Below the pieces are notes generated by a model. That model was not told the DNA's origin. It saw only the letters and a list, made by a program, of their open reading frames with translations, and did not search any database. A stretch of DNA of 64,000 nt from Candidatus Poribacteria bacterium. Its GTDB lineage: Bacteria > Poribacteria > WGA-4E > PCPOR2b. A program made the position numbers and the translations under genes. Positions 1-64,000 of the stretch are shown here, piece after piece; positions within the stretch are counted from its first letter, which is position 1, and every line of letters starts with the position of its first letter. Location of the stretch: positions 1,184,001 to 1,248,000 of the forward strand of contig OZ244587.1 in the NCBI GenBank assembly GCA_965218095.1, read 5' to 3'.

Positions 1-483
1 CATACCCCACCGGTGGGAGCCTCGCACATAACACACGCAGCCGTTCTCGTCATTCACTGTATCCAGAGCCAACCACAAAGTTAGCGCCTCATTCGGCTCG
101 AGCATGAAGTAGAATCCATCCTGATGGGGCGGCGTCTCCACCCCGATTCGGGCCGGCTTGGTGAACCACTGCATGTTCTTAGTCACAACCCCATCGTCCA
201 GCAGCAATTCCGCCAGTTTGACGAAGCGGTCGCTGGAATAGAGTTCCTTAAAATGGTTATCGTAATCAGCCATGGCTTGCAGCCGCATGATAGTTTCGGG
301 CTGACCTTTGACTTCGTAAAAAGCGGCATCAGACGGTAATTGCGGCAGTAACTCCGTTATGTACCAGTCAATATGCGTGTTCAACGCCTCTACCTCTGCA
401 GGGGCGTAAAAGCTTCGAATGACCACATACCCATCGCGGTCAAAGGCTTCCTTGAGTTGCTGTGAATTATTCTGCCAATCCAT
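1..483 (-). CDS. PhyH-family (phytanoyl-CoA dioxygenase-like) protein, runs off the window start
   Basis: Manual translation from ATG at 483 gives MDWQNNSQQLKEAFDRDGYVV...TPPHQDGFYF...WLALDTVNDENGCVCYVRGSH, with the HxD and NGC..GSH motifs. Confidence 0.88.
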   Translation of the reverse strand, partial: MDWQNNSQQLKEAFDRDGYVVIRSFYAPAEVEALNTHIDWYITELLPQLPSDAAFYEVKGQPETIMRLQAMADYDNHFKELYSSDRFVKLAELLLDDGVVTKNMQWFTKPARIGVETPPHQDGFYFMLEPNEALTLWLALDTVNDENGCVCYVRGSHRWGM

Positions 484-600
484 CTGAACTCCTTTCCGTT
501 AGGGCGCAGCTATGTTATCCAAATGGGGATGAATCATCCACAGAAAGAAAGGAATTTAACTCCTTCCATTCCTTCTATCTCCTCCGTGTGTTGTGGTGCA

Positions 601-1707
601 TTATTCTTCCACCCTCAACTTTACCCAACGAGTGTGGGTAACTCCCTCCACAGTACACCAGAAATAGGTCATCAGATCGCTGTCCGGCAAGAGCACCCCG
701 CCAGGCTTGCCAAAAGCGATTTGCATGTGTTCTGCCAGGAAATTCTCGTTTTCAGGTTCCCCCAAGCTAACTTCCTTGCCTGCATCGAAAACCACAATTT
801 CATTCTCCACATCAAAATGCTCCAAATCTTCGGTCAAAGCTACATGGATGCCCTGAGGCTCATGTCGGAAATTGTATATTGCCGCCAACCGACCGTCGGG
901 CAAAGAGATAGGAGTGCAAACCTGACCACGCAGATTCGTTGGCCGGGGTTCAGACCAAGTACGTCCCTGGTCTTCTGAGATGACCCAATGATTCGTCAAG
1001 TCCTCGGAGGCACCGTACTGATGGGTCCATATCATGGTATAGATCCTGCTATCCGGCAAGACCGTACACATCTGATCCCACCAGAGTAGTGCGCCCGTGG
1101 GGTCATCTGCAACTACAGTGAACTCTCCCCAAGTCTGCGCCTGGTCCGCGGAGAATACCACCGCCGCTTTCTGATCGGGGGGACCTTCATAGCCTTCCGG
1201 TTTCCACGTTTCCAGGGGGTACATCCACCGATCTGGCGCCAGTTGCAACAGGACGCCAGCCCCATTCCAAGTGTACTTCTCGGGCGGCAGATCCACCGGC
1301 ACAACCTGTGGCGCCGACCAAGTCTTCCCTCCATCCCCTGACCAGAACAGCAGCATCTCCGGACGCTGCAGGGCTTCCGATTCCGAATCAAAGAGCTTTT
1401 CACTGCTGGTCTCAAAGCGGGTTGCAGTCATCACCAAGCGCCCGTCCGGCGCCTCGTTTATCTTCGGTCCCCGGTAGGACCATCCGTCCGTCGGCGCGCC
1501 TCTACCATGAATACTGCCTTCATTAATCCACGTCACGCCCCCATCCATTGAGCGGAGCACCTCAATATGATTATCCGGCGTGCCTAAGCCCTGCCCCACA
1601 TGCTGGCAGGCAATGAAACTCCCATCTGCGAAGGGCGTGATCACAGGCATATAGGCACCCCGTCCTTTTTGGTGGGAAAGGATACCGCTATCAACAATTT
1701 TCAACAT
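601..1707 (-). CDS. Sialidase/BNR (Asp-box) repeat protein
   Basis: Several Asp-boxes: SMDGGVTW, SGDGGKTW, SADQAQTW, SEDQGRTW. Confidence 0.85.
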   Translation of the reverse strand: MLKIVDSGILSHQKGRGAYMPVITPFADGSFIACQHVGQGLGTPDNHIEVLRSMDGGVTWINEGSIHGRGAPTDGWSYRGPKINEAPDGRLVMTATRFETSSEKLFDSESEALQRPEMLLFWSGDGGKTWSAPQVVPVDLPPEKYTWNGAGVLLQLAPDRWMYPLETWKPEGYEGPPDQKAAVVFSADQAQTWGEFTVVADDPTGALLWWDQMCTVLPDSRIYTMIWTHQYGASEDLTNHWVISEDQGRTWSEPRPTNLRGQVCTPISLPDGRLAAIYNFRHEPQGIHVALTEDLEHFDVENEIVVFDAGKEVSLGEPENENFLAEHMQIAFGKPGGVLLPDSDLMTYFWCTVEGVTHTRWVKLRVEE

Positions 1708-2343
1708 CTCTTATCTACCCCTTTCAAAATCAATACCCGACTCCTTTTTCAGGCACAAGCTTTTCGGTTAGCATAGTAGAGCGAGCGGATCGCTTGTTCC
1801 GCCTGAGAGTAAATCGCCAAAATAAGCTGGCAGTATACTCTACCATCCCACTTTCAACTCAAGTAAGTACCTGGATTTCGTCCAAAGAAGTGGAGGTTCC
1901 ATTGATCTGCCGAGGGCTAATCAGCCCAGTGGTAGTGCGGTGCAAAATGGTCAAAAGATGGATCCTATGGTTAGTTTTGGTATCTCAGGAAGCCTTTCTA
2001 TCACGTCGTTCATTTTTGCGGGTGGTTCAAAGCGTGGCTATATGGCGCCTTGGAGGCCGCCCTGCTGATGGGGGAAGACGCCCCACCGGCACAAACTGTT
2101 GAGTTAATCGGGTTAAGCCTCCAAACCCTAAAATCGCGTGGGATAAAGCGTTTCCTGCGCCAAATTCTCTTTTTGTCTGTCAGGTCGTGTTTTGCGGGAA
2201 AAGGGTCATAGGGATTGCACTGACCCCTTTATATCCCTTGATAGATCGCATCACAACTGCGTTACAAGTCTTGCTAAAGCCGTATAACATCCGGGTGATA
2301 TTGAACGAAATCTAGGTAACTAATCAGATCTTTTCAAGATTTC

Positions 2344-3207
2344 TCAATCAACCGAAATACGATAGGAGTTGCGGTCGATAATCTCATGGTCTGATGAGCG
2401 AGCCTTCTTGAGCGCATGATCGGTAACCGGCAAATAGTAATGTGTCTCAGCGTTTAGTGAGATAAAGCCTTCTGCATACGCGCAGCCTCCCGCAATGCCA
2501 AACGCCCCATCGCTAGTTTCGATTCGCTTGCGGGCATAGGCACCACCGTATCCCTGACTCACCAGATAATCCAGAGCCGCCAGCTTTTTATCTGCCACAT
2601 CCGTGATGTCAATGAATACATCGTTATAGTAGCCGCCCTCGGACTGCCATACGTTTCGCGGCACGCTCGCTGCACCCGTGCCGAAGAAAAAGACCTGCAC
2701 GGTCTTGTGAGGCGGGTTCCGATCTCCCGGATCAACACCGCCTGCAAACGAGATCGCGTGCATTACAATCTGCCCGGCAATTGCGTGCGGGTTTGTGAGC
2801 CCATCGCTCTCCTTGGGAAAATGAGTCAGGATGATGTCTGGACGCAACTCACGCAATAATCGCGCAAGGCGTTTTACCGTGTCTTCTGTAACGAGGAGTA
2901 CCGCGTCATCTGCGCCGAAAAAGTAGATGTCTTCGATCCCCAAGATCTTGCAAGCCGCACGGACTTCATCCGTCTTGACATCCGAACGTTCCTGCATAAG
3001 TGCTAGCAGTTCAGAACCGTCCGGAACTTCTTTACGATGAAACATCGAGTCACTGATCACGGTATCATGTACCCGAGCCCCGTGGGTCAAGACAACACAG
3101 CCGACATAATCCCCCCGGCTGGTGTGGTGGGCCATGGCACCCCCGGACTGGTCAAAAATATCAGCCGGGTGCGCTCCGATTGAGAGTAGGCGTAAGGATT
3201 CAGCCAT
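2344..3207 (-). CDS. PIG-L/LmbE-family deacetylase
   Basis: GAHPAD motif, RPDIILTH, C-terminal YAEGF. Confidence 0.85.
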   Translation of the reverse strand: MAESLRLLSIGAHPADIFDQSGGAMAHHTSRGDYVGCVVLTHGARVHDTVISDSMFHRKEVPDGSELLALMQERSDVKTDEVRAACKILGIEDIYFFGADDAVLLVTEDTVKRLARLLRELRPDIILTHFPKESDGLTNPHAIAGQIVMHAISFAGGVDPGDRNPPHKTVQVFFFGTGAASVPRNVWQSEGGYYNDVFIDITDVADKKLAALDYLVSQGYGGAYARKRIETSDGAFGIAGGCAYAEGFISLNAETHYYLPVTDHALKKARSSDHEIIDRNSYRISVD

Positions 3208-3249
3208 TTTTTATGTCTCCTTTCCGATGTATTGATTCCTGGCTCTATT

Positions 3250-4488
3250 TCATAATCTCTCCAGCACCATCCCTTCCCGCTCAATCCGCGCGAACATTTC
3301 CCGGTACGCCGGCGTTCCGTCGTCGTCCCAGTATTCGGTGGAGATGGGTGCGTCATAGCTCATCGGGATAAGACGACTCCGATCCGGCCGCACCATAAAC
3401 AGGGAATTCTTGGGATCTGCGATATTGTACATCTTCGTCCCGTTTTTGAACTGGGACTTGATGATCCACTTTTTCTGTTCGGGCAACTTCAGTTTCTCCA
3501 GGCGCTCTAGTTCGTCGCGGTCAAGCGTGACCCCCAGGCCCGGTTTTTCCGGTACGCGCAAAAAGCCGTTAATTGGCTCCAGTCGCTCCTTCACGACATC
3601 ACTCTTCCACGTTTCAGTGTCGGCGAAGAAGTGGAAGGTCGCCGTGGGAAACGCAGCCATCATGTGTGTCGTCATGGCGCGGGTGATGTTCCCGCCGACG
3701 TTCTGGAGCATGAAAGGACTATTGTTCGCGGCAAAGAGTCCAGCGCGGCGAATAGCGTCCCCGATTCTGGCATGTCCCAGCATGTACGCATCGGCTGGCT
3801 TCATCAACACTTCGTAGGTCGCGCCCATAGGAAAATGGTGGAGGACAACGGGCAACCGACAACGCTTGCGCAACTCGATATACCCCTGAATATCCTCCCC
3901 TGGAAGGGGGTCCTCAAAGCAGCCAGCGATAGGGTATTGAGCCAGTTTGTCGAGCAACGTGAACATATGATCGTCGGTACCGTGCATGGTGAAGTCGTAG
4001 TGGATCTTGAACCCTTCTGGCGTCACCGCCTGCATTGCCTCGGTCTGATCGATGATGTTCTCAAAGGGGGAGAGGTGAAATTTCAGCCATGTGTACCCCT
4101 GTGCCGCATACTGCTCAACCGTCTCAGCCATGCGTCGAGGATGCGTGGAGACCGTCCAACTCCCCACCGGTACCCAGGAGCGATACTTCTGTCCAAACAA
4201 CTTGTAGGCCGGCACACCCGCAAACTTTCCCATTAAGTCGTACATCGCCGTTCCCAGCCCCAAGGATGTCTCGTCCCCTATCCAGTCGAAGGGATTGGTC
4301 CCGATGTACTGGTCAATGACCTCCTCTGGTTCTGTCGAGCCTCCCTCTCCTAGTCCTACCAGTCCGTCCTCCGTGTGAACAACGTACACGCTGCGCCCTA
4401 CGGGGCCGTAGAAGTGATTGAGTTGGTAGGCGATCCAGTCCTCGTATTCAAGGGTGATTCCGTGGACTTCGATCTCGGTGATTTTCAT
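3250..4488 (-). CDS. Mandelate racemase/muconate lactonizing enzyme (enolase superfamily)
   Basis: MKITEIE start, GLVGLGE, YDLMGKFAGVPAYKLFG, FEDP, PEKPGLGV. Confidence 0.88.
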   Translation of the reverse strand: MKITEIEVHGITLEYEDWIAYQLNHFYGPVGRSVYVVHTEDGLVGLGEGGSTEPEEVIDQYIGTNPFDWIGDETSLGLGTAMYDLMGKFAGVPAYKLFGQKYRSWVPVGSWTVSTHPRRMAETVEQYAAQGYTWLKFHLSPFENIIDQTEAMQAVTPEGFKIHYDFTMHGTDDHMFTLLDKLAQYPIAGCFEDPLPGEDIQGYIELRKRCRLPVVLHHFPMGATYEVLMKPADAYMLGHARIGDAIRRAGLFAANNSPFMLQNVGGNITRAMTTHMMAAFPTATFHFFADTETWKSDVVKERLEPINGFLRVPEKPGLGVTLDRDELERLEKLKLPEQKKWIIKSQFKNGTKMYNIADPKNSLFMVRPDRSRLIPMSYDAPISTEYWDDDGTPAYREMFARIEREGMVLERL

Positions 4489-4615
4489 GGCACCCCTCCA
4501 TTTGGGTTTTTCATCTCATGTTTTTTTCTTGATGATTTAGCGATTCTTAAATGCGTATAGGGTAGGGCAGTGGATTCTCCAGAAACTCTATATGGACTTA
4601 CGCCGACGATACTTT

Positions 4616-5257
4616 TCATGATGCTCCACCCGCCCACAACGCCAGCAATTTCTGGGAAGATATCACGTCGAGGCCTATGGCGCGAAATTGCCGCAGCGCA
4701 GCCTCATGCCCACCGGGGCGAGGGGAACGGACACAGTCTTCAACGACCACCACGTAATAATCCTTATTCGTCGCATCCCAGGCGGTCGCCTCGACACACC
4801 AGTCCGTCGAACAGCCGACGAGAATGACGGTTTCCCGCTGAAGCGAACGGAGAAGCAGTTGAAAATCTGTCCCTTCAAACGCGCTGCCACGGTCCTTGGG
4901 TATGATGCAATCTTCGGGCTGAGGCTCCAAGCCGGGGTGCACCTGCATGCTTTCGTCGGCGGGGTCAAACCGGGAACTGAACTGTTCCGGGGCGTGACCG
5001 AGATTCATCAACACGCGGATATAAGCAGCCGAAATGTTCCGCAAACCGGGTCCGCGCGTGTTGTAGAAGAAAAAGACGGGCAGACCCGCAGACCTAGCTA
5101 CACATGTTAGATTCTTTACTTTATCAAAAATTACCCAATCGGCACCCTGTTCCCACATCCTCGTATTTTGGATATCGATAACCGCCAAGGCTGCACGCTC
5201 TGGAGCAACCACTTCGGCGAAAGTTTCACAAACGCGCTTTCCTACAATATTCAACAT
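4616..5257 (-). CDS. Isochorismatase/cysteine hydrolase
   Basis: ALAVIDIQN, K..SAFEGTD, GCSTDWCVEATAWDA, VVEDC. Confidence 0.9.
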   Translation of the reverse strand: MLNIVGKRVCETFAEVVAPERAALAVIDIQNTRMWEQGADWVIFDKVKNLTCVARSAGLPVFFFYNTRGPGLRNISAAYIRVLMNLGHAPEQFSSRFDPADESMQVHPGLEPQPEDCIIPKDRGSAFEGTDFQLLLRSLQRETVILVGCSTDWCVEATAWDATNKDYYVVVVEDCVRSPRPGGHEAALRQFRAIGLDVISSQKLLALWAGGAS

Positions 5258-5531
5258 TTTCCGTTCCTCCCTGGGTCTTTGGCAGTAATGTCCGGTATAG
5301 TTTTTGCCTTTTCAAATGACTACCAATAGCCAAAGCATCTCGGTAAGCGGTTGCCATTGAGCCACGATGAAGACACACAACATGCCACAGCAGGTGTCGG
5401 TTTCTTCTGCGATTCCGGACCTCTCCTTGCCAAGCGTACACCATGGTAAGAAGACACCAAGTGAGTCAGCGTTTCCGGCTGGGGCTGATCAGGTGTGGCT
5501 ACTATCAACGTTTAACCGTTTGATGAGCTAG

Positions 5532-5678
5532 TTAAGGTTGGGTCGGTGTATCCCCTTCCTTTGGATTGATCGAAGCCTCTCCACCCACATCAGACAGCAA
5601 ATCCTTCCGCAGGTCGACTTCCTTGAATGGACCAAGGATGAGCCCATGCAGGTAATGAAGTGTGTGATGTGTGCGCAT
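5532..5678 (-). CDS. Small 48-aa ORF (MRTHHTLHYLHGL...), function unknown
   Basis: GGAGG RBS before ATG at 5678; sigma70-like TTGACA-N17-CACAAT promoter at 5727-5699. Confidence 0.4.
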   Translation of the reverse strand: MRTHHTLHYLHGLILGPFKEVDLRKDLLSDVGGEASINPKEGDTPTQP

Positions 5679-5892
5679 GATGAACCTCCGTAGATATAAT
5701 TGTGGCAAAAACTGTTGTTGGTGTCAAGGGAAAAATGTATAATCGTCTGTTGACGCTGTTCCTTAGCGCAGGAAGCGTACCAAGATCGATCGCCATGAAC
5801 CAACAATGGCGCAAACCCGCACCACGTCTAGCCAAACACAGTCAGGATGGAGAAAAAGAGAGGAAAGATGGGAAGGGTAAAGGGAGAGGGCA

Positions 5893-5936
5893 GCTTATCA
5901 AAGTGATAAGCGTTTTTATCACTTTGATAAGCGTTT
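5893..5936. promoter_or_regulatory. Tandem operator: two TTATCA-N3-TGATAA palindromes 21 bp apart
   Basis: gcTTATCAaagTGATAAgcgtttTTATCActtTGATAAgcgttt, between divergent promoters. Confidence 0.6.
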
Positions 5937-5990
5937 CCTCCAGAGGAAGGCAATTTGGGATAGGGCGTGAATTTACTGAGATAAAAAATC

Positions 5991-6019
5991 TTGCTGTCAC
6001 CCCACAAAACTGCTATAAT
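5991..6019 (+). promoter_or_regulatory. sigma70-type promoter
   Basis: TTGCTG-N17-TATAAT with extended -10 TG, followed by AGGAGGAGG RBS and ATG at 6046. Confidence 0.6.
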
Positions 6020-6045
6020 TCCACCATTCTTTACAGGAGGAGGCT

Positions 6046-6797
6046 ATGCTTGAGAATCTCAGTAGTGGTGTCGGAGGCTGGCGGGCGCGGCTTGGCCTCC
6101 TGACCTCCGACGATGGAATAAATGACGACGAATACTGGCAGTATTTGCCAGAAGGCGTCTCGCTGATTTTTACGCGCTACCGGACGGAGACGCGCTCCGA
6201 TCCTATTAGTCTCAGCATGGTAGATAGCTATGCCGATCTCAACTCCATTCTGGATGCGGCGGAGACTCTGCGCATCACCCGTCCCAAAGCTATTGTTTTC
6301 CTCTGTAATTCGGGCAACTTTGTACGTAGCGTGGGAGGCGATCTGGAAACCGCCGAAGCCATCCAGCGTGCAGTAAATATCCCGGCGACGACCATCAGCA
6401 CCGCCCAGGTCCAGGCGCTGCGGACGTTGGGAATGCATCGCGTGGCTGTGGCTGCCCTCTACCCGGCAGAGGTGACGCAGTTCCTTGTAAAATCCTCGAA
6501 GGGCACGGCTTCGACGTGACAGGCAGCCAGAGCGCGGGACTAGAAACCGAGTGGCAGATTGGCAACTCCCCACCCTCGGTGTGGTACAACCTCGCATGCG
6601 AGGTAGACTCGCCGGAAGCCGAGTGCGTGTTGCTAGCTTGCAGCGGCATCCGCACCGCGGCAATTATGGAACCCTTGGAAAGCGACCTGGGAAAACCGGT
6701 AGTGAGCGCGCCAGCGGTGAGCATCTGGGCGGGTTTACGTCTGGCTGGAGTGAAGGTGCCCGTATCTGGACGCGGTGTCCTGTTAGCGGACTATTGA
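6046..6797 (+). pseudogene. Maleate isomerase/Asp-Glu racemase family, frameshifted
   Basis: ORFs 6046-6519 and 6516-6797 join if one base is restored near 6493 (VK[F]LEGHGFDVTG); motifs FLCNSG, LACSG, LGKPVVSA. Confidence 0.8.
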
Positions 6798-6838
6798 TTC
6801 AAATGAAGTTGCTATGTTCTTGTCGCTGTTCATTGACA

Positions 6839-6867
6839 TTGACCTTTTTCCCACATCGTGATATGAT
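6839..6867 (+). promoter_or_regulatory. sigma70-type promoter
   Basis: TTGACC-N17-TATGAT upstream of the ORF at 6913. Confidence 0.55.
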
Positions 6868-6912
6868 TGACAAGCGAGAAGTCAAGGCGCGATTTCGGAT
6901 AGGGAGAATTTT

Positions 6913-8118
6913 ATGAAAACGGATAAGGTGAGATTGGCTATCATTGGTTGCGGTGGAATGGCAGGCGCACACCTGAACGCCTACGTTGGGCTCAAGCAAC
7001 AAGGCATTGACATCTTCGATTTTACAGCGATGTGCGACGTTGATTCGGATCGGGCGAATGCGTTTGCCGTCAAAGCTGCCGAAGCTCAAGAGGGAACACA
7101 TCCAAAAGTCTACACAGACATCAACGAAATGCTGGATGGGGAGGTATTAGACGCAGCTGACATCTGTGGTCCGCATTTTCTTCATCACACGCTTGCGATT
7201 GCCTGCTTCGAGGCAGGACTCGATGTCATTGTCGAAAAGCCACTTGCGGTGACAGTCCGTGCGGGAAGAAGGATGATCGAAAGTGCAGCAGCCCACAATC
7301 GTATCCTTGCCATTGCTGAACAGGTCCGTCGCTGGGTTAGCTCGCGCACGGTCGAATGGATGATTCACAAGGAGAAGTTGATTGGGCAGCCGCGTATGTT
7401 TTTCCGGCAGGGTATCGGCAGCCCCAACAAAGACCCAGAGAATCGCTTGCGCGATGACCCAATGGTATGGCGGAAAAACAAGCTCACCAGCGGAGGAAAC
7501 AGCATCATTGATAGTGGGGTACACTATGTAGATCTGCTGATCTATTTCTTCGGTGAACCTGATGAGATCTACGCCAGATCGGAAAATCTTAACCAATTCC
7601 AGTTCAAAGATGCAGATGGCAACTACGTTCCACAGACGGTTGAGGACACGGCGCTTGCAACGATTACATTTAAGAACGGGGTGAATGGTCAATGGACAAG
7701 CACCAGCGCCGCGCCGGGACATGGCACGAGTTACAATAGCTATCACGGAAGTCTCGGCTCGATCTACAGCAGTGGCAGCTATCCGCAATCTCCTGAGTTG
7801 CAACTGTGGGATGGGACCAAGCAAAATTCAGACACACTGCAAAGCGCTTACATGGAAAGCCTCAGCGAGTCGGAAAAACAGCGATTGTTCCCGTACGGCA
7901 TCACCGAAGGGGTAATGCTTGAAGTCTACGATTTTCTGGATGCGGTTCGCACACGTCGTCGCCCGGAACTCGACGGCACGGATGGGCTGAAAGCACAAGC
8001 CATCTGCAACGCAATCTACGAGTCAGGCTGGTGTGGACAGGCAGTGAAATTTGAAGATGTCTACAATGATAAAGTAACAGGTTATCAAGACGAGATCAAT
8101 CAACGGTGGGGGCTCTAA
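6913..8118 (+). CDS. Gfo/Idh/MocA oxidoreductase
   Basis: IIGCGGMA, VEKPLA, DSGVHYVD. Confidence 0.92.
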   Translation: MKTDKVRLAIIGCGGMAGAHLNAYVGLKQQGIDIFDFTAMCDVDSDRANAFAVKAAEAQEGTHPKVYTDINEMLDGEVLDAADICGPHFLHHTLAIACFEAGLDVIVEKPLAVTVRAGRRMIESAAAHNRILAIAEQVRRWVSSRTVEWMIHKEKLIGQPRMFFRQGIGSPNKDPENRLRDDPMVWRKNKLTSGGNSIIDSGVHYVDLLIYFFGEPDEIYARSENLNQFQFKDADGNYVPQTVEDTALATITFKNGVNGQWTSTSAAPGHGTSYNSYHGSLGSIYSSGSYPQSPELQLWDGTKQNSDTLQSAYMESLSESEKQRLFPYGITEGVMLEVYDFLDAVRTRRRPELDGTDGLKAQAICNAIYESGWCGQAVKFEDVYNDKVTGYQDEINQRWGL

Positions 8119-8148
8119 AGCCTGAGATAAAATTAAAAGAGGAAGCGC

Positions 8149-8622
8149 ATGGACTGGAGATTTACACTCGGTGTTGGCGGCGCGGTTGTCCGCGATGGGG
8201 GGCTGTTGCTCGTTCACCACACCTACGGCGCGAAGAAATGGCAGATTCCGGGGGGATACGTCAAACCTGAGGAATGCGCGCATGAGGGGGTCGTGCGGGA
8301 GGTCTACGAAGAAACCCACATCCGCGCTGAAGTCGATGGGCTTCTTGGCGTGAGACACTGTGTGAAGGAAGGCGATAATTCCACCTACCTCATTTTCAAA
8401 ATGAAGCCACTTCAGTCCAGCGATCCAATCCCTGATGGACGCGAGGTCGATGCAGCGAAGTACTTCACGCTCAAAGAGATTGGAGCATTCTCGGCAGAAG
8501 AAATCCCGGCGCTTAATCAGTGGGTAGCGCGGTGTGTCCTCGGTGGCGCACCAAATATGCTGCTAGATCAAGGCGATCCGGATGGGCTCAAGCGCCCCTA
8601 TAACCTTTACATTTGTCCTTGA
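8149..8622 (+). CDS. NUDIX hydrolase
   Basis: Nudix box PGGYVKPEECAHEGVVREVYEETH. Confidence 0.92.
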   Translation: MDWRFTLGVGGAVVRDGGLLLVHHTYGAKKWQIPGGYVKPEECAHEGVVREVYEETHIRAEVDGLLGVRHCVKEGDNSTYLIFKMKPLQSSDPIPDGREVDAAKYFTLKEIGAFSAEEIPALNQWVARCVLGGAPNMLLDQGDPDGLKRPYNLYICP

Positions 8623-8700
8623 ACGGTAACGCTTGTCCGAAAAGAAAATTAGGCGATCAGGAAATGGGTTCAGGACTTCAGAAGTTCAGGACTTCACTCG

Positions 8701-8728
8701 CGCATCACGTTTCACGTTTTACGCATCA
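8701..8728 (-). repeat. Heptamer tandem repeat (CGTGATG/CGTAAAA/CGTGAAA family)
   Basis: cgcatcacgtttcacgttttacgcatca; the same family occurs at seven other intergenic sites. Confidence 0.7.
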
Positions 8729-8738
8729 GGAGATTTCC

Positions 8739-9812
8739 ATGAATCGACACAAACAGGAATCAATTGTCAATGCAGACAATCTGCAACAGGTCTGCAGCCA
8801 GCTTTACCAAAAAGTTGGGGTTGCCAAAGCAGATGCCGAGACCATAGCAGAGATGCAGGTGTCGATGGACTTGCGCGGCGTTCATTCGCATGCCACACGG
8901 GGGATACCGCGCTATGTGCACAGCGTGATGAGCAGCGACACGAATCCAGCCCCCCAGATCAAGGTGCTTGCGGATAATCCCGCTTCCGCCCTATTAGACG
9001 GAGATCGCGGATTGGGACACCTCGTCGGCATCCGCGCCATGAACATAGCGATTGAAAAGGCGAAGGTCGCATCGATTGGGATGGTTGTTGTGCGCAACAG
9101 CGAACACTTCGGCGCGGCATCCAGCCATGCGATGCGAGCGCTTGAACACGATATGATCGGCTTTGCAACAACGAACGGTACCGGTGTGAATGTAGCAGTT
9201 TTTGGCGCTGGGACAAACTCAATCGGCAACAACGCCCTTGCTTTTGCCATTCCCGCAGGAGAAGAACCACCAATCGTGTTGGATATGGCTTGTGGTGCGG
9301 CGGCTGCCGGCAGAATTGGGACGGCGCGGATGTATAATGAAAAGATCCCTCCGGGTTGGGGACTCGACGAAAATGGGGAGGAGACCGATGATCCGTCAAA
9401 GGTGGCTGCTATCCTTCCTGCGGGAGGCCCGAAGGGTTCCGCGCTCGCAATCGTCATGGATGTGTTATGCGGTCCGTTGAGCGGTGGACTCATGGGCATC
9501 AATAAAAAATTCCAGCCGGAAGATGCACCGCCTGAAAAAGTCGCAACTGCGCACTTTTTTCTCGCGATTAACATCGCTAGTCTGACCTCCGTCGATGAGT
9601 TCAAAGCGGAAATTGATCGGCAGATCTGCATGACGCGCCAAGCCAAGCCCCGCAAGGGATTTGATCGCGTAACCCTCCCCGGCGAAATCGAATGGGAGTT
9701 GACCCAGGAACGTCGTGTGAACGGGATTCCCCTCCACAAGTCCCAGTTACAATCCCTCGAAGAAGTTGCAGATGAGTTAGGGGTACACATCCCCTGGGAA
9801 AGGCAACAATGA
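8739..9812 (+). CDS. Ldh_2-family (malate/L-lactate/ureidoglycolate) dehydrogenase
   Basis: DLRGVHSHA, RNSEHFGA, LDMA, GGPKGSAL, LPGEIE; start placed at the ATG at 8739 after AGGAG. Confidence 0.9.
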   Translation: MNRHKQESIVNADNLQQVCSQLYQKVGVAKADAETIAEMQVSMDLRGVHSHATRGIPRYVHSVMSSDTNPAPQIKVLADNPASALLDGDRGLGHLVGIRAMNIAIEKAKVASIGMVVVRNSEHFGAASSHAMRALEHDMIGFATTNGTGVNVAVFGAGTNSIGNNALAFAIPAGEEPPIVLDMACGAAAAGRIGTARMYNEKIPPGWGLDENGEETDDPSKVAAILPAGGPKGSALAIVMDVLCGPLSGGLMGINKKFQPEDAPPEKVATAHFFLAINIASLTSVDEFKAEIDRQICMTRQAKPRKGFDRVTLPGEIEWELTQERRVNGIPLHKSQLQSLEEVADELGVHIPWERQQ

Positions 9813-9837
9813 AATTCAGGAAGCAGGAGAAGAAAGA

Positions 9838-10572
9838 ATGTCGAAACCAGATATCTTGACAACCAATCAGATCGAGTTTTTCAAAGCAAGCGGATACCTG
9901 ATCCTTGAAGACTTAATTGAACCAGCTATCATTGAAAGCTGGCGAGAGCAGATCTGGACGCATTTCGGTTCTAGCCTGGAAGAACCGGATACGTGGCCCG
10001 ACGACTATGTTGTGAAAGATTTGAACTTCTCACCCCTCTTCGGGAAACTCCCAGCAATGCAAGCGATTGTCGAACAGCTCGGTGGTGGTAAGTTTACAGG
10101 CGGCGGTGGGTCGTCGTTGGTCAAATGGCCCAATCCGGATGGCGAGTGGTCAATGCCGGGCAGTGGACATATCGATGCTTATGGCCCCGGTGGTTGGAGT
10201 CCCTTCATGTTGGGCGCGACGACCTATCTCTACGATGTTGAGCCAGGAGGAGGCGCCTTCGTTTATTGGCCCGAAAGCCATCATACGACACACAGATATT
10301 TCCTTCAATATCCCGAACAGATTGACGGGAGTTTCAGAAATGTCGAAGGTTGGGGCTGGCATGTATTTTCAGATCTATTACTAGAGGGACCGCGGGAATT
10401 CACAGCCGTCGCGGGAAGTGTTGTCCTGTGGCACGCTTTTCTCTGCCACACCGGTTCAGGCAATGTGAGGTCTATTCCGCGCTTCGGGTTATTTGCTCGT
10501 TACACCCACAAATGCAAGGATGAAATTAGATATGAAATTCCGAAAGATCTCTGGAAGTATTGGGTAATTTGA
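9838..10572 (+). CDS. PhyH-family dioxygenase
   Basis: FKASGYLIL, GHID, WPESHH, AGSVVLWHAFLCH. Confidence 0.85.
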   Translation: MSKPDILTTNQIEFFKASGYLILEDLIEPAIIESWREQIWTHFGSSLEEPDTWPDDYVVKDLNFSPLFGKLPAMQAIVEQLGGGKFTGGGGSSLVKWPNPDGEWSMPGSGHIDAYGPGGWSPFMLGATTYLYDVEPGGGAFVYWPESHHTTHRYFLQYPEQIDGSFRNVEGWGWHVFSDLLLEGPREFTAVAGSVVLWHAFLCHTGSGNVRSIPRFGLFARYTHKCKDEIRYEIPKDLWKYWVI

Positions 10573-10883
10573 GTTATATTTAACCCGAGTTGCTACCTTT
10601 CACTCCATTTGCCTGTTTTCAGTGATTATAGACATCTTCCTTCAGTGTGGCTGGAAGAAGATGAAGAATGAAACGAGCGGGTTGCTTCCCTTTCTTCCTC
10701 TCGTTCCATAGTTCCAAACCGAAATGGAATAGGTGGCAACTTGGATTATACTTCGACTGGCTATCCATCCACACGATTTCGCACGCTAACTCTAAGTGGT
10801 TTCGGATAAGTAATTGGACATTGGACAAGTGTGCTTCCACCTTCCATTCAATTTCCTTCCAATCCCTAACAGGAGGACAAAAA

Positions 10884-11645
10884 ATGAAAATCAGACTAAA
10901 CCGAATCAAGCACAAGCTGGTCGAGGGCGGTCTCGCATACGTAATCGGTGGCATTACACACCCTGACGACATTGATGCCTTCGGCCCGAACGGGTTCGAC
11001 GGGGTGTGGCTGGAGGGCGAGCACGGCGCAGTGGACGCCGCTGAACTCGGCAACCTCACCCGCGCCTGCGACATCTGGGGCATGACCTCCGTGGTTCGCG
11101 TCAACCGGAACGAGCAGAGCCTCATTTACCGCACGCTCGACCGCGGCGCCCAGGGCATCGTCGTTCCACACGTCAACACGAAGAAAGAGGCGCAAAATGT
11201 GGTCGCCGGCGGCAAGTTCGCCCCTGTCGGTCATCGGGGCATGTTCACGAGTCGCCAGGGCTACGGCGTCCCCGATTACTTCCATGTTGCAAACGATGAG
11301 ACGCTTCTGGTCGTACTGATCGAAGACATCGTCGGCATCAGGAATCTTGACGAGATCCTGACAGTGGATCACATCGACGTGTTCTCTGTCGCACCGTCAG
11401 ACTTGGCGGCTTCGATGGGGCACATCGGTGACATTCAACACCCGGAAGTTCAACACACAATTGATGACGCACTGGCGCGTATTCAGGCCGCGGGGCGTAT
11501 CGCCGGTGCGCTTGCCAACAACGAAAACGTTGCAAAGTACGTCGCGGCAGGTGTCCGATTCTTCCTGACCCAGATTAGATATTGGCTTGCGGCCTCGTCG
11601 GCCGAATTCATGAGCCGCGCCGAGAACGCTAGGCGAGGCGAATGA
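10884..11645 (+). CDS. HpcH/HpaI aldolase family
   Basis: GFDGVWLEGEHG, LDRGAQGIVVPHV, LIED, APSDLAASMG; start at ATG 10884 after AGGAGG. Confidence 0.9.
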   Translation: MKIRLNRIKHKLVEGGLAYVIGGITHPDDIDAFGPNGFDGVWLEGEHGAVDAAELGNLTRACDIWGMTSVVRVNRNEQSLIYRTLDRGAQGIVVPHVNTKKEAQNVVAGGKFAPVGHRGMFTSRQGYGVPDYFHVANDETLLVVLIEDIVGIRNLDEILTVDHIDVFSVAPSDLAASMGHIGDIQHPEVQHTIDDALARIQAAGRIAGALANNENVAKYVAAGVRFFLTQIRYWLAASSAEFMSRAENARRGE

Positions 11646-11686
11646 CAGCCTTGGAGAAATATATCCCCTCTTGCTAAGGAATCCCG

Positions 11687-12379
11687 ATGACAAAAGCCGT
11701 TTTCTTCGATTTCTTCGACACACTTATCTTCTGGACGCAGCCCCTCCACGTAACCATTCGCAAGATCGCCGACCGGTATCAGCTTGATCTGGATTGGGCT
11801 GCATACGACGAGGCGCGAGCGATTATGACCCAAGCATATCAGGCATCAAAGCCGACGGATAACATCCTGGAGACAATGGCGCGACAGATTGACGGATGCT
11901 GCGCGTTTCTGAGGAAGTTGGGGGTGTGTGAACATGTAGAACAAATCGCGTGGGAGGTTTTGCAGTATGAACACGCTATGTTCTCCCGCAACAATGCGAC
12001 GCTCTATGACGACGTGCTGCCGACATTGGATCGGTTGCAGCGGGCGGGACTGAAGATGGCGATTGTTTCTAATTGGGATACGCCTTTACACAATACCGTC
12101 GAGGTGCTTGGCATTGATCGATATTTTGAGGCAATCGTCGCTTCTCATGATCAGCGGGTGCAAAGCGCGAAGCCGGATGCGGCAATTTTTGAACATGCGC
12201 TGAATGTTGTTGGCGCTTCTGCAGACGAAGTGGTTCACGTTGGGGACTCTTACGAGTCGGACATCGTGGGCGCCCAATCCGCAGGCCTCCGCGCGATTCT
12301 GCTGGATCGAGCGGGAACACAGGATAGGCGTTGGGGAGAGGCTATCCGTAACCTCTATGAGTTGTCCGACCTTCTGTAA
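11687..12379 (+). CDS. HAD-IA family hydrolase
   Basis: FDFFDTL, VSNWD, KPDAAIF, HVGDSYESDIVGA. Confidence 0.92.
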   Translation: MTKAVFFDFFDTLIFWTQPLHVTIRKIADRYQLDLDWAAYDEARAIMTQAYQASKPTDNILETMARQIDGCCAFLRKLGVCEHVEQIAWEVLQYEHAMFSRNNATLYDDVLPTLDRLQRAGLKMAIVSNWDTPLHNTVEVLGIDRYFEAIVASHDQRVQSAKPDAAIFEHALNVVGASADEVVHVGDSYESDIVGAQSAGLRAILLDRAGTQDRRWGEAIRNLYELSDLL

Positions 12380-12464
12380 GCATGATATGTCAAACGTGAT
12401 GCGTGATATGTGACGTGATGCCTATTGCACAAGATGAGTCGTTGGTTTTTGAAAGGGGTCACAA

Positions 12465-13181
12465 ATGAGCTTAACCCATAAACAGGTCGAACAGTATGAA
12501 CGCGATGGCTTCCTCGTCGTCGATCGCCTCTTTTCCGAAGCAGAAATCGAACCCTTTCGTGTCGCTGTGGACGACGTGTTGGAAGAGGTACATCAGGAAG
12601 CTATCGCCGCCGGGAGAAATCCCGAGGGTATCTTCAGCAGCGGCGTTTATGTCGGACTATCGCTGCGGCGTGAGATCTTCCGAAAGACCGCTCGTGCCCC
12701 ACGCCTGCTCGATGACCTCGAAGCTCTGATAGGGAAGGATATCGGCTTCCTCAGCGATAAGGTTGCTTTCAAAGGTAAGGGGGTTACATTCAATTCCCCG
12801 TGGCACCAGGATTGGTCGTATTGGGGCGGGAGTCACAAGATTTCTGTATGGGTGGCGCTGGACGGGGCGACGCCGGACAACGGCTGTCTACAAATTCTGC
12901 CAGGCTCTCATCAAAAGCCGATAGACCACGACAATGTCAGATCGGCTGAGGGGTTCGGGCATCAACTGGATTTGGCAGAACGCGGCTTCGACCCGTCGAA
13001 AGTCGTGACGGCGCCTGTCGAGCCAGGCGATGCAATCTATTTCCACGACTTGACGCTGCACGCCTCGCTCCCCAACCGCACAGCAGAGGACCGGCGGGCA
13101 TTGATTATCACGTATCGGGATCTTAGCCAACCGGATCGAGAATATCCGAGCTTGTCTGCTGCAGCACGGGTCCGTGGATAG
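12465..13181 (+). CDS. PhyH-family dioxygenase
   Basis: PWHQDWSYW, DNGCLQILPGSH, FHDLTLHAS. Confidence 0.92.
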   Translation: MSLTHKQVEQYERDGFLVVDRLFSEAEIEPFRVAVDDVLEEVHQEAIAAGRNPEGIFSSGVYVGLSLRREIFRKTARAPRLLDDLEALIGKDIGFLSDKVAFKGKGVTFNSPWHQDWSYWGGSHKISVWVALDGATPDNGCLQILPGSHQKPIDHDNVRSAEGFGHQLDLAERGFDPSKVVTAPVEPGDAIYFHDLTLHASLPNRTAEDRRALIITYRDLSQPDREYPSLSAAARVRG

Positions 13182-13225
13182 CGACGGATGGACTCGTTCG
13201 CTTGCTTTTAATCCGTTGCGCTTAA

Positions 13226-14872
13226 TCACCGTGGAGCGATTGCGCCCAATAACTGGTCTAACTCTCGAATCTTCAGCAACTTGCATGCCCCGATTAAGAC
13301 AGCCACTCCGAGTCCAATTGGAACAAACGCACTGATGAGCCGGGCGATTAAATCCTCTATGCCGATCCAACGCTCGATTTGCGAGTTTGCCCACCAGCAG
13401 ACCCAACCCATGACGCCGGCAGCAACACCTATCTTCATCAGCAGCCTCCAGATGCCGCTCAATCCCAATCTTCCAACTTTTCGTCGCAGGAGAAACAGGA
13501 GTGCCAGAAAATTCAAGGTGATCGTGCAGGAGGTCGAAAGGGCAAGGAATCGGTGATCAAGACGGAGTTTATGGATAAAAAGGTAGTTCAAAAGAATATT
13601 GAGTGCGACAGTGCACAAGCTAACTTTGACCGGCGTGCGTGTGTCGTTGAGAGCGTAAAACCCATCCGTCGCAATCTTGACCGCCGAAAAGCCGCACAGT
13701 CCGAAGGCGAAAAAGATTAGGGTGCCTGCTGTTTGCTGCGTGTCCAAAGCTCCCGCTTTTCCGCCCTCAAAGATCAAGCGGCAGATCGGTTCAGCGAGTA
13801 TCATCAATCCGATTGATGCAGGCAATGTCAGCAGAAACATCAGGCGGAGGGCATGCGAAAAAGATCTGCGATACGCCTCCATTTCTCCCTGTGCGACCAA
13901 TCTGGCAAGGTTTGGCAAGGCGGCAGTGGAAATTGCCACGCCAAAGACCCCAATCGGCAGGTGCATCAGGCGGAAAGCGCGGCTGATCCATGTCAGCCAG
14001 CCCTCTCCCTTTGACGCGAACATCGAGTTGACAAACAGGTTCACCTGCAGCGTAGCGACTCCAAGAATCGCGGGACCAATCAGGCGCATGACCTGTCGCA
14101 CTCGCTCATCGCGAAAACTGATGAGTGGTCGGTAGCGAAATCCAACGCGCCACATTGAAGGTGCCTGGATCAAGAACTGCGATGCACCGCCGACGAGCAC
14201 TCCAACTGCCATCCCTGTTGTCGGGTGTAAGTCAAAGCGCGGTGCGACGTAGTACCCCCCCACACCAACGAGTAGCGATCCAAGGTTGAAAAAAGAGGAC
14301 GCGCAGGCGGGGACTCCAAATTTCCCCTTGCTGTTGAGAAGCCCCATTGCAACTGCTGCAAGTGAAACCAGCATCAGGAACGGGAACATGATCCGCGTGA
14401 GATAGACTGTCAGATCGCGTTTGGTGCTGAATCCAAAGTGTTCTGACGAATCGAGATCAACATCTTGAAACCCTTTGCCCATGAACATCAAATCGACGAT
14501 AAGGGGGGCTGCGAGAATACCGATTAGCGTGAGCAGCGTAAGCGCCAAAGCAATCGCGTTGAAGATTCGACTCGCCAAACGCCATGCAACTTCTCCGCCA
14601 TCCTCCAATTCCGTCGCCGTAAACGTCGTCACAAATGCCTTGCTTAACACCCCTTCACCAAACAGATCGCGCATTAAATTGGGGATGCGGAATGCCGCAT
14701 AAAACGCATCTCCACCGATTCCGGCGGCAAAATAGTGAGCAATCGCTTTTTCGCGGACAAGCCCAAGAATACGTGAACCCATTACGGCGATGCTGACAAT
14801 TCCCGCAGATCGGGTTACGTGCTTCTGGTCTCCGTTGATTGAAGTTGGGGCGGTATGGATTTCGTTTGCCAT
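13226..14872 (-). CDS. murJ: Lipid II flippase MurJ
   Basis: SRILGLVRE, DAFYAAFRIPNLMRDLFGEG, many TM segments. Confidence 0.95.
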   Translation of the reverse strand: MANEIHTAPTSINGDQKHVTRSAGIVSIAVMGSRILGLVREKAIAHYFAAGIGGDAFYAAFRIPNLMRDLFGEGVLSKAFVTTFTATELEDGGEVAWRLASRIFNAIALALTLLTLIGILAAPLIVDLMFMGKGFQDVDLDSSEHFGFSTKRDLTVYLTRIMFPFLMLVSLAAVAMGLLNSKGKFGVPACASSFFNLGSLLVGVGGYYVAPRFDLHPTTGMAVGVLVGGASQFLIQAPSMWRVGFRYRPLISFRDERVRQVMRLIGPAILGVATLQVNLFVNSMFASKGEGWLTWISRAFRLMHLPIGVFGVAISTAALPNLARLVAQGEMEAYRRSFSHALRLMFLLTLPASIGLMILAEPICRLIFEGGKAGALDTQQTAGTLIFFAFGLCGFSAVKIATDGFYALNDTRTPVKVSLCTVALNILLNYLFIHKLRLDHRFLALSTSCTITLNFLALLFLLRRKVGRLGLSGIWRLLMKIGVAAGVMGWVCWWANSQIERWIGIEDLIARLISAFVPIGLGVAVLIGACKLLKIRELDQLLGAIAPR

Positions 14873-14888
14873 TTTGCGATCAACTCTT

Positions 14889-14917
14889 TTGACATTTTAC
14901 CGAATGTGAGGTACACT
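14889..14917 (+). promoter_or_regulatory. sigma70-type promoter
   Basis: TTGACA-N17-TACACT upstream of 14988. Confidence 0.55.
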
Positions 14918-14987
14918 TATCTTCACGCAGGAGATGTAACCAGAGGCAAGGTTGCACATAACCTACAATAGTGAGGTTTGTTGAACC

Positions 14988-15374
14988 ATGCGACAAAAAC
15001 GATATTTTACTGTAGAAGAAGCAAACCGGCTGATTCCCATTTTGGAACAAGAACTCTCAGAATTGAAGGGACTTCGGCAGGAACTCGAAGCACTCGGGGC
15101 GGAATTGACCCCATTCTTTGAAGTCATTCGTCACAACGGTGGGCATCGAAAAACACCGCAGTTTCTCGAATTGACAGGAAAATTCCGGGACGCCATTGAG
15201 GAGATTCAGTCCTATGGGTGCACGATAAAAGATATAAATCCGGGATTAATCGACTTCCCTCACCTTCGGGAGGGTAGGGAGGTTCACCTCTGCTGGAGGG
15301 CTGGGGAAGAAGCGGTCTTGTACTGGCACGAGGTTGATGCCGGATTTGCCGGAAGACAGTTGATTGAAGAGTAA
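14988..15374 (+). CDS. DUF2203-family protein
   Basis: FTVEEANRLIP, IKDINPGLIDFP, LCWRAGE...YWH...GFAGR. Confidence 0.88.
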   Translation: MRQKRYFTVEEANRLIPILEQELSELKGLRQELEALGAELTPFFEVIRHNGGHRKTPQFLELTGKFRDAIEEIQSYGCTIKDINPGLIDFPHLREGREVHLCWRAGEEAVLYWHEVDAGFAGRQLIEE

Positions 15375-15391
15375 AGTTAAGCGCAGCAAAA

Positions 15392-15468
15392 TCTCCCGAT
15401 TCTATCGGGATTCACGGCTCGGTAATGTTCGCTCCGAACAAACCGAGTCGGAACCGATCTATCGGGGC
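15392..15468. repeat. REP-like palindromic element (CCCGAT..ATCGGG hairpins)
   Basis: tcccgattctatcggga and ccgatctatcgg flank a further stem; related motif at 55726-55740. Confidence 0.55.
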
Positions 15469-15482
15469 AGTGTCTACAGGGT

Positions 15483-15655
15483 TTAAGGGATTAAGGCAAC
15501 CCAATCTCGGTCTAATGGCACCCGGTCCACCTGCCAGCCATAGACGTTAATCTCATACACCTGTCGGCCCTCTTCTATACTCTCTTCAAAGATAATACGT
15601 TCCCCATCGGGAAACCACTTCAGAGTTGTAGCAAACTCCACCAGCAAATTAAACC
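15483..15655 (-). pseudogene. C-terminal fragment of a TolB/PD40-like beta-propeller protein
   Basis: LKWFPDGERIIFEE...RQVYEINVYG; no start of its own. Confidence 0.5.
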
Positions 15656-16404
15656 CTAAGAAACAGAACCTGCCTTTTTTAATGCCGCACTTAAAAACTC
15701 CAAGGCTGCCGTGCGGCGTAAGTATGGGTGGGCGAACTGATTCCGATAACCGCGTAGGCAGCCGTAGCAACTTTCGTCACAACCACAACCACCTTCAACC
15801 CGTGTTCTTGCGTTGCGAAGCATTTCCAAAAAAATTTTCTTATTTTCTAAATGTGCCACTAACCCGGCGCCACCCGGAACGTTATCATACAACACAATCG
15901 CCGCATCGTCCGCAGTATCCCCGCCAGTAATGGTGACGTTCAAGTCGGTATCCGGCACATCCAGTGCCTCGACCGCACCCAATAAAACGGCGTATGCGAG
16001 AGAATACGCCTCCCATTGATCGACCAATCTAGGAAATTGCAAACGGACTACATCAGTGATGAATTCATGTCCGAGAGACAGAGGTTCCAGAGGTCTGTTA
16101 CAATCACGACCTTCGGGTGTTTTATGCGAACTATCTGGCTCAGTGTAATGCGCGCCGCAGGAGCGACAAATATAAAACCCATTACCGTTTTTTCCTTCGC
16201 ATAGAACAACTAGGCCTCCTTGCAACGCTTGGGTAATCCTGATACCGAACAAATCCTTTGACGCATTCTCCAGTTGGGTGTCGTCATCAAACCCACGGAA
16301 GAACGGGCGCGTGGTATACAAACGGTGTGACCTCCCATGCGGCTCTTTGGGTTGATCCAGCAGCGAGGTCACGAAACCGAATTCGGGCCACAGGTATTTT
16401 CTTT
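15656..16404 (-). pseudogene. DEAD/DEAH helicase with DUF1998, C-terminal segment
   Basis: LGHEFITDV, LYDNVPGGAG, CGCDESCYGCLRGYRNQFAH (DUF1998 four-Cys motif); continues in frame from 18502-19204. Confidence 0.88.
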
Positions 16405-16462
16405 CGCGCTCATAAGTTTTAGACTTGATTTTTCCTTGAAAATCTGAAAGGAGTTAAGAACG

Positions 16463-16939
16463 ATGAATGTATTTGATGCTGTAGAAAGATTTTCGGATCA
16501 AGAGAGTTGTATTAAACACTTAGAAACCATCCGCTGGGGGGGTAAACCTAAGTGTCCGTATTGCGAAAGTGATCATGTAGCACCGAAACAGGAAGGCGAT
16601 AAAGTTGGACGGTGGAATTGCCATTGTTGCAAGTCGAGTTTCAATGTTTTATCCGGCACCTTGTTTCAAGGTACACAGGTTCCGCTTCAGAAGTGGTTTC
16701 TGGCTATCTTGCTTATGAATAATGCGAAGAAAAGCCTATCCAGTTGTCAACTTGCCCGACATTTAGACTTAACCCAGCCTTCCGCATGGTATATGATGCA
16801 ACGAATACGGTCTGAGATGGGCAGAAAAGGTAAAGTTCCGATGGAATCGGAATCCTCGGAAGCGGGTTCCGCGGGACGCGGAATGCTCGCCTTGCGGCAC
16901 TTGCTGAGAGACATTATCGAGAAACCACTTCAGGGCTAA
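16463..16939 (+). pseudogene. IS1595-family transposase, truncated before the DDE domain
   Basis: IRWGGKPKCPYC, WNCHCCKSSFNVLSGTLF, PLQKWF, LSSCQLARHL, AWYMMQRIR; similarity stops near 16838. Confidence 0.88.
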
Positions 16940-16997
16940 AACCCAATACTTTAGTTTTGGGAGTATGTCAATGAAGTTGACGAAACGTAGCGAGTGG

Positions 16998-17045
16998 TAG
17001 CAGAAGGTGTCCGTTCCGAGACAGGATTGATAGCACCCTCTGCTA
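16998..17045. terminator. Hairpin, possible terminator between the convergent transposase and dockerin genes
   Basis: tagcagaaggtg ... caccctctgcta (11/12 inverted repeat). Confidence 0.45.
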
Positions 17046-17051
17046 TTTTCA

Positions 17052-18473
17052 CTAGTCAAACTGTTTGGCAACAAGCACTAAATCAAAAATGTTTACAATG
17101 CCATCACCGTTGAGATCGGGCTTTGTTTTGCCGAAGTTTTTTGCAACCAATACCAGATCCAAGATATTGATTCTACCATCACCGTTGACATCAGCCGGGT
17201 TAGGGGTTTTGAGGTAGATTTCGCCATCTAAATCGGGAAGGATATGGATCATATCCTTCTTGTTGCTAGACATGGCAATCGTTGGTTGAGGCAATAAAAT
17301 TGCCTGCTCAGTCCTACTCCGGTTGTAGACTGCCCAGCCGTTAGTAAACTCTCGGATATACAAACCCTCGATATCTTGATACCGTTGGGTAATGGGACCG
17401 ATAGGTTGTCCGAGGTCAGCGTCCCAAAAAGGGTGCCAGATGTGTTTCTGGTAACCTTTTTGTCCGTTTTTTGTTCCAATAGTATAGAGCGAATATCCAT
17501 TAGACAGGGTGAGGCTCATTGTTGTGAATAAGCGCATCCACTGTCTATTTCTTGGGCTATCTGGTGGTTCAGCACCGATGCCGAAACCTCTTAAAAGGTT
17601 GATTTTGGGTTCTCGGACGTTTGCTTCATACCAGATAAGATTGTTTTCAATATCAATAATATCCGCGCGTGTGTACCCTTCTTCGCGCGTATTCGGGAAA
17701 GTTTCCATGAAACCGCCATTGATGTAAGGGGCTGAAAGCGGAAGTGGGTTCCGATTGTTATTACATAGAATGAGAAAATCGTCCGGCACAACTGCACGAA
17801 TTTTCTGGAGAATTGAGATGAGTGCCTGTCGTTCCACCTCAAGATCGAGCTGGTATTGCGGCGTTCTTTCATATTCATAATATGGGACCGTAGTCTCATC
17901 ATAAAGCACGACGTAGTTTTCCGCCCATGCGTCGAATACGATGCCGTCATACAAGCCACTTTTTGCGATAGCACCCGCCCGTTGAGCAATAACGTCTTGA
18001 ACTTCTGGCAATCTAAAATCAATTAGATAATCATTACCCCTGCGAACAGGATTTCCGTTGGCGTCTCTTAGCCAACCAAACCAATCTTCGGAATAACGAT
18101 CGGGGGAGGCATAACTTTGTCGAAGATCGAAGAGTAATATCAGATTGGGGTTTATGGAGAGCAGTTCATCCCGTATGGCTATCATTCTTGGTAAATCACC
18201 AATTAATTGATACCCTTCCGGGGTCAGTTGAAGCCCCTTACTCAAGTAATGCCACCAAAGATCATGAGTAGCAATACGTTCATTATAAGGTATCGAATCA
18301 TCCCACCAGTTACCACCACGATTCAAGATTCCATCGTCCCATGGTAGTGCAATAGATGGAAGGCTTCGATTGTCGATTCTGTCTCGAATCGAAGCGGTTT
18401 GAGAAGATTGCTGTGCAAAGGCAGAAGTCACAGCAAAGACGAATAAACAAACAGCAAAAACAAAACGTCTCAT
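17052..18473 (-). CDS. Secreted putative glycoside hydrolase (GHL15-like) with C-terminal dockerin domain
   Basis: Signal peptide MRRFVFAVCLFVFAVTSAFA; YDGIVFD; dockerin repeats DVNGDGRINILDLVLVA and DLNGDGIVNIFDLVLVA; RBS AAGGA. Confidence 0.78.
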   Translation of the reverse strand: MRRFVFAVCLFVFAVTSAFAQQSSQTASIRDRIDNRSLPSIALPWDDGILNRGGNWWDDSIPYNERIATHDLWWHYLSKGLQLTPEGYQLIGDLPRMIAIRDELLSINPNLILLFDLRQSYASPDRYSEDWFGWLRDANGNPVRRGNDYLIDFRLPEVQDVIAQRAGAIAKSGLYDGIVFDAWAENYVVLYDETTVPYYEYERTPQYQLDLEVERQALISILQKIRAVVPDDFLILCNNNRNPLPLSAPYINGGFMETFPNTREEGYTRADIIDIENNLIWYEANVREPKINLLRGFGIGAEPPDSPRNRQWMRLFTTMSLTLSNGYSLYTIGTKNGQKGYQKHIWHPFWDADLGQPIGPITQRYQDIEGLYIREFTNGWAVYNRSRTEQAILLPQPTIAMSSNKKDMIHILPDLDGEIYLKTPNPADVNGDGRINILDLVLVAKNFGKTKPDLNGDGIVNIFDLVLVAKQFD

Positions 18474-18501
18474 TTTAGGGTGTTCCTTTCTTTTGAGAGT
18501 G

Positions 18502-19204
18502 TTTTCTTTTAGAGGGACCGTTGGTTTCGTTCCATTGCTTGAAATTACGTGCATCATCGTAATCATAGCACATCACTCGAAATTCCTTACCGATAATTTT
18601 TTTTACTCCGTGGGAAATCCATTCCCTTTTGTCTGCGACAACCTTACCTCCCGGTGCGTATTCGGCAATGGCCTGCTGCAAATCCCGCTGTAAAGAAACT
18701 TTTGCTGCATCTGCCCTGCTTTTCGGACGAGTGTCTAGTTCCACAACGTCTACTGGAAAACCATATTCAGGAATAATAGCCTTGCGTGATAAGAAGGTCA
18801 GCGTCCTTTCCTCGGCGATGGTTTTCATGCGTCTATCCATTTGATTGACATGCGAGTAATCTCCCTTTTGATAGCATTCTTCTATCATTTCCCGCATCTT
18901 GCGATAGTCATCGCAAATTTCCTGCTCGGCATAGGCGAAACGGCTTTCCGGTCCCGCGATTTCTTCCACCCATTTCCCGTTGTTTAGCCCCGTTTCGACG
19001 TGCATATCCGACGGGACCACGAAGCGCATAGACTTATGTAACTCGTCATTATTCCGGCAAAAATCCTCAAAGTCAGAAACAGCGCGAGGATTATCCCAAT
19101 CGTTGATAAGATCCTGCACATTCTTGAACCGCTCCACGTTATCTCTTTTTTTGAAAAATGCGGACAACGCCACGGCGGTGATATGCCGTAAAATAATTCT
19201 TTTA
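18502..19204 (-). pseudogene. DEAD/DEAH-DUF1998 helicase, middle segment
   Basis: RHITAVALSAFF, LSRKAIIPEYGFPVDVVEL, LQRDLQQAIAEYAPG; the ATPase N-terminus is missing. Confidence 0.85.
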
Positions 19205-19223
19205 CGCAATCAGTAGTTTAGGG

Positions 19224-19252
19224 TTGAATTTCTGTGATAAATCGGGTATAAT
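19224..19252 (+). promoter_or_regulatory. Transposase promoter
   Basis: TTGAAT-N17-TATAAT, followed by AAAGGAG RBS. Confidence 0.6.
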
Positions 19253-19290
19253 AAAGGTGTTCAAACCCGCATTATCAAAGGAGTTCAGCC

Positions 19291-19966
19291 ATGAATTTGT
19301 TTGACACTATGGAACGATTTCCAGACCATAAATCTTGCATAGAATATCTTGAAAATATCCGCTGGGGTGATAATCCATATTGCCCACATTGTGGAAGTGT
19401 AGACGTGTATCAAAAGTTAGATGGCACCCGTGTAGGACGCTGGCATTGTAAGGATTGCCATGCAAGTTTTAATGTCTTAGCCAAGACGTTGTTTCAGGGA
19501 ACTCATGTTCCGCTTCAGAAGTGGTTTCTCGCCATCAGAGTGGTTTCTCGCCATCAGTCTGATGATGAATGCGAAGAAGAGCCTATCCAGTTGTCAGCTT
19601 GCCCGCGATTTGGGAATCAATCAGAAGACCGCATGGTATATGCAAGTCCGTATTCGTGCTGAAATGGCATCGAAGGGGGGCGGTCTCCTGAAAGGCATTG
19701 TTGAAACTGATGAAACCTACGTTGGTGGTAAGCCGAGAAAGGGAAACAAACGTAAGGATGATGAACCGAAGAACCCACGCGGGCGTGGCACGAAGAAAAC
19801 GCCGATCATTGGGGCTGTGGAACGCGGTGGCAAGGTTGTAGCCAAGGACCTGACGGGGAGAGGTGTCCTGAAGTTTATCAGGAATTACGTCAACCCAGAC
19901 GGGGCCGTGCTGATGACTGATGAATATCAAGCGTATAACGCGGTTGATTCTGCGTTCAAGCATGAA
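19291..19966 (+). pseudogene. IS1595-family transposase, frameshifted and C-terminally deleted
   Basis: Zn ribbon CPHC..CKDC, VETDETYVGG, GRGTKK, LMTDEYQAY; a perfect 19-bp tandem duplication at 19520-19557 causes the frameshift. Confidence 0.9.
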
Positions 19967-20535
19967 TTGGTTTCAGTTGCCTTATTACCTGACTCATCTT
20001 CGCCCGGTGCTGCGGAATCTGTCTGGGAGTCAGATTCCGCACCCGTATTCTCCTGACTCTGGGGTTCATCGGAATCTGTGAGGTTTTCTTCTGTTTCTTG
20101 TGTTTCTGGTTGCTCTGCCGATGCTTGGTCATCTGACTTTTCTTCTCCCTGTTCTACGGAATCTGTCCGGGAATCGGACTGGGGCTTGGTTTCGGTTGCC
20201 TTGTTATCTGGCTTGTCTTCGTCCGGTGCTTCGGAATCTGTCTGGGAGTCAGATTCCGCACCCGTATTCTCCTGATCCTGGGATTCATCTGAAGTCGTAG
20301 GATGTTCTTCTACTGTCCCGTTTTCACGCTGATTTGCTGTTTTCTCATCAGCAGCTACTACATCAGGTTTTTCGCTTTCTTGTGAATCTATTTTGGAGAC
20401 TGAATCACGGTTTGTGCTGTTGTTCTTGATCGAAAACCGGTGCCAAATGGCTTTGACTTTGATGAGTATTTTAACAAACTTCTTGAACATTGCCTTATAA
20501 CCTTTTTTGAATGCTTTGATAAGCTCGTTGAACAT
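19927..20535 (-). CDS. Acidic low-complexity protein with a 73-aa repeat, 3'-truncated by fusion to the transposase remnant
   Basis: QENTGAESDSQTDS...NKATET occurs twice; DNA repeat offset 219 bp (19997 and 20216). Confidence 0.55.
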   Translation of the reverse strand: MFNELIKAFKKGYKAMFKKFVKILIKVKAIWHRFSIKNNSTNRDSVSKIDSQESEKPDVVAADEKTANQRENGTVEEHPTTSDESQDQENTGAESDSQTDSEAPDEDKPDNKATETKPQSDSRTDSVEQGEEKSDDQASAEQPETQETEENLTDSDEPQSQENTGAESDSQTDSAAPGEDESGNKATETNSCLNAESTALYA

Positions 20536-20793
20536 TGTCCTGTAACCTTAAATTCCATACATCTGGTAATTGACAATGTTCATGTCGAACGAGTACATCA
20601 GTCACTGCTAATCCAAAATGTTTTGCCGTCAACGGTTCGGGAATATCAAAATCCAAATCTGGACAAAAAATATCCCCCAAGCCATTGATCCATTTACTTC
20701 TTTCGAGTGGTTATAGGATGACTACATCGCCTTCCAATATAGGCTATTTGCTGTGAAGAATACAACAAATTTTCCAATGTAAACAACAAGCCC

Positions 20794-20822
20794 ATCTTAT
20801 CAGTGGTGAGTGCGTTTGTCAA
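20794..20822 (-). promoter_or_regulatory. sigma70-type promoter reading into the mosaic region
   Basis: TTGACA-N17-TAAGAT. Confidence 0.55.
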
Positions 20823-20859
20823 GAAAAAATCACTCTGTTCTCCCCTCGCCCGCATCCCC

Positions 20860-21876
20860 TTAAATTTCCCCCCGATACTCCCGCTCAAGGGTATTGGTGA
20901 AATCAATCACCCGATCTAACGCCTCACTCGCACGGTCACAAGCCACACCCGTGGTTTCTTCATCGGCGAGCCATTTCTGCCGCTCCGGAATCCAATGCTC
21001 CTTGAGATAGGTCAATTGGTTCATAAAGTGAGGGTCTTCAGTGTCACTGACGAAATATTCAATAACACTGAGCAACCCGTACTTTCGGTTCGTCGGCATG
21101 TCATTCATTTCCGACGCAATTTGACCAGCCAACTGCTGGTTTCGATCCTGCCGCGCCTGCCCGACCTCCTTCGCCGATTCTGTCAATAAACTTTCGACGA
21201 AGGCCTGCTTGGAATTGACCCAGCGAGGTAGACTCTGGACATACTCCTCAAGATCGAACTTGCCGTTGCGCCGGATAGCGGAATAACTGTGGATATGGAC
21301 ATTTCGGAAAAATGCGGTATAGCCGACATTCGGGTCCATCGTGTCAGCATCGTATAGGATCTGATTTTCGACATTCCCGTAGAGAAAATCGAACCGTTCC
21401 TCGGTGAGGTTCATCGGCTTCAGGTGTGCCAGCACAATGGCACGGACAGCGTCAACAAAATCCTGATCGAAATCATACATCGCCAGTATCTTCTCGGTGA
21501 TAACTGCTCCGGACTCATGGTGAACCGTGCCGCCAAGGTTGTTTTCATCATAGAGCCGGGTGACGATGTTCTCTCGGTTCGGCGTGAGCGGTTCATTCAG
21601 CCAGAGTCCATCCGGATTAACGAGCCGTTTGCCATTCTCATCCGCCAAAATTTCACCGTCATACCGCTTGGTAATGTCGTGGAGTGTTCCTGCGACTTCG
21701 AGTTTGGTGACGTCGCCTCCCTCGCGCCTACCGAGCTCCATGCTCATGGCGCGGACCCGCATCGTGTGGTTCCATGTGTAGTACCGCCATTGGAATCCAA
21801 CACGGTTGTGATCCCATAGGCTGTAGGTTTCGGTGACGAGATTTTCAAGTTCGTTTAATACTTGAGAGTAGTTCAT
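20860..21876 (-). CDS. HD-domain protein
   Basis: HTMRV, LHDITK, HHESGA, YDADTMD. Confidence 0.85.
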   Translation of the reverse strand: MNYSQVLNELENLVTETYSLWDHNRVGFQWRYYTWNHTMRVRAMSMELGRREGGDVTKLEVAGTLHDITKRYDGEILADENGKRLVNPDGLWLNEPLTPNRENIVTRLYDENNLGGTVHHESGAVITEKILAMYDFDQDFVDAVRAIVLAHLKPMNLTEERFDFLYGNVENQILYDADTMDPNVGYTAFFRNVHIHSYSAIRRNGKFDLEEYVQSLPRWVNSKQAFVESLLTESAKEVGQARQDRNQQLAGQIASEMNDMPTNRKYGLLSVIEYFVSDTEDPHFMNQLTYLKEHWIPERQKWLADEETTGVACDRASEALDRVIDFTNTLEREYRGEI

Positions 21877-21914
21877 AGATATCTCCTATTGCGTGATGCG
21901 TGATTCATTGACTC

Positions 21915-24326
21915 CTAGCCCGATGCTCTAGCGAAGTGAATGCTGACCTGTACCAGCTCTGTGGTTGAATCGAATTCAAACTCATAGATGGGCCTTTTCC
22001 AGCGAAAGTGGTAATTAGAGCCGTGGCACGCAGTTGCAGCGGGAACATAGCCTTCAGGTACATGAATGAACAATGTTCCTTTGCTGCGCGTGGGGGGCTT
22101 GCAAACCACTAAAAAACTCTGACTTCGCCCATCCCAGCCAGCGGACAGAATCTCGACGCTGCCCTGTGTGAAATGAATATCCGTTGCGAGCAGTTGGGGG
22201 ATGTCCTTTTCTGCGCGAAGACACAACAGCCTGACTGAACGGGATGGTGTATCGAACAGCGTTACCGTATCCCGGACGCTCCCGAGAAATTCACGATTCC
22301 AGAAATCGTGCACGAGGTAGTATTTCGATCGACTCAGGCCGAGCGAATCCAAAGTAAACTCGGCATCTTCCCTTCCATCCCCCCAGTTGAACACACCGAC
22401 CACATTCCAGGACTCGTAGGCGGATCTAACCTTGAGATTCCAGATCTGTGGAAGTATCTTTTCGTAGAGATCGACAGGCATTGCAGCATCTCCGATCAGT
22501 GGAAACACTTTGGCAAGCAATTCTGCCCGCGCCGGCTTGAGTGTCGTGAGGTCATCTGCGCAAGTCACTACGCCGCCACTGAGGGCTGCGACTGTAATCG
22601 CAACAAGCGCTTCATTCAAGGGAAGGGGTTCATCAATGACCAGCGCGCCAAACTCATTTGTCCATGATGCGCTATGCATCGGGAGATGCGCTGCGTAAGC
22701 ATTGGCAATTTGCTTTAGCCCTCGCCGCTCATCCCAGAGTGCTTCCCCGATATAGCTTCTATCACCCGAAAGCACACCATTCAATGCAAAGCCCCCAATG
22801 CTCGGTCCGCTGCACGTATTGCACGCAGCTAAGATGACCTCCTTTTTGCTTTCTTGAATCACCTGATTCAACAACTGGATGCCGAGACGGTAGAGCTCGA
22901 CGCTGGTAAGCGATTGGTCATGCCACACAAAGTTGTCCACATCCGCCATCGGTCCCATCGTGTAAGCGAGCAGATCAGCTTTGACCAGATCGTATCCCCA
23001 TTCATCGATAAGTTGTTGGGTTCGTTCACGAATGTGTGCTTGCGCGCCCGGATGGGATACATCGAGCAAGACAACCTCCGCCCCAGCTTCAGGCAAAACG
23101 AGGGAAGCCGGCTTCTTTTCACTGCGATCTTGCAGGAAATACTCCGGGTGCGTCTCCAGTAGTTTGGAGCTGATGTCTACGCAGAACGGCGAAAATTGAA
23201 TTCCCGCTTTTAGTCCCTTTGAATGGATGCTATCTGCAACCCACTTCATGCCACTCGGGAATTTCTGCGGATTCGCTTCGTGACTTCCGATTGATTCTGC
23301 CCAACGACTTCCAATCTGGATGTACTCCAGTCCACCTGGAATCAAGGGGTAAAATGATTGGCTTTTGGTAATCTGATTAATTTGCTGAGAGATCTGGGTT
23401 GCATTGATCGATTCGTGTTCGCCTGTGTGCGCGCACCAGCCTGAGAAGACACGATCTAGCGATTTCGGCTTCATGTGCTTCGCGACCATCTCTGCGTAGA
23501 GCTGATATGCCTCCGTTGCCTGATTTGCAAAATTCAAGTAAACGGGTTCAGAGCGTACCTCCTCACCTTGATGACAGAGATGGTTCTCGCACTTATGGTA
23601 AAGCGCCCAGTGATTCACGCCATGATTTTCTTCGTTACTCGATTGCGCTTGTACGTCATATCCGACCTGGATAGCTGACCGCCATTTTTGAAAGTTCAAA
23701 AAACCGAAAACAAGCGATCTCCGAGTCTCTGTATCGTAGAAAACACCATTGTAACAGGATTCTGTGGAAGCATCCTGATTAATGCGAAAACCGTCGTGGA
23801 GTTCCCTAACGCTATACGCAATCGGCGTATCCATATCCAGAAAGGTGTGATAACCGGAGGGCGCCCCTCCTAAATAGACGCCGCCTTCGGCTTTGCCGTT
23901 GTGGGGCGAGACATCAATCAAGGCGATCTGTTCTAATGCAACGGGCGCCTCGTTCAAGTTTTCAACACCGACGGTGAATACGAGATAAGGCTTCCTGTGA
24001 TAACATTTCAAGTAGAGGTGGGTCCGCAGCCCATAGCCTTCCGCCTGGTGAGAAAATGTAATTGGCTGGTAGATACCGAACTCATCTTCTGTGGTAGGGT
24101 GCGTTATAAACTCCGAATTTCCCTGGTCTAGTGTTGCTAGAACTGTTCCATCTTGTAAAACAACCTTTATATATGCATCCCTGATAACACTATAATCTGT
24201 TCTATCAATGTAGCTCCAAGTCCCTTTTGAAAGGTTGAAATTGACTCGGAGCAGATTATTTTTCGCTATGACTTGGTTGCCTCGTCGGATAACAGTCAGG
24301 TCGCCAGCTTCTTGTCTCATGCGCAA
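21915..24326 (-). CDS. Alpha-galactosidase-like (GH36/melibiase) protein
   Basis: SGWCA, KFPSGMKWVADSIHSKGLKAGI, LDVSHPGA, WGYDLVKAD. Confidence 0.8.
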   Translation of the reverse strand: MRMRQEAGDLTVIRRGNQVIAKNNLLRVNFNLSKGTWSYIDRTDYSVIRDAYIKVVLQDGTVLATLDQGNSEFITHPTTEDEFGIYQPITFSHQAEGYGLRTHLYLKCYHRKPYLVFTVGVENLNEAPVALEQIALIDVSPHNGKAEGGVYLGGAPSGYHTFLDMDTPIAYSVRELHDGFRINQDASTESCYNGVFYDTETRRSLVFGFLNFQKWRSAIQVGYDVQAQSSNEENHGVNHWALYHKCENHLCHQGEEVRSEPVYLNFANQATEAYQLYAEMVAKHMKPKSLDRVFSGWCAHTGEHESINATQISQQINQITKSQSFYPLIPGGLEYIQIGSRWAESIGSHEANPQKFPSGMKWVADSIHSKGLKAGIQFSPFCVDISSKLLETHPEYFLQDRSEKKPASLVLPEAGAEVVLLDVSHPGAQAHIRERTQQLIDEWGYDLVKADLLAYTMGPMADVDNFVWHDQSLTSVELYRLGIQLLNQVIQESKKEVILAACNTCSGPSIGGFALNGVLSGDRSYIGEALWDERRGLKQIANAYAAHLPMHSASWTNEFGALVIDEPLPLNEALVAITVAALSGGVVTCADDLTTLKPARAELLAKVFPLIGDAAMPVDLYEKILPQIWNLKVRSAYESWNVVGVFNWGDGREDAEFTLDSLGLSRSKYYLVHDFWNREFLGSVRDTVTLFDTPSRSVRLLCLRAEKDIPQLLATDIHFTQGSVEILSAGWDGRSQSFLVVCKPPTRSKGTLFIHVPEGYVPAATACHGSNYHFRWKRPIYEFEFDSTTELVQVSIHFARASG

Positions 24327-24342
24327 TATTCCTCCATCTGAA

Positions 24343-24483
24343 TTATACCCAACGCCGTATCAAATTGCGGTTTTGGTGGCATCCGTCATCCTGAACGAAG
24401 TGAAGAATCTCTTACGTTGAGATTCTTCGCAAAACCTCAGAATGACAGCCGAAAAGCGCAGTTTCTGGCGGTGGGCAGTATAA
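24343..24483. repeat. MITE/REP-like nested palindrome
   Basis: Core GTCATCCTGAACGAAGTGAAGAATCTC...GAGATTCTTCGC...CTCAGAATGAC (24385-24446) inside imperfect outer inverted repeats TTATAC...GTATAA. Confidence 0.65.
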
Positions 24484-24492
24484 CGACTGAAC

Positions 24493-24537
24493 CGTGATGC
24501 GTGATGCGTAAAACGTGAAGCGTAAAATGTAATGCGT
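24493..24537 (+). repeat. Heptamer tandem repeat, about 6 units
   Basis: cgtgatg cgtgatg cgtaaaa cgtgaag cgtaaaa tgtaatg cgt. Confidence 0.75.
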
Positions 24538-24865
24538 CAGGTCGTTTGGGTATTAGGCTCAGGAATGATAACCCCCTAAATTTACTTTCCTAACGCCCAG
24601 CAGTGAAGCAGCGTGGCTGGCTCGCCGCCGACCTGTGATAGCGAGAACGTCTCTTCAGGCTTGAGAAAGATCACGTCTCTCACACCAAGCGTTGATTTCT
24701 CTTGGGTAGTCTTTACCCCTCCGAGTATCCTCCCATTCCAAAAAGTCGCTATCGAAAATCTGTGTCGCCCTTGAGACGTTCACTTTGTGCTTCTGCTGAT
24801 TTTCTCAGTTCTTCTGTTCGTCCCATTCATACTGTATCATAATTGAACCCGCTTAAGACCAATAA

Positions 24866-25564
24866 TCAATAATCATCAAAATACCGGGAATAGTAACTGT
24901 GCCGCCGTCGCCGCTCAAAGAACTTGACCAGAATCAACCCGGCGACGAAACCGCCGATGTGCGCCCACCATGCCACCCCGCCGGAAGTCCCCAAACTACC
25001 AACCACAGCCAGTACAAACAGACCGTTGAACAATTGAGACAGAAACCAAAATCCAAGATACAGCAAGGCTGGGATTTCAATGAACCAGGGCAAAAAGAAG
25101 AGCGGAACTAACGCGAGGATGCGAGCACGGGGAAACAGGAGGAGGTAGGCGCCCGATATGCCAGAAATGGCTCCGCTTGCACCGACCATCGGAATAAGTG
25201 AGCGCGGCGCAATGAAAACCTGCGTGAGCCCTGCGGCAACACCGCACAGGAGATAAAACACGAAATAGCGGAAATGTCCCATCCGATCTTCGATATTGTT
25301 GCCGAAGAGATAGAGCGCCCACATATTGCTAATCAGGTGAAACCAGCCGCCGTGCAGAAACATAGAGGTAAAGATGGTATGAGACTCTAGCATCCAATTT
25401 CGGACCAGGTGCTGCGGCGTCAGCCCAACTATTTGAACCAAGCGATCTAATTGGCCCGGTGTAAGCGATACCTCAAACATAAAAATGAAGACGTTAACAG
25501 CGATGATCAGCCAGTTGACAAAAGGCACACTGCGAGGTCGTACGCTATCTCTAATCGGAAACAT
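24866..25564 (-). CDS. Rhomboid intramembrane serine protease
   Basis: SMFLHGGWFHLISNMW, GASGAISG, AWWAHIGGF. Confidence 0.95.
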   Translation of the reverse strand: MFPIRDSVRPRSVPFVNWLIIAVNVFIFMFEVSLTPGQLDRLVQIVGLTPQHLVRNWMLESHTIFTSMFLHGGWFHLISNMWALYLFGNNIEDRMGHFRYFVFYLLCGVAAGLTQVFIAPRSLIPMVGASGAISGISGAYLLLFPRARILALVPLFFLPWFIEIPALLYLGFWFLSQLFNGLFVLAVVGSLGTSGGVAWWAHIGGFVAGLILVKFFERRRRHSYYSRYFDDY

Positions 25565-25618
25565 GAGTTTGTCCTCTCATCCTTCTGTGGGGTCGGTTCG
25601 CAAATTCGCTGGTTTTCC

Positions 25619-26365
25619 TTACCAGACTTCGTTCGCAATCTCGTAATCCTGCGTGGTGTCGATCTCATAATACCCGCCCGCAACATCCACTTTGTGAATT
25701 TCTACACCGTGCTCAATCATTTCCTGAAAGAGTTGGATTAGATACGCTTTCTGCACCGATGCCGCTCCTTGAAAGGGCATGCCATCGTATTGGCGACAAA
25801 CGCGGTGATAGTGCTCCCGTAGGATTTTCGCCCCACACGGGCTAAACTTAGCGACGCCGATATACTCTCCGTGCGCAGCTTCGGGTGCTATATCGCGGCT
25901 GATTCTTGTGACTCGCGCTCCATCTGCGAGGATTTTTTCACCATCATCTTCGGGGTGGAGTGTACGCGCTGCGTAACGCTCTCGCCAAGCAGTATCAACG
26001 ACAAGCGTGATGTCGTAAGGGGTGTCCATCAACTGCTGCGTCACCCAAGGACGGCAGATAATGTCCGCATAGGTGCAGGCAAAAGGTTCATTCATTTCAG
26101 CTTCGGCGCAAAGGAGAGAGGTCAAGATATTATTATTCTGCCAGTTGGCGTTATGGTAAAAGTGGAAGGTAGGATAATCGTTCTGGATGCGTTGAATCTG
26201 ATATCCGCCGACAAAGACAATATCCTCCACATCTGCTGCACGCCACGCTTCGAGTATCCAATCGAGGATGCGTTTACCTCTGATCTCCGCGAAACATTTC
26301 GGCGTGTTCTCTGTAAGGGGCATGAGCCGCCTGCCTCGCCCCGCACCAATGATAATCGCTTTCAT
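25619..26365 (-). CDS. Phosphocholine cytidylyltransferase-like nucleotidyltransferase
   Basis: IIGAGRGRRLMPLTENTPKC, GEYIG, EIDT..D. Confidence 0.85.
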   Translation of the reverse strand: MKAIIIGAGRGRRLMPLTENTPKCFAEIRGKRILDWILEAWRAADVEDIVFVGGYQIQRIQNDYPTFHFYHNANWQNNNILTSLLCAEAEMNEPFACTYADIICRPWVTQQLMDTPYDITLVVDTAWRERYAARTLHPEDDGEKILADGARVTRISRDIAPEAAHGEYIGVAKFSPCGAKILREHYHRVCRQYDGMPFQGAASVQKAYLIQLFQEMIEHGVEIHKVDVAGGYYEIDTTQDYEIANEVW

Positions 26366-26595
26366 TGTCTAGATGTCTTTCTTTAATCTGAAACTACTTA
26401 TATTTTACACAAGTACAAGCAGATCGTAAACCTTTTTTATCGGATTTTGCCTTAAGAATCTCCGGATACTACGATTTTTCCCTTCTCATTTCTGGGAAGT
26501 TGTGCTAGAATGAACCACTAGTATAGGAGCAAGTTTTGCACTTATATTGATAGAAGGTTACCGGTCGAACAAGACGATAAGTAAGGAGATTTTTT

Positions 26596-27486
26596 ATGTC
26601 AAACGCTAATCCTTTCAAACATCCCGGTCAATGGTATCGCGGCAACACCCACAGCCACAGCACAGAGTCCGACGGAAAGCTGCCGATGGCGGAACGCTTT
26701 GCGGCTTACCGTGAGGCAGGTTACGACTTTTTGGTGCTGACCGACCATCGAAAGGTCAATGATGTTTCCACCTACAGTGATGACGGTTTCCTAGCAATTT
26801 CTGGCAGCGAAGTACACCCCAACAACCCTTACGGCGGCGACACATATCATATTGTCGGTATAAACCTCCACGAACGCATCAACTGCGCCGAGCTACATCC
26901 TAACGCCGTGATCGAGGAGATTAAGCGGCAGGGCGGCGAGGCGGTGCTCTGCCACCCCTACTGGTGTGGACACACGCTGCTGGACTATCTGCCGCTGAGT
27001 GGATACTTCGCGGTTGAAGTCTATAACGACACCTGCATGGGCATCGGCAAGGGCTTTTCCGAACAGGCTTGGGATGACTTATTGGATCGCGGCGGCCCCG
27101 TCTTCGGTATCGCTTCTGACGATGCACACGGCACGGAGCACGACTGTTTTCACGGGTGGGTCATGGTGAAGGTGCCCGAGCTCACCACCGATGCTATTAT
27201 GACAGCGTTTCGCACCGGAGCTTTCTATTCAACCCTCGGGCCGGAGCTGATCGACCTGGAGCTGGTGGACGAAAGCGAAGAGAAAAGGAGCGTCAGCGTC
27301 AAGTGTTCACCTGCACAGTCCATCGTTTTCAAAGCCCAGCGCAGTCGTGGCAAGCGCATCGTTGCCCCCGAAGGGGAGACTCTGACTGAGGCAATGTATG
27401 AAGTGCCGAGCAGCGTCAAGTACGTCCGCGTCGAGATTACCGATGAGACCGGCAAGAAGGCGTGGTCAAATCCGTTTTTCTTTTAA
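26596..27486 (+). CDS. PHP-domain (CehA/McbA-like) metallohydrolase
   Basis: GNTHSHSTESDG, YDFLVLTDH, CHPYW, EVYN, SDDAH. Confidence 0.88.
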   Translation: MSNANPFKHPGQWYRGNTHSHSTESDGKLPMAERFAAYREAGYDFLVLTDHRKVNDVSTYSDDGFLAISGSEVHPNNPYGGDTYHIVGINLHERINCAELHPNAVIEEIKRQGGEAVLCHPYWCGHTLLDYLPLSGYFAVEVYNDTCMGIGKGFSEQAWDDLLDRGGPVFGIASDDAHGTEHDCFHGWVMVKVPELTTDAIMTAFRTGAFYSTLGPELIDLELVDESEEKRSVSVKCSPAQSIVFKAQRSRGKRIVAPEGETLTEAMYEVPSSVKYVRVEITDETGKKAWSNPFFF

Positions 27487-27573
27487 GCTCAATCTGTAAA
27501 TGACGTGCCAGAGCATGTCCAAAGAATCTCACTGTCAATACTGAGAAAGGTGAGCAACGTTTAACAAGTACCG

Positions 27574-27623
27574 GCGATTGCCTCCCGCTCCCAAAATAGG
27601 CGTGGACAGGCAATCGCCCTTTT
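27574..27623 (+). terminator. Possible intrinsic terminator
   Basis: ggcgattgcct...aggcaatcgcc followed by a T run. Confidence 0.4.
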
Positions 27624-27709
27624 GCCCGCTGTTAGTATTGTAGAGACAATTCCCTGTGTCTGTTCGCTTGTTGTCCGGCGATGTCCCGTCTTGTAGGAGA
27701 ATTGGCAAT

Positions 27710-28354
27710 ATGAAATCCTATAGTAAGACGATGCCCATTATCTCAAGTGTGGTGGCCGTGGGAGTTCTCTTTATTGTGTCCGTGGGAGCATTAGTCATGC
27801 CCATGCCACGAAACCTATCTTCACTGACACCCGCGGAAGAAGAATACCTCAACAAGAATCTTGCGACGAGGCGAATCTCGGAGGAAGATTTCCCGATGAT
27901 TATCCGCCGGATGCGCCGTGACCCCCAACGGGAAGGTACGTTGAAACGTGCAATTAATAACGATTTCAACGCCCGGTTTTCGCGTGATGTCCACGATATC
28001 AGCCGTGCGGTCCGTGATCCGTTGATTGTTTGGGATACGACCAAACAGTACTTTGAGCAAACGGGCATCCCGAAAGGGTTAGGCAAGATAGGCTTGTCCA
28101 TGATTACGAGCCCGTTTCGAGTTGCGGAGGAACTCATATCGGAACGACAAGAGCACCCTTTGAGGACAAATGTGGTGGCGTTAGCTTGGGGGGTACTGAT
28201 CTCTGTAAGCTTAACGGCATGTTTAGCAGATTTTCGCAATACGTTCGGCTACCCACATTTGGCACCCGTTATCCTGCAGAGTCCAAAAGTTTTGTGGAAA
28301 TTCACGCTGGATAGAATCAGGGAACTGTCAAAGGCGATACAGGGTAAAGAGTGA
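27710..28354 (+). CDS. Hypothetical membrane protein
   Basis: Hydrophobic segments near both termini; ATG after AGGAGA. Confidence 0.6.
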   Translation: MKSYSKTMPIISSVVAVGVLFIVSVGALVMPMPRNLSSLTPAEEEYLNKNLATRRISEEDFPMIIRRMRRDPQREGTLKRAINNDFNARFSRDVHDISRAVRDPLIVWDTTKQYFEQTGIPKGLGKIGLSMITSPFRVAEELISERQEHPLRTNVVALAWGVLISVSLTACLADFRNTFGYPHLAPVILQSPKVLWKFTLDRIRELSKAIQGKE

Positions 28355-28474
28355 CTTCTCTTTGTAGGAACAGGTTTCAAACCTGCACTACCTTACAGCA
28401 CCTGCAAATTGACAGGTAAGGCATGGAGGGATACCAAGTCTACAAAAACAGGTCTGTCTAATAGAGTGAAGCTT

Positions 28475-28966
28475 GTGCAAACTCTTCTTCAAATCTGGAA
28501 AATATATCTTGATACTTGTTGTTTGAATCGTCCTTTTAATGATCAGACGCAAGCGCGGATTCGCCGTGAAACTGAAGCCGTTCAGACAATTCTCGCTCGG
28601 TTTTTCACAAGTGACTGGCAGTGGGTTACTAGCACGGTTCTAGTGAATGAAATCAGCAAAACCCCTGGTGCAGCACTACGCGATGATATGGAAGCCTTAC
28701 TAAGTCTTGCACATCAAAATGTCTCGGTTGGTGCGTCGGAACAAACGCGATGCACACCACTTAAATCGTTGGGATTTAAGTGGTTGGATGCTTTGCATAT
28801 TGCCTGTGCCGAAAGCGGTGGAACGGATATCCTTCTAACTACAGACGATCGGATGCTTAGAAGGGCGAAACGCTTCCATTCGCAACTTCGCGTTCGTGTT
28901 GAAAACCCTTGCACATGGTTAGAGGAGATCGCTGAAGATGAACATACGAGATCTGCTAGAAGCTGA
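28475..28966 (+). CDS. PIN-domain (VapC-like) nuclease toxin
   Basis: IYLDTCCLNRPFNDQTQARI, DALHIACAE, LLTTDDR, VENP; start position uncertain. Confidence 0.88.
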   Translation: MQTLLQIWKIYLDTCCLNRPFNDQTQARIRRETEAVQTILARFFTSDWQWVTSTVLVNEISKTPGAALRDDMEALLSLAHQNVSVGASEQTRCTPLKSLGFKWLDALHIACAESGGTDILLTTDDRMLRRAKRFHSQLRVRVENPCTWLEEIAEDEHTRSARS

Positions 28967-30632
28967 GATGAATAAACTCCGTCGTCTGAATCCAGAGGTT
29001 CACGCGCTTTTGGAGAGAATTTTTCAGTACAAAGATGGCAAAGGCGATTATTCCGTGGATCGACACAAATGGATGGAGACGCTTGATGAGGAAACATTTC
29101 TGAACGAGATTCGCCAAATTGAAGCACGCGAGAAAGCTATAGCTATGGCGCATACTCAAATCACACAGCAGATTGCCAAAGAAACCTTAGCCTCTATGGT
29201 GCTCTTGGAAATGGAAGATGCCACAGGCCGGCTCCTCGGAATTGGTAGTGGATTCTTCATACAAAGTAACCAGATTGTAACCAGTTTTCACGTTATTGAG
29301 GGAGCCAAGCGTGGTGCCGTCAAGCTGCTGGGAAACTCAACAACGTATAACATTGAGGGAATCACCGCGAAGAATGAAAAACACGATCTGGCAATTTTAC
29401 AAGTGCCAAATTTTGGAATTCCCCCCCTTTCCCTCGGTAATAGTGATACGGTCGAGATTAGCGAAATTGTGTATGTCGCGGGTAATCCAAAAGAATCGAC
29501 AGAGGCTTTCTCCTACGGTATCATCAGTAGTATCCGAGGAAGTTCTACTGACAGACGGTTCCAGATGACGGCAATGCCTCCTCCGTGGAGCAGTGGAATA
29601 CCGGTGCTAAACGAAAAGGGGGAAGTCATAGGTATTTCAGTAATGACCGTTGCAGGTGAGCAGAATCCTAATTTTATTATTCCGGTCAATTATTTCAAAA
29701 CATTGCTCACTCGGACAGAGCCGGCGAGACCTTTGTCCCAAGGGGAACCATTGGTATCTGCTGAGACTTACTTCAGGTGGGGTTATACAAAATCCGAGTT
29801 GGGTCAGTATGAATCCGCTATTGCGGATTATGACATGGCGATTCAACTCAGACCAGATTATGCAATAGCCTATAATGATCGGGGGGTTGTCAAGGGTAAG
29901 CGGGGTGAATATAAGGCTGCCATTGAAGATTATGACGAAGCAGTTCGCCTCAAACCCGATTGTGCCGTAGCCTACTACAATCGAGGCCGCACCAAAGATC
30001 AACTGGAACAAGGCTCTGCTGCGATTGAAGACTATAACATAGCAATTGACCTTGCACCGGATTACGCTGATGCCTACTATAATCGGGGAAATGCCAAGTC
30101 TACTCTGAAGCAATATAAGGCTGCGATTGAAGATTATGACAAGGCAATTAACCTCAAAATCGATTATTCTATTGCCTATAACGATCGAGGCGTGGCGAAG
30201 TCTGCCTTGAGGCAACATGAGGCTGCGATTGAAGACTATAACATAGCAATTGACCTTGCACCGGATTATGCTGATGCCTACTATAATCGGGGAAATGCCA
30301 AGTCTACTCTGAAGCAATATAAGGCTGCGATTGAAGACTATGACAAGGCGATTAACCTCAAAACCGATTATGCGATGGCCTATAACAATCGGGGAAGTGT
30401 GAAGTTCGCTTTGGAACAATATGATGCTGCGATAACCGACTATGACGAGGCGATTCGCCTCAATCCGGATTATGCCATGGCTTACTACAATCGGGGAAGT
30501 GCGAAGACTAATATAGGTCGTGTCTCGGAAGCGGCGCAGGATTTCCAAACTGCATTGGCACTCGCGGAGCAGACCGGCGATGAGGGTCTCAAAGCCATGA
30601 TTAGCAGCCCTATGGAAATTCACGTTGGATAA
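28938..30632 (+). CDS. Fusion of an antitoxin-like N-terminus, a trypsin-like peptidase and about 8 TPRs
   Basis: QYKDGKGDYSVDRHKWM; GSGFF, TSFHVI, HDLAIL, WSSGIPVLN; repeated AYYNRG TPRs. Confidence 0.82.
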   Translation: MNIRDLLEAEMNKLRRLNPEVHALLERIFQYKDGKGDYSVDRHKWMETLDEETFLNEIRQIEAREKAIAMAHTQITQQIAKETLASMVLLEMEDATGRLLGIGSGFFIQSNQIVTSFHVIEGAKRGAVKLLGNSTTYNIEGITAKNEKHDLAILQVPNFGIPPLSLGNSDTVEISEIVYVAGNPKESTEAFSYGIISSIRGSSTDRRFQMTAMPPPWSSGIPVLNEKGEVIGISVMTVAGEQNPNFIIPVNYFKTLLTRTEPARPLSQGEPLVSAETYFRWGYTKSELGQYESAIADYDMAIQLRPDYAIAYNDRGVVKGKRGEYKAAIEDYDEAVRLKPDCAVAYYNRGRTKDQLEQGSAAIEDYNIAIDLAPDYADAYYNRGNAKSTLKQYKAAIEDYDKAINLKIDYSIAYNDRGVAKSALRQHEAAIEDYNIAIDLAPDYADAYYNRGNAKSTLKQYKAAIEDYDKAINLKTDYAMAYNNRGSVKFALEQYDAAITDYDEAIRLNPDYAMAYYNRGSAKTNIGRVSEAAQDFQTALALAEQTGDEGLKAMISSPMEIHVG

Positions 30633-30661
30633 AATTTAGCAAAAGAGGAGGAAGTTGTACA

Positions 30662-31645
30662 ATGGCGGATCTGAGAGTCGGTGTTATTGGTTGTGGTGGG
30701 CACGCGCAGGGGCACTTTGCGATGATTAAAGATGAACCCCGGATGGAACTTATCTCAGTCGCAGAGATCGACGACCAACGGCTGCAGCAGGCAAAGCTCG
30801 CCCATAAACCCGAATCTGCGTTCCGCGATTACCGCGAGATGCTGGATCGAGTCGGCCTAGATGTTGTCTATGTCGTCACCATGCCCGGTCATCTGCTGCC
30901 GATTGTGGTGGAGTGTTTGGGGCGCGATCTGAACACGTCGGTCGAAAAATCGCCGGGGATGAACGTCGGAGAAACGCGGCAGATGCTTGATACCGCCCAA
31001 AATAGCAAAGGCAAAGCGATTCTGTCCGTCAATCGCCGCTACAAGCCAGAGGTTTTGGCGGTACGGAAGTTGCTGCAAGAACGGGGTGGGGCAGTTCAAG
31101 TGGCTGCGGATTACCACAAACTGCCATCGGGGTTGCAGCGTCCGGGCCTACGAGAGGTTGCGCCGCCGGAGATTATCTGCGACTCCATTCACCACGTGGA
31201 CCTGCTCCGCTGGATGGCAGGGCGCGCGCCGACCGAAGCGGCAAGCGCAGTCGAAGTTTACGGCCATTCATGGGCTGGTGAGCGAGAAGGCACGTCCCGC
31301 TACAACGCCGTCATCGCCTTCGACAACGGCTGTCACGGCACAATGATGAGCCACTACGGGGTCGGCTATCGGATTCAGACAGCGGAAGTCCACGCTGAAA
31401 ATATGTCAGCATACTTAGATCTGACGCGGACACCAAAGATCACAGTCTACCTTGACGGAAAACTGTGTGAGGAGCCGCTTGACCTCGACGCTGTCGGTGG
31501 GCCAGACTTCAACGAAACCAGCCATTTCGCGGACTGTATCCTCAATGACACCACGCCGTGGAGTCCGCTGGAGGATGCGGTGAAAACGATGGAATTGTGC
31601 GAAGCCATTGAGCGTGGACACTGTGGGGCGCTTACAACGGTGTGA
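30662..31645 (+). CDS. Gfo/Idh/MocA oxidoreductase
   Basis: VIGCGGHA, VEKSPG, DSIHHVDLLRW. Confidence 0.9.
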   Translation: MADLRVGVIGCGGHAQGHFAMIKDEPRMELISVAEIDDQRLQQAKLAHKPESAFRDYREMLDRVGLDVVYVVTMPGHLLPIVVECLGRDLNTSVEKSPGMNVGETRQMLDTAQNSKGKAILSVNRRYKPEVLAVRKLLQERGGAVQVAADYHKLPSGLQRPGLREVAPPEIICDSIHHVDLLRWMAGRAPTEAASAVEVYGHSWAGEREGTSRYNAVIAFDNGCHGTMMSHYGVGYRIQTAEVHAENMSAYLDLTRTPKITVYLDGKLCEEPLDLDAVGGPDFNETSHFADCILNDTTPWSPLEDAVKTMELCEAIERGHCGALTTV

Positions 31646-31667
31646 AATCCAGAATGAGGAGGTTACC

Positions 31668-32765
31668 ATGGCTGAGAAAAAGTTGGGTGTGTTAATACAT
31701 GGCGCAGGATGGGTTTCGACACAGCATATCAAAGCCTTTGCGACGAATCCACACACGGAAGTAGTGGCGATCTCCAGCCGCAAACTGACAAGCTGTCAAG
31801 CCCGCGCGGAGGAGGCAGGATTGGAGGGCATTGGGCTCTACGATAACTATGAGCAAGCCCTCAAACACGACGGGATAGACATCGTTTCTGTCTGCACGCC
31901 TCAACAGTTACACCCAGAAAACACAATCACCGCAGCGGAGGCTAGGGTGCACGTTGTTATCGAAAAACCAATCGCCAACAGCATTAAGAAGATGAAAGCG
32001 ATGCGCGATGCGGTGCGAGCCGCGGGCGTAAAAACGCTTGTCAGCTTTGTGCTGCGCTGGAATCCGCTATTTGAAACCCTCAAGGCGATGATCGCTGAGA
32101 ATGCAGTGGGCGACATCTACTTTGTCGAGGCAGACTATCAGCACGACATCGCCAGTTGGTGGACGGGCTACGAAGATGCGCGGAAAAAATCAACGGGCGT
32201 CAGCGCATTGATCACGGGGGGCTGCCACGCCGCCGATGCAATCCGTTGGTTCGCTGCCAAAGGGCAGTATGAAGCTGCGGACCCTGTCGAAGTGTTTGCC
32301 TACTCCGGAGGCTATCGCAAAGGGCTTTCGGAGAAGTATGATTACTTCACCTCCCAATGGCGCGAGGCGCCGCCCCTGGAATATGACGATTTCGAGATCT
32401 GTCTCGTCAAATTTGCGAACGGCACATTGGGAAAAGTCTCCGTGAATTACGGCTGCATCATGCCCTACACCTTTCCACTTGAGATTTTCGGCAACCGGGG
32501 ATCAATCAAGGACAACCGAATCTGGTCGCATAAGTATCCCGGACAGAATGGATGGGTCGAAATTCCAGCCATCCTGCCGGACAGCGCAGATGTCACGCAT
32601 CACCCATTCCAGGGGCAGATGGATCATTTCGTCGATTGCATCCTGAATAATCAAGAATCGCACTGCAACTTGGAGGACGCGATTAAAACACACGAAATCG
32701 CTTTCGCCGCCTTGCAGTGTTACGAAACGGGGCAACCGGTGAAATTGCCCTTGTTGGAAGGTTAG
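31668..32765 (+). CDS. Gfo/Idh/MocA oxidoreductase
   Basis: HGAGWV, IEKPIA, GGCHAADAIRW; ATG after GAGGAGG. Confidence 0.9.
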   Translation: MAEKKLGVLIHGAGWVSTQHIKAFATNPHTEVVAISSRKLTSCQARAEEAGLEGIGLYDNYEQALKHDGIDIVSVCTPQQLHPENTITAAEARVHVVIEKPIANSIKKMKAMRDAVRAAGVKTLVSFVLRWNPLFETLKAMIAENAVGDIYFVEADYQHDIASWWTGYEDARKKSTGVSALITGGCHAADAIRWFAAKGQYEAADPVEVFAYSGGYRKGLSEKYDYFTSQWREAPPLEYDDFEICLVKFANGTLGKVSVNYGCIMPYTFPLEIFGNRGSIKDNRIWSHKYPGQNGWVEIPAILPDSADVTHHPFQGQMDHFVDCILNNQESHCNLEDAIKTHEIAFAALQCYETGQPVKLPLLEG

Positions 32766-32926
32766 GTGGTATGGTTATTGGGCAGGTATATCGTTTGGGG
32801 GATGAATCAGAAAACTCATAGAAGTGCAGAGCTTGCTCTGTGATGGGAAAGTCAAGCCGGTTCTGCACTCTGAAAATACCACAAGGTCTGTTTTGGCTGA
32901 CTGCCATTCCACATCCGAGGGCGTTG

Positions 32927-33916
32927 TTAGCCTTGCTGCTTTATCGATATCAATCCTGCTGGACGGAAGCGCATCATGAGAATCAGGATGACGCCGAAGA
33001 TGAGATAGCGCGCTTCGCCGAATGGACGCAGGAGTTCCCCTAAAGACACCAGGATGCCGGCGCCGATAACCGCCCCCTTGATGCTTCCCATCCCGCCAAG
33101 CACGATCATGCACAGGATGAAAATCGATTCCCAAAATTCAAACGCCCCTGCGCTGATGTTGACCTGAAACTGTGCGAAAAACGCCCCACCGACGGCACCA
33201 ATCGCCGCGCTAACCGCGAAGGCGAGGGATTTGTATTCGCGCAGATTAATCCCCATGCTCTCCGCTGCACGCTCATCCTCTCGAATCGCCGCCCACGCCC
33301 TCCCCACACGCGAATTCTGCAAACGATAAACAGCGATAATTGTGAGAATCAACAAGATCAGGATATGGTAATACTGTTGCCAGTACTTGTAAAGCTCATG
33401 CCCAAAGAGCGTTGGGGCGGGGATGTCGTTTACAAACCCGTTGGGCCCACCAATCAGCCACTCCTCATTTTTCACGACGCGGAAAAGCAACTCTGCAAAC
33501 CCAAATGTTACAATAGCAAAATAGTCTCCCGTGAGTCGCAAAGTTGGCGCTCCACGCAGTAATCCCCAAAGTGCTCCGTGGAGCGCAGCAATTGGCAGAG
33601 CAACCCAGTAACTCCAACCGAGCCTCGCCATCAACAACCCCGCTGTATACCCGCCGACGAGGTAAAACCCCACATATCCCAGATCAAGCAACCCGGTAAA
33701 TCCCGGTACAATGTTAAGCCCCAAAGCCAGTAGCATGTAAAGGCAAGCCTGCACGAGGATGCGGAGGAGGTAGTCTCCACCTGGTATCTCATCAGGCACA
33801 GTAATTCCTTGGCCTAATATCCATTGGATGATAAGATCCCAGCTATAGGTCAACAGCGGAAAGAGGCACACGACTGCAACAAAAATAACGGCTTTGGCTG
33901 ATAACTTATTTCGCAT
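32927..33916 (-). CDS. livM: Branched-chain amino acid ABC transporter permease
   Basis: GLNIVPGFTGLLDLGY, RLTGDYFAIVT, GRAWAAIREDE. Confidence 0.92.
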   Translation of the reverse strand: MRNKLSAKAVIFVAVVCLFPLLTYSWDLIIQWILGQGITVPDEIPGGDYLLRILVQACLYMLLALGLNIVPGFTGLLDLGYVGFYLVGGYTAGLLMARLGWSYWVALPIAALHGALWGLLRGAPTLRLTGDYFAIVTFGFAELLFRVVKNEEWLIGGPNGFVNDIPAPTLFGHELYKYWQQYYHILILLILTIIAVYRLQNSRVGRAWAAIREDERAAESMGINLREYKSLAFAVSAAIGAVGGAFFAQFQVNISAGAFEFWESIFILCMIVLGGMGSIKGAVIGAGILVSLGELLRPFGEARYLIFGVILILMMRFRPAGLISIKQQG

Positions 33917-33990
33917 GGTGGTTTATCTTGCGTAATGCGTAAAACCTAAATGAACCATTAAACCAATGAACGCATGAACCAATTTCCGCA

Positions 33991-34884
33991 TTAAGCTCGT
34001 GTCGCCGTTGATTTCCCAAGTAAGCCGGATGGGCGAAAGATGATCACGAGAATCATGATGATATAAGCGATCGCTAGGCGGTATCCGGAGGAGATGTAGC
34101 CGGCGCCGAGGACTTCAGCGACGCCGAGTATCACACCACCAAGCATCGCGCCGGTAACATTGCCAATCCCTCCAAGCACAGCAGCAGCAAATGCTGCAAC
34201 GCCTTTGTAGTAGCCCATTGTAGGTTCGGTGACTTCGCGCAAGCCAACCATAACGCCAGCGACCGCACCCAGGGCAGATCCGATTGCAAACGTTACAGCA
34301 ATGATGTGATTCACGTTAATGCCCATCAAGTTCGCGGCGACTTGGTCCTGGGCGCATGCTCGCATCGCTTTGCCAATTTTCGTTAAGTAAATCAACCGGT
34401 TTAATCCAATCATTAAGCCCACGGCGAGCAGGATGATGAAGAGATCCAAAAACGAGATGTGCGCCCCACCGGGCAGCGGGATAGCATTTGCTGTCAAAAA
34501 CGCAGGCGTTGCTTCAGTAGGGAATGGACGCCATCTTGCCCCCCAAATCAATCGAGCGAGATTTTGTAGCATTAGGGATATACCAATGGCGGTAATCAGT
34601 GCGGAGAGGCGTGGCGCATTACGGAGCGGACGGTAGGCGACGAAGTCGATGAGCATCCCCATCAAGGCGCACAGGAGCATGCTAATTGGTAGGGCAAGCC
34701 AAAAGGAGAGCCCCAGCGTCGTGACACAAAAAAAGGCAAAATACGCACCGAACATGAAGATTTCTCCGTGCGCGAAGTTAATCAGTTGGATGATGCCATA
34801 GACCATGGTATAGCCCACAGCGATCAGGGCGTAGATGCCGCCAAGTACAAGGCCGTTAATGATTTGCTCTAGCAGTTGTGTCAT
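33991..34884 (-). CDS. livH: Branched-chain amino acid ABC transporter permease
   Basis: YALIAVGYTMVYGIIQLINFAHGE, AAVLGGIG. Confidence 0.94.
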   Translation of the reverse strand: MTQLLEQIINGLVLGGIYALIAVGYTMVYGIIQLINFAHGEIFMFGAYFAFFCVTTLGLSFWLALPISMLLCALMGMLIDFVAYRPLRNAPRLSALITAIGISLMLQNLARLIWGARWRPFPTEATPAFLTANAIPLPGGAHISFLDLFIILLAVGLMIGLNRLIYLTKIGKAMRACAQDQVAANLMGINVNHIIAVTFAIGSALGAVAGVMVGLREVTEPTMGYYKGVAAFAAAVLGGIGNVTGAMLGGVILGVAEVLGAGYISSGYRLAIAYIIMILVIIFRPSGLLGKSTATRA

Positions 34885-34919
34885 GCAGTTTTGTTAGCTC
34901 TCCTCGTTGCATGCTCTTC

Positions 34920-35508
34920 TTATTGGATGAGCGCTGATGCGACCGTATGAAGTTTCATGCCGCGATCCGTGGCATTAACGAGATTTTTGAAGAACGCCTT
35001 AACATCTTGGAGTGCTTTGCTCGTCAGGCGTACCCTTCCACTGGGCACCTGAGTCCAGTCGTATGCTGGCATTCCGAAACCGTGAGCGAAGCTATGACGC
35101 ACCCTCAATGTTTCATTTAACCGATTCCGCACGTCCAAACCTTCCATCCCACGTCGACTCTAAACCCAGTCGTTGATGGGATCATACCCGGTGCACAAAA
35201 AGGTTGCGCGTGTTTTCTGCGTTCGGGGTATTGAATCTCTCCAGTGACCTTTCGGCCAACACTTGAGCAGTCGTGTAGACGGCGTGGAACTTTGTGTCTA
35301 ATGGATTTTCTATCACATTGTAGAAATCGCGCATAAGTGCGTTAATGTATGCGTACCAAGCTACAACATAAGCTGCAAGTGAGGCGTGGTAGTAAACCTG
35401 TATCTGATCATGCGAAATTGGTCTAAGACGCTTATCGGTCGCTGCAACGAAACACAGGAAACTCTTACCAACTCCCCCTTTGTTGTTCCAGAATGCGTAA
35501 GCTGTCAT
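34920..35508 (-). pseudogene. Fused remnant of a ParA N-terminus and a HEPN-domain protein
   Basis: WNNKGGVGKS (deviant Walker A) for 24 aa, then FNTPNAENTRNLF...RVRHSFAHG (RX4H), with a frameshift and a stop. Confidence 0.7.
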
Positions 35509-35592
35509 AATATTATCCTCTCATCACATGGGGATACAAGAACATATTGGGGTGTTGAATCCTCGCTGCCCCGTTACACATCACGTTTCACG

Positions 35593-36753
35593 CTACATGT
35601 CCGTATCAAGCATCTGGTTTTCGGCAGGGACAAATTTGCCATCACGTACTACCTTGACATAAGCCGGCTTGATGCAGTCGCCGTTCTTATCGAAGTAGGT
35701 TAAGCCCGTGATGCCTTCGTATCCTTTTTCGGGGGTGGTTATCGAGGCCAAATGTTTCTGGATGGCTTTGCGGTTCTCACCGCCCTTTTCAATCGCTTCG
35801 ACAATCATGCCAACCGCATCATAACTCAACGCCGCCCAGGTATCGGGCGCAACGCCGTATTCTTCCTCAAACACCTTTGCGACCCTTTGAGCTTCGGCTC
35901 CTCCAAGTTCAAACACAAACGGGGTCGAAACATACGTACCTTCGGCAGCATTGCCGGCGATCTGAAGGAAATCTGGGGAATCCACACCATCGGCGCCGAA
36001 GAGTTGGGCGGTGATGCCCGTCTCACGAGCTTGTGAAGCGATCAATCCAGCTTGACTGTATAAACCGGAGATAAAAATCAGATCCGGATTTTTCGCCTTA
36101 ATGCTTGTCAATTGCGCCTTAAAGTCGGTGTTATCCCGATCATACGCCTCTGTCGCAACGATTTCGATCCCAATTTTTTTGGCGGCGTTTGTAAAACCGT
36201 CTTTGAGACCTCGCCCGTAATCGTCGTTATCAAAGAAAATCGCGATTGTCTGGGATGTTTTCAAGACATTCTTGATATACTTTGCCACAAACTCGCCCTG
36301 AAAATCGTCACGATACAAATTTCTGAATGTCCAATCGCTCCCCTCACAAACACGGACATTGGTGGAGCCGGGTGAAAGCTGGACAATCCTCGCTCGTTTA
36401 TAGATCGGTTTCCCTGCCAGTGAACAGGAGCTATTAAAGTGTCCAACGACTGCAAGGATGCTCCGATTAGTCGCAATTCGCGTTGCAACCAAACTTGCCT
36501 CTTTGTCTTTGCCAGCGTCATCCTCAAACATGAGCGTGAGCGTTTTGTCATTGACGCCTCCAGCGGCGTTAATTTCTTTTGCCCTGAGTTCAGCACCGCG
36601 TTTAATCATCTCTCCGAAAGCGGCAGTATTCCCCGTAAACGGACCGGCAACAGCGATCTTAATAGTCTTCGCCCCATAGCTCTCAAGAGTAGAACCGAAA
36701 ACGGCGATGAGGGTTATGAAAAAAAGTGCTATAATCTGTACTTTGGTTTTCAT
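35593..36753 (-). CDS. livK: Branched-chain amino acid ABC transporter substrate-binding protein
   Basis: AGPFTG, INAAGGV, VVGHFNSS, DDYGRGL, YDAV, GITG..FD.NGD. Confidence 0.9.
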   Translation of the reverse strand: MKTKVQIIALFFITLIAVFGSTLESYGAKTIKIAVAGPFTGNTAAFGEMIKRGAELRAKEINAAGGVNDKTLTLMFEDDAGKDKEASLVATRIATNRSILAVVGHFNSSCSLAGKPIYKRARIVQLSPGSTNVRVCEGSDWTFRNLYRDDFQGEFVAKYIKNVLKTSQTIAIFFDNDDYGRGLKDGFTNAAKKIGIEIVATEAYDRDNTDFKAQLTSIKAKNPDLIFISGLYSQAGLIASQARETGITAQLFGADGVDSPDFLQIAGNAAEGTYVSTPFVFELGGAEAQRVAKVFEEEYGVAPDTWAALSYDAVGMIVEAIEKGGENRKAIQKHLASITTPEKGYEGITGLTYFDKNGDCIKPAYVKVVRDGKFVPAENQMLDTDM

Positions 36754-36788
36754 TTTTTTCGTCCATCCTTAGAAATTCTTCTCTAGGT

Positions 36789-36837
36789 AAAAAATTGCCA
36801 GCAACGAAACCGAAATTAACCTTTCATTGCTGGCAAT
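36789..36837 (-). terminator. Intrinsic terminator
   Basis: attgccagca...tgctggcaat stem followed by a T run on the minus strand. Confidence 0.55.
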
Positions 36838-36871
36838 GAGATAAAAACTGGATAACGGACATGACAGTAAT

Positions 36872-37666
36872 TTATTCTTTTACGTTCACAACTTGCCGAA
36901 AATCGAACTCAAAATCGACTTTTGACCGCTTTTTATCCTTATCGATGATCAGGACTTCCGGCAAGATGACTTTCACATCCGTTGCGGCAACGTCAAGCCG
37001 ATCAAAAACCAGAAGCCCGTCACGCTTCGCTCCTGAGAAAAGCCTGCCTCCATCGAATACCGTCTCACGAGCAACCATACGCTCATGATTCACAGCGTTC
37101 GGATCTGGATAGTAGTCGTATACCCGGTACGGTGGGTAACGGTACGGATAACCGTAATGATAACGGTAGAGACTGCGGTAGTAAGACCTGGGGATGGGGT
37201 AAGAGTATCGATATCCGATGTCGTGGAAAGCCACTGTGCGTGGCCTCGCGTTCTCGTAGAGCTCTTTGAAGTAATCATAAGGGAACGAGGCATACTGCTC
37301 GCCGTTCTGATCGACTAAGATTGCCATCGGATCGACGATAACCCTCGGATTGCCTGTATTTTCGATGCGGATGCCGAAAACGGTATACAATGGCTCGACA
37401 TTTCCCCAACGGTCAATCCTGACATAAGGATTAATCCGCGCGTCCTCCGTAAGTTCAAACAGTTCCACTTCATCGAGCGGTTCGAGCGTAATCTGCACAC
37501 CCCGCTGTTCTACAGAAATCGACCCCGTCTGTGCATCAATTTGCGCCTGTTCCCTGCCTGGGACAGGCTCCATATACATCTCAACGTATGGCTTTGGCGC
37601 ACATCCCACCAAAATGCTGATTGCCGTGATAAGGGCAAAGACGCCCAGGAACTTTCGGTACATCAT
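36872..37666 (-). CDS. Hypothetical lipoprotein with a Tyr/Arg/Pro-rich insert
   Basis: Lipobox LVGC; YRYSYPIPRSYYRSLYRYHYGYPYRYPPY. Confidence 0.7.
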   Translation of the reverse strand: MMYRKFLGVFALITAISILVGCAPKPYVEMYMEPVPGREQAQIDAQTGSISVEQRGVQITLEPLDEVELFELTEDARINPYVRIDRWGNVEPLYTVFGIRIENTGNPRVIVDPMAILVDQNGEQYASFPYDYFKELYENARPRTVAFHDIGYRYSYPIPRSYYRSLYRYHYGYPYRYPPYRVYDYYPDPNAVNHERMVARETVFDGGRLFSGAKRDGLLVFDRLDVAATDVKVILPEVLIIDKDKKRSKVDFEFDFRQVVNVKE

Positions 37667-37875
37667 TTTGATTTACTCCTTCAAGATTGGGTATCAGGGT
37701 TTAGGCATCAGGTATTTGGTATAACACCCAACACCTAATCCCGCATTAATTATACGCTAACTTGTCAGCATTGGTGGATAACGCAATATTGGGGTTTCTC
37801 AAGAAGACTCGAACTTCTTTTGAAACAGCTATAGTTTAACACAGAAACGTGAGGAATTGCAATCATATTCTGACT

Positions 37876-39108
37876 TCAATATCGACGTAAAGCCGCAATC
37901 CGCTGAAGCACCGGCGGATGGCTGTAATTGAGAAATACGGTCAAGGGATGCGGCGTCAGATTACCGAGATTGGAAACAGACAGGGTTTTCAAACCAGAGA
38001 TTAGCGGCTCTGGGGAGGTGACGGTCTCGGCGGCAAAGGTATCTGCTTCATATTCGTGCTTGCGGGACATATAGTTCACACCAATTGAAAGCACGAGTTC
38101 AATTGGAGAGTAGAGGATTGAGAAGAAAACGAACCCAGCATAGATCGAGATCTGCTCCATCCGAAAGGCATCAAAAAGCGCTCCGTTGTCAACAAAGCGA
38201 GAGAGGAGAAACAGCAGTATCCCCGCATGAAGAACGGATAAAACCGTGCCTTTCAGAACATGCTTTTTCTTGTAATGTCCCACCTCGTGAGCGATGACCG
38301 AGACGAGTTCCTCAACAGAATGCTTGTCAATCAAAGTATCAAACAGCGCAATCCGCTTTTTCTTGCCGAAACCGCTGAAATAGGCGTTGGAATGGGTTGA
38401 ACGTTTGGAGCCGTCCATAACAGAAATTTCTGTGAGCAGGAATTTCGCTTTTGCAGCATACTGCTGAAGGGCATCTTTAAGTTCACCATCTTCTACAGGG
38501 GTAAACTTGTTGAACAGCGGTGCGATTACAGTCGTAAATAGTAGCGGCGCGATGATGATGAACAGGGATACCAGCCCCCAGGCATACATCCAAGCGTAGG
38601 CGCCGGTTTTCTCAAAGAAGTACAGCAGCCCACCGAGCAAAATGGAGCCTAAGATGATGACCAAAACGTAGGTTTTAATCCTGTCCAAAACAAACGTTTT
38701 GACTGTCATTTTGTTGAAGCCGAATCTTTCTTCAATGCCAAAATCGGTATAGAGAGAAAAGGGTATAGAGATGATTTCTCTCACAAAATAGAGTATACTA
38801 AAGAAGATTAGGCCCGTTGGGATTGGTGACAGATCCAGGCTGCGAACGAAGTTATCGACATAATTAAATCCGCCGAGTAGGATGAAAGCCAAAATTAAGG
38901 ACAGATCAAATGTGGACGAAACATAAGCAAACTTTGCGTATACTCTGGTGTATTCTTGAGATTGGCGGTATTTGTCTTCGTCATAAAATCCCTGAAATTC
39001 ATCGGGCAGCTTCGGATTTAGTGCTTTTAAGTTTAAATAACGCGCAACGCTGCGAAGGGTAAACTCGCCAGTCAGCGCGGTGAGTATAATTACAAGATAG
39101 ATATTCAT
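37876..39108 (-). CDS. M48 (Ste24-like) metallopeptidase
   Basis: DGSKRSTHSNAYFSG, IAHEVGH, EYEAD, YSHPP. Confidence 0.95.
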   Translation of the reverse strand: MNIYLVIILTALTGEFTLRSVARYLNLKALNPKLPDEFQGFYDEDKYRQSQEYTRVYAKFAYVSSTFDLSLILAFILLGGFNYVDNFVRSLDLSPIPTGLIFFSILYFVREIISIPFSLYTDFGIEERFGFNKMTVKTFVLDRIKTYVLVIILGSILLGGLLYFFEKTGAYAWMYAWGLVSLFIIIAPLLFTTVIAPLFNKFTPVEDGELKDALQQYAAKAKFLLTEISVMDGSKRSTHSNAYFSGFGKKKRIALFDTLIDKHSVEELVSVIAHEVGHYKKKHVLKGTVLSVLHAGILLFLLSRFVDNGALFDAFRMEQISIYAGFVFFSILYSPIELVLSIGVNYMSRKHEYEADTFAAETVTSPEPLISGLKTLSVSNLGNLTPHPLTVFLNYSHPPVLQRIAALRRY

Positions 39109-39150
39109 AGAATCGCTTCAAAACCTTAGCTTTGTAAACTTCTAGACTGG

Positions 39151-39393
39151 TTAGGTGTTGCTTGACACCGTAGATACTTCTATTGAACCAACCTTTGTTG
39201 GGGTTAGCTCACTTGAATGTCGTGTCAGATATTCAAGAACTTCCCCTTACATCTTTTCGATCTCCGTCCGAAACCCACTTGAAATGAGGGGAAATCCTTC
39301 AGGTGTTGCTTTGACACGCAATTGTAAAAGTAGGTTTTGAAAATACTCAATACGTTCCTGAGTGGTTTTTAGTTCTTTATCATTGCGAATCAT
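39151..39393 (-). pseudogene. Small helical hypothetical protein with an internal nonsense codon (probable cassette gene)
   Basis: MIRNDKELKTTQERIEYFQNLL...EIEKM*GEVLEYLTRH; the stop overlaps ACCTAAC, an attC inverse-core-like sequence. Confidence 0.6.
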
Positions 39394-39447
39394 TCTCTCA
39401 CCGCAAACAAATGTTAGCCGCCCAACACAATCAATATTCCCATATGA

Positions 39448-40055
39448 TTACGGCAGCCGCAATATCACCATCTTATCATCATCGCCCGCAATTGCGACAA
39501 CAGTATCGTTCAATCCCAATACCACCACATTATCAACACCTACATCCGCCTCACAGTCGCCACCGCCAGACACTTGTTATCGGGTGAAAATGCCAGGCAG
39601 TGTTCCAAAGTGTCGAATTGTTTCCCCCAGACCGCCCCCAGGTCGCTTAGACGATAAACCACCACCTCCCCGCCGCTGCCCTGCACCGCAAGGTAAAGTC
39701 CATCCGGTGAGATCGCCAGCGCATTACTCGCCGGATACTTCCGGAATTGTGGATTGATCATTTTACCGGGAGACCCATCAGCCATTGACCAGAATCGCAC
39801 AGGATCCTCATCCCAGGGAATACTAGCAACTTGTTTTCTATCGGGCGTAATGCACATGTCGTAGGCAGAATTTTCGTACGGCGGTTGCGTGGGTCAATGT
39901 CCTTCAGCTTGCCATACCTGGTTTCCGGTTGCCGCGTCTATCAAAATTACGCCACTGACGACACCCCCCGCGACGATGTATTTGCCATCAGCAGAAAATC
40001 CCAGGCCCCGAATGTAACCGTTGCCGGGCTCTGCGTGCCACACGACGACGCCATT
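39448..40055 (-). pseudogene. WD40/beta-propeller fragment with a stop and frameshifts
   Basis: GFSADGKYI, ITPDRKQV, AISPDGLYL, AFSPDNKCL. Confidence 0.7.
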
Positions 40056-40108
40056 TTCAGCAATACTTCTCGTACTCGGGGTGCAATTCATCATCAAGTG
40101 CAATTATA

Positions 40109-40404
<296 letters not shown>

Positions 40405-40460
40405 TTATTTCTGATTTGTTGTTCTACTTTGACGACACAGCGAAATCTCTTTTTTCCCCT

Positions 40461-40481
40461 GCCTAACGACTGGTGAAGTTT
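40461..40481 (-). other. Half attC site (core GTTAGGC only)
   Basis: GTTRRRY 14 bp after the stop of the upstream cassette gene; left arm absent. Confidence 0.5.
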
Positions 40482-41066
40482 TTATTCTTTGAGAACCATA
40501 TCGACACACATCACGGCTGCAAGGATTAACTGACGGACTACATTCTCATGGGGCACAGATTCACCAATCTCAAGTACATAATTGTCTGCACTTGTAAAGA
40601 GTTCCTTGCCAATCCCTGCCCATTTCTTCGTTACATGAGCCAATTCAGTCTCATCTGCCATGAACTTAAAATCCCATCCTGTCCACTTGCCTTTGAGTTG
40701 GCAAACGGGTCTCTCGCTTGCATCAAGGACACTAAAAGCACCACCTATCGAAAAATTCTGCTTGAACCCACCTATACACTGATCGTTTCCGTCAAGAACG
40801 TTCACTTCAGAAAGAAAGACAGAAATTCCTCTCGTAATACGAACGATCTGATGTCCATCAGGAGTTCTGATCTGAATATCAAAAGGTGTCATTCTTTTGA
40901 AGTTCGTGAACCTGAGAACCTTGGTGAAGATTCCCAATCGTTCTTCACGACACTCCATGATAATGTGACCCGTTTCCGGATCATAAATGTCGTAATTATT
41001 AGCTGCCTTGAACATTCCAACATGTTCTTTGATGAGGAAAATATTCCTATTCAATACGTCGTGCAC
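40482..41066 (-). CDS. Scramblase/LURP-one-related protein (integron cassette)
   Basis: KAANNYDIYDP, LKGKWTGWDF, KKWAGIGKELFTSADNY; GTG start just after the attC core. Confidence 0.8.
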   Translation of the reverse strand: MHDVLNRNIFLIKEHVGMFKAANNYDIYDPETGHIIMECREERLGIFTKVLRFTNFKRMTPFDIQIRTPDGHQIVRITRGISVFLSEVNVLDGNDQCIGGFKQNFSIGGAFSVLDASERPVCQLKGKWTGWDFKFMADETELAHVTKKWAGIGKELFTSADNYVLEIGESVPHENVVRQLILAAVMCVDMVLKE

Positions 41067-41092
41067 TTTGTCCCCCCTTTTCTTCCCCTGCT

Positions 41093-41197
41093 TCCTAACA
41101 ACCGAGTTGAGGTACGTTGCAATCACTGACATGAATCGAATGGCAGAACCACTTTCATCCACTGCTGGCTCAACGTCAACTCCAACGATGGTTAGAC
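41093..41197 (-). other. attC recombination site (105 bp)
   Basis: Minus strand GTCTAAC-CATCGTTGGAGTTGACGTTG...CAACGTACCTCAACTCGGTT-GTTAGGA, with R and L boxes pairing. Confidence 0.8.
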
Positions 41198-41252
41198 TCC
41201 ACACGCGCCAGGCACCGTGCGCCGGTCGATAAACTCCCACCGCGAGCTGCCG

Positions 41253-41329
41253 ATCTAACTCTTGATTATGCGGAAAAAATTCCGTATAATCCTTTATGCC
41301 AGAATTTTTTCCGTATAAAAATTTTAGGC
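41253..41329 (-). other. attC recombination site (77 bp, degenerate inverse core)
   Basis: Minus strand GCCTAAA..TTATACGGAAAAAATTC...GAATTTTTTCCGCATAA-TCAAGA-GTTAGAT; 16/17 stem. Confidence 0.7.
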
Positions 41330-41348
41330 ATTGTATAGATACAGGCTT

Positions 41349-41840
41349 TTAGTCTACGCTAATGCCATGCTTCTGCATGTGACATTTGGGACATAATGCT
41401 TGCAAGTCCTCTAACCCTTCTTCACCTATCCGCTCATAATTAAGATGATGCACTTGTTTCGCTTCGTTTGTACATCCCTCATTTTCACAAATAGACCACG
41501 CAAATGACATCACCGCATCCCTTTTACGTTTCCACTCATCAGATTTTAGATACTCACGCTTATACGCTCGTTCATCCATTCGACAATACGGACCCCACTG
41601 GATCACACTGCCACATGGATGTATGATATTCTCAGGCGTAGATTCAAGACGAGATTGTAGTTCTTTGTCTGACAATGTTAAATACAGCCATTGAGCCTTA
41701 TAATATTCTGGAGTACAAAGATTGCGATCTAGTATATTTGGGTTCGACTTGATTTGTCTGGGCACGCAGATAGTGCCAGCGCGCCCTGATAGTTCGTAAA
41801 GGTGTATCATCACCTTTCTTTCATCAATACAATTTTTCAT
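41349..41840 (-). CDS. HNH endonuclease-domain protein (first cassette)
   Basis: YLKSDEWKRKR, CENEGC, QVHHLNYERIGEE, LQALCPKCHMQKH. Confidence 0.88.
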   Translation of the reverse strand: MKNCIDERKVMIHLYELSGRAGTICVPRQIKSNPNILDRNLCTPEYYKAQWLYLTLSDKELQSRLESTPENIIHPCGSVIQWGPYCRMDERAYKREYLKSDEWKRKRDAVMSFAWSICENEGCTNEAKQVHHLNYERIGEEGLEDLQALCPKCHMQKHGISVD

Positions 41841-42013
41841 TGGGTTTTCTCCTTCATTCGTAGATGAAAAAGCCTATATCTACACATCCCCAAATTTTAT
41901 CCAGAATTTCCACCTGAATCAATTTCCAAAACCTGATAAAATAGAAATCAAACGGTTGACGAAATTATACAACCTTTCTAAACCACAGTCAACGGAAAGT
42001 TGCGGAGAGAAAA

Positions 42014-42195
42014 ATGCAGCGACGCCCCAAGAAACTCCTCGATCAAGTCCGTGAAAAGATGTCAGTGAAACACAACCCCAGCCGGACTGAAGAAGCCTAC
42101 GTCAACTGGGTTCGGGACTACATTCAGTTTCACAATAAGCGGTGCCCGAAAAATAAGAGCACCCACGAAAATCGAAGCGTTTCTAATTACTGGCC
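42014..42195 (+). pseudogene. intI: Integron integrase N-terminal (SAM-like) remnant
   Basis: KLLDQVREKMSVKHNPSRTEEAYVNWVRDYIQFHNKRCP, then frameshifted IEAFL; divergent from the attC array. Confidence 0.82.
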
Positions 42196-42231
42196 GAATC
42201 CATCATACAGTCATTAGCAGGGAACAGAACA

Positions 42232-43050
42232 ATGCGTTTAACGCAAGAGCACATTTATCAGTTTCGGGATGAGGGATATATCGCAATCCCCGACTTCTTC
42301 TCTGAATGCGAGGTAAAGGCGATGCAGGCTGAACTTGATTGGCTATTTCGAGGAGGGAAGCTGCGCAACGTTGCGACCGACGGTGATGGGAAAACTCATT
42401 CAACTACGAGTTTTAATTTCCAGATCTGTCCAATCTATCACAAGAGTGACTTCTTCAGGGCGATGCCTTTTGACCCCAGGATTATCGAAGTTGTGACGCA
42501 ACTCATCGGCGACCGGATTATCGAACATCTCGATCAGATTTTTCTTAGACCCGCCCACACAGGTGCACCCACCAACTGGCATCAAGACAACGCCTACTTC
42601 AAGATTGATGACCCTCTGCGCGGCACAGCGATGTGGACAGCTATCCATGATGCGACGGTCATCAATGGAACCCTCCGCGTTATCCCCGGTTCGGGAGGCG
42701 TATGAACATGCCCGAGACCCCGACAGCGACCATCACATCCGATGTTACCCGCCCGAAGAACGGGCTGTACCTATCGAATTGCCGCAGGTGGCGCAGCTTT
42801 CTTCTGTTACGGTACGGCTCACGCCACCGGGCCCAACAAGACAAACAAACCCCGTGCCGGTTTGGCGATTCACTTTCTCCATACTGACTATGCCAAACCG
42901 TCCCTGGTCGAGGAAAATCGAACGACCCGACCCTACCTGGCAGGTCCAGAAGCAACCGGCGGGCTAAAGGAATATGGCGTCAAGCTCGAAGGTGCCTGGG
43001 GGCAGGAAATAGCGCATATACTTGCCGAAGCCCAGGCAGCCGCAAACTAA
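42232..43050 (+). pseudogene. PhyH-family dioxygenase with two frameshifts
   Basis: TNWHQDNAYF, NGTLRVIPGS; continues in ORFs 42563 and 42742 (GTAHATGPN). Confidence 0.82.
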
Positions 43051-43410
43051 ATAATCCCGCGCAAATTCTTTTCACTTTCAACAACCTGTCAGCGTCACGA
43101 GGGAGTGAGCTAGTGCGATTGAGTCCGACGACTTAATCGAGTTACTGCACCATTTGTCGACGATTGTTAATTTCAATCAACCGCCACAACGGCTGCAAAG
43201 TGTAAAAAAATCAGTGGAATTATTTAGTTGGCACATGAATTGTTTTCATAATGCCCTTATTGCACAAAAAAGTTGACAAAACCAGATGATTACCCCGATT
43301 GGTCCTTTGATTTTGAACACTTGAGCCATCAGGCTTATACACAACAGGGATGAACAGGCTACCTTTGTCTGTTCAATCGGGAATAGTTCTGCCGACTTTT
43401 TCTGGCTCTA

Positions 43411-44169
43411 TCACCGTCGAACCGCCGATCCCTCTACCCCAATCAGTTCCGCCTTTTGCAGCAGCCACCCACGCTCAACGGCGTTCACGACAGCCAAAGT
43501 CAGTGTCAAGTCATACGCCCCCGGCCCCGTGATAATTCTCGATACATCAACCCCACCCGTGATGACCGGTTTTTCAACAGGCCGCACCTCTCCAATCGCT
43601 TCTTCTTCGACAAACAGATTCCCATTGACACCAATACTCAAAAACGCTCCAGTCTTTGCCCCATCCTGAAGGATCTCATATCGCAGCGTCACAGCCGGAC
43701 GCAAGAGTTGCGTGACATTGACCTGATATTTCAATACGGGTGTTTCATCTTCACCTGACCAATAGGTGTTAGAATCGATCCGGAGCGATTGGAGGACAAC
43801 AACCTCGACTGTAATCGAACCCTGGTCAACCTCAAATCCATCGGTCAACTCTAGCGTAATTGTGTACACGCCAGGCGCATCCGGCGCAAGATAGGTCACA
43901 CTCGCCATGCCCCCGACAATCCGTCCGCCGTTTGCCTCCCATGTATAGATGAGATCTGCTTTATCCCCCGAATAATCGAACAGCGCAGCAACGGTCGCAG
44001 TACTACCCGTGTTCAGCATCTGACTTGTAATGTTCAATTCATTTATTTCGATGATATGCCGCATCGGACGAATTGGGTTTTCATCGTCGCCGCAGCCAAT
44101 TAGTATTAAAACTGAGATGAAGATCGGCGCCAGCCGGGGCCAACCGTTGAAAGGTTCATTCCCTTTCAA
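43411..44169 (-). CDS. Lipoprotein with a PKD/Ig-like domain; start uncertain
   Basis: Lipobox LIGC; LIYTWEANGG, YLAPDAPGVYTITLELTDG. Confidence 0.65.
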   Translation of the reverse strand: MKGNEPFNGWPRLAPIFISVLILIGCGDDENPIRPMRHIIEINELNITSQMLNTGSTATVAALFDYSGDKADLIYTWEANGGRIVGGMASVTYLAPDAPGVYTITLELTDGFEVDQGSITVEVVVLQSLRIDSNTYWSGEDETPVLKYQVNVTQLLRPAVTLRYEILQDGAKTGAFLSIGVNGNLFVEEEAIGEVRPVEKPVITGGVDVSRIITGPGAYDLTLTLAVVNAVERGWLLQKAELIGVEGSAVRR

Positions 44170-44491
44170 CGGTTTCAGCCGGTTTCGTAAGTTCGTTTTT
44201 CTGCAAAACATTATTTCGGAAAACATATCTTTGGTCCCCATACCACTCGATACGCCAGCGATCAAATCCACGCTCAAACTCGATGACGCGATCCGGTTCA
44301 CCGAGTTTGGCATGGAGCGCCTCGACGGTGTGTTGGTCGTGTCCAATGAGGTGCTTTGTCAGCATCGCAACCCCGGCTAAGATCGCTACCAACACCAATT
44401 TCCCCCGCGTTTTCACACTGATGCTATACGCTATTGAAGTGGGGGTCAATAAGAAAACGACTAGTAGTAAGTAGCAGATGAACTTTTTCAT
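44156..44491 (-). CDS. Hypothetical exported/membrane protein
   Basis: Signal-like N-terminus, second hydrophobic segment, KLGEPD. Confidence 0.6.
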   Translation of the reverse strand: MKKFICYLLLVVFLLTPTSIAYSISVKTRGKLVLVAILAGVAMLTKHLIGHDQHTVEALHAKLGEPDRVIEFERGFDRWRIEWYGDQRYVFRNNVLQKNELTKPAETVERE

Positions 44492-44581
44492 AAGATTGAA
44501 ACGTGATGCGTGAAGAAACTCCTCGCTATGCGGGATTTCGCTACCCTCAACCTGAACCCTTGAACCTATGCACTCCTGAAT

Positions 44582-45064
44582 TCATTGCCCAATTTCCTGA
44601 ATTTCCCACAGCCATTTCTGAAAATTCCGCGTATGACTCCCTCGCCAAAACAGCTTGTTACAGGTCGGACATTGGTGAAACTGATCTTGTGCGCGATAAA
44701 CATAAGCTGGAACCGCAGACCGCACCTGCGCTTTGGGAACAGGCTGAATGACGGTGTTGCAATCAAGACATCGCGTAAAAAAGGAGTCGTGGTTGAGTTT
44801 TAAGTTGAATGCCCGAATGACCTGCTTGAGTTGCTCAACCGGATCTTGGCTGGCGAGCAGGAGACATTGTTCAACCATGCAGCGTTCCAAGAAGTCACGA
44901 TCTCGGGTGAGGATGACCCGATTCTCACGCAGTGCTTTGAGGGCAAGCTGTGCATCGGTCGCGGGAGATTGGTAAGAGACGTCATATCCTAAAATTCGTA
45001 GCCACTTGCCGAGTTTGCCGACGTTCTCATCAGCAAGAAATTTCGGGACTGGAGAATCTGTCAT
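44582..45064 (-). CDS. Mut7-C RNase domain protein
   Basis: FLADENVGKLGKWLRILGYD, ILTRDR, RCLDCN, CPTCNKLFWRGSH. Confidence 0.92.
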   Translation of the reverse strand: MTDSPVPKFLADENVGKLGKWLRILGYDVSYQSPATDAQLALKALRENRVILTRDRDFLERCMVEQCLLLASQDPVEQLKQVIRAFNLKLNHDSFFTRCLDCNTVIQPVPKAQVRSAVPAYVYRAQDQFHQCPTCNKLFWRGSHTRNFQKWLWEIQEIGQ

Positions 45065-45522
45065 AATGGGAATCTCCTCAAAGCCAGCCGTCAGCCCAAA
45101 CACGGTTGCCAACGGCCGGAATTGTTACCGTTTATTGTATCGGAATTCGAGAAATTTTGCAAATGCTAACTTCGTTATTGCGACAATCCATGCCTTCATG
45201 TTACCATTATGAACAATCTACTTACAAAGGGAGGTTTGATAAACGTGGAAAACCCAGGTCGAAAAAAAGAAGACAGCCGATCGGAAACTTCCCACACCGA
45301 TGAGTCGCCAAGCCAATCTACTTCGCAGCTTCCGCAGCGAGCACCGCCTAATCAAATCGAACATAGAAGTGAACAGGATTCGTCAAATTTGAAGGTCATT
45401 TCTAGCGTACTTGAGCATCGCATCTTGGAAATGGAATCGAGATTCTCCCACGAGTTGGGGACGATGCAATCAGAAATAGATAGTGGATTTTCAGGATTGC
45501 ACGGCGATATCTCGGATTTAAG

Positions 45523-46629
45523 TGAGGGGTGCTCATAAGTCCCCTTATCGAAAGAGTGTAATCAGATGTGTTACATTTCTCAGGGGTCTTCCCCAAATAG
45601 AATTGACTAACATAGCCAGTTGCAGTAAAACCACCCCCAGCATCAAAAAGGTAGAGACATTCGCTTTTCGACTCACCGGCAATTGCTTATGATTGGTATG
45701 GGTCGATAGTAATTGGCTCAACAATCCAAAGATAGGTTCAATAGCAACCTTGCGCTTGTGTTGATAGGTCTGCAACTGCGCCGATTGATTCACCGCTTCA
45801 ACATAACGCCGTGCCCGCTGACTCTTTGCGCCTCTGACGGGAGTGATTAGCAACAGTCCCTGGTTCGCCAAGTGTTGGGTACGTTTCAAGTCGGTATAGC
45901 CGGCATCAGCGACTAAATACCCGATGTTCTGTTCAAGCAGTGTGTCGAGTTGTCGGTCAAGGACGGCTTTTTCACTCACACACGCGGTGTCAATGGCACT
46001 CATACGAGGCAATCCCTCTATAGAGACGGTCAGATGAAGCCCATAGCCGTAAACCCAACCGTGATAGTGACTCTTTGACCAACTGGCGTCTGTGTCAATG
46101 GCACGGATGCCAGTTGGGATGCGATTGGCATTTCTATCCTTCTGATGCCAGACGCTTCCTTTTGCCTTAAACAGACTTTTGTCTTGGTAAACCACCTCTG
46201 GAGGTGAGTCAGGTATCAAAGTCATTCCCACATCACCGAGATACCCGATGAACGCCTCTAGCTGGTAAGCGAGTTGTTTGTAGCGTCGGCAAAGGGTTGC
46301 CCGAGACGGAACACATGCCAGTTTAAGACGACACAGCCACTGCGGGTGTAGCTTGAGCCATCTGTGTTGTGCCTTAAAGCGATGGAGGCCTTTGAGCGTT
46401 AAGATGGCAAAAAGGACAATCAAGCAGTCGTCTGTATACGATTTCGGACGTCCATGGCTCTCAGGTGGCGGTGCATGGCTGGAAGCGTTGAAATGGTCAA
46501 GTTGTTCAAACAAAAATGTGATATAATACGTACTGTCAGGATAACCCATGTTATAATCCTCTCTTTCTTGCACGTTAGATTAGATTATAACCGTTATCCT
46601 GACTCAAGTCTACTTATGAGCACCCCTCA
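45523..46629. mobile_element. Insertion sequence (DDE_Tnp_1 type, IS982/IS5-like), about 1.1 kb
   Basis: Perfect 18-bp inverted repeats TGAGGGGTGCTCATAAGT (45523-45540 and 46612-46629); flanking duplication TTAA(GTGA). Confidence 0.9.
45545..46549 (-). CDS. DDE transposase
   Basis: GRPKSY, DASW, GWVYGYGLHL, VADAGY, IEPIFG; uninterrupted ORF. Confidence 0.9.
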   Translation of the reverse strand: MGYPDSTYYITFLFEQLDHFNASSHAPPPESHGRPKSYTDDCLIVLFAILTLKGLHRFKAQHRWLKLHPQWLCRLKLACVPSRATLCRRYKQLAYQLEAFIGYLGDVGMTLIPDSPPEVVYQDKSLFKAKGSVWHQKDRNANRIPTGIRAIDTDASWSKSHYHGWVYGYGLHLTVSIEGLPRMSAIDTACVSEKAVLDRQLDTLLEQNIGYLVADAGYTDLKRTQHLANQGLLLITPVRGAKSQRARRYVEAVNQSAQLQTYQHKRKVAIEPIFGLLSQLLSTHTNHKQLPVSRKANVSTFLMLGVVLLQLAMLVNSIWGRPLRNVTHLITLFR

Positions 46630-46789
46630 GTTAAGTGATTCCCTCAACGAATCGATGGATCAACTCGAAGACACAGTAGGGCGGTTCACCTCTACGATGA
46701 AATGGTATCTTGTGGTGACAGGGATAATGGCGATTGTCGCAATCGCGTTCCTGCTGTGGCAAATCTTCTTTGGCTAAGGGAGAAACAAA

Positions 46790-47578
46790 ATGAGTCACGC
46801 AAACACAAATGAAAGTTGGGAAATTGAAACGGGGGTCACCGATGAACAGGTAGCTTTCTACAATGAGAACAGCTATCTCAAATTCGGCAGAATCTTTACC
46901 AAAGCGGAGTTAGACGAATTACGCGATTACGTTGATGATATGATTGCATCGCTCCCCGAAGGTAAACGCCCTGAACAGATGGACGTCCCGCACTTCGAGC
47001 ATCCGTATTTGTTCAAATACCTCGCGCACCCGCATGTGCTGGATGTTATCAAGCAATTCATTGGGCCCGATATTGCCCTCTGGTCAAGTCATTTTATCAG
47101 CAAACGCACGAGCGATGGCCTGGCGGTACCGTGGCATCAGGACGGTGTCTACTGGGGCGACCGGCTGCAACCGATGCGCGTCATCACAATGTGGTTAGCC
47201 GTGGACGAGTCAATGGTCGAAAACGGTTGTATGCGCGTGATTGCCGGTAGTCATAAATTCAGGAATCGGCGTTACGAGGCGGTCGATAGGGAAAAGCACC
47301 TGTTTGGCAGTGAGATCATCTCCGAGGACATCGATTCGTCGAAGATTGTGGATCTGGATCTGAAGGTTGGCGAATGCCACTTCCATGATGCGTTCACCAT
47401 CCACGGCTCGAATCCCAACACCTCGCAGAAACGCCGCTGTGGCTACACGATGCGTTATATGCCAGCGACCGTCCACTGTAATGACCCTTCGTTGAAACCG
47501 AGTCATCGCATCTATCTTCTGCGTGGCGAGGATCGGACGGATGGCTTTAATATCTATGCGCCGGTGCCGGATTTTTAG
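46790..47578 (+). CDS. PhyH-family dioxygenase
   Basis: VPWHQDGVYW, ENGCMRVIAGSH, TIHGSNPN..RRCGYTMRY. Confidence 0.93.
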   Translation: MSHANTNESWEIETGVTDEQVAFYNENSYLKFGRIFTKAELDELRDYVDDMIASLPEGKRPEQMDVPHFEHPYLFKYLAHPHVLDVIKQFIGPDIALWSSHFISKRTSDGLAVPWHQDGVYWGDRLQPMRVITMWLAVDESMVENGCMRVIAGSHKFRNRRYEAVDREKHLFGSEIISEDIDSSKIVDLDLKVGECHFHDAFTIHGSNPNTSQKRRCGYTMRYMPATVHCNDPSLKPSHRIYLLRGEDRTDGFNIYAPVPDF

Positions 47579-47599
47579 GGCCTGATCGAACGCTTCCTG

Positions 47600-47956
47600 A
47601 ATCTGGGATTGGGTTGACCTTTCGGCATTGGGGGAAAAACCTATCAACCTTGACATGAAGGCGCCCTCCGGCATTGGTGGGCTTGATCCAAGAGAACATG
47701 CTTCACCCGAAGCCGGTCAACATTGCGCGAAGCTCGCCTCGGAGGCAATCGGGCGGAAAGCCGGAGAGTTACTAGCTTCCTTGCCCAAGGAGCATCAGAC
47801 GTTCCATACATATTGCCATGGAAGATCTGAAACTTGACCGCCTCACGGCGATCTACCCCGGCAAGCGTATGTTTAGCCGACCATGTGATGGTCATCCCGC
47901 TAGCAACGCTGGCAACCGGAGAGGTGAAAGACCTTTTGCAAGCATCTATTCAATGA
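47600..47956 (+). pseudogene. Two adjoining gene remnants: a creatininase-like C-terminus and a DUF4143 ATP-binding protein C-terminus
   Basis: WVDLSAL...GIGGLDPREHASPEAG; then SIHIAMEDLKLDRLTAIYPGKR. Confidence 0.55.
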
Positions 47957-47971
47957 TTTACGAGGTCACAG

Positions 47972-48739
47972 ATGAGTTTACAAAACAAAGTTTGTATAAT
48001 CACCGGCGGCGGTAGCGGTATCGGTCGTGGTGTGGCGATAATGATGGCACAAAATGGCGCCAAGGTGGCGCTGGTAGGCAGGACGGCGGCAAAAGTGGAA
48101 GCGGTCAGAGACGAGATTATCGCTGGCGGCGGCACAGCCTTAGCATTTGCACTGGATGTTGCCGACTACGACGCAGTTCAGAAGATGGCAAAGGATGTCC
48201 TCGACGCCTTCGGTCATATTGATGTTCTGGTGAACAACGCCGGTCACAGTTCCCACCATCGAAGACTGCTGACTATAACGCCAGAGGAAATCCGCAGCGT
48301 CATTGATTCCAACCTGATTGGCACGATTTACTGCACACAGGCGGTGGCCCCCGCCATGTTGGAAACGAAGCAGGGCACGATTATCAATGTATCATCGCTG
48401 GCTGGCGTGACCCCTGGACCCTTTAGCGGTTTGGCTTATGGTCCCGCTAAGGCGGCGGTCATCAATTTCACCGAATTCCTCAATGTTGATCTCAGGAACA
48501 CCGGCATCCGGGCAAGCGTGGTTATTCCTGGTGAGGTGGATACGCCTATCCTCGGCGAACGTCCCATTCCTCCCTCCGACGAGACTCGCGCCATGATGGT
48601 GGACGTTGAGGAAACTTCGGAAGTGATTTGTCTCATTGCCAGTCTTCCGCAGCGAACCAACATTCCCTCGCTGGTCATTAGGCCGACCATGCACCGGGAT
48701 ATGTCTAAGGAGGTGGAGGCCGCGCCAGAGGTGGGATGA
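47972..48739 (+). CDS. SDR oxidoreductase
   Basis: ITGGGSGIG, LVNNAG, YGPAK, PGEVDT. Confidence 0.94.
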   Translation: MSLQNKVCIITGGGSGIGRGVAIMMAQNGAKVALVGRTAAKVEAVRDEIIAGGGTALAFALDVADYDAVQKMAKDVLDAFGHIDVLVNNAGHSSHHRRLLTITPEEIRSVIDSNLIGTIYCTQAVAPAMLETKQGTIINVSSLAGVTPGPFSGLAYGPAKAAVINFTEFLNVDLRNTGIRASVVIPGEVDTPILGERPIPPSDETRAMMVDVEETSEVICLIASLPQRTNIPSLVIRPTMHRDMSKEVEAAPEVG

Positions 48740-48838
48740 GAAGCTGGAGAAGGAGAATCAACGTCAGTATTGTGATGCGGTGAGAACGTGATTCTTATAC
48801 GATTTTGCATTTAACCTTAAGGGTCGCTTTTGCCATTT

Positions 48839-49600
48839 TTACACATCCACAACCAAGCCGTCATAAGCGAGTTGAACGTTTTTAGGAAGTCGCGCATTCG
48901 TCGAATGATGTTCGACATCATGGGTCATGTGGGTGAAATAGGTTTGTTTGGATCTGAGTTGTTCCACAATTTCTAACGACTCTGGAATGATGAAGTGGGT
49001 CGGATGCGGTGGCTGCCATCGAAGTGCATCGAGCACCAGGAGGTCTAGAGCGCGCAGCAGATCCATTGAGGAGGGCGGAATCAAGTTGCAGTCCGTTACA
49101 TAAGCGAAATTGCCGATCCGAAATCCCAGAACCTGCGTATTTCCATGCAACAGGTCGATTGGAACGATTTCAACGCTAAATAGCTGAAATGGCCCATCAA
49201 TTGTCACAAGCTCGAGTTGCGGGATGCCGCCACCGAGATGCTGAAGTTGAAAGGCGTAATTAAAAACGGTGCGGATGCGGTCAAGGGTCGCAGGGCTGCC
49301 GTAGCAGGGGATGGAAAACCCTTGAATTGCAGAAAAGGCGCGAACATCATCAAGCCCGTGCAGGTGGTCAGCGTGGTCATGGGTAAACAGGATGGCATCA
49401 ATGTCTTCGATGCCGCATCTGATAACCTGAAGTCGAAGTTCCGGCGAGGTGTCAACGAGGATATTTTTGTCGTCGAGCGTGATGACGATGGAAGGGCGGG
49501 TACGATGATTTTTGGGATCTTTTGATTGGCACACCGAACAGTGGCAAGCAATCACCGGGACGCCGTGCGATGTGCCTGTACCAAGAAACGTAATCTTCAT
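48839..49600 (-). CDS. MBL-fold hydrolase (PhnP-like)
   Basis: FLGTGTSHGVPVIAC, THDHADHLHGLDD, FTHMTH. Confidence 0.92.
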   Translation of the reverse strand: MKITFLGTGTSHGVPVIACHCSVCQSKDPKNHRTRPSIVITLDDKNILVDTSPELRLQVIRCGIEDIDAILFTHDHADHLHGLDDVRAFSAIQGFSIPCYGSPATLDRIRTVFNYAFQLQHLGGGIPQLELVTIDGPFQLFSVEIVPIDLLHGNTQVLGFRIGNFAYVTDCNLIPPSSMDLLRALDLLVLDALRWQPPHPTHFIIPESLEIVEQLRSKQTYFTHMTHDVEHHSTNARLPKNVQLAYDGLVVDV

Positions 49601-49782
49601 GGATGCTCCTGCAACCTTTTCTTCTTCGGGAAAACTACTCCGCATTCTGGACACGCGGCAGTATATGACCGGATTGCGAAGCCGCATCTGGGACAAATTC
49701 GTTTGGTCCGATGCCGAGAAATCAGAATTACGCCCAGAAAAATGATAAGCACAATCATGACTTCCCAAAAACCGATGGACAT
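49597..49782 (-). CDS. Small membrane protein with a zinc ribbon
   Basis: TM helix, then CPRCG...CPECG; RBS GGAGG; ATGA overlap with the MBL gene. Confidence 0.65.
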   Translation of the reverse strand: MSIGFWEVMIVLIIFLGVILISRHRTKRICPRCGFAIRSYTAACPECGVVFPKKKRLQEHP

Positions 49783-49899
49783 TTTGCATCCCTCCTATGC
49801 CTGAAACGTGATGCGTAAAACGTAAATCAACTCATCAATCCGTGAACTACTGAACTTTTGAATGCCTTGCCTCCTTCTTCCTTCCCGTCTTCTATCCAT

Positions 49900-50745
49900 T
49901 CACCTATTCTCTATCAACCCCCTCAACACAGCAAGATTGGCCGCGTGCATCGTTTCCATCTTCGGTGTTTCGATAATCATTGGGACTTTCTCGAAGCGTG
50001 AATCGTTGAGGAGCAGTTTGAAGGGGATTATGCTGATGTTGCCCGCGCCGATGTGGTCGTGGCGGTCGACCCGGCTGTTATATGCCGACTTCGCATCGTT
50101 GAGGTGAAACGCAAGCAACCGGTCTAACCCAATAATCCGATTAAATCGGTCAAGAGTTTGGTAATAGTCATCTTCCGTGCGCAGGTCGTATCCCGCCACG
50201 AAGACATGACAGGTATCAAAACAGACCCCCAGTCTTTCGGGATACCGTGATCCATCAATAATCTGATGTAGATGCTCAAAACAGTAACCCAGATTCGTCC
50301 CTTGCCCTGCTGTTGTTTCGAGCAAGATAATGACCTTTTCGCCTTCCGTTTGCTCAAAGAGCTGATCGAGGCTGCGGCTTAATAGTTTCAAGCCCTGCGC
50401 TTCGCCTGAATCGAGATGTGCGCCCATGTGCGTCACGATATACGGAATCCCACAGAGATCCGCGAGTTGCATCTGCGCGAGAAACTGTTTGTGGGAGTTT
50501 GCGAGGACATCCATCTTAGGGGACGCGAGGTTGGTCAAGTGAATGTCGTGGACGAGAATCTCTTGGATGGAAGATGCGCGCCAGTCCGCCCTGAATCGAT
50601 CTATTTCAGCCTCAGTCGGTTCTTTGCCAACCCAGCGGTTTGGATTTTTCAGGAAAATCTGGACGGCTTCACACGCCAGCTTTTCCCCGTTATGAATTGA
50701 ATTGTGTAAACCGCCAGCGGCGGAGACATGGGCACCGAGAGTCAT
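49900..50745 (-). CDS. nfo: Endonuclease IV
   Basis: LGAHVS, LLETTAGQG, CFDTCH, HLNDAK..DRH.HIG, ETP. Confidence 0.95.
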   Translation of the reverse strand: MTLGAHVSAAGGLHNSIHNGEKLACEAVQIFLKNPNRWVGKEPTEAEIDRFRADWRASSIQEILVHDIHLTNLASPKMDVLANSHKQFLAQMQLADLCGIPYIVTHMGAHLDSGEAQGLKLLSRSLDQLFEQTEGEKVIILLETTAGQGTNLGYCFEHLHQIIDGSRYPERLGVCFDTCHVFVAGYDLRTEDDYYQTLDRFNRIIGLDRLLAFHLNDAKSAYNSRVDRHDHIGAGNISIIPFKLLLNDSRFEKVPMIIETPKMETMHAANLAVLRGLIENR

Positions 50746-50776
50746 TGACGATAACCTTTTCTATTGTCAGAAAAAG

Positions 50777-50817
50777 AAAAACAGCCTGAAATCAATTTTG
50801 GATTCCAGGCTGTTTTT
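50777..50817. terminator. Intrinsic (bidirectional) terminator
   Basis: aaaaacagcctg...caggctgttttt. Confidence 0.7.
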
Positions 50818-50869
50818 GGGCTTAATAATTGAGACCAAACGAAAAAACATTTCGTTCAGCTGATATCTG

Positions 50870-51790
50870 CTACATCATCTTTTTGATGATTGCCTCGCCC
50901 TGTTCCTTTGGAACTCCAAGTTCCTGACGCGCGAGCGGGACGCCCTCATGCAGGACCGGTTCAAGGTCTTCAAGCGCAGGACGACTCGTATCTTCATAAA
51001 ACAGCCCGACGGGGATTTCATCACCCCACACCATAGCTTGCTCAAGGGCTGCCTGCACATTGGTGGGATCGTGTTCCGTTTCTTCGAGTTTCTTCACACG
51101 CTGTTTGAAGAAGGCAAACGTATTGTCCTTGTTAAAGGTAATACAAGGGCTGAAGACATCCACGAATGCGAATCCATTGTGTTCGATCCCTCTGTACATC
51201 AGTTCAGCAAGGCCCCGCGTATCGCCGCTAAACCCTCTGGCAACGTAGGTCGCGCCTGAGACGATTGCTAAAGCCAGTGGATTGAGCGGTTGTTCGACGC
51301 TGCCAAAGGGTGTACTTTTGGTCTTCATCCCCATTACGCTGGTGGGTGAAGCTTGACCGATTGTCAATCCGTAGATCTGGTTGTCCATCACAATATACAG
51401 TAGATCAATGTTGCGGCGCATGGTGTGCATGAAGTGATTCCCGCCAATACCAAAGCCATCGCCATCGCCTCCCGTGACAATCACTTTTAGATCGTGGTTA
51501 GCGAGTTTCACGCCGGTCGCCACAGCAAGCGAACGCCCGTGAAGCGTGTGCATGCCATAGGCGTTGAAAAATCCAGGCAGGTTGGACGAACAGCCGATTC
51601 CGCTGACTGTGATAAATTCGTGCTGTTCACAGCCGGTCTTCGCGCAAGCCATCTCAAGGGCTCTCAATACGCCAAAATCGCCACAACCGGGACACCAATC
51701 CGGGGATACGCTGCCCCTAAAATCTTTTGCTGTTGGGGCTGCTTTAATGGATGCATCGTTTGGCACATTTTCTCTTCTTTTCCTCGCCAT
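50870..51790 (-). CDS. korB: 2-oxoacid:ferredoxin oxidoreductase beta subunit
   Basis: WCPGCGD, SGIGCSS, HTLHGR, GGDGDGFGIG, DNQIYGLT. Confidence 0.93.
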   Translation of the reverse strand: MARKRRENVPNDASIKAAPTAKDFRGSVSPDWCPGCGDFGVLRALEMACAKTGCEQHEFITVSGIGCSSNLPGFFNAYGMHTLHGRSLAVATGVKLANHDLKVIVTGGDGDGFGIGGNHFMHTMRRNIDLLYIVMDNQIYGLTIGQASPTSVMGMKTKSTPFGSVEQPLNPLALAIVSGATYVARGFSGDTRGLAELMYRGIEHNGFAFVDVFSPCITFNKDNTFAFFKQRVKKLEETEHDPTNVQAALEQAMVWGDEIPVGLFYEDTSRPALEDLEPVLHEGVPLARQELGVPKEQGEAIIKKMM

Positions 51791-51801
51791 GTTATCCCTC
51801 C

Positions 51802-53580
51802 TTAGACTACAATTTCTTGGTATGGTACATAGAGCTCTGCACCCGCCAGTATCTTCTCGACACCATCAACGATATGATGCGGCATGAATGGTTCGCCATC
51901 GTATTTTCGGATGTGACCGTTAGCCTTGAAGCTAGTTTCACTCCGCAGGAAACGGGCGAACTGGCCCGTGTAGTTGCACTCGACGATGATTGAGTTCTTA
52001 CAGATCGAGAGAATCTCACTGACCCCATCTTCAGACATTGGGTAGAGCCATTTGAAGTGAATATGATTGACATGATGGCCTGCTGCTCTCAACAGACTAG
52101 CGGCTTCACCAATGACACTCTGCGTAGACCCCCAGCCAATCAAGGTGATGTCGGCATCTTCAGGACCGTCGACCGAAGGCAGTGGTAATTCATCGATGAT
52201 ACCGTCCATCTTGCGCTGCCGTTTTTCGATCATGTCGCGTCGCTTATGTGGGTTTGTGAATTCGTCACTAATCAGCACGCCGTCCTCATCGTGTTCGTCA
52301 GTTGCCACAACGTGGACATGTCCCGGCGTTCCCGGTATAGCCCGAGGAGAGATTCCACTCTCGGTGATCTTGTAACGCAGATATGGCTCACCCGTGCCTT
52401 TATCTTTGGCGATCAGTTCGCCACGATTAATCTCCTGAGACCAGTTAATCTCGTCCGGATCGATCGTCGAATATCCCATGGAGAGTGTGAGATCGGAAAC
52501 CACCATTCCTGGGCACTGATATTTATCGACCAAATTGAAAAGCTCAGGAATCGTGTGAAAACCATCGGCAATACTAGTTGGCGCCACAATAATCTTTGGG
52601 AAATCACCTTGACTGGCGCCGAGGGCCTGCCATAGATCACCTTGCTCGGTCTTTGTCGGCAACCCTGTGGAGGGTCCGCCACGCTGGACATTGATAACAA
52701 CCATCGGTATTTCCATCATCCCTGCACTGCCGATAGCTTCGGTCATCAGGGCAAAGCCACCACCGGAGGTCGCGCACATTGCACGACAACCCGCATGGGC
52801 GGCGCCAATGGTCATATTGATCACGCCGATTTCGTCTTCAACTTGCCGAACCATGATGCCCAAATCGCGTGCGTTTGTAGCCATCCAGTGCAGAACACCG
52901 GTGGATGGACTCATTGGATAGGCACAGTAGAATTTCACACCGGCTGCCGCGCCCCCCATCGCCATCGCTTCGTTGCCAGTCGTCACTGCAAGCGGCTTAT
53001 CTTGTTCCGGCAAAGGTGTGGCGAACGGTGTGAAATGTTCAGCGGCATGATTATAGCCTGCTCGAGCAATACCGACGTTTTCATCAACAACCGCCTGCCC
53101 TTTCCGCTTGAACTGGATCGTTAAAATATTCTCAAACTGTTCCAAACCTGCACCGGTCATGTTAAGCGTAGCCCCAAGTAACAAGGTATTGAGCATGACC
53201 TTATTTCGACTGTTGTTGGATAACTCTTTGAAGGAGAGCGGACACAACTGGACACCCTCTGGGGCATCATCTCCGGGTGTAGTATCATCACTATTATAGA
53301 TAATTGCCCCACCCGAAACAACATTCCGAAGGTGTTTATCCATTGCGTCCTGGTTCAATGCGATTACCAGATCCATTTTGTCACCATGATTTGCAACAGG
53401 CTCTGAATTGATTCGCATTGTTAAAAAGGTGTGACCACCACGGATCAGGGATTGATAGGCACTATAAGTGAAAACATGAAGACCCCGACGGGCGCAGATT
53501 CTCACTAGAACGGGCCCAGCACTTTCAAGCCCCTGACCGGGCGCCCCACCCATAGCAATCGCAAAATCGAATTTTGCCAT
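51802..53580 (-). CDS. korA: 2-oxoacid:ferredoxin oxidoreductase alpha subunit (gamma-alpha fusion)
   Basis: YPMSPST, EDEI, ATSGGGFALM, QRGGPSTGLPTKTEQGD. Confidence 0.93.
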   Translation of the reverse strand: MAKFDFAIAMGGAPGQGLESAGPVLVRICARRGLHVFTYSAYQSLIRGGHTFLTMRINSEPVANHGDKMDLVIALNQDAMDKHLRNVVSGGAIIYNSDDTTPGDDAPEGVQLCPLSFKELSNNSRNKVMLNTLLLGATLNMTGAGLEQFENILTIQFKRKGQAVVDENVGIARAGYNHAAEHFTPFATPLPEQDKPLAVTTGNEAMAMGGAAAGVKFYCAYPMSPSTGVLHWMATNARDLGIMVRQVEDEIGVINMTIGAAHAGCRAMCATSGGGFALMTEAIGSAGMMEIPMVVINVQRGGPSTGLPTKTEQGDLWQALGASQGDFPKIIVAPTSIADGFHTIPELFNLVDKYQCPGMVVSDLTLSMGYSTIDPDEINWSQEINRGELIAKDKGTGEPYLRYKITESGISPRAIPGTPGHVHVVATDEHDEDGVLISDEFTNPHKRRDMIEKRQRKMDGIIDELPLPSVDGPEDADITLIGWGSTQSVIGEAASLLRAAGHHVNHIHFKWLYPMSEDGVSEILSICKNSIIVECNYTGQFARFLRSETSFKANGHIRKYDGEPFMPHHIVDGVEKILAGAELYVPYQEIVV

Positions 53581-54018
53581 TTTATATCCTTTCTCATTGA
53601 ATTTCGATAGTCTGACGTAACTTCAAAAATTCATGCCTTTTCAGTTTTACCTAATCCTTTTGAAAACCGCCCGTTTCTTGGATTCGATGAAAAAATCCGT
53701 TGGCAATTTTACTACCGACCGAAATGAGTTATGCGATTCACTAGATCAACTGAGCTTTCCGATGAGCGGGTGAGCGATTGCGCTACGGAAATTCTGCTTA
53801 ACTTAGATCGGGGCATAGAAAGATATTGTTCCTATAAGGCTCAATGGTAGGTAGGAAATCTTGGAAAACATAGACATAAGAATAACACATTTATGTGCAT
53901 TTTTTCAAATGAATTATCCAATTTCACCGAGTATCTCACATCAACAATCCTCTTTATGACATAGCGGTTCTGGTAAATGCCGGCTCCATCCCAGATCTGC
54001 GGCATTTCCGTCATCGCT

Positions 54019-54703
54019 TCACTTTTCAACATGGACGGTGCCGTCCGCGTCTACGGTGAAGCAAGATCTTTGGATCCCAGAACAGGGGCCATGCATTACA
54101 ACACGCTGTTCTTCCGTCATGCCCTCCACCAATTCTTCACCCCAGTAGATTTCAGGGGGTGCGCGGTGTCCGGTGGTTTTCGAGGATAATTTTCCAGATG
54201 TCCTCAACGGGCTCCCCTTCTCGGATAATCTTTACCGGCGGCAATCGGAGACCTTCTTGGTACACCTCCTTGGCATCTGCCGCAAAACCGCCGACCGCCT
54301 TCCCACCGATCTCCGTGACATGGGCAATATTGCCGATGAACCCGTATAACTCGCCGTTGTGGTAGACCGCCTTGATCACTGTATGTTCCGGCATGTGACA
54401 GCCGCCGCGATAGGGGTCGTTGTGCATCACCACATCGCCGGGCTTAAAATTCTCCAGGCCGATTTCGGCGATTGTCCACTGCATGGTGTAGAATATCGCG
54501 CCGATCTGGGCGGGACAAAACTCCGCGTAAGCCACCATCTCGCCGTCACGATCGAAGATGACACAGGAGAAATCCAGTCCTTCGTTAAAGATAGAGGAGT
54601 ATGAGGTTTTCATCATTGCCAAACCCATCTCACGACAGGTGTTGACAAGGTAGTTGTTGATGATAGTGAGTGTGACGCTGTCGATTGATTTTTCCGTTTT
54701 CAT
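54019..54703 (-). pseudogene. Hydantoinase B/oxoprolinase, truncated
   Basis: MMKTSYSSIFNEGLDFSC, NDPYRGGCHMP, YQEGLRLPPVK; ends after NHRTP, about one third of normal length. Confidence 0.85.
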
Positions 54704-54849
54704 TTGTTTCTTTAATCAGAAATTTATAATAGCGTAGTTGATTGCGCGTCCGGCTGAGCAATGAATCGCCCTATGACAATTCACTCCAAGGGAGGCGTCA
54801 CGATAAATCGGAATTTACGCTCACTAATCCTAAAAGGTAGAGACTACCA

Positions 54850-55578
54850 CTAGGGAACATTCTCAATAGTCCAACTTCCGTCGGGGTTTTTGCTGGCAGA
54901 AAAACTAGTCCCAAAGAAGTTATCTCTTTCTATATTCCACTCTACACAGAACTTTGTGTTGCGAACCTGAAATTGCTCTGGTATCTCTATCTGGACTCTA
55001 CGGAGAGGTACTTGTTCTCGACACACGGTGCCATCCTGAAGGACAGAAAAGATAATTTCCGCAAACGGCTCATTACTGTCGTAACTACAACCCTTCCCCG
55101 GCTTCAATGTCATTCCAACGGTGCAAGCTCCTTTGTCAATAAAAGATGATGGTGGTTGATTAATCCCAATCCCAATCTGCACCGATGGTGGCGGTTCATT
55201 GACCGTAACCTCAAATGTTACCGGTACTGATGCTACATTATCTTGTCCGCTGTCATCTGTGGCGGTGACGGTGACAGTCGCGGTGCCTGCCTCCATAGCC
55301 ATGATGGTAAGAGTTGTATCCCTCACTGAAACGGTGGCAATGATAGTATCGTCAGTGAATGCACTGATAATATGTGTGTCGTCCACATCCGCATCAGTGA
55401 TGTTGACTTCCACCGTCGTTTCATCTCCAACATTAAGCGTTTTATCGCTTATTGTTTCAATGAACGGTTGGCTGTTATCCTCTTCAGAGGCACCGCAGCC
55501 AACGAAGAAAAATGATGTGAACAGAAGGATTGATAAGGTTACGCCGAAGATTTGCCTCAAGAGTAGGTTAGATCCCAT
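54850..55578 (-). CDS. Lipoprotein with an Ig-like domain and a Cys-motif domain
   Basis: Lipobox FVGC; GTATVTVTATDD; CTVGMTLKPGKGCSY. Confidence 0.7.
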   Translation of the reverse strand: MGSNLLLRQIFGVTLSILLFTSFFFVGCGASEEDNSQPFIETISDKTLNVGDETTVEVNITDADVDDTHIISAFTDDTIIATVSVRDTTLTIMAMEAGTATVTVTATDDSGQDNVASVPVTFEVTVNEPPPSVQIGIGINQPPSSFIDKGACTVGMTLKPGKGCSYDSNEPFAEIIFSVLQDGTVCREQVPLRRVQIEIPEQFQVRNTKFCVEWNIERDNFFGTSFSASKNPDGSWTIENVP

Positions 55579-55603
55579 TTCGACTTCAAAATGAGTATTT
55601 TCC

Positions 55604-55775
55604 GCGTGGTAGGGCAGGAAGCCCTGCCTACTCATAAAACTGATGTCCAGATAGGGCGGGGCAAGATGCCCCGCCTACGGGAGATGGATTCCATTAACCA
55701 CGGAGGAAGTTGAGTGTAGCGAAATCCCCGATGAATCGGGACAGGCCCGATTTATCAGGGATGCCCCGCCTACAA
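55604..55775. repeat. Cluster of GTAG-type REP palindromes
   Basis: gtagggcaggaagccctgcctac, tagggcggggcaagatgccccgcctac, cccgatgaatcggg. Confidence 0.7.
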
Positions 55776-55807
55776 ACGGGCTCTTAGTAAAGATATCAAC
55801 TCCTTTC

Positions 55808-58800
55808 CTACTTGATGATGAGCATCTTCCGAGTAGCGGAAAAGTCGCCTGTGGACAGGTGATAGAAGTACACACCACTTGCCACCTGTTCACCGAAATC
55901 GTTACGACCATCCCAGTGGATTGCTTTCGCTCGAGATTCGTACACCGCTGCCGGTTTGTAGCCCACATCTATGCTTCGTACAACCCGTCCGGCTGTATCG
56001 TAGATGGTCAAGTTGACGACAGCATCTTCTGCCAACCGATACGGTATCCACGTCTCTGGGTTGAACGGATTCGGGTAGTTTGGGAGCAGTTCCGTTTCTG
56101 TTGGTATTTCATAGGCAATCAAATTATCTAACTCAATCCGACTCCACTTCACATCTTCAGCAGTAACCGTATGACGCAACGGTCGTACACCGATTCGTGG
56201 GTCTGGGGATCGCACCGAGATTTCAAGGATATCCCCAATCTGCGCTGCCCCGCCTGTCTCCGTGTCAACAACCGTAAGTTGATAACTGCCCCCTGTATCT
56301 CCGGTCACAGTGGCGACTGATTTGCGGGTTGAGAGGTTCTTGACGATAACGCGGAAGCCCGACCCTGACCGTAGATGGGGCATCCTGCCCCACTCACCTA
56401 CGGGGGAAACGATTGAACCCGTCAACGCCAAAACAGGAGTAGTATTTCCCACTTCAATCCCCGTCAGTGCCACCGGTGCGGCGGCAGCTACCCCTGATAC
56501 ATTATCCCATCCCTGACCGGAGATAGCAACCGTTGTTTCTTCCCGCGCGTTCAGGATAAAGGATTGTCCCCCCGTGATGGGAATATCACCGGCATTGCCC
56601 GCCTGTTCGACTGTTTGGAATATCCCGTTATTCAAAACCGTAATGGTGGAGACGTTGGCCCTAATCCCTTCGAGCGCGAATAGGTCGCTGACGTGGGTTA
56701 TTCTTGGGTCTTTCAGCGACATTCCTACCAAGTTTGTGCCCGGGTGCAATGTAATTACACTATTTCCGTTGCTACCTAGCGCGTCGCCATCCAGTTGCAG
56801 CGAGACTGGCGTTTTCATGTCGGCAATAATACCTTGGTGATCAGCCAGAACAGTATCAGCGATAGTGCCTCGACTAGCTTCTCCCAGATAACTGCGCCAA
56901 CTCTGAGTTGCGGGATCATAAGTGATGAGAAGGTTAACAGTATCCGCACCACCGAGTACGTCGTAAAGGGCACTGACCGATTCGATGGTCTGTGCCACCC
57001 CGTCAACGGCTGTCACCCGCAGGGGGACGTGAATTAAGCTAATGCCGCTTGGTGCCCTCAAAACCTGCTCTGTCGCGGTGACAGTTATTTGCGCTGTGAG
57101 CGCGGGACCGTTGTAATCTGCTATAGCATCTGCGCCGACTGTGAAGATTAACGTAGAGGTGGAGTCAAAGTTGGTGCCATCAAATTCGAGTTCAAGAGTA
57201 AGTTCAGTATCACTTTCTCGGTCAGGGTCGTGCCAAGGGATTGTTACACCGTTAATGCCGGATACGGTCACAGCATCTCTGATGTCAAAGATAGAGCGTG
57301 CGTAATTCCTGCCGGTAAGTGTGAGTGTGACAACGCTTTCATCTAACGTTGCCTCTGTCAATGGAGAGGCAGTCGTGGCTACTATGGATTCTGTGCTTGC
57401 GGTGACAGAGACTTGCACGGTGAGTGCGGGACCGTTGTAGTCAGCTATAGCCCCTGCTCCTACGGTGAAGGTGAGTGTAGCATCAGTATCAAAATCACCA
57501 TTAAATTCCAGTTCAACAGTGGCTTCCGTATCACTAATGCGGTCTACCCCATACCGTTCGTAAGTAGCACCGTCAATACCGGTTATAGTCAAAGCACTTC
57601 TAATGTCCCGGTAACTGGGTACGTAATGTCTGCCGGTGAGTGTGAGTGTGACGATGCTTCCATTGAGCGTCATCTCAGTTAGCGGAGCGTCAGTTGAAGC
57701 AACTATTGATTCTGTGCTTGCGGTGACAGGCAGTTGTGTAGTGAGCGCGGGCCCCTTATAATCTGCGATTGCTCCTGCTCTCACAGTGAAGGTGAGTGTA
57801 GCATTAGTATCAAAATCACCATTAAATTCCAGTTCAACAGTGGCTTCCGTATCACTAATGCGGTCTACCCCATACCGTTCGTAAGTAGCACCGTCAATAC
57901 CGGTTATAGTCAAAGCACTTCTAATGTCCCGGTAACTGGGTACGTAATGTCTGCCGGTGAGTGTGAGTGTGACGATGCTTCCATTGAGCGTCATCTCAGT
58001 TAGCGGAGCGTCAGTTGAAGCAACTATTGATTCTGTGCTTGCGGTGACAGGCAGTTGTGTAGTGAGCGCGGGCCCCTTATAATCTGCGATTGCTCCTGCT
58101 CTCACAGTGAAGGTGAGTGTAGCATTAGTATCAAAATCACCATTAAATTCCAGTTCAACAGTGGCTTCCGTATCACTAATGCGGTCTACCCCATACCGTT
58201 CGTAAGTAGCACCGTCAATACCGGTTATAGTCAAAGCACTTCTAATGTCCCGGTAACTGGGTACGTAATGTCTGCCGGTGAGAGTGAGTGTGACGACGCT
58301 TTCATGCAGCGTTGCCTCCGTCAACGGGGCCGGAGTTGATGCACGTAGGGTCAAGGTGCTATCGCCACCTCCTTGTTGTTGAGGTTGTTGTGGTGTGACA
58401 GGGGTTTGTCCATCGGTTACATCGGTAACGACGGGTGTTTCCGTGCTAGCAGAGACAGATAGTTGTGCGGTGAGAGCCGGTCCGTTGTATCCAGCGATGG
58501 CACCTGCACCGACAATAAAGGTCAATGTGGAATTTGTGTCAAAGTCGGTGCCATCAAATTCGAGTTCAAGAGTAATTTCAGTATTACTTTCTCGATCAGG
58601 CTCATGCCACGGCATTGTTACGCCATTGATGCCGGATACCGTCACAGCATCTCTGATTTTGGAGACGGCTCTCTCGTAAGTAGCACCGGTGAGAGTGAGT
58701 GTGACAACGCTTTCATCGAGTGTTGCTTCTGTCAACGGAGATGCCGTTGAGGCGACAACTGACTCAGGGAGAGCAGACACAGATATTTGCGAAGTAAGCG

Positions 58801-61800
58801 CATCCCCATCATAGTTCGCAATAGCGTCTGATCTCAAGGTGAAAGTTAACGTGCTATTCGTGCTAATGTTGCCATCAAACTCAAGTTCAACAGTGGCTTG
58901 TGTATCGCTGACACGAACCACGCTGAACGGCTCAAAGTCGGCACCTGTGATATCAGACACTGTTAGAGAACGTCTGATATCGAATGTAGTGCTTTCATAA
59001 GTGCCGCCGGTAAGTGTGAGCGTGACGACGCTTTCATTTAGCGTTGCCTCAGTTAGTGGTGACGGAGTTGATGCACGTAGGGTCGGCGTGCCACCGCCAA
59101 TTTCTACGGGTTCCTCTGAGGCAGAAACAGAGACTTGTGCAGTGAGTGCGGCACCGTCATATCCTGCGATGGCATCTGCTCCTACAGTGAAGGTCAGCGT
59201 GCCATCTGTGTTGATGTTCCCGTTGAATGTCAGTTCAACAGTGACTTCCGTGTCGCTTTCGCGGTCTATATTATAATTCTGAACGGTGACCCCTGCAATG
59301 CCGGAGACCGATACCGCTGTTCTGACTGTAGAATCGTTTCGCTCAAATTTCCTGCCGTTGAGCGTGAGTGTGACGACACTCTCATTGAGTGTTGCCTCAG
59401 TCAGTGGTTGTGGAGTTGAAGCGTCTAATGACTCTGTTCCTGCGGAGACAGGAACTTGTGCGGTGAGAGCGGGACCGTTATATCCAGCGATAGCCTCTGC
59501 GCCGACGGTAAAGGTCAGTGTGCTATTAGTGTTGATGTTCCCGTTGAATGTCAGTTCAACAGTGACTTCCGTGTCGCTTTCGCGGTCTATATTATAATTC
59601 TGAACGGTGACCCCTGCAATGCCGGAGACCGATACCGCTGTTCTGACTGTAGAATCGTTTCGCTCAAATTTCCCGCCGTTAAGCGTGAGTGTGACGACAC
59701 TTTCATTGAGTGTTGCCTCAGTCAATGGTCGTGGAGTTGAAGCGTCTAATGACTCTGTTCCTGCGGAGACAGGAACTTGTGCAGTGAGTGCGGCACCGTC
59801 ATATCCTGCGATGGCATCTGCGCCGACGGTAAAGGTCAATGTGCTATTAGTGTTGATGTTCCCGTTGAATGTCAGTTCAACAGTGACTTCCGTGTCGCTT
59901 TCGCGGTCTATATTATAATTCTGAACGGTGACCCCTGCAATGCCGGAGACCGATACCGCTGTTCTGACTGTAGAATCGTTTCGCTCAAACTTTCTACCGC
60001 TAAGGGTGAGTGTGACAACACTTTCATCGAGTGTTGCTTCTGTCAAAGGTGCAGCAGTTGATGCAGTGACCGACTCAGTGACAGCAGGCACAGATATTTG
60101 CGAAGTCAACGCAGCCCCTTCATAGTTCGCGATAGCATCGGATTCCAAGTTGAAAGTTAATGTGCCACTCGTGCTAATGTTGCCATCAAACTCAAGTTCA
60201 ACAGTGGCTTGTGTATCGCTGACACGAACCACGCTAAAAGTCTCAAAGTCAGCACCCGTGATACCAGAAACTGTTAGGGAACGTCTGATATCGAATACAG
60301 TGCTTTCATAAGTTCCACCGCTGAGGGTGAGTGTTGCGACCCCTCCATGCAACGTTGCTTCTGTCAATGAGGATGCCGTTGATACAGTTAGCGTCGGAGT
60401 TTCCCCCACATCTCCGGGTTGTTCCGGCTGTTCAGGTGTCTCAGGTTGTTCGGGTCTGTCTTCTCCAATTTCTTTGATTTCCCAAGAGTCATTGGAAACT
60501 TCTTCAGCGACGAAATGATAGTCTTGATTATTGATAGTTGCAGAGATGCGCATTGAACCGCCAATAGATGTTTGGTTAATCCACGCGAGCCACGAGGGTA
60601 AATCGGGGATGTTCCATTGCGAATGCCCATTATCAAGCACAGAAAACGTGGCATCGGTGCCGGGGTAGGTACAGCTCTCCCCGGGAGCGAGTATATCCCC
60701 AACTTTACAAACCCCGATGTCCGTGGGTGCTTCATCTACGTCGGTAACATTGATAGTAACAGTGATTGTGTCGGTGAGGCTGCCATCGGAGACGGTGACT
60801 GTTGCAGTATAGGTGGTTTTGGTTTCGTAGTCGAGTGCGGACTTGGTTTGCAACTGCCCCGTGCTGCTATTAATACTAAACGATGCCGCATCGGTGCCGC
60901 TGAGAGTGTAAGTCAGTGTGTCGTTGTCAGCGTCCGTGGCAGCGATTGCCGCCCCAATGTTTACGCCGGGTGCCGTATTCTCCGCCACAGCGCGGGTGGT
61001 ACTGGCACCTTCAGTGAACGTCGGTGCCCTGTTCGCAGCAGAGCTAAAGATTTCCAACGGTAGGTTAGCGGATCTGGTGAGTTGATAGCCTTGATGGTTT
61101 GTGGGTAGCCCCGGCAACGTGCCGATATCCACGGTGACAGCGGCGGTCGTGCCGGCTGTGCGTGTCACCGTGAGGCGTCCGCTTTCCACGCTGCCTTGCG
61201 GAATCGTGAGGGTACTTACCCCACTGCTGATAGTCCCGTTGGCAACGTTGATCGGTATGGTGATAGTGAACGGTGCCCCTGCAGGCACGGAGGCTTTGAA
61301 CTGGTTGTCCCCAACTTTCTCTAATGATATAGTAAGGGGTAAGGGGTCAACTGTGTTGCCTTGTAGCCAGAGCTGCGTTGATGCCGTCAATCCACGAAAC
61401 ATTCCCACTGATAAAGTAGACATTTGGTTTTTATTTAGGAGGAGTTGTGTCAGGGACGGTAATCCCGAAAACAGGTCTGCTGGTAGGCTCGTCAGGCGGT
61501 TGCCATCCAGATAGAGGTATTGCAGGGACGACAATCCAGAAAACAGGTCTGCGGGTAGGCTCGTCAACTTGTTGTTACGCAGGAAGAGTTGTGTGAGCGA
61601 CGACAATCCGGAAAATATATCTGCTGGTAGGTTCGTCAGGCGGCTGGTATGCAGGTTGATTTGTCTCAGAGACGACAGTCCGGCAAACAGATCTACGGGT
61701 AGGCTCGTCAGCTGATTGTTATGCAGGTAAAGATCGTGTAGTGCTGTTAATTCGGAGAACACGTCTGGGGGCAGGCTCGTTAGTTGATTGTTACCTAGAT

Positions 61801-64000
61801 AGAGCCTTCTCAGAGATGACAGTCCGGAAAATATGTCTGCCGGCAGGGCACGCAGTTGATTGCTCTCCAATCGGAGTTCTTGCAGTGACGACAGTCCCTC
61901 AAAATCACCAGGTTTCAGTGCGGATATATTCTTATCTCTCAGGTCTAGCAGGTCGCGTATCGCCGCGAGGTGCGTTTCGGTCACATTGCTGCAATCGCTC
62001 ACACCTGGGACTGCAGCCACGATAGCATCGCGCACCTGCGGTGTGCGGTCGCAGACTGGGGTCAACGTAGAGACTACTGGGGTATCGGCTACATCGTTGA
62101 CATTTATAGTGACAGTGATTGTGTCAGTCAAACTACCATCGGAGACGGTAACCGTTACGGTATAGGTGGTTTTGGTTTCGTAGTCGAGTGCTGCTTTGGT
62201 TTGCAACTGCCCGGTGCTGCTATTAATGCTAAACGATGCTGCATCGGTGCCGCTGAGAGTGTAGGTGAGGGTGTCGTTGTCTGCATCCGTAGCAGACACG
62301 GGACTACCGATGTTTCGTCCTGCTGCGGTATTCTCCGCTATTGTGCGAGCGGTGCTGGCACCGTCAGTGAATACGGGTGCGGTGTTTGTTGTGACCGGTG
62401 GTTGCGGTGTATCAGGGGGCTGACCATCGGTATCCACGTTTGGAATTGCTGTGGTGAAATCTGCCTCATCAAGATAGATTTTAAAGAACATCCCCCAATC
62501 ACCGAAGTTGTCGCTGACTTTAACTAACAAGAGATTGTCCCCCGCTTTCAGATTTACGCTGAACCGGTCCTGGATGCCCGTAGTTCTTCTATCAACGTTA
62601 TTTCTGTGAACCACCGTGCCATTGAGCCAAACTTTGACGGCATCATCGCTCCCCACGCCCATCGAAACACCGTTTTGATCACGCGTAGAGATAATGTTAA
62701 TCAAGGCATACGCAGAATAGAGATTGAGATTATGATTTTCGCTCAGTCCAATCGCATTGACCACGTGGTTGACATTATCCGAATAGCAGCCCGTCCAGAA
62801 CGTACAATAAGTTGATGGATAGATCTGCCCGCGCGTCCATTGCAGCTCACCTAAGTTATCTCCTTCGTTTACCCCATTTTGGGCAACCTGAGGCTCCGTA
62901 ATCGTGCCGTTACTTTCTTCGGCGAGATAATCCATGTCTATGTCTGCCCCGCTAGCAATCATCCAGAGCCAGGGACCTTGTATATAGTCCTGTGCCGCGG
63001 GTGTCTCGTCTATGTCAGTGACGCTGATAGTAACAGTAATTGTGTCGGAGAGGCTACCATCGGAGACGGTGACTGTTGCAGTATAGGTGGTTTTGGTTTC
63101 GTAGTCGAGTGCGGACTTGGTTTGCAACTGCCCCGTGCTGCTATTAATACTAAACGATGCCGCATCGGTGCCGCTGAGAGTGTAGGTGAGGGTGTCGTTG
63201 TCTGCATCCGTAGCGGCTACTGCGTTGCCGATGTTTACATCTGCTGCGGTATTCTCTGCAATTGTGCGGGTGGTGGAAGTGCCATCGGTGAATGTCGGTG
63301 CGGTATTCGTCGTCGTTGCTGTAGCGGTGAAGGTCACTGATGTAGAAATACCTTGGACACTTACGTGAACCGTATTTGTGCCAGCGGTATTGCCGAGCGT
63401 CAACGTGCTTTCTGCTCTGCCGTTCGCATTGGTAGTAGTGTTAGACACATTGAGCGTGCCACCGCCTGCTGTGACAGCAAACGTCACCGGCACCCCTGCA
63501 AACGCGACACGGCTTGCATCTTGCACTTCCACAACAAACGGCTGTGCAAGCGTTGTGCCGGTGTTGCCCGATTGCGTATCTCCCGATATTTTCACAGGTG
63601 TGGTCGCTACGCGGTTATCAAATTCTATATACACATTTTTCGCCTGCAGGGCGGGTATGTGCGTATAGATAGATGGATAATTCAACGGATTTCCCGACGC
63701 ATTGAGCTCGGTGAACTCTCCAAATCCTGTATTAGCGACTAACGGTGAGAGGTCAGAAACGGCGTTATTCTGAAAATATAACTCTGCCAGTTTGGTGAGA
63801 TTTTGGACAACAGATATATCTGAAATGCTGTTGTTCGGCATATCCAACCACACCAGTTTGGTGAGGTTCTGAACAGGCGTTATGTTTGTGATGGTGTTGT
63901 TTCCGATTTGCAGTTCTGTCAGGTTTGTCAAGCCTGCCAACGCCGATATATCTGAGATGGCGTTGGCTTTCAGACTGAGTTCGGTCAGGTTCGTCAATCT
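55808..64000 (-). CDS. Giant secreted protein (>2,700 aa, 5' end outside the window): LRRs, Big_1-like Ig, 3 cadherin domains, jelly-roll domain, 10 uncharacterised repeats, C-terminal T9SS-A/FlgD-Ig-like domain
   Basis: LxxLxLxxNxIS and LPADLFSGLSSL LRRs; LDYETKTTY cadherins; GSDDAVKVWLNG; LLPNYPNPFNPETW...WDGRN...SGVYFY. Confidence 0.92.
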   Translation of the reverse strand, partial: RLTNLTELSLKANAISDISALAGLTNLTELQIGNNTITNITPVQNLTKLVWLDMPNNSISDISVVQNLTKLAELYFQNNAVSDLSPLVANTGFGEFTELNASGNPLNYPSIYTHIPALQAKNVYIEFDNRVATTPVKISGDTQSGNTGTTLAQPFVVEVQDASRVAFAGVPVTFAVTAGGGTLNVSNTTTNANGRAESTLTLGNTAGTNTVHVSVQGISTSVTFTATATTTNTAPTFTDGTSTTRTIAENTAADVNIGNAVAATDADNDTLTYTLSGTDAASFSINSSTGQLQTKSALDYETKTTYTATVTVSDGSLSDTITVTISVTDIDETPAAQDYIQGPWLWMIASGADIDMDYLAEESNGTITEPQVAQNGVNEGDNLGELQWTRGQIYPSTYCTFWTGCYSDNVNHVVNAIGLSENHNLNLYSAYALINIISTRDQNGVSMGVGSDDAVKVWLNGTVVHRNNVDRRTTGIQDRFSVNLKAGDNLLLVKVSDNFGDWGMFFKIYLDEADFTTAIPNVDTDGQPPDTPQPPVTTNTAPVFTDGASTARTIAENTAAGRNIGSPVSATDADNDTLTYTLSGTDAASFSINSSTGQLQTKAALDYETKTTYTVTVTVSDGSLTDTITVTINVNDVADTPVVSTLTPVCDRTPQVRDAIVAAVPGVSDCSNVTETHLAAIRDLLDLRDKNISALKPGDFEGLSSLQELRLESNQLRALPADIFSGLSSLRRLYLGNNQLTSLPPDVFSELTALHDLYLHNNQLTSLPVDLFAGLSSLRQINLHTSRLTNLPADIFSGLSSLTQLFLRNNKLTSLPADLFSGLSSLQYLYLDGNRLTSLPADLFSGLPSLTQLLLNKNQMSTLSVGMFRGLTASTQLWLQGNTVDPLPLTISLEKVGDNQFKASVPAGAPFTITIPINVANGTISSGVSTLTIPQGSVESGRLTVTRTAGTTAAVTVDIGTLPGLPTNHQGYQLTRSANLPLEIFSSAANRAPTFTEGASTTRAVAENTAPGVNIGAAIAATDADNDTLTYTLSGTDAASFSINSSTGQLQTKSALDYETKTTYTATVTVSDGSLTDTITVTINVTDVDEAPTDIGVCKVGDILAPGESCTYPGTDATFSVLDNGHSQWNIPDLPSWLAWINQTSIGGSMRISATINNQDYHFVAEEVSNDSWEIKEIGEDRPEQPETPEQPEQPGDVGETPTLTVSTASSLTEATLHGGVATLTLSGGTYESTVFDIRRSLTVSGITGADFETFSVVRVSDTQATVELEFDGNISTSGTLTFNLESDAIANYEGAALTSQISVPAVTESVTASTAAPLTEATLDESVVTLTLSGRKFERNDSTVRTAVSVSGIAGVTVQNYNIDRESDTEVTVELTFNGNINTNSTLTFTVGADAIAGYDGAALTAQVPVSAGTESLDASTPRPLTEATLNESVVTLTLNGGKFERNDSTVRTAVSVSGIAGVTVQNYNIDRESDTEVTVELTFNGNINTNSTLTFTVGAEAIAGYNGPALTAQVPVSAGTESLDASTPQPLTEATLNESVVTLTLNGRKFERNDSTVRTAVSVSGIAGVTVQNYNIDRESDTEVTVELTFNGNINTDGTLTFTVGADAIAGYDGAALTAQVSVSASEEPVEIGGGTPTLRASTPSPLTEATLNESVVTLTLTGGTYESTTFDIRRSLTVSDITGADFEPFSVVRVSDTQATVELEFDGNISTNSTLTFTLRSDAIANYDGDALTSQISVSALPESVVASTASPLTEATLDESVVTLTLTGATYERAVSKIRDAVTVSGINGVTMPWHEPDRESNTEITLELEFDGTDFDTNSTLTFIVGAGAIAGYNGPALTAQLSVSASTETPVVTDVTDGQTPVTPQQPQQQGGGDSTLTLRASTPAPLTEATLHESVVTLTLTGRHYVPSYRDIRSALTITGIDGATYERYGVDRISDTEATVELEFNGDFDTNATLTFTVRAGAIADYKGPALTTQLPVTASTESIVASTDAPLTEMTLNGSIVTLTLTGRHYVPSYRDIRSALTITGIDGATYERYGVDRISDTEATVELEFNGDFDTNATLTFTVRAGAIADYKGPALTTQLPVTASTESIVASTDAPLTEMTLNGSIVTLTLTGRHYVPSYRDIRSALTITGIDGATYERYGVDRISDTEATVELEFNGDFDTDATLTFTVGAGAIADYNGPALTVQVSVTASTESIVATTASPLTEATLDESVVTLTLTGRNYARSIFDIRDAVTVSGINGVTIPWHDPDRESDTELTLELEFDGTNFDSTSTLIFTVGADAIADYNGPALTAQITVTATEQVLRAPSGISLIHVPLRVTAVDGVAQTIESVSALYDVLGGADTVNLLITYDPATQSWRSYLGEASRGTIADTVLADHQGIIADMKTPVSLQLDGDALGSNGNSVITLHPGTNLVGMSLKDPRITHVSDLFALEGIRANVSTITVLNNGIFQTVEQAGNAGDIPITGGQSFILNAREETTVAISGQGWDNVSGVAAAAPVALTGIEVGNTTPVLALTGSIVSPVGEWGRMPHLRSGSGFRVIVKNLSTRKSVATVTGDTGGSYQLTVVDTETGGAAQIGDILEISVRSPDPRIGVRPLRHTVTAEDVKWSRIELDNLIAYEIPTETELLPNYPNPFNPETWIPYRLAEDAVVNLTIYDTAGRVVRSIDVGYKPAAVYESRAKAIHWDGRNDFGEQVASGVYFYHLSTGDFSATRKMLIIK
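57075..60390 (-). repeat. Ten tandem copies of a ~107-aa (321-bp) intragenic repeat
   Basis: PLTEATLxESVVTLTLxG...DRxSDTExTVELxFxG...GxALT; two triplets are near-identical at DNA level. Confidence 0.9.

Follow-up and report, generated by a model that had tools for sequence, protein, structure and literature searches.

Poribacteria are uncultured sponge symbionts whose genomes abound in insertion sequences (IS) and in secreted proteins of repeat, dockerin and carbohydrate-active types. Elements of the IS1595 family, which has been little studied, generate target-site duplications of 8 bp (the ISfinder value) and were recognized here by the Pfam domains PF12760 and PF12762 and the NCBIfam model NF033547. 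An IS1595-family element with passenger genes is termed a "transporter IS" (tIS), reportedly after Siguier, Gagnevin and Chandler (2009), as cited in PMC3129680. Parts of PMC3129680 deal with passenger-carrying IS1595 elements and with the trans-activation of transposase-less IS derivatives, and name mobile insertion cassettes (MICs) with IS231-MIC231 as the case, whereas a portion of PMC3316993 covers the mobilization of ISEcp1-type units through surrogate ends.

An insertion was found in a 64,000-nt stretch of a Candidatus Poribacteria genome (the window; positions are counted from its first nucleotide), where 2,097 bp (16405-18501, the insert) lie between the two copies of an 8-bp direct repeat within a helicase gene. 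The features of the locus are listed below, IS9 and r5095 being resident IS1595 elements of the same genome.

15656..16404, minus strand: helicase C-terminal fragment, DruE-like DEAD/DEAH, with MrfA Zn-binding (former DUF1998) domain; homologue residues about 1171-1420
16397..16404, no strand: target-site duplication, left copy, TTTTCTTT
16405..16428, plus strand: left inverted repeat (IRL), genuine, of the local IS1595 lineage, by alignment with the left ends of IS9, r5095, r2802 and ISB
16463..16939, plus strand: transposase remnant ORF, 158 aa, with PF12760 only and no DDE domain
16896..16976, plus strand: TnpB-like scrap, akin to the 3' end (right end/guide-RNA scaffold region) of IS605-family TnpB elements
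17052..18473, minus strand: passenger gene, intact, 473 aa, with signal-peptide-like N-terminus, GHL15 and type I dockerin
18471..18501, minus strand: passenger leader of the IS lineage, with ATG and ribosome-binding stretch; the outermost 12 nt serve the insert as right end
18502..18509, no strand: target-site duplication, right copy, TTTTCTTT
18502..19204, minus strand: helicase fragment from the middle of the same gene; homologue residues about 938-1175
19205..19972, plus strand: ISB, a second, different IS1595 remnant with its IRL start at 19205; it truncates the helicase

The direct repeat is limited to these 8 bp, with no extension in either direction, and the target site consists of A/T at seven of eight positions. 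A related genome (G016, 86-87% nucleotide identity) contains the uninterrupted helicase site without the insert; the distance from GTATTTTC to CATTGCTTG is 43 nt there and has the same length in the window after subtraction of 2,097 + 8 bp. Short-read contigs from runs belonging to two studies span both junctions and show 0 differences (X1, records 2 and 3; X3, records 10 and 11; in addition X5, record 18, and X6, record 31). The first-pass annotation had described an IS1595-derived, transposase-defective and passenger-carrying element inserted in a DUF1998 helicase with an 8-bp duplication at 16397-16404 and 18502-18509, and this description is supported. The duplication is present exactly, and the in-frame rejoining proposed for the helicase holds, as removal of the insert and one repeat copy yields an exact match to the homologues and to the G016 empty site. 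Full-length homologues (1,420-1,421 aa, 84-86% identical) read ...QRKYLWPEFGF..., without extra residues between the positions of PSKRK and YLWP, and the bridging contigs speak against the chimera that the annotation had considered. Contigs of runs X3 and X6 furthermore contain a joint from 16324 to 18530 that skips 2,205 positions and possibly stems from the uninterrupted helicase of a relative; it was not counted as an empty-site allele because its shorter flank amounts to just 27 nt and the joint does not give the intervening bases. Other contigs, with 17 differences and continuing past 19198, indicate a relative whose helicase is longer, not an allele of the same strain.

The helicase ORF fragment at 18475-19209 (minus strand) ends in ...NGPSKRK before entering the insert, and translation of the frame starting at 16420 and running downward gives ...RKYLWPEFGFVT.... 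Residues 940-1174 of the intact homologue P0001 align to the first fragment and residues 1171-1416 to the second, the overlap corresponding to the duplicated codons. The C-terminal fragment carries the Pfam domain MZB (E 5.5e-13) and is 86-89% identical to the homologues P0001-P0011, and P0001 matches PADLOC DruE1 over residues 720-1413 (E 7.4e-153). By these matches the disrupted gene is a predicted helicase of the Druantia DruE type, that is, a putative phage-defence gene that was apparently already decaying. The window keeps only its C-terminal third, and a search across the genome for the N-terminal ~937 residues found them absent. The ISB transposase is itself frameshifted by a 19-bp tandem duplication and cut after about residue 226. 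An Rfam search of 15400-20800 gave no match up to E = 1.

IS9 is a 2,211-bp element with nine copies that are identical save for one position, and it encodes an intact transposase (NF033547, 181.9 bits versus a cut-off of 75). Its target duplications are perfect over 8 bp in 6/9 copies, 9 bp long in 2/9 and imperfect in 1/9, and all targets are A/T-rich (at least 6 of 8 positions, a level reached by 14% of the genome's 8-mers). On its right side IS9 carries an inner relic repeat and a new outer repeat. The r5095 element (about 3.27 kb; G000, 5095600-5098866) has its right repeat, and its transposase is related to the remnant in the insert (about 80% at the amino acid level). Both elements hold small membrane/coiled-coil ORFs as passengers.

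The left arm of the insert belongs to this lineage. Its IRL sits flush with the target-site duplication and is identical to that of IS9 at 20/24 positions; behind it, ~32 nt of the transposase promoter region are deleted. The transposase remnant shares 85.6% identity with the 293-aa IS9 transposase over residues 1-125 (16463-16837; tblastn), with a blastn identity of 81.7% over 16447-16837, and its tail is unrelated. The zinc-ribbon PF12760 (E 5.4e-8, 33.1 bits versus a cut-off of 25.4) is the sole IS1595 domain of the 158-aa ORF; no match to the ISXO2-like DDE domain PF12762 was found in the remnant, where homology to the IS9 transposase ends at residue 125. A metagenome scan with the transposase stump returned 23 loci with at best 66% identity and no progenitor, and seven of these and related loci inspected for arms and passengers yielded nothing usable.

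The interior contains two stretches of different origin. The core of the TnpB scrap (35-38 nt) recurs in four related genomes with 88-94% identity; in G007 it follows a TnpB ORF at a distance of 73 nt, and elsewhere in the window's own genome it follows a tnpB fragment at about 140-170 nt. The passenger begins with an N-terminus judged by eye to be signal-peptide-like and matches GHL15 (PF14885; E 4e-14, 53.6 bits versus a cut-off of 27) and the type I dockerin (PF00404; E 5.1e-8, 33.4 bits versus 22.9), and a PDB sequence search gave a match for the dockerin part alone. By domain match it is a putative glycoside-hydrolase-like enzyme. The passenger is devoid of the LRR module of its family, and homology to paralogues and relatives starts at residue 27-29; the family members in relatives are LRR-GHL15-dockerin genes with ordinary chromosomal neighbours. 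Its nearest protein among 5.8 billion, itself excepted, is 69% identical. A metagenome scan with the 473-aa protein produced 19 pattern matches and 0 relatives, and a scan of genome contigs recovered six loci with 49-60% identity, all in Candidatus Poribacteria MAGs and all longer family members. The codons of residues 1-26 show a weak similarity, without significance in either case, to those opening the IS9 passenger (by eye, 15/23 nt) and to those opening a conserved secreted-protein gene at 6255387 of the own genome (14 nt exact; MRRF.F.VC). A promoter and terminator scan of 16300-19400 detected 8 promoter-like sites compared with 5.9 ± 2.3 in shuffles, so that no usable promoter call could be made for the passenger, whose expression may depend on outside transcription. 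A literature search on Poribacteria and dockerin returned nothing relevant.

The right arm is likewise IS-derived. The leader agrees at 26/31 positions with its counterpart on the inner side of the r5095 right inverted repeat, and its first 11 nt are identical to a leader at position 2551473 of the own genome. The 14-mer AGAAAGGAACACCC occurs twice in the 6.35-Mb genome, in the insert and in the r5095 right arm, at both sites just ahead of the start codon (ATG) of an ORF that converges with the transposase. IS9 and position 2551473 have the leader block as well, in both cases adjoining the ...GGCTTGTTTTAMCTTT of a right repeat on its inner side, and in r5095 and IS9 a proper right repeat follows 10 nt beyond the leader. 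In the insert, the true right inverted repeat of ~33 nt is missing, as is the inner GGCTTG box common to all true repeats of the lineage. Its right end agrees with the IRL at 9/12 terminal and 11/24 overall positions; a score of 9/12 is reached by 2.9e-4 of genome positions at fixed position and orientation, or about one site per 3.5 kb per orientation. The corresponding leader 12-mers score, by eye, 8/12 at 2551473, 6/12 in r5095 and 3-5/12 in IS9, and part of the likeness may be inherited and not meaningful, because the leader is a conserved sequence of the lineage. A search within the insert for an internal relic right repeat gave at best 14-15 of 24 positions, and none was accepted. Counts of the right-arm motif GGCTTGTTTTAMCTTTC (up to two mismatches) in 40 relatives were near a reversed-pattern control in most genomes, and only one of nine inspected loci (G019) resembles a related right arm. 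The first-pass annotation had correctly recognized the transposase remnant without DDE domain, the intact 473-aa dockerin gene starting 28 bp from the right end (ATG at 18473) and the 9/12 match of the ends. Its suggestion that degenerate ends mark a distinct subgroup was not upheld, as the left end is a canonical local IS1595 repeat and the right end is a passenger leader with the true repeat missing.

Compared with the known systems, the insert has the 8-bp duplication of the IS1595 family but a proper terminal repeat only on the left. It shares with tIS the IS1595 zinc-ribbon N-terminus, the left repeat of its lineage, the 8-bp duplication and a convergent passenger behind a leader; a tIS encloses its own functional transposase and the passenger within its repeats, whereas here the transposase is truncated without DDE domain, its promoter is deleted, the right repeat is absent, the passenger region is a chromosomal mosaic and the insert is single-copy. 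With MICs it has in common the lack of a working transposase, a gene unrelated to transposition and presumable movement by a related transposase in trans. However, MICs possess two proper repeats and are usually recurrent, while the insert retains a transposase stump and one proper repeat, and its duplication marks one transposition of the unit. Like ISEcp1-type units, it combines one true end with a weakly similar, putative substitute end, with the duplication around the whole. ISEcp1 belongs to a different family (IS1380), and its unit includes a complete IS with the original right repeat; the insert keeps no such repeat, and its substitute end is located inside the normal right end, not beyond it. 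The resident elements IS9 and r5095 share the left repeat type, a related transposase and the leader ahead of a convergent ORF, but have right repeats and passengers other than GHL15-dockerin, and the IS9 transposase is intact.

The insert is probably an IS1595 derivative, non-autonomous and mobilized a single time, which entered the DruE-type helicase as one unit by means of a substitute right end. An IS1595-type transposase would have inserted 16405-18501 in a single step, creating the 8-bp duplication. The resident lineage contributed the left inverted repeat with the first 125 transposase codons and, on the right, the leader and ribosome-binding stretch preceding its convergent passenger ORF. 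The original IS interior would have been replaced by chromosomal DNA comprising the TnpB-element scrap and a GHL15-dockerin part, the latter taken from an LRR-GHL15-dockerin paralogue and joined in frame behind the signal-peptide-like start. Strand transfer may then have used the outer edge of the leader, which by chance resembles the terminal bases of the left repeat, in the manner of surrogate-end use known from ISEcp1. The transposase could have been supplied in trans, for which the nine IS9 copies offer an active relative as candidate, or by the element itself before its decay. Use by an IS1595 transposase of an end without GGCTTG box is putative, and a literature search on IS1595 surrogate ends gave no precedent among the matches listed, the only one naming IS1595 concerning IS91. 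Several points count against this explanation: neither a second copy nor a donor locus was found, so that a single event is the basis for movement of the whole unit, the GGCTTG box is missing from the substitute end, and the likeness of the leader to the left repeat may partly be inherited.

Conventional insertion of a complete passenger element with both repeats, followed by exact deletion of the ~33-nt right repeat and truncation of the transposase in place, is unlikely. It would agree with the IS origin of both arms, with the proper right repeats beyond the leaders of r5095 and IS9, and with the other deletions in the region (the 32-nt promoter deletion, the truncated ISB, the lost helicase N-terminus). 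Such a deletion, however, would have removed the repeat to the base and left the duplication untouched, with no microhomology at the boundaries, and would have stopped by coincidence at a 12-mer resembling the left repeat; the longer variant is also absent from the contigs of four runs, although contigs drop rare variants.

The first-pass annotation had also seen in the insert a vehicle that spreads secreted dockerin proteins and contributed to their expansion in the lineage. The passenger does occupy the lineage's slot behind a conserved leader, passenger-bearing IS1595 elements are known (PMC3129680), and IS9 and r5095 hold passengers as well. A second copy, however, was detected neither in the own genome nor in 175 further genomes from the phylum (1/176 in total) nor in one metagenome scan, which was also without relatives of the passenger. 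Each of the 21 other dockerin/GHL15 loci (24 tblastn HSPs) is separated from IS1595 sequence by over 15 kb, the genes of relatives include LRR modules and stand among ordinary neighbours, and the insert itself has no transposase, transposase promoter or right repeat. An active or recurrent tIS/MIC subgroup is therefore unsupported and very improbable; the locus represents one insertion of an already known element type, without indication that it spreads the dockerin gene family, and nothing shows that IS1595 elements drove dockerin expansion. Least probable, to the point of being negligible, is a chimera from assembly or amplification, or an insertion made without a transposase and flanked by a fortuitous 8-bp repeat, which has nothing in its favour except the unusual right end and is contradicted by the contigs spanning both junctions, by the genuine IS repeat flush with the duplication, and by a duplication length and A/T-rich target as in the resident IS9.

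The locus is a cleanly resolved case of an IS picking up, reshaping and relocating a secreted-protein gene, which can be traced through a relative's empty site, both junctions and both arms. The conserved passenger leader, the nested right repeats and the possible substitute end provide material for studying end recognition in the IS1595 family. In this one genome, the leader precedes at least three ORFs that differ from each other. It is conceivable, if tentative, that in this poribacterial lineage a leader-equipped passenger slot beside the right repeat exchanges unrelated ORFs and that the transposase tolerates shifted right ends, as the nested repeats of IS9 and the leader end of the insert might suggest. 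If so, the lineage could both build new secreted-protein genes and move them, and the chimeric signal-peptide-GHL15-dockerin gene without LRR module would be one such built gene.

The insert of 2,097 bp (window 16405-18501) is flanked by direct copies of TTTTCTTT, a repeat that cannot be extended to either side, and interrupts a helicase gene on the minus strand.

Features of the interrupted gene and its surroundings (window coordinates; strand; feature; basis)
15656-19204; minus; disrupted DruE-like (Druantia-type) helicase; homologues, intact at ~1,420 aa in relatives (G016 locus L013)
15656-16372; minus; helicase fragment matching the Zn-binding domain; domain match
16397-16404 and 18502-18509;.; target-site duplication TTTTCTTT; direct sequence reading
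19205-19972; +; ISB, a second IS1595 remnant; left repeat from 19205, ~65% nucleotide identity to the resident element IS9
19224-19252;.; promoter-like site of ISB; promoter scan

The upstream helicase fragment (18475-19209) terminates with ...NGPSKRK and then enters the insert, and the downstream frame reads ...RKYLWPEFGFVT... from 16420 downward. A total of 948 related proteins were found at E <= 0.001; the best 12 of these are 77-86% identical, and 10 of the 12 are full length (1,418-1,421 aa). Two homologues, P0001 and P0003, read ...QRKYLWPEFGF... across the insertion site with zero additional residues. Residues 940-1174 of P0001 pair with the first fragment and 1171-1416 with the second, the small overlap representing the duplicated codons. 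The site is empty in the related genome G016, which is 86-87% identical to the window on the nucleotide level over 14974-19198, and in which the spacing from GTATTTTC to CATTGCTTG is 43 nt, equal to that of the window minus 2,097 + 8 bp. Since the homologues and the empty G016 site agree, no repeat statistics are needed to fix the duplication and the boundaries at 16405/18501, and the helicase continuity over the junction proposed in the first-pass annotation is confirmed. Logan contigs from four sequencing runs of two studies were compared with window 15400-20800. The left junction was spanned with 0 differences in runs X1 (record 2), X3 (record 10), and X5 (record 18), and the right junction was spanned in X1 (record 3), X3 (record 11), and X6 (record 31), so that both ends are bridged in runs of two studies. 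One run may represent the genome's own source sample, but the other study is independent of it. For practical purposes these contigs, in which rare variants are invisible, rule out an assembly chimera.

Residues 720-1413 of P0001 match DruE1, a PADLOC model (E 7.4e-153), and the protein contains DEAD, helicase-C, and MrfA Zn-binding (former DUF1998) domains. The surviving part of the gene corresponds to residues ~938-1420 of the homologues and has no stop codons in either fragment. The first ~937 residues (the N-terminal two thirds) are absent anywhere in the 6.35-Mb genome, and the gene is severed at 19204/19205 by the distinct remnant ISB, where synteny with G016 also stops. Based on this loss and the ISB cut, the insertion sits in an already wrecked defence-type gene. 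A small gene at 14988-15374 is the sole gene syntenic with G016 there. A tandem duplication of 19 bp lies in the ISB transposase, which is truncated after ~residue 226. The 3' part of ISB has been replaced by the terminal portion of an acidic repeat ORF of 202 aa (minus strand, 19927-20535), and the final ~15 codons of this ORF are antisense transposase sequence.

According to ISfinder, IS1595 elements generate 8-bp duplications and include subgroups with passengers. Two elements of this family in the same genome served for comparison.

IS1595 elements used for comparison (own genome, G000; coordinates; strand; feature; basis)
3216657-3218867 (locus L019);.; example copy of IS9; genome search
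5095600-5098866 (locus L020);.; r5095, element of ~3.27 kb; left repeat, frameshifted transposase, several ORFs, right repeat

IS9 (2,211 bp) is present in nine copies that vary at one position only, and encodes a transposase of 293 aa passing NCBIfam NF033547 and Pfam PF12760 and PF12762. Its inverted repeats match each other at 18/27 positions, and its target duplications are 8 bp long in six of the nine copies, 9 bp in two, and imperfect in one. All nine targets have at least six A/T among eight bases, compared to 14% of genome 8-mers; the insert's target has 7/8. The convergent 146-aa ORF of IS9 has a hydrophobic N-terminus and coiled-coil character and belongs to no family above cut-off. 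The insert opens with 24 nt that agree with the IS9 left repeat at 20 positions and can also be aligned to the left repeats of four further IS1595 remnants of this genome. Behind this repeat ~32 nt are deleted, taking away the promoter region. The segment 16447-16837 is 81.7% identical to IS9 on the nucleotide level (85.6% at the amino-acid level over transposase residues 1-125), with no homology beyond; the zinc ribbon is the sole Pfam match of this transposase stump.

In a search with the last 122 nt of the insert, the terminal 32 nt matched 5098800-5098831, inside the right arm of r5095. From its tip inward, r5095 shows the repeat (ending ...TAGGCTTG), TTTTAACTTT, and a leader that includes a ribosome-binding stretch and runs up to the start codon (ATG) of a convergent 67-aa ORF. 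Taken in the same direction, the terminal 31 nt of the insert agree with this leader at 26 positions, and the 14-mer AGAAAGGAACACCC occurs at only two genome sites, the insert's right end and the r5095 leader. The leader block also precedes the convergent ORF of IS9; in that element the block follows a relic inner repeat as well as another ~67-90 nt, which carry a promoter-like TTGCAG-17-TATTAT (by eye) and the working outer repeat. It is likewise present in a transposase-less right arm at 2551365-2551500, whose first 11 leader bases are those of the insert. The insert's right end thus is the lineage's passenger leader, and, as judged by these alignments, the GHL15-dockerin gene occupies precisely the passenger-ORF position. 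The IS9 right arm as a whole combines a relic inner with a newer outer repeat, a promoter-like site lying in between. The right repeat of r5095 matches its left one at 16/24 positions, and a target duplication is absent; its ORFs code for a product of 70 aa, one of 293 aa that begins like a signal peptide, and, behind the common leader, a 67-aa membrane protein. The transposase-less right arms at 2551365-2553400 comprise outer repeat, inner relic repeat, and leader, with a second partial copy ~590 bp on, and the neighbouring ORFs are homologues of the r5095 passengers, arranged in inverted order.

The right repeat (~33 nt) is missing from the insert, and the duplication adjoins the leader's first base; no relic repeat was found within the insert (best 14-15 of 24). 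The first-pass annotation had described the ends as unusually degenerate, matching at 9/12 positions. The match of the 12 tip bases to the insert's own left repeat stands, and this score is reached by 2.9e-4 of all positions and orientations in the genome (roughly one site in every 3.5 kb for each orientation). Over 24 nt only 11 bases match and the GGCTTG box is missing; the right end is the passenger leader and not a degenerate repeat.

A staggered duplication of 8 bp that directly borders a genuine IS1595 left repeat, together with the A/T-rich, IS9-like target, indicates that an IS1595-family transposase inserted the segment as a unit, either as the present 2,097 bp or as a longer forerunner shortened internally later. 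With the duplication directly at the leader and no right repeat between them, two courses are conceivable. We prefer that the transposase joined a substitute end, the outer edge of the leader, since the 9/12 tip match would otherwise be a 3-in-10,000 coincidence. The main rival is that a complete element inserted and afterwards lost exactly its 33-nt right repeat; we regard it as unlikely, as the loss would need to spare the duplication, without microhomology. The transposase could have been the element's own, made before it decayed, or that of IS9, acting in trans. The promoter deletion and truncation, in contrast to the stop-free helicase fragments, lead us to lean weakly toward decay before insertion. 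ISEcp1 and others are established cases of surrogate-end mobilisation (PMC3316993), and both trans-activation of transposase-less IS derivatives and passenger-carrying IS1595 elements are standard concepts (PMC3129680). A limited literature search yielded no IS1595 precedent for the use of a surrogate end; one-ended transposition is ascribed to IS91 in a paper that names IS1595.

The passenger gene encodes 473 aa with GHL15 and dockerin domains. At least 2,957 relatives at E <= 1e-20 were found among 8,000 candidates scored (best 69% identical), and most of the 120 relatives listed have 600-750 aa and LRR domains. Four short forms checked among the matches listed (P0153, P0173, P0212, P0216) lack a signal peptide and resemble cut gene calls. 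Four paralogous loci exist in the same genome, all extending upstream into LRR repeats.

LRR-GHL15-dockerin paralogues (own genome; coordinates; strand; basis)
2563865-2566571;.; own-genome homology
2780722-2782274;.; own-genome homology
1683865-1685376;.; own-genome homology
3432635-3434686;.; own-genome homology

Three of the four are broken (two frameshifts, one in-frame stop), leaving 3432635-3434686 and the element's LRR-less gene as the only open copies. One paralogue has an extra C-terminal sorting-type domain. Among four loci listed from related genomes, three are whole genes (676-888 aa) in which LRR repeats and a start resembling a signal peptide lie upstream of GHL15-dockerin, and the fourth is an 855-aa call beginning inside the LRR region. 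Homology to paralogues and relatives begins at residue 27-29, and the 473-aa gene therefore is a derivative that has no LRR part and whose N-terminus differs, the latter judged by eye to be a putative signal peptide; comparisons of codons 1-26 gave no significant likeness. A promoter scan around the gene gave nothing above chance. Since the 28 nt ahead of the gene within the insert are too short for a promoter, and the IS9-type promoter lies in the missing part, expression, if any, would come from outside.

Nothing IS1595-like was found from 16838 to ~18392. This interior contains a short conserved segment.

TnpB-related features (coordinates; strand; feature; basis)
16896-16976 (window); +; TnpB-element 3' scrap; conserved 35-38-nt core
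16896-16976 (window), 3403311 and 5416094 (own genome), L014:2382-2416 (G007);.; 35-38-nt motif CCCAAT.CTTTAG.TTTGGGAGTATGTCAA; sequence recurrence

The core is 88-94% identical in four related genomes and at two further sites in the own genome. It lies 73 nt downstream of a TnpB ORF (PF01385 and PF07282) in the related genome G007, and a variant lies ~140-170 nt downstream of a tnpB fragment in the own genome. We interpret the segment as leftover 3'-end sequence from a TnpB element of the IS605 family, the motif probably marking such ends in this bacterial family. Several solo copies without a tnpB gene also occur, and Rfam yielded no match to the motif.

The first-pass annotation had proposed a vehicle spreading secreted dockerin genes. 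No further copies of the element were found in its own genome, and in a phylum search with one genome per species (176 genomes including the window's own) it occurred in that genome only; the best foreign matches (71-72% identical) were restricted to the GHL15-dockerin part. Scans of metagenome contigs found no relative of the 473-aa protein and matched the transposase stump at <= 66% identity. The search for further cargo-bearing copies in the own genome, the 175 other phylum genomes, and metagenome contigs thus did not bear out the proposed spread. None of 24 other GHL15/dockerin HSPs in the genome was nearer than 15 kb to IS1595 sequence.

In its working the element resembles a mobile insertion cassette, or a surrogate-end transposition unit, whose arms derive from IS1595; without a DDE domain and a right repeat it is not an IS or tIS proper. 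Elements of this kind are already known, and the novelty is modest. New are the occurrence in Poribacteria, with a chimeric GHL15-dockerin gene as passenger, and a leader specific to this lineage that stands before no fewer than three different passenger ORFs, along with signs that right ends shift.

Follow-up and report, generated by a model that had tools for sequence, protein, structure and literature searches.

Toxin-antitoxin pairs are known to be switched on by way of host proteases, chaperones or sensor pseudo-domains, and how the toxin is set free is a central open question that bears on the locus described here, where a PIN-domain toxin gene is followed by a gene that fuses a small module of the antitoxin type with a protease-like domain and an array of TPRs. 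The locus lies in a window of 64,000 nucleotides (contig OZ244587.1) from Candidatus Poribacteria, a sponge symbiont, and all coordinates below are positions in that window. It resembles VapBC in having a PIN protein with four conserved acidic residues, a small adjacent partner gene that overlaps it and is probably translationally coupled to it, a partner that is modelled over the PIN active-site face, and a patchy, multi-copy and dispensable distribution. Unlike VapBC, however, the toxin gene comes first, the partner falls outside the described families and lacks any DNA-binding domain of the RHH, AbrB, HTH or Phd type, and it bears a protease-TPR tail of ~500 residues.

The tail can be compared with HtrA, DegP, DegS and HhoA (MEROPS S1C), with which it shares the Trypsin_2 fold, the His-Asp-Ser residues and a C-terminal protein-binding domain that follows the protease. 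It differs from them in that TPRs take the place of PDZ domains (no PDZ match in Pfam), the N-terminal hydrophobic segment is missing so that the protein would be cytoplasmic, the Gly-x-Ser-Gly-Gly motif becomes Trp-x-Ser-Gly-Ile (or Val or Met in the last position) in the fused forms, and the N-terminus is an antitoxin-type module. The closest relatives of the tail are the members of a family of exported poribacterial protease-TPR proteins, which are homologous over both the protease and the TPR parts (47–62% identity for seven paralogs) but have a signal peptide where the fusion has the PIN-partner module.

With regard to function, CmdTAC is a toxin-antitoxin-chaperone system built on the idea that an added module controls toxin release, and the type III-E CRISPR TPR-CHAT protease pairs a peptidase with a comparable repeat-type binding module. 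By analogy, the locus may be likened to chaperone systems of the HigBA-SecB type (the SecB system is named in PMC7159879), where an added module governs toxin release, and to the fused CapRel(SJ46), where an extra antitoxin-linked module decides it (bioRxiv 10.1101/2023.12.08.570793). CapRel(SJ46) uses a capsid-binding pseudo-antitoxin domain, whereas in the present case the antitoxin chain itself includes a protease-like domain and TPRs, and toxin-antitoxin-chaperone systems use a separate chaperone together with host proteases in place of a fused chain; no sequence relationship to either was found. The NTP-dependent conflict systems (Kaur et al. 2020, PMC7159879) likewise combine a trypsin- or caspase-like peptidase, a repeat module and a nuclease effector. 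In contrast to these systems and to TPR-CHAT, no NTPase, vWA, STAND or CRISPR component lies near the locus, and the effector is a separate PIN protein that would be held by an antitoxin-type module. A word search of the open-access literature, which is a weak basis for novelty, returned no description of an antitoxin-trypsin-TPR fusion or of the partner family.

Organization of the two genes

The PIN product is encoded on the + strand by the open reading frame at 28409..28966, whose longest form opens at TTG 28409. Two further start candidates are GTG 28466 and GTG 28475, the latter being the choice of the original prediction, and since GTG 28466 aligns with the ATG start of the orthologue in genome L002, we place the start at 28466 or 28475 and annotate the VapC-like toxin gene as 28466..28966. 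Residues 10–131 match PF01850 (PIN) in Pfam with 30.1 bits against a cut-off of 23.6 (E 8e-7). Counting from 28475, residues D13, E59, D105 and D124 do not vary among 32 homologues (alignment A3), and we take them to be the catalytic set from what is established for PIN domains.

The second gene occupies 28938..30632 on the + strand and encodes 564 residues, in which a 68-residue N-terminal module is followed by a Trypsin_2 domain and eight TPRs. Its ATG lies inside the PIN gene, so that the two frames overlap by 29 bp (28938..28966), just as the original prediction had stated, and a Shine-Dalgarno-like GAGGAG within the PIN coding sequence (28922..28927, + strand) stands 10 nt 5′ of that ATG. 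The module covers residues 1–68 (28938..29141, + strand) and is followed by a short junction of residues 69–72 (29142..29153, + strand), which is the point where stand-alone partner proteins end and where the signal peptide of the paralogs would end; homology to the mature paralogs starts at about residue 73. The HtrA-like (S1C) protease domain then runs over residues 73–270 (29154..29747, + strand), with a Pfam Trypsin_2 match at residues 103–233 (E 1.4e-24), and the TPR array over residues ~275–545 (29760..30572, + strand), with eight stretches of TPR_1 (E 1.3e-59). Pfam thus bears out the in-frame fusion to a trypsin-like domain and about eight TPRs that had been proposed. Within the array, a unit of 204 bp that spans two TPRs has recently been duplicated in tandem (30018..30391, + strand; 1.8 copies, 95% matches, Tandem Repeats Finder). 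The fused orthologues are 392–565 residues long and their repeat number varies, with gaps of ~2 to 5 repeats when aligned with the window protein, and with repeat number varying so widely, a single fixed TPR ligand fits poorly.

The fused frame is also open in two further species genomes (565 aa in L002 and 428 aa in L004) and over 392–565 codons in 17 protein clusters from other assemblies. The junction between module and protease is spanned without an indel by contigs of three RNA libraries, one from each of three studies, libraries that may contain DNA and whose contigs leave gaps over the second gene, for example around 30094–30247. From the open frames elsewhere and the contigs that cross the junction, we conclude that the fused frame is real and not an assembly artefact, with no stop between the modules, in keeping with the original prediction.

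The claimed absence of a signal peptide also stands. A scan for hydrophobic segments in the first 90 residues found none at the fusion N-terminus: the peak in a 12-residue window is only 1.39, at residues 79–90 inside the protease, and charged residues take up 13 of the first 35 positions. By comparison, all seven same-genome protease-TPR paralogs found by tblastn have a hydrophobic signal segment scoring 1.87–2.96 within their first 35 residues. Because the partner module stands in the place of the signal peptide, the fusion product would stay in the cytoplasm.

The best solved relatives of the protease domain are HhoA, HtrA and DegP (E 4e-15), and its His-Asp-Ser triad lines up with that of HhoA. 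His118 (29289–29291), Asp150 (29385–29387) and Ser219 (29592–29594), all on the + strand, are invariant in 17 of 17 fusions. The residue two positions before the serine (Ser-2), Trp217 (29586–29588, + strand) in the window protein, is Trp in 17 of 17 fusions as against Gly in 36 of 36 paralogs, and two positions after it (Ser+2) all fused forms have Ile, Val or Met, whereas HhoA has Gly at both positions. The Gly-x-Ser-Gly-Gly-Pro serine motif of the oxyanion hole is accordingly not found in the fusions. In S1 proteases the glycine at Ser-2 helps form the oxyanion hole, and its replacement by another residue greatly reduces catalysis. With this glycine replaced by Trp in every fusion, catalysis is doubtful, and weak, slow or no general proteolysis is to be expected. 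The protease-TPR family seems to tolerate such a loss, since one same-genome paralog is without its serine. An AF2 model of the full 564-residue protein from a 17-row alignment (mean pLDDT 44, pTM 0.37) was unusable for domain packing or for the orientation of Trp217.

The partner module and its pairing with PIN

According to the original prediction, the first ~70 residues of the second gene resemble the small partner proteins encoded beside this PIN subfamily, and this is what we observe. Stand-alone open reading frames of 68–71 residues follow the orthologous PIN genes at loci L006–L012, where they are 66–72% identical to the module, overlap the PIN stop by 23–29 bp and are likewise preceded by AGGAG; in tblastn, residues 1–62 or 1–67 of the fusion match directly after PIN at these loci with 71–76% identity. 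Across 176 Poribacteria genomes the module occurs in 120, with 368 matches and up to 9 matches per genome, and a same-strand PIN gene lies directly upstream in 26 of the best 30 of these 368 loci. Sequence comparison thus indicates that residues 1–68 make up an entire PIN-partner module of the antitoxin type, with a predicted helical fold and homologous to the stand-alone partner, and that this partner is conserved beside PIN. The PIN subfamily is large (2644 homologues at E≤1e-5), and the case delineates a partner family for it that is as yet undescribed.

Among 1.84 billion representatives a search gave only 15 matches, mostly of 63–87 residues, joined by one fusion of PIN and module in a single chain (P0006, 222 aa). 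Similar single-chain open frames of 225 or 226 residues are present in genomes G173, G117, G161, G159 and G140, and tblastn confirmed for three single-chain fusions (L070, L075 and L076) that PIN adjoins the module. A 1378-residue protein with five matching stretches (P0010) proved to be an FMN-binding repeat protein and was dismissed as a false positive.

Residues 1–100 gave nothing above noise against Pfam, NCBIfam and the PADLOC families, the candidates DUF4624 (0.0072), MakE (0.012) and PDC-M68B (0.0075) being far under cut-offs, and neither these residues nor the stand-alone partners contain a DNA-binding domain in Pfam or NCBIfam. A PDB profile search with the module alignment returned at best designed proteins (E 0.5), judged to be noise, and an ESM Atlas search with residues 1–72 gave no usable match. 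Modelled alone with AF2, the module forms four helices (pLDDT 68.6, pTM 0.40).

A model of the module in complex with PIN scores 0.86, a measure of the model's own confidence, against 0.02 for the best of three controls. Of 157 solved complexes 116 attain this mark, as do 2 of 215 mismatched pairs; these counts hold only roughly here, since custom alignments were used. At least 74% of contacts recur across the three runs, with a partner pLDDT of at least 77, and on PIN the modelled contacts lie next to the invariant acidic residues E59 and D105. The model supports the view that the partner module binds PIN.

Origin, selection and decay of the fusion

With residues 1–270 of the fusion as query, there were 1870 matches across the 176 genomes. 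Fused orthologues of the window protein are 86% and 83% identical to it, and among the other matches listed only the protease part is covered, at no more than 63% identity. Of 176 species genomes, 3 carry the fusion (the window, L002 and L004), and it occurs in 17 protein clusters, so that the architecture is not unique to this genome, one of the outcomes on which the original prediction depended. In the tree, all 17 fused domains group as a single clade (100/100). The stem that leads to them measures 0.40 changes per site, no other internal branch exceeds 0.19, and its changes include N116S beside the catalytic His and G217W beside the Ser. The phylogeny indicates that the fusion arose once, and homology indicates that its tail derives from the large family of exported protease-TPR paralogs, of which the second gene is, by the same comparison, a derived offshoot and not an ordinary member. 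The reverse order, with the fusion ancestral and the small partners truncated from it, was rejected, as the stand-alone form is far more widespread and the paralog signal peptide falls at the junction. The fusion is a rare form of toxin-antitoxin-type pair restricted to one lineage, and it provides a case of an exported symbiont protein re-used inside the cell by way of a signal-peptide swap.

The ratio dN/dS is 0.20–0.26 for the module, 0.23–0.29 for the protease, 0.22–0.24 for the TPRs and 0.15–0.27 for PIN, the last with the broken PIN genes of L003 and L005 left out. Judged from these ratios, purifying selection acts on every part of the pair. Constraint is stronger on the flanking genes (0.04–0.09) than on the parts of the fusion (~0.25), and somewhat stronger on the stand-alone pairs (0.17 and 0.14) than on the fusion locus.

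The state of the tail matches that of PIN. PIN is intact in 3 of 3 genomes with an intact fusion (the window, L002 and L004) and broken in all three genomes whose tail has suffered an internal deletion, each of independent origin (L003, L005 and L014), and a tail deletion beside an intact PIN was seen in none of the three, in a count that rests on six closely related genomes. The PIN gene of L003 has an in-frame stop, that of L005 has a stop 27 codons before its end, and in L014 only PIN residues 102–163 are left, directly after a 417-aa minus-strand open reading frame that we take to be a putative inserted element. One tail-deleted form (joint 29101 to 30499) coexists with the full-length form in a single DNA run. 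These comparisons indicate that the fusion tail decays together with PIN.

Possible roles of the tail

We consider it probable that the locus is a two-gene, toxin-antitoxin-type PIN/partner pair in which the partner has been fused to a protease-TPR appendage that acts on antitoxin function. The partner gene would have lost its stop codon and been continued in frame by the mature portion of an HtrA-like protease-TPR protein from the exported paralog family, so that the module took the place of the signal peptide and the product was left in the cytoplasm. There, the N-terminal 68 residues would wrap the active-site face of PIN and hold it inactive, and the appendage would most likely control the stability or oligomeric state of the antitoxin, or the release of PIN, when the TPRs bind something. 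That the appendage acts on antitoxin function is suggested by its being kept only while PIN is alive, with no life of its own. Counting against a toxin-antitoxin reading are the lack of a DNA-binding domain in the partner and the toxin gene being first, both of which are atypical for VapBC.

Whether the appendage works by cutting is a separate matter. According to the original prediction, sensing by the TPRs could lead to cleavage or release of the antitoxin and so to an active PIN RNase, as in protease-gated abortive infection. Spelled out in full, a trigger such as a phage or host protein would switch on the serine protease, which would cut the tethered antitoxin or its linker within its own or an adjacent chain, and PIN would arrest or kill the cell. 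An antitoxin-type module, a protease with an invariant triad and a protein-binding array are indeed present in one predicted cytoplasmic chain, the protease and TPRs are under purifying selection, the tail is lost only beside a dead PIN, and the long stem together with N116S and G217W suggests re-tuning after the fusion. DegS and similar HtrA-type proteases are switched on allosterically by remodelling of the oxyanion hole. In PMC7159879, trypsin-like peptidases are proposed to activate the effectors of conflict systems by proteolysis. Nonetheless, we regard this model as unlikely, given the Trp at Ser-2 and the Ile, Val or Met at Ser+2 in all fused forms; the invariant triad is weak evidence, since the fused forms are close kin and many columns of the domain are invariant (alignment A1), and the TPRs combine an unstable repeat number with no diversifying signal. 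Nor do the surroundings point to defence. The neighbours are metabolic genes, with a CehA-like hydrolase upstream and GFO/IDH/MocA oxidoreductases downstream, no defence island is seen in the window's open reading frames, and the components of the locus match no system in PADLOC-DB v2, where matches are confined to the protease domain in single-gene RT-Protease_XI models (E 1e-15; there is no RT at the locus) and PIN and the module give E values of 0.011 and 0.0075. Drt5 was discarded as an assignment for the upstream 232-aa frame (E 0.0043, 16 bits against a cut-off of 550). Sensor-gated proteolysis in the fusion protein is possible, and with Trp at Ser-2 we would sooner expect a switch that is conformational or self-cutting (single-turnover) than a protease that runs freely. 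A self-contained form of such proteolysis, where TPR binding of a phage or sponge-host protein would render the Trp217 site competent and a cut in the same or a neighbouring chain would free the PIN RNase, is likewise doubtful; if true, a protease-gated antitoxin would need no host Lon or Clp, and such a switch would have been built by bringing an exported symbiosis-type protein into the cytoplasm.

The appendage may instead add little, as its narrow clade (3 of 176 species genomes) and its three losses would suggest. On this account the partner gene and a protease-TPR paralog were fused by accident, through a deletion or recombination, the module is still an antitoxin, and the tail is a useless passenger that is slowly being lost. 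The altered serine motif, the unstable repeat number with its recent internal duplication, the tolerance of the paralog family for loss of catalysis, and the coexistence of one of the three deletions with the full-length form all fit with this. However, dN/dS in the protease and TPRs is far below 1 and not above that of the module or PIN, a frame of 392–565 codons is kept open in 17 clusters, and a useless tail should also vanish beside a live PIN, whereas all three deletions lie beside dead ones; we therefore think an inert tail quite improbable. Were it inert, the locus would still illustrate clearly how a mobile module in uncultured sponge symbionts undergoes gene fusion and decay. The appendage is under selection, as is the rest of the chain, and may act as a switch. 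It is very improbable, finally, that there is no toxin-antitoxin pair at all and that PIN is a housekeeping or processing RNase tied by the module, as an adaptor, to a TPR scaffold that would direct it to certain protein or RNA-protein targets. The lack of a DNA-binding domain, the toxin-first order and the metabolic surroundings would agree with an adaptor, as would the many larger open frames, of 130–584 residues, in which the module's C-terminal half recurs. The module is, however, patchy and multi-copy, its genomic context differs between lineages, PIN and tail have been pseudogenized repeatedly, the G+C content of the module is 0.467 as against ~0.51–0.52 in the flanks, and synonymous divergence at its locus is below that of both flanking genes, all of them traits that speak for a mobile, dispensable module rather than a housekeeping one.

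The PIN gene and its partner module

The original prediction of a PIN gene overlapping a fused ORF was right in every particular as to coordinates, overlap, and domains. The PIN-domain ORF (plus strand, starting at 28409, 28466, or 28475 and ending at 28966) scores 30.1 bits to PF01850 against a cut-off of 23.6, and its residues D13, E59, D105, and D124 are unchanged across 32 homologues. It overlaps by 29 bp the fused ORF of 564 codons (28938..30632, plus strand), which is preceded by GAGGAG at 28922-28927 and in which Pfam places Trypsin_2 at residues 103-233 (E 1.4e-24) and eight TPR_1 repeats, while residues 1-100 have no above-noise match in Pfam, NCBIfam, or PADLOC. The stretch is present in sequencing runs of nine studies, and contigs from RNA libraries of three studies span the joint between module and protease, showing 1-5 mismatches and no indel (X16 record 9, 28400-29227; X19 record 28, 28963-29684; X17 record 20, 28995-29459). 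Because RNA libraries can contain DNA, these contigs show the fused frame and only hint at transcription.

The first ~70 residues had been said to resemble the small proteins encoded beside this kind of PIN, and this is what we observe in other genomes. A search of one genome per species gave relatives of the PIN at 15 loci, 13 of them in Poribacteria. Seven loci (L006-L012), whose genomic context differs from that of the window, have a complete ORF of 68-71 aa right behind the PIN; its overlap with the PIN stop is 23 or 29 bp, and it shares 66-72% identity with residues 1-68 of the window protein. When 1.84 billion representatives were searched exhaustively with phmmer, using residues 1-95 as query, only 15 proteins matched, mostly of 63-87 aa; one of them, P0010, was rejected as a false positive. 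The window's genome (6.35 Mb, single contig) has one copy of the module only. A profile of the module gave 368 matches in 120 of the 176 Poribacteria species genomes. At 26 of the best 30 of these matches, a PIN lies directly upstream on the same strand (two with a C-terminal PIN piece only and one with a truncated PIN); at the other four, one of which is at a contig end, no PIN was found at E<=1e-4.

The two proteins also occur as one chain. In the 222-aa protein P0006, one of the 15 phmmer matches, the PIN stands ahead of the module, and open frames of 225 or 226 aa contain the whole module at G173:C3:2925475-2925678, G117:C139:36642-36845, G161:C1:469207-469410, G159:C1:4675769-4675972, and G140:C87:37711-37914; in the three such loci examined (L070, L075, and L076), the PIN is immediately ahead of the module. 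P0006 and these three are a putative single-chain toxin-antitoxin form. The module's C-terminal half (positions ~28-70, signature G-x-G-D-Y...R-H-x-W) recurs at many loci, both inside larger open frames (130-584 aa) and in tandem double modules; proteins with this half include P0008, P0012, P0014, P0015, and P0011, and at L013 a two-module protein is encoded upstream of the PIN. The partner is therefore part of a wider, undescribed domain family.

The best of three controls scores 0.02, and the predicted complex of PIN and module 0.86. Of 157 solved complexes, 116 attained that mark, as did 2 of 215 mismatched pairs; these counts are only rough since our own alignments were used. The prediction runs share at least 74% of contacts, the partner has a pLDDT of at least 77, and the predicted contacts flank E59 and D105. 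The model supports the predicted binding of PIN and module. Together, the PIN and the N-terminal module very probably make up a pair of the toxin-antitoxin type. The pair would work like a VapBC-type pair, but the partner here does not qualify as a DNA-binding antitoxin and the gene order is reversed.

Origin and spread of the fused tail

The phylum has a very large family of paralogs to which the protease part (residues ~68-269) belongs: with residues 1-270 as query, 1870 matches were obtained across all 176 genomes, and among the matches listed, once the window copy and the two fused orthologues are excluded, all cover the protease part only, at no more than 63% identity. Seven close paralogs in the window's own genome (tblastn, 47-62% identity) lie outside the window at 6198584-6199192, 6200007-6200618, 4132753-4133358, 3057540-3058151, 5286637-5287236, 4545094-4545720, and 1093094-1093705 of contig C1, and the family of these seven makes up nearly all of the 1870 matches. 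Six carry TPR arrays, and the one at 6198584 has a different, non-TPR C-terminus; two are in tandem at 6.198-6.200 Mb. In all seven, the N-terminus runs from a basic stretch through a hydrophobic segment (Kyte-Doolittle maximum 1.87-2.96) to a small-residue motif, immediately followed by a conserved stretch that reads "...QTPQQIAKK..." in the closest paralogs. From these N-termini, which would be Sec or lipoprotein signals, we infer that the paralogs are exported. Homology of the window protein to the paralogs begins at residue ~73 ("...TQITQQIAKE..."), at the very point where the stand-alone partners finish (residues 68-71). The signal peptide of a protease-TPR gene was thus replaced by an entire partner gene that had lost its stop.

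Three of the 176 species genomes give a match that spans both module and protease: that of the window, G054 (86%), and G040 (83%). At 90% identity the fusion forms 17 clusters of 392-565 aa, all with Trypsin_2 and TPRs and with a module identity of at least 81%. A tree was built from 53 protease domains, 17 of them fused and 36 from paralogs, with hits of <180 residues left out. In it the fused forms are one clade with support 100/100 on a stem of 0.40 changes per site, versus at most 0.19 for every other inner branch; there was thus a single fusion event, after which the fused forms diverged strongly.

Constraint on the tail and its possible role

Comparison of the three species copies gives dN/dS values of 0.20-0.26 for the module, 0.23-0.29 for the protease, 0.22-0.24 for the TPRs, and 0.15-0.27 for the PIN, so the tail is constrained about as much as the rest; the two flanking genes give 0.04-0.09, and the stand-alone PIN and partner genes 0.17 and 0.14. 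In three relatives, independent internal deletions with different ends (in window numbering, 29103-30498 in L003, 29099-30601 in L005, and 29181-30539 in L014) take out the protease-TPR part almost to its limits, leaving the first 55-80 partner codons and a PIN remnant in place. The PIN is damaged in all three of these and intact in all three genomes with an intact fusion, a small sample of six close relatives. An in-frame stop interrupts it near codon 93 in L003, and in L005 a stop comes 27 codons short of the end; in L014 only residues 102-163 are left, directly after a 417-aa minus-strand ORF (L014:1658-2911) that, from its position, is probably the transposase of an inserted element. Such a pattern is consistent with a tail that is useful only alongside a live toxin, and with a partner that tolerates truncation only beside a dead one. 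No long repeat was found at the one deletion joint examined (1 shared letter). DNA run X1 contains the joint 29101->30499, a deletion with the same end points as in L003, alongside the full-length form, and the deleted form may come from another strain or species of the same sample.

His118, Asp150, and Ser219 are unchanged in all 17 fused sequences and align with the HhoA triad. Two residues before the serine, however, every fused form has Trp where all 36 paralogs have Gly; two residues after it, Ile, Val, or Met replaces Gly, and the Asn adjoining the catalytic His is Ser, among 12 of 198 columns switched between the two groups. In S1 proteases, the Gly two before the serine forms the oxyanion hole with its backbone, and catalysis drops strongly when that position holds another residue. 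From this motif we would expect the domain to cleave weakly, slowly, or not at all; alternatively, a conformational change may be needed to make it competent. The tail is a domain of the S1C/HtrA type, yet it lacks the serine motif, PDZ, and export of those proteins. The exported paralog at 1093094-1093705 has Asn in place of the catalytic serine (G-G-N-G-G-A) and is probably a pseudo-protease.

We lean toward a fused tail that is a selected, functional appendage of the antitoxin. The original prediction went further, with TPR sensing leading to serine proteolysis of the antitoxin and release of the PIN; we regard this mechanism as unlikely in view of the altered serine motif, the unstable number of TPR repeats, and the lack of any defence context found. 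A passenger tail seems slightly less likely again, since the tail is under constraint and has been lost only beside dead PINs. An adaptor role outside toxin-antitoxin function seems highly improbable, given that the distribution is patchy and bears signs of mobility and decay. Word searches of the open-access literature returned no description of such a fusion or of the partner family, which is weak evidence of absence.

Mobility and surroundings

G+C is 0.467 in the 28-30 kb bin versus 0.507 and 0.523 in the adjoining bins. Synonymous divergence between species is 0.20-0.45 for the PIN-fusion module (28400-30640) versus 0.61-1.23 for both flanking genes (26596-27486 and 30662-31645), or 2-5 times lower, and L003 is 96% identical to the window over the PIN region and 86-87% over the flanks, a pattern suggesting that related symbionts have recently exchanged the module. 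The context of the PIN-partner pair varies between lineages; low G+C, low dS, and varied contexts are the marks of a mobile, dispensable module. No PADLOC system fits the locus and no defence island surrounds it, the neighbours being metabolic genes. Just upstream of the PIN, a 232-aa ORF (27656-28354, plus strand) has one hydrophobic segment and no family match; it occurs only in the window and, in part, in L002, whereas L003, L004, and L005 lack it. The region is a variable spacer. Lower G+C is also seen at 16001-20000 (0.45-0.46) and 36001-42000 (0.42-0.47), versus ~0.51-0.53 elsewhere, and these may be other acquired regions.
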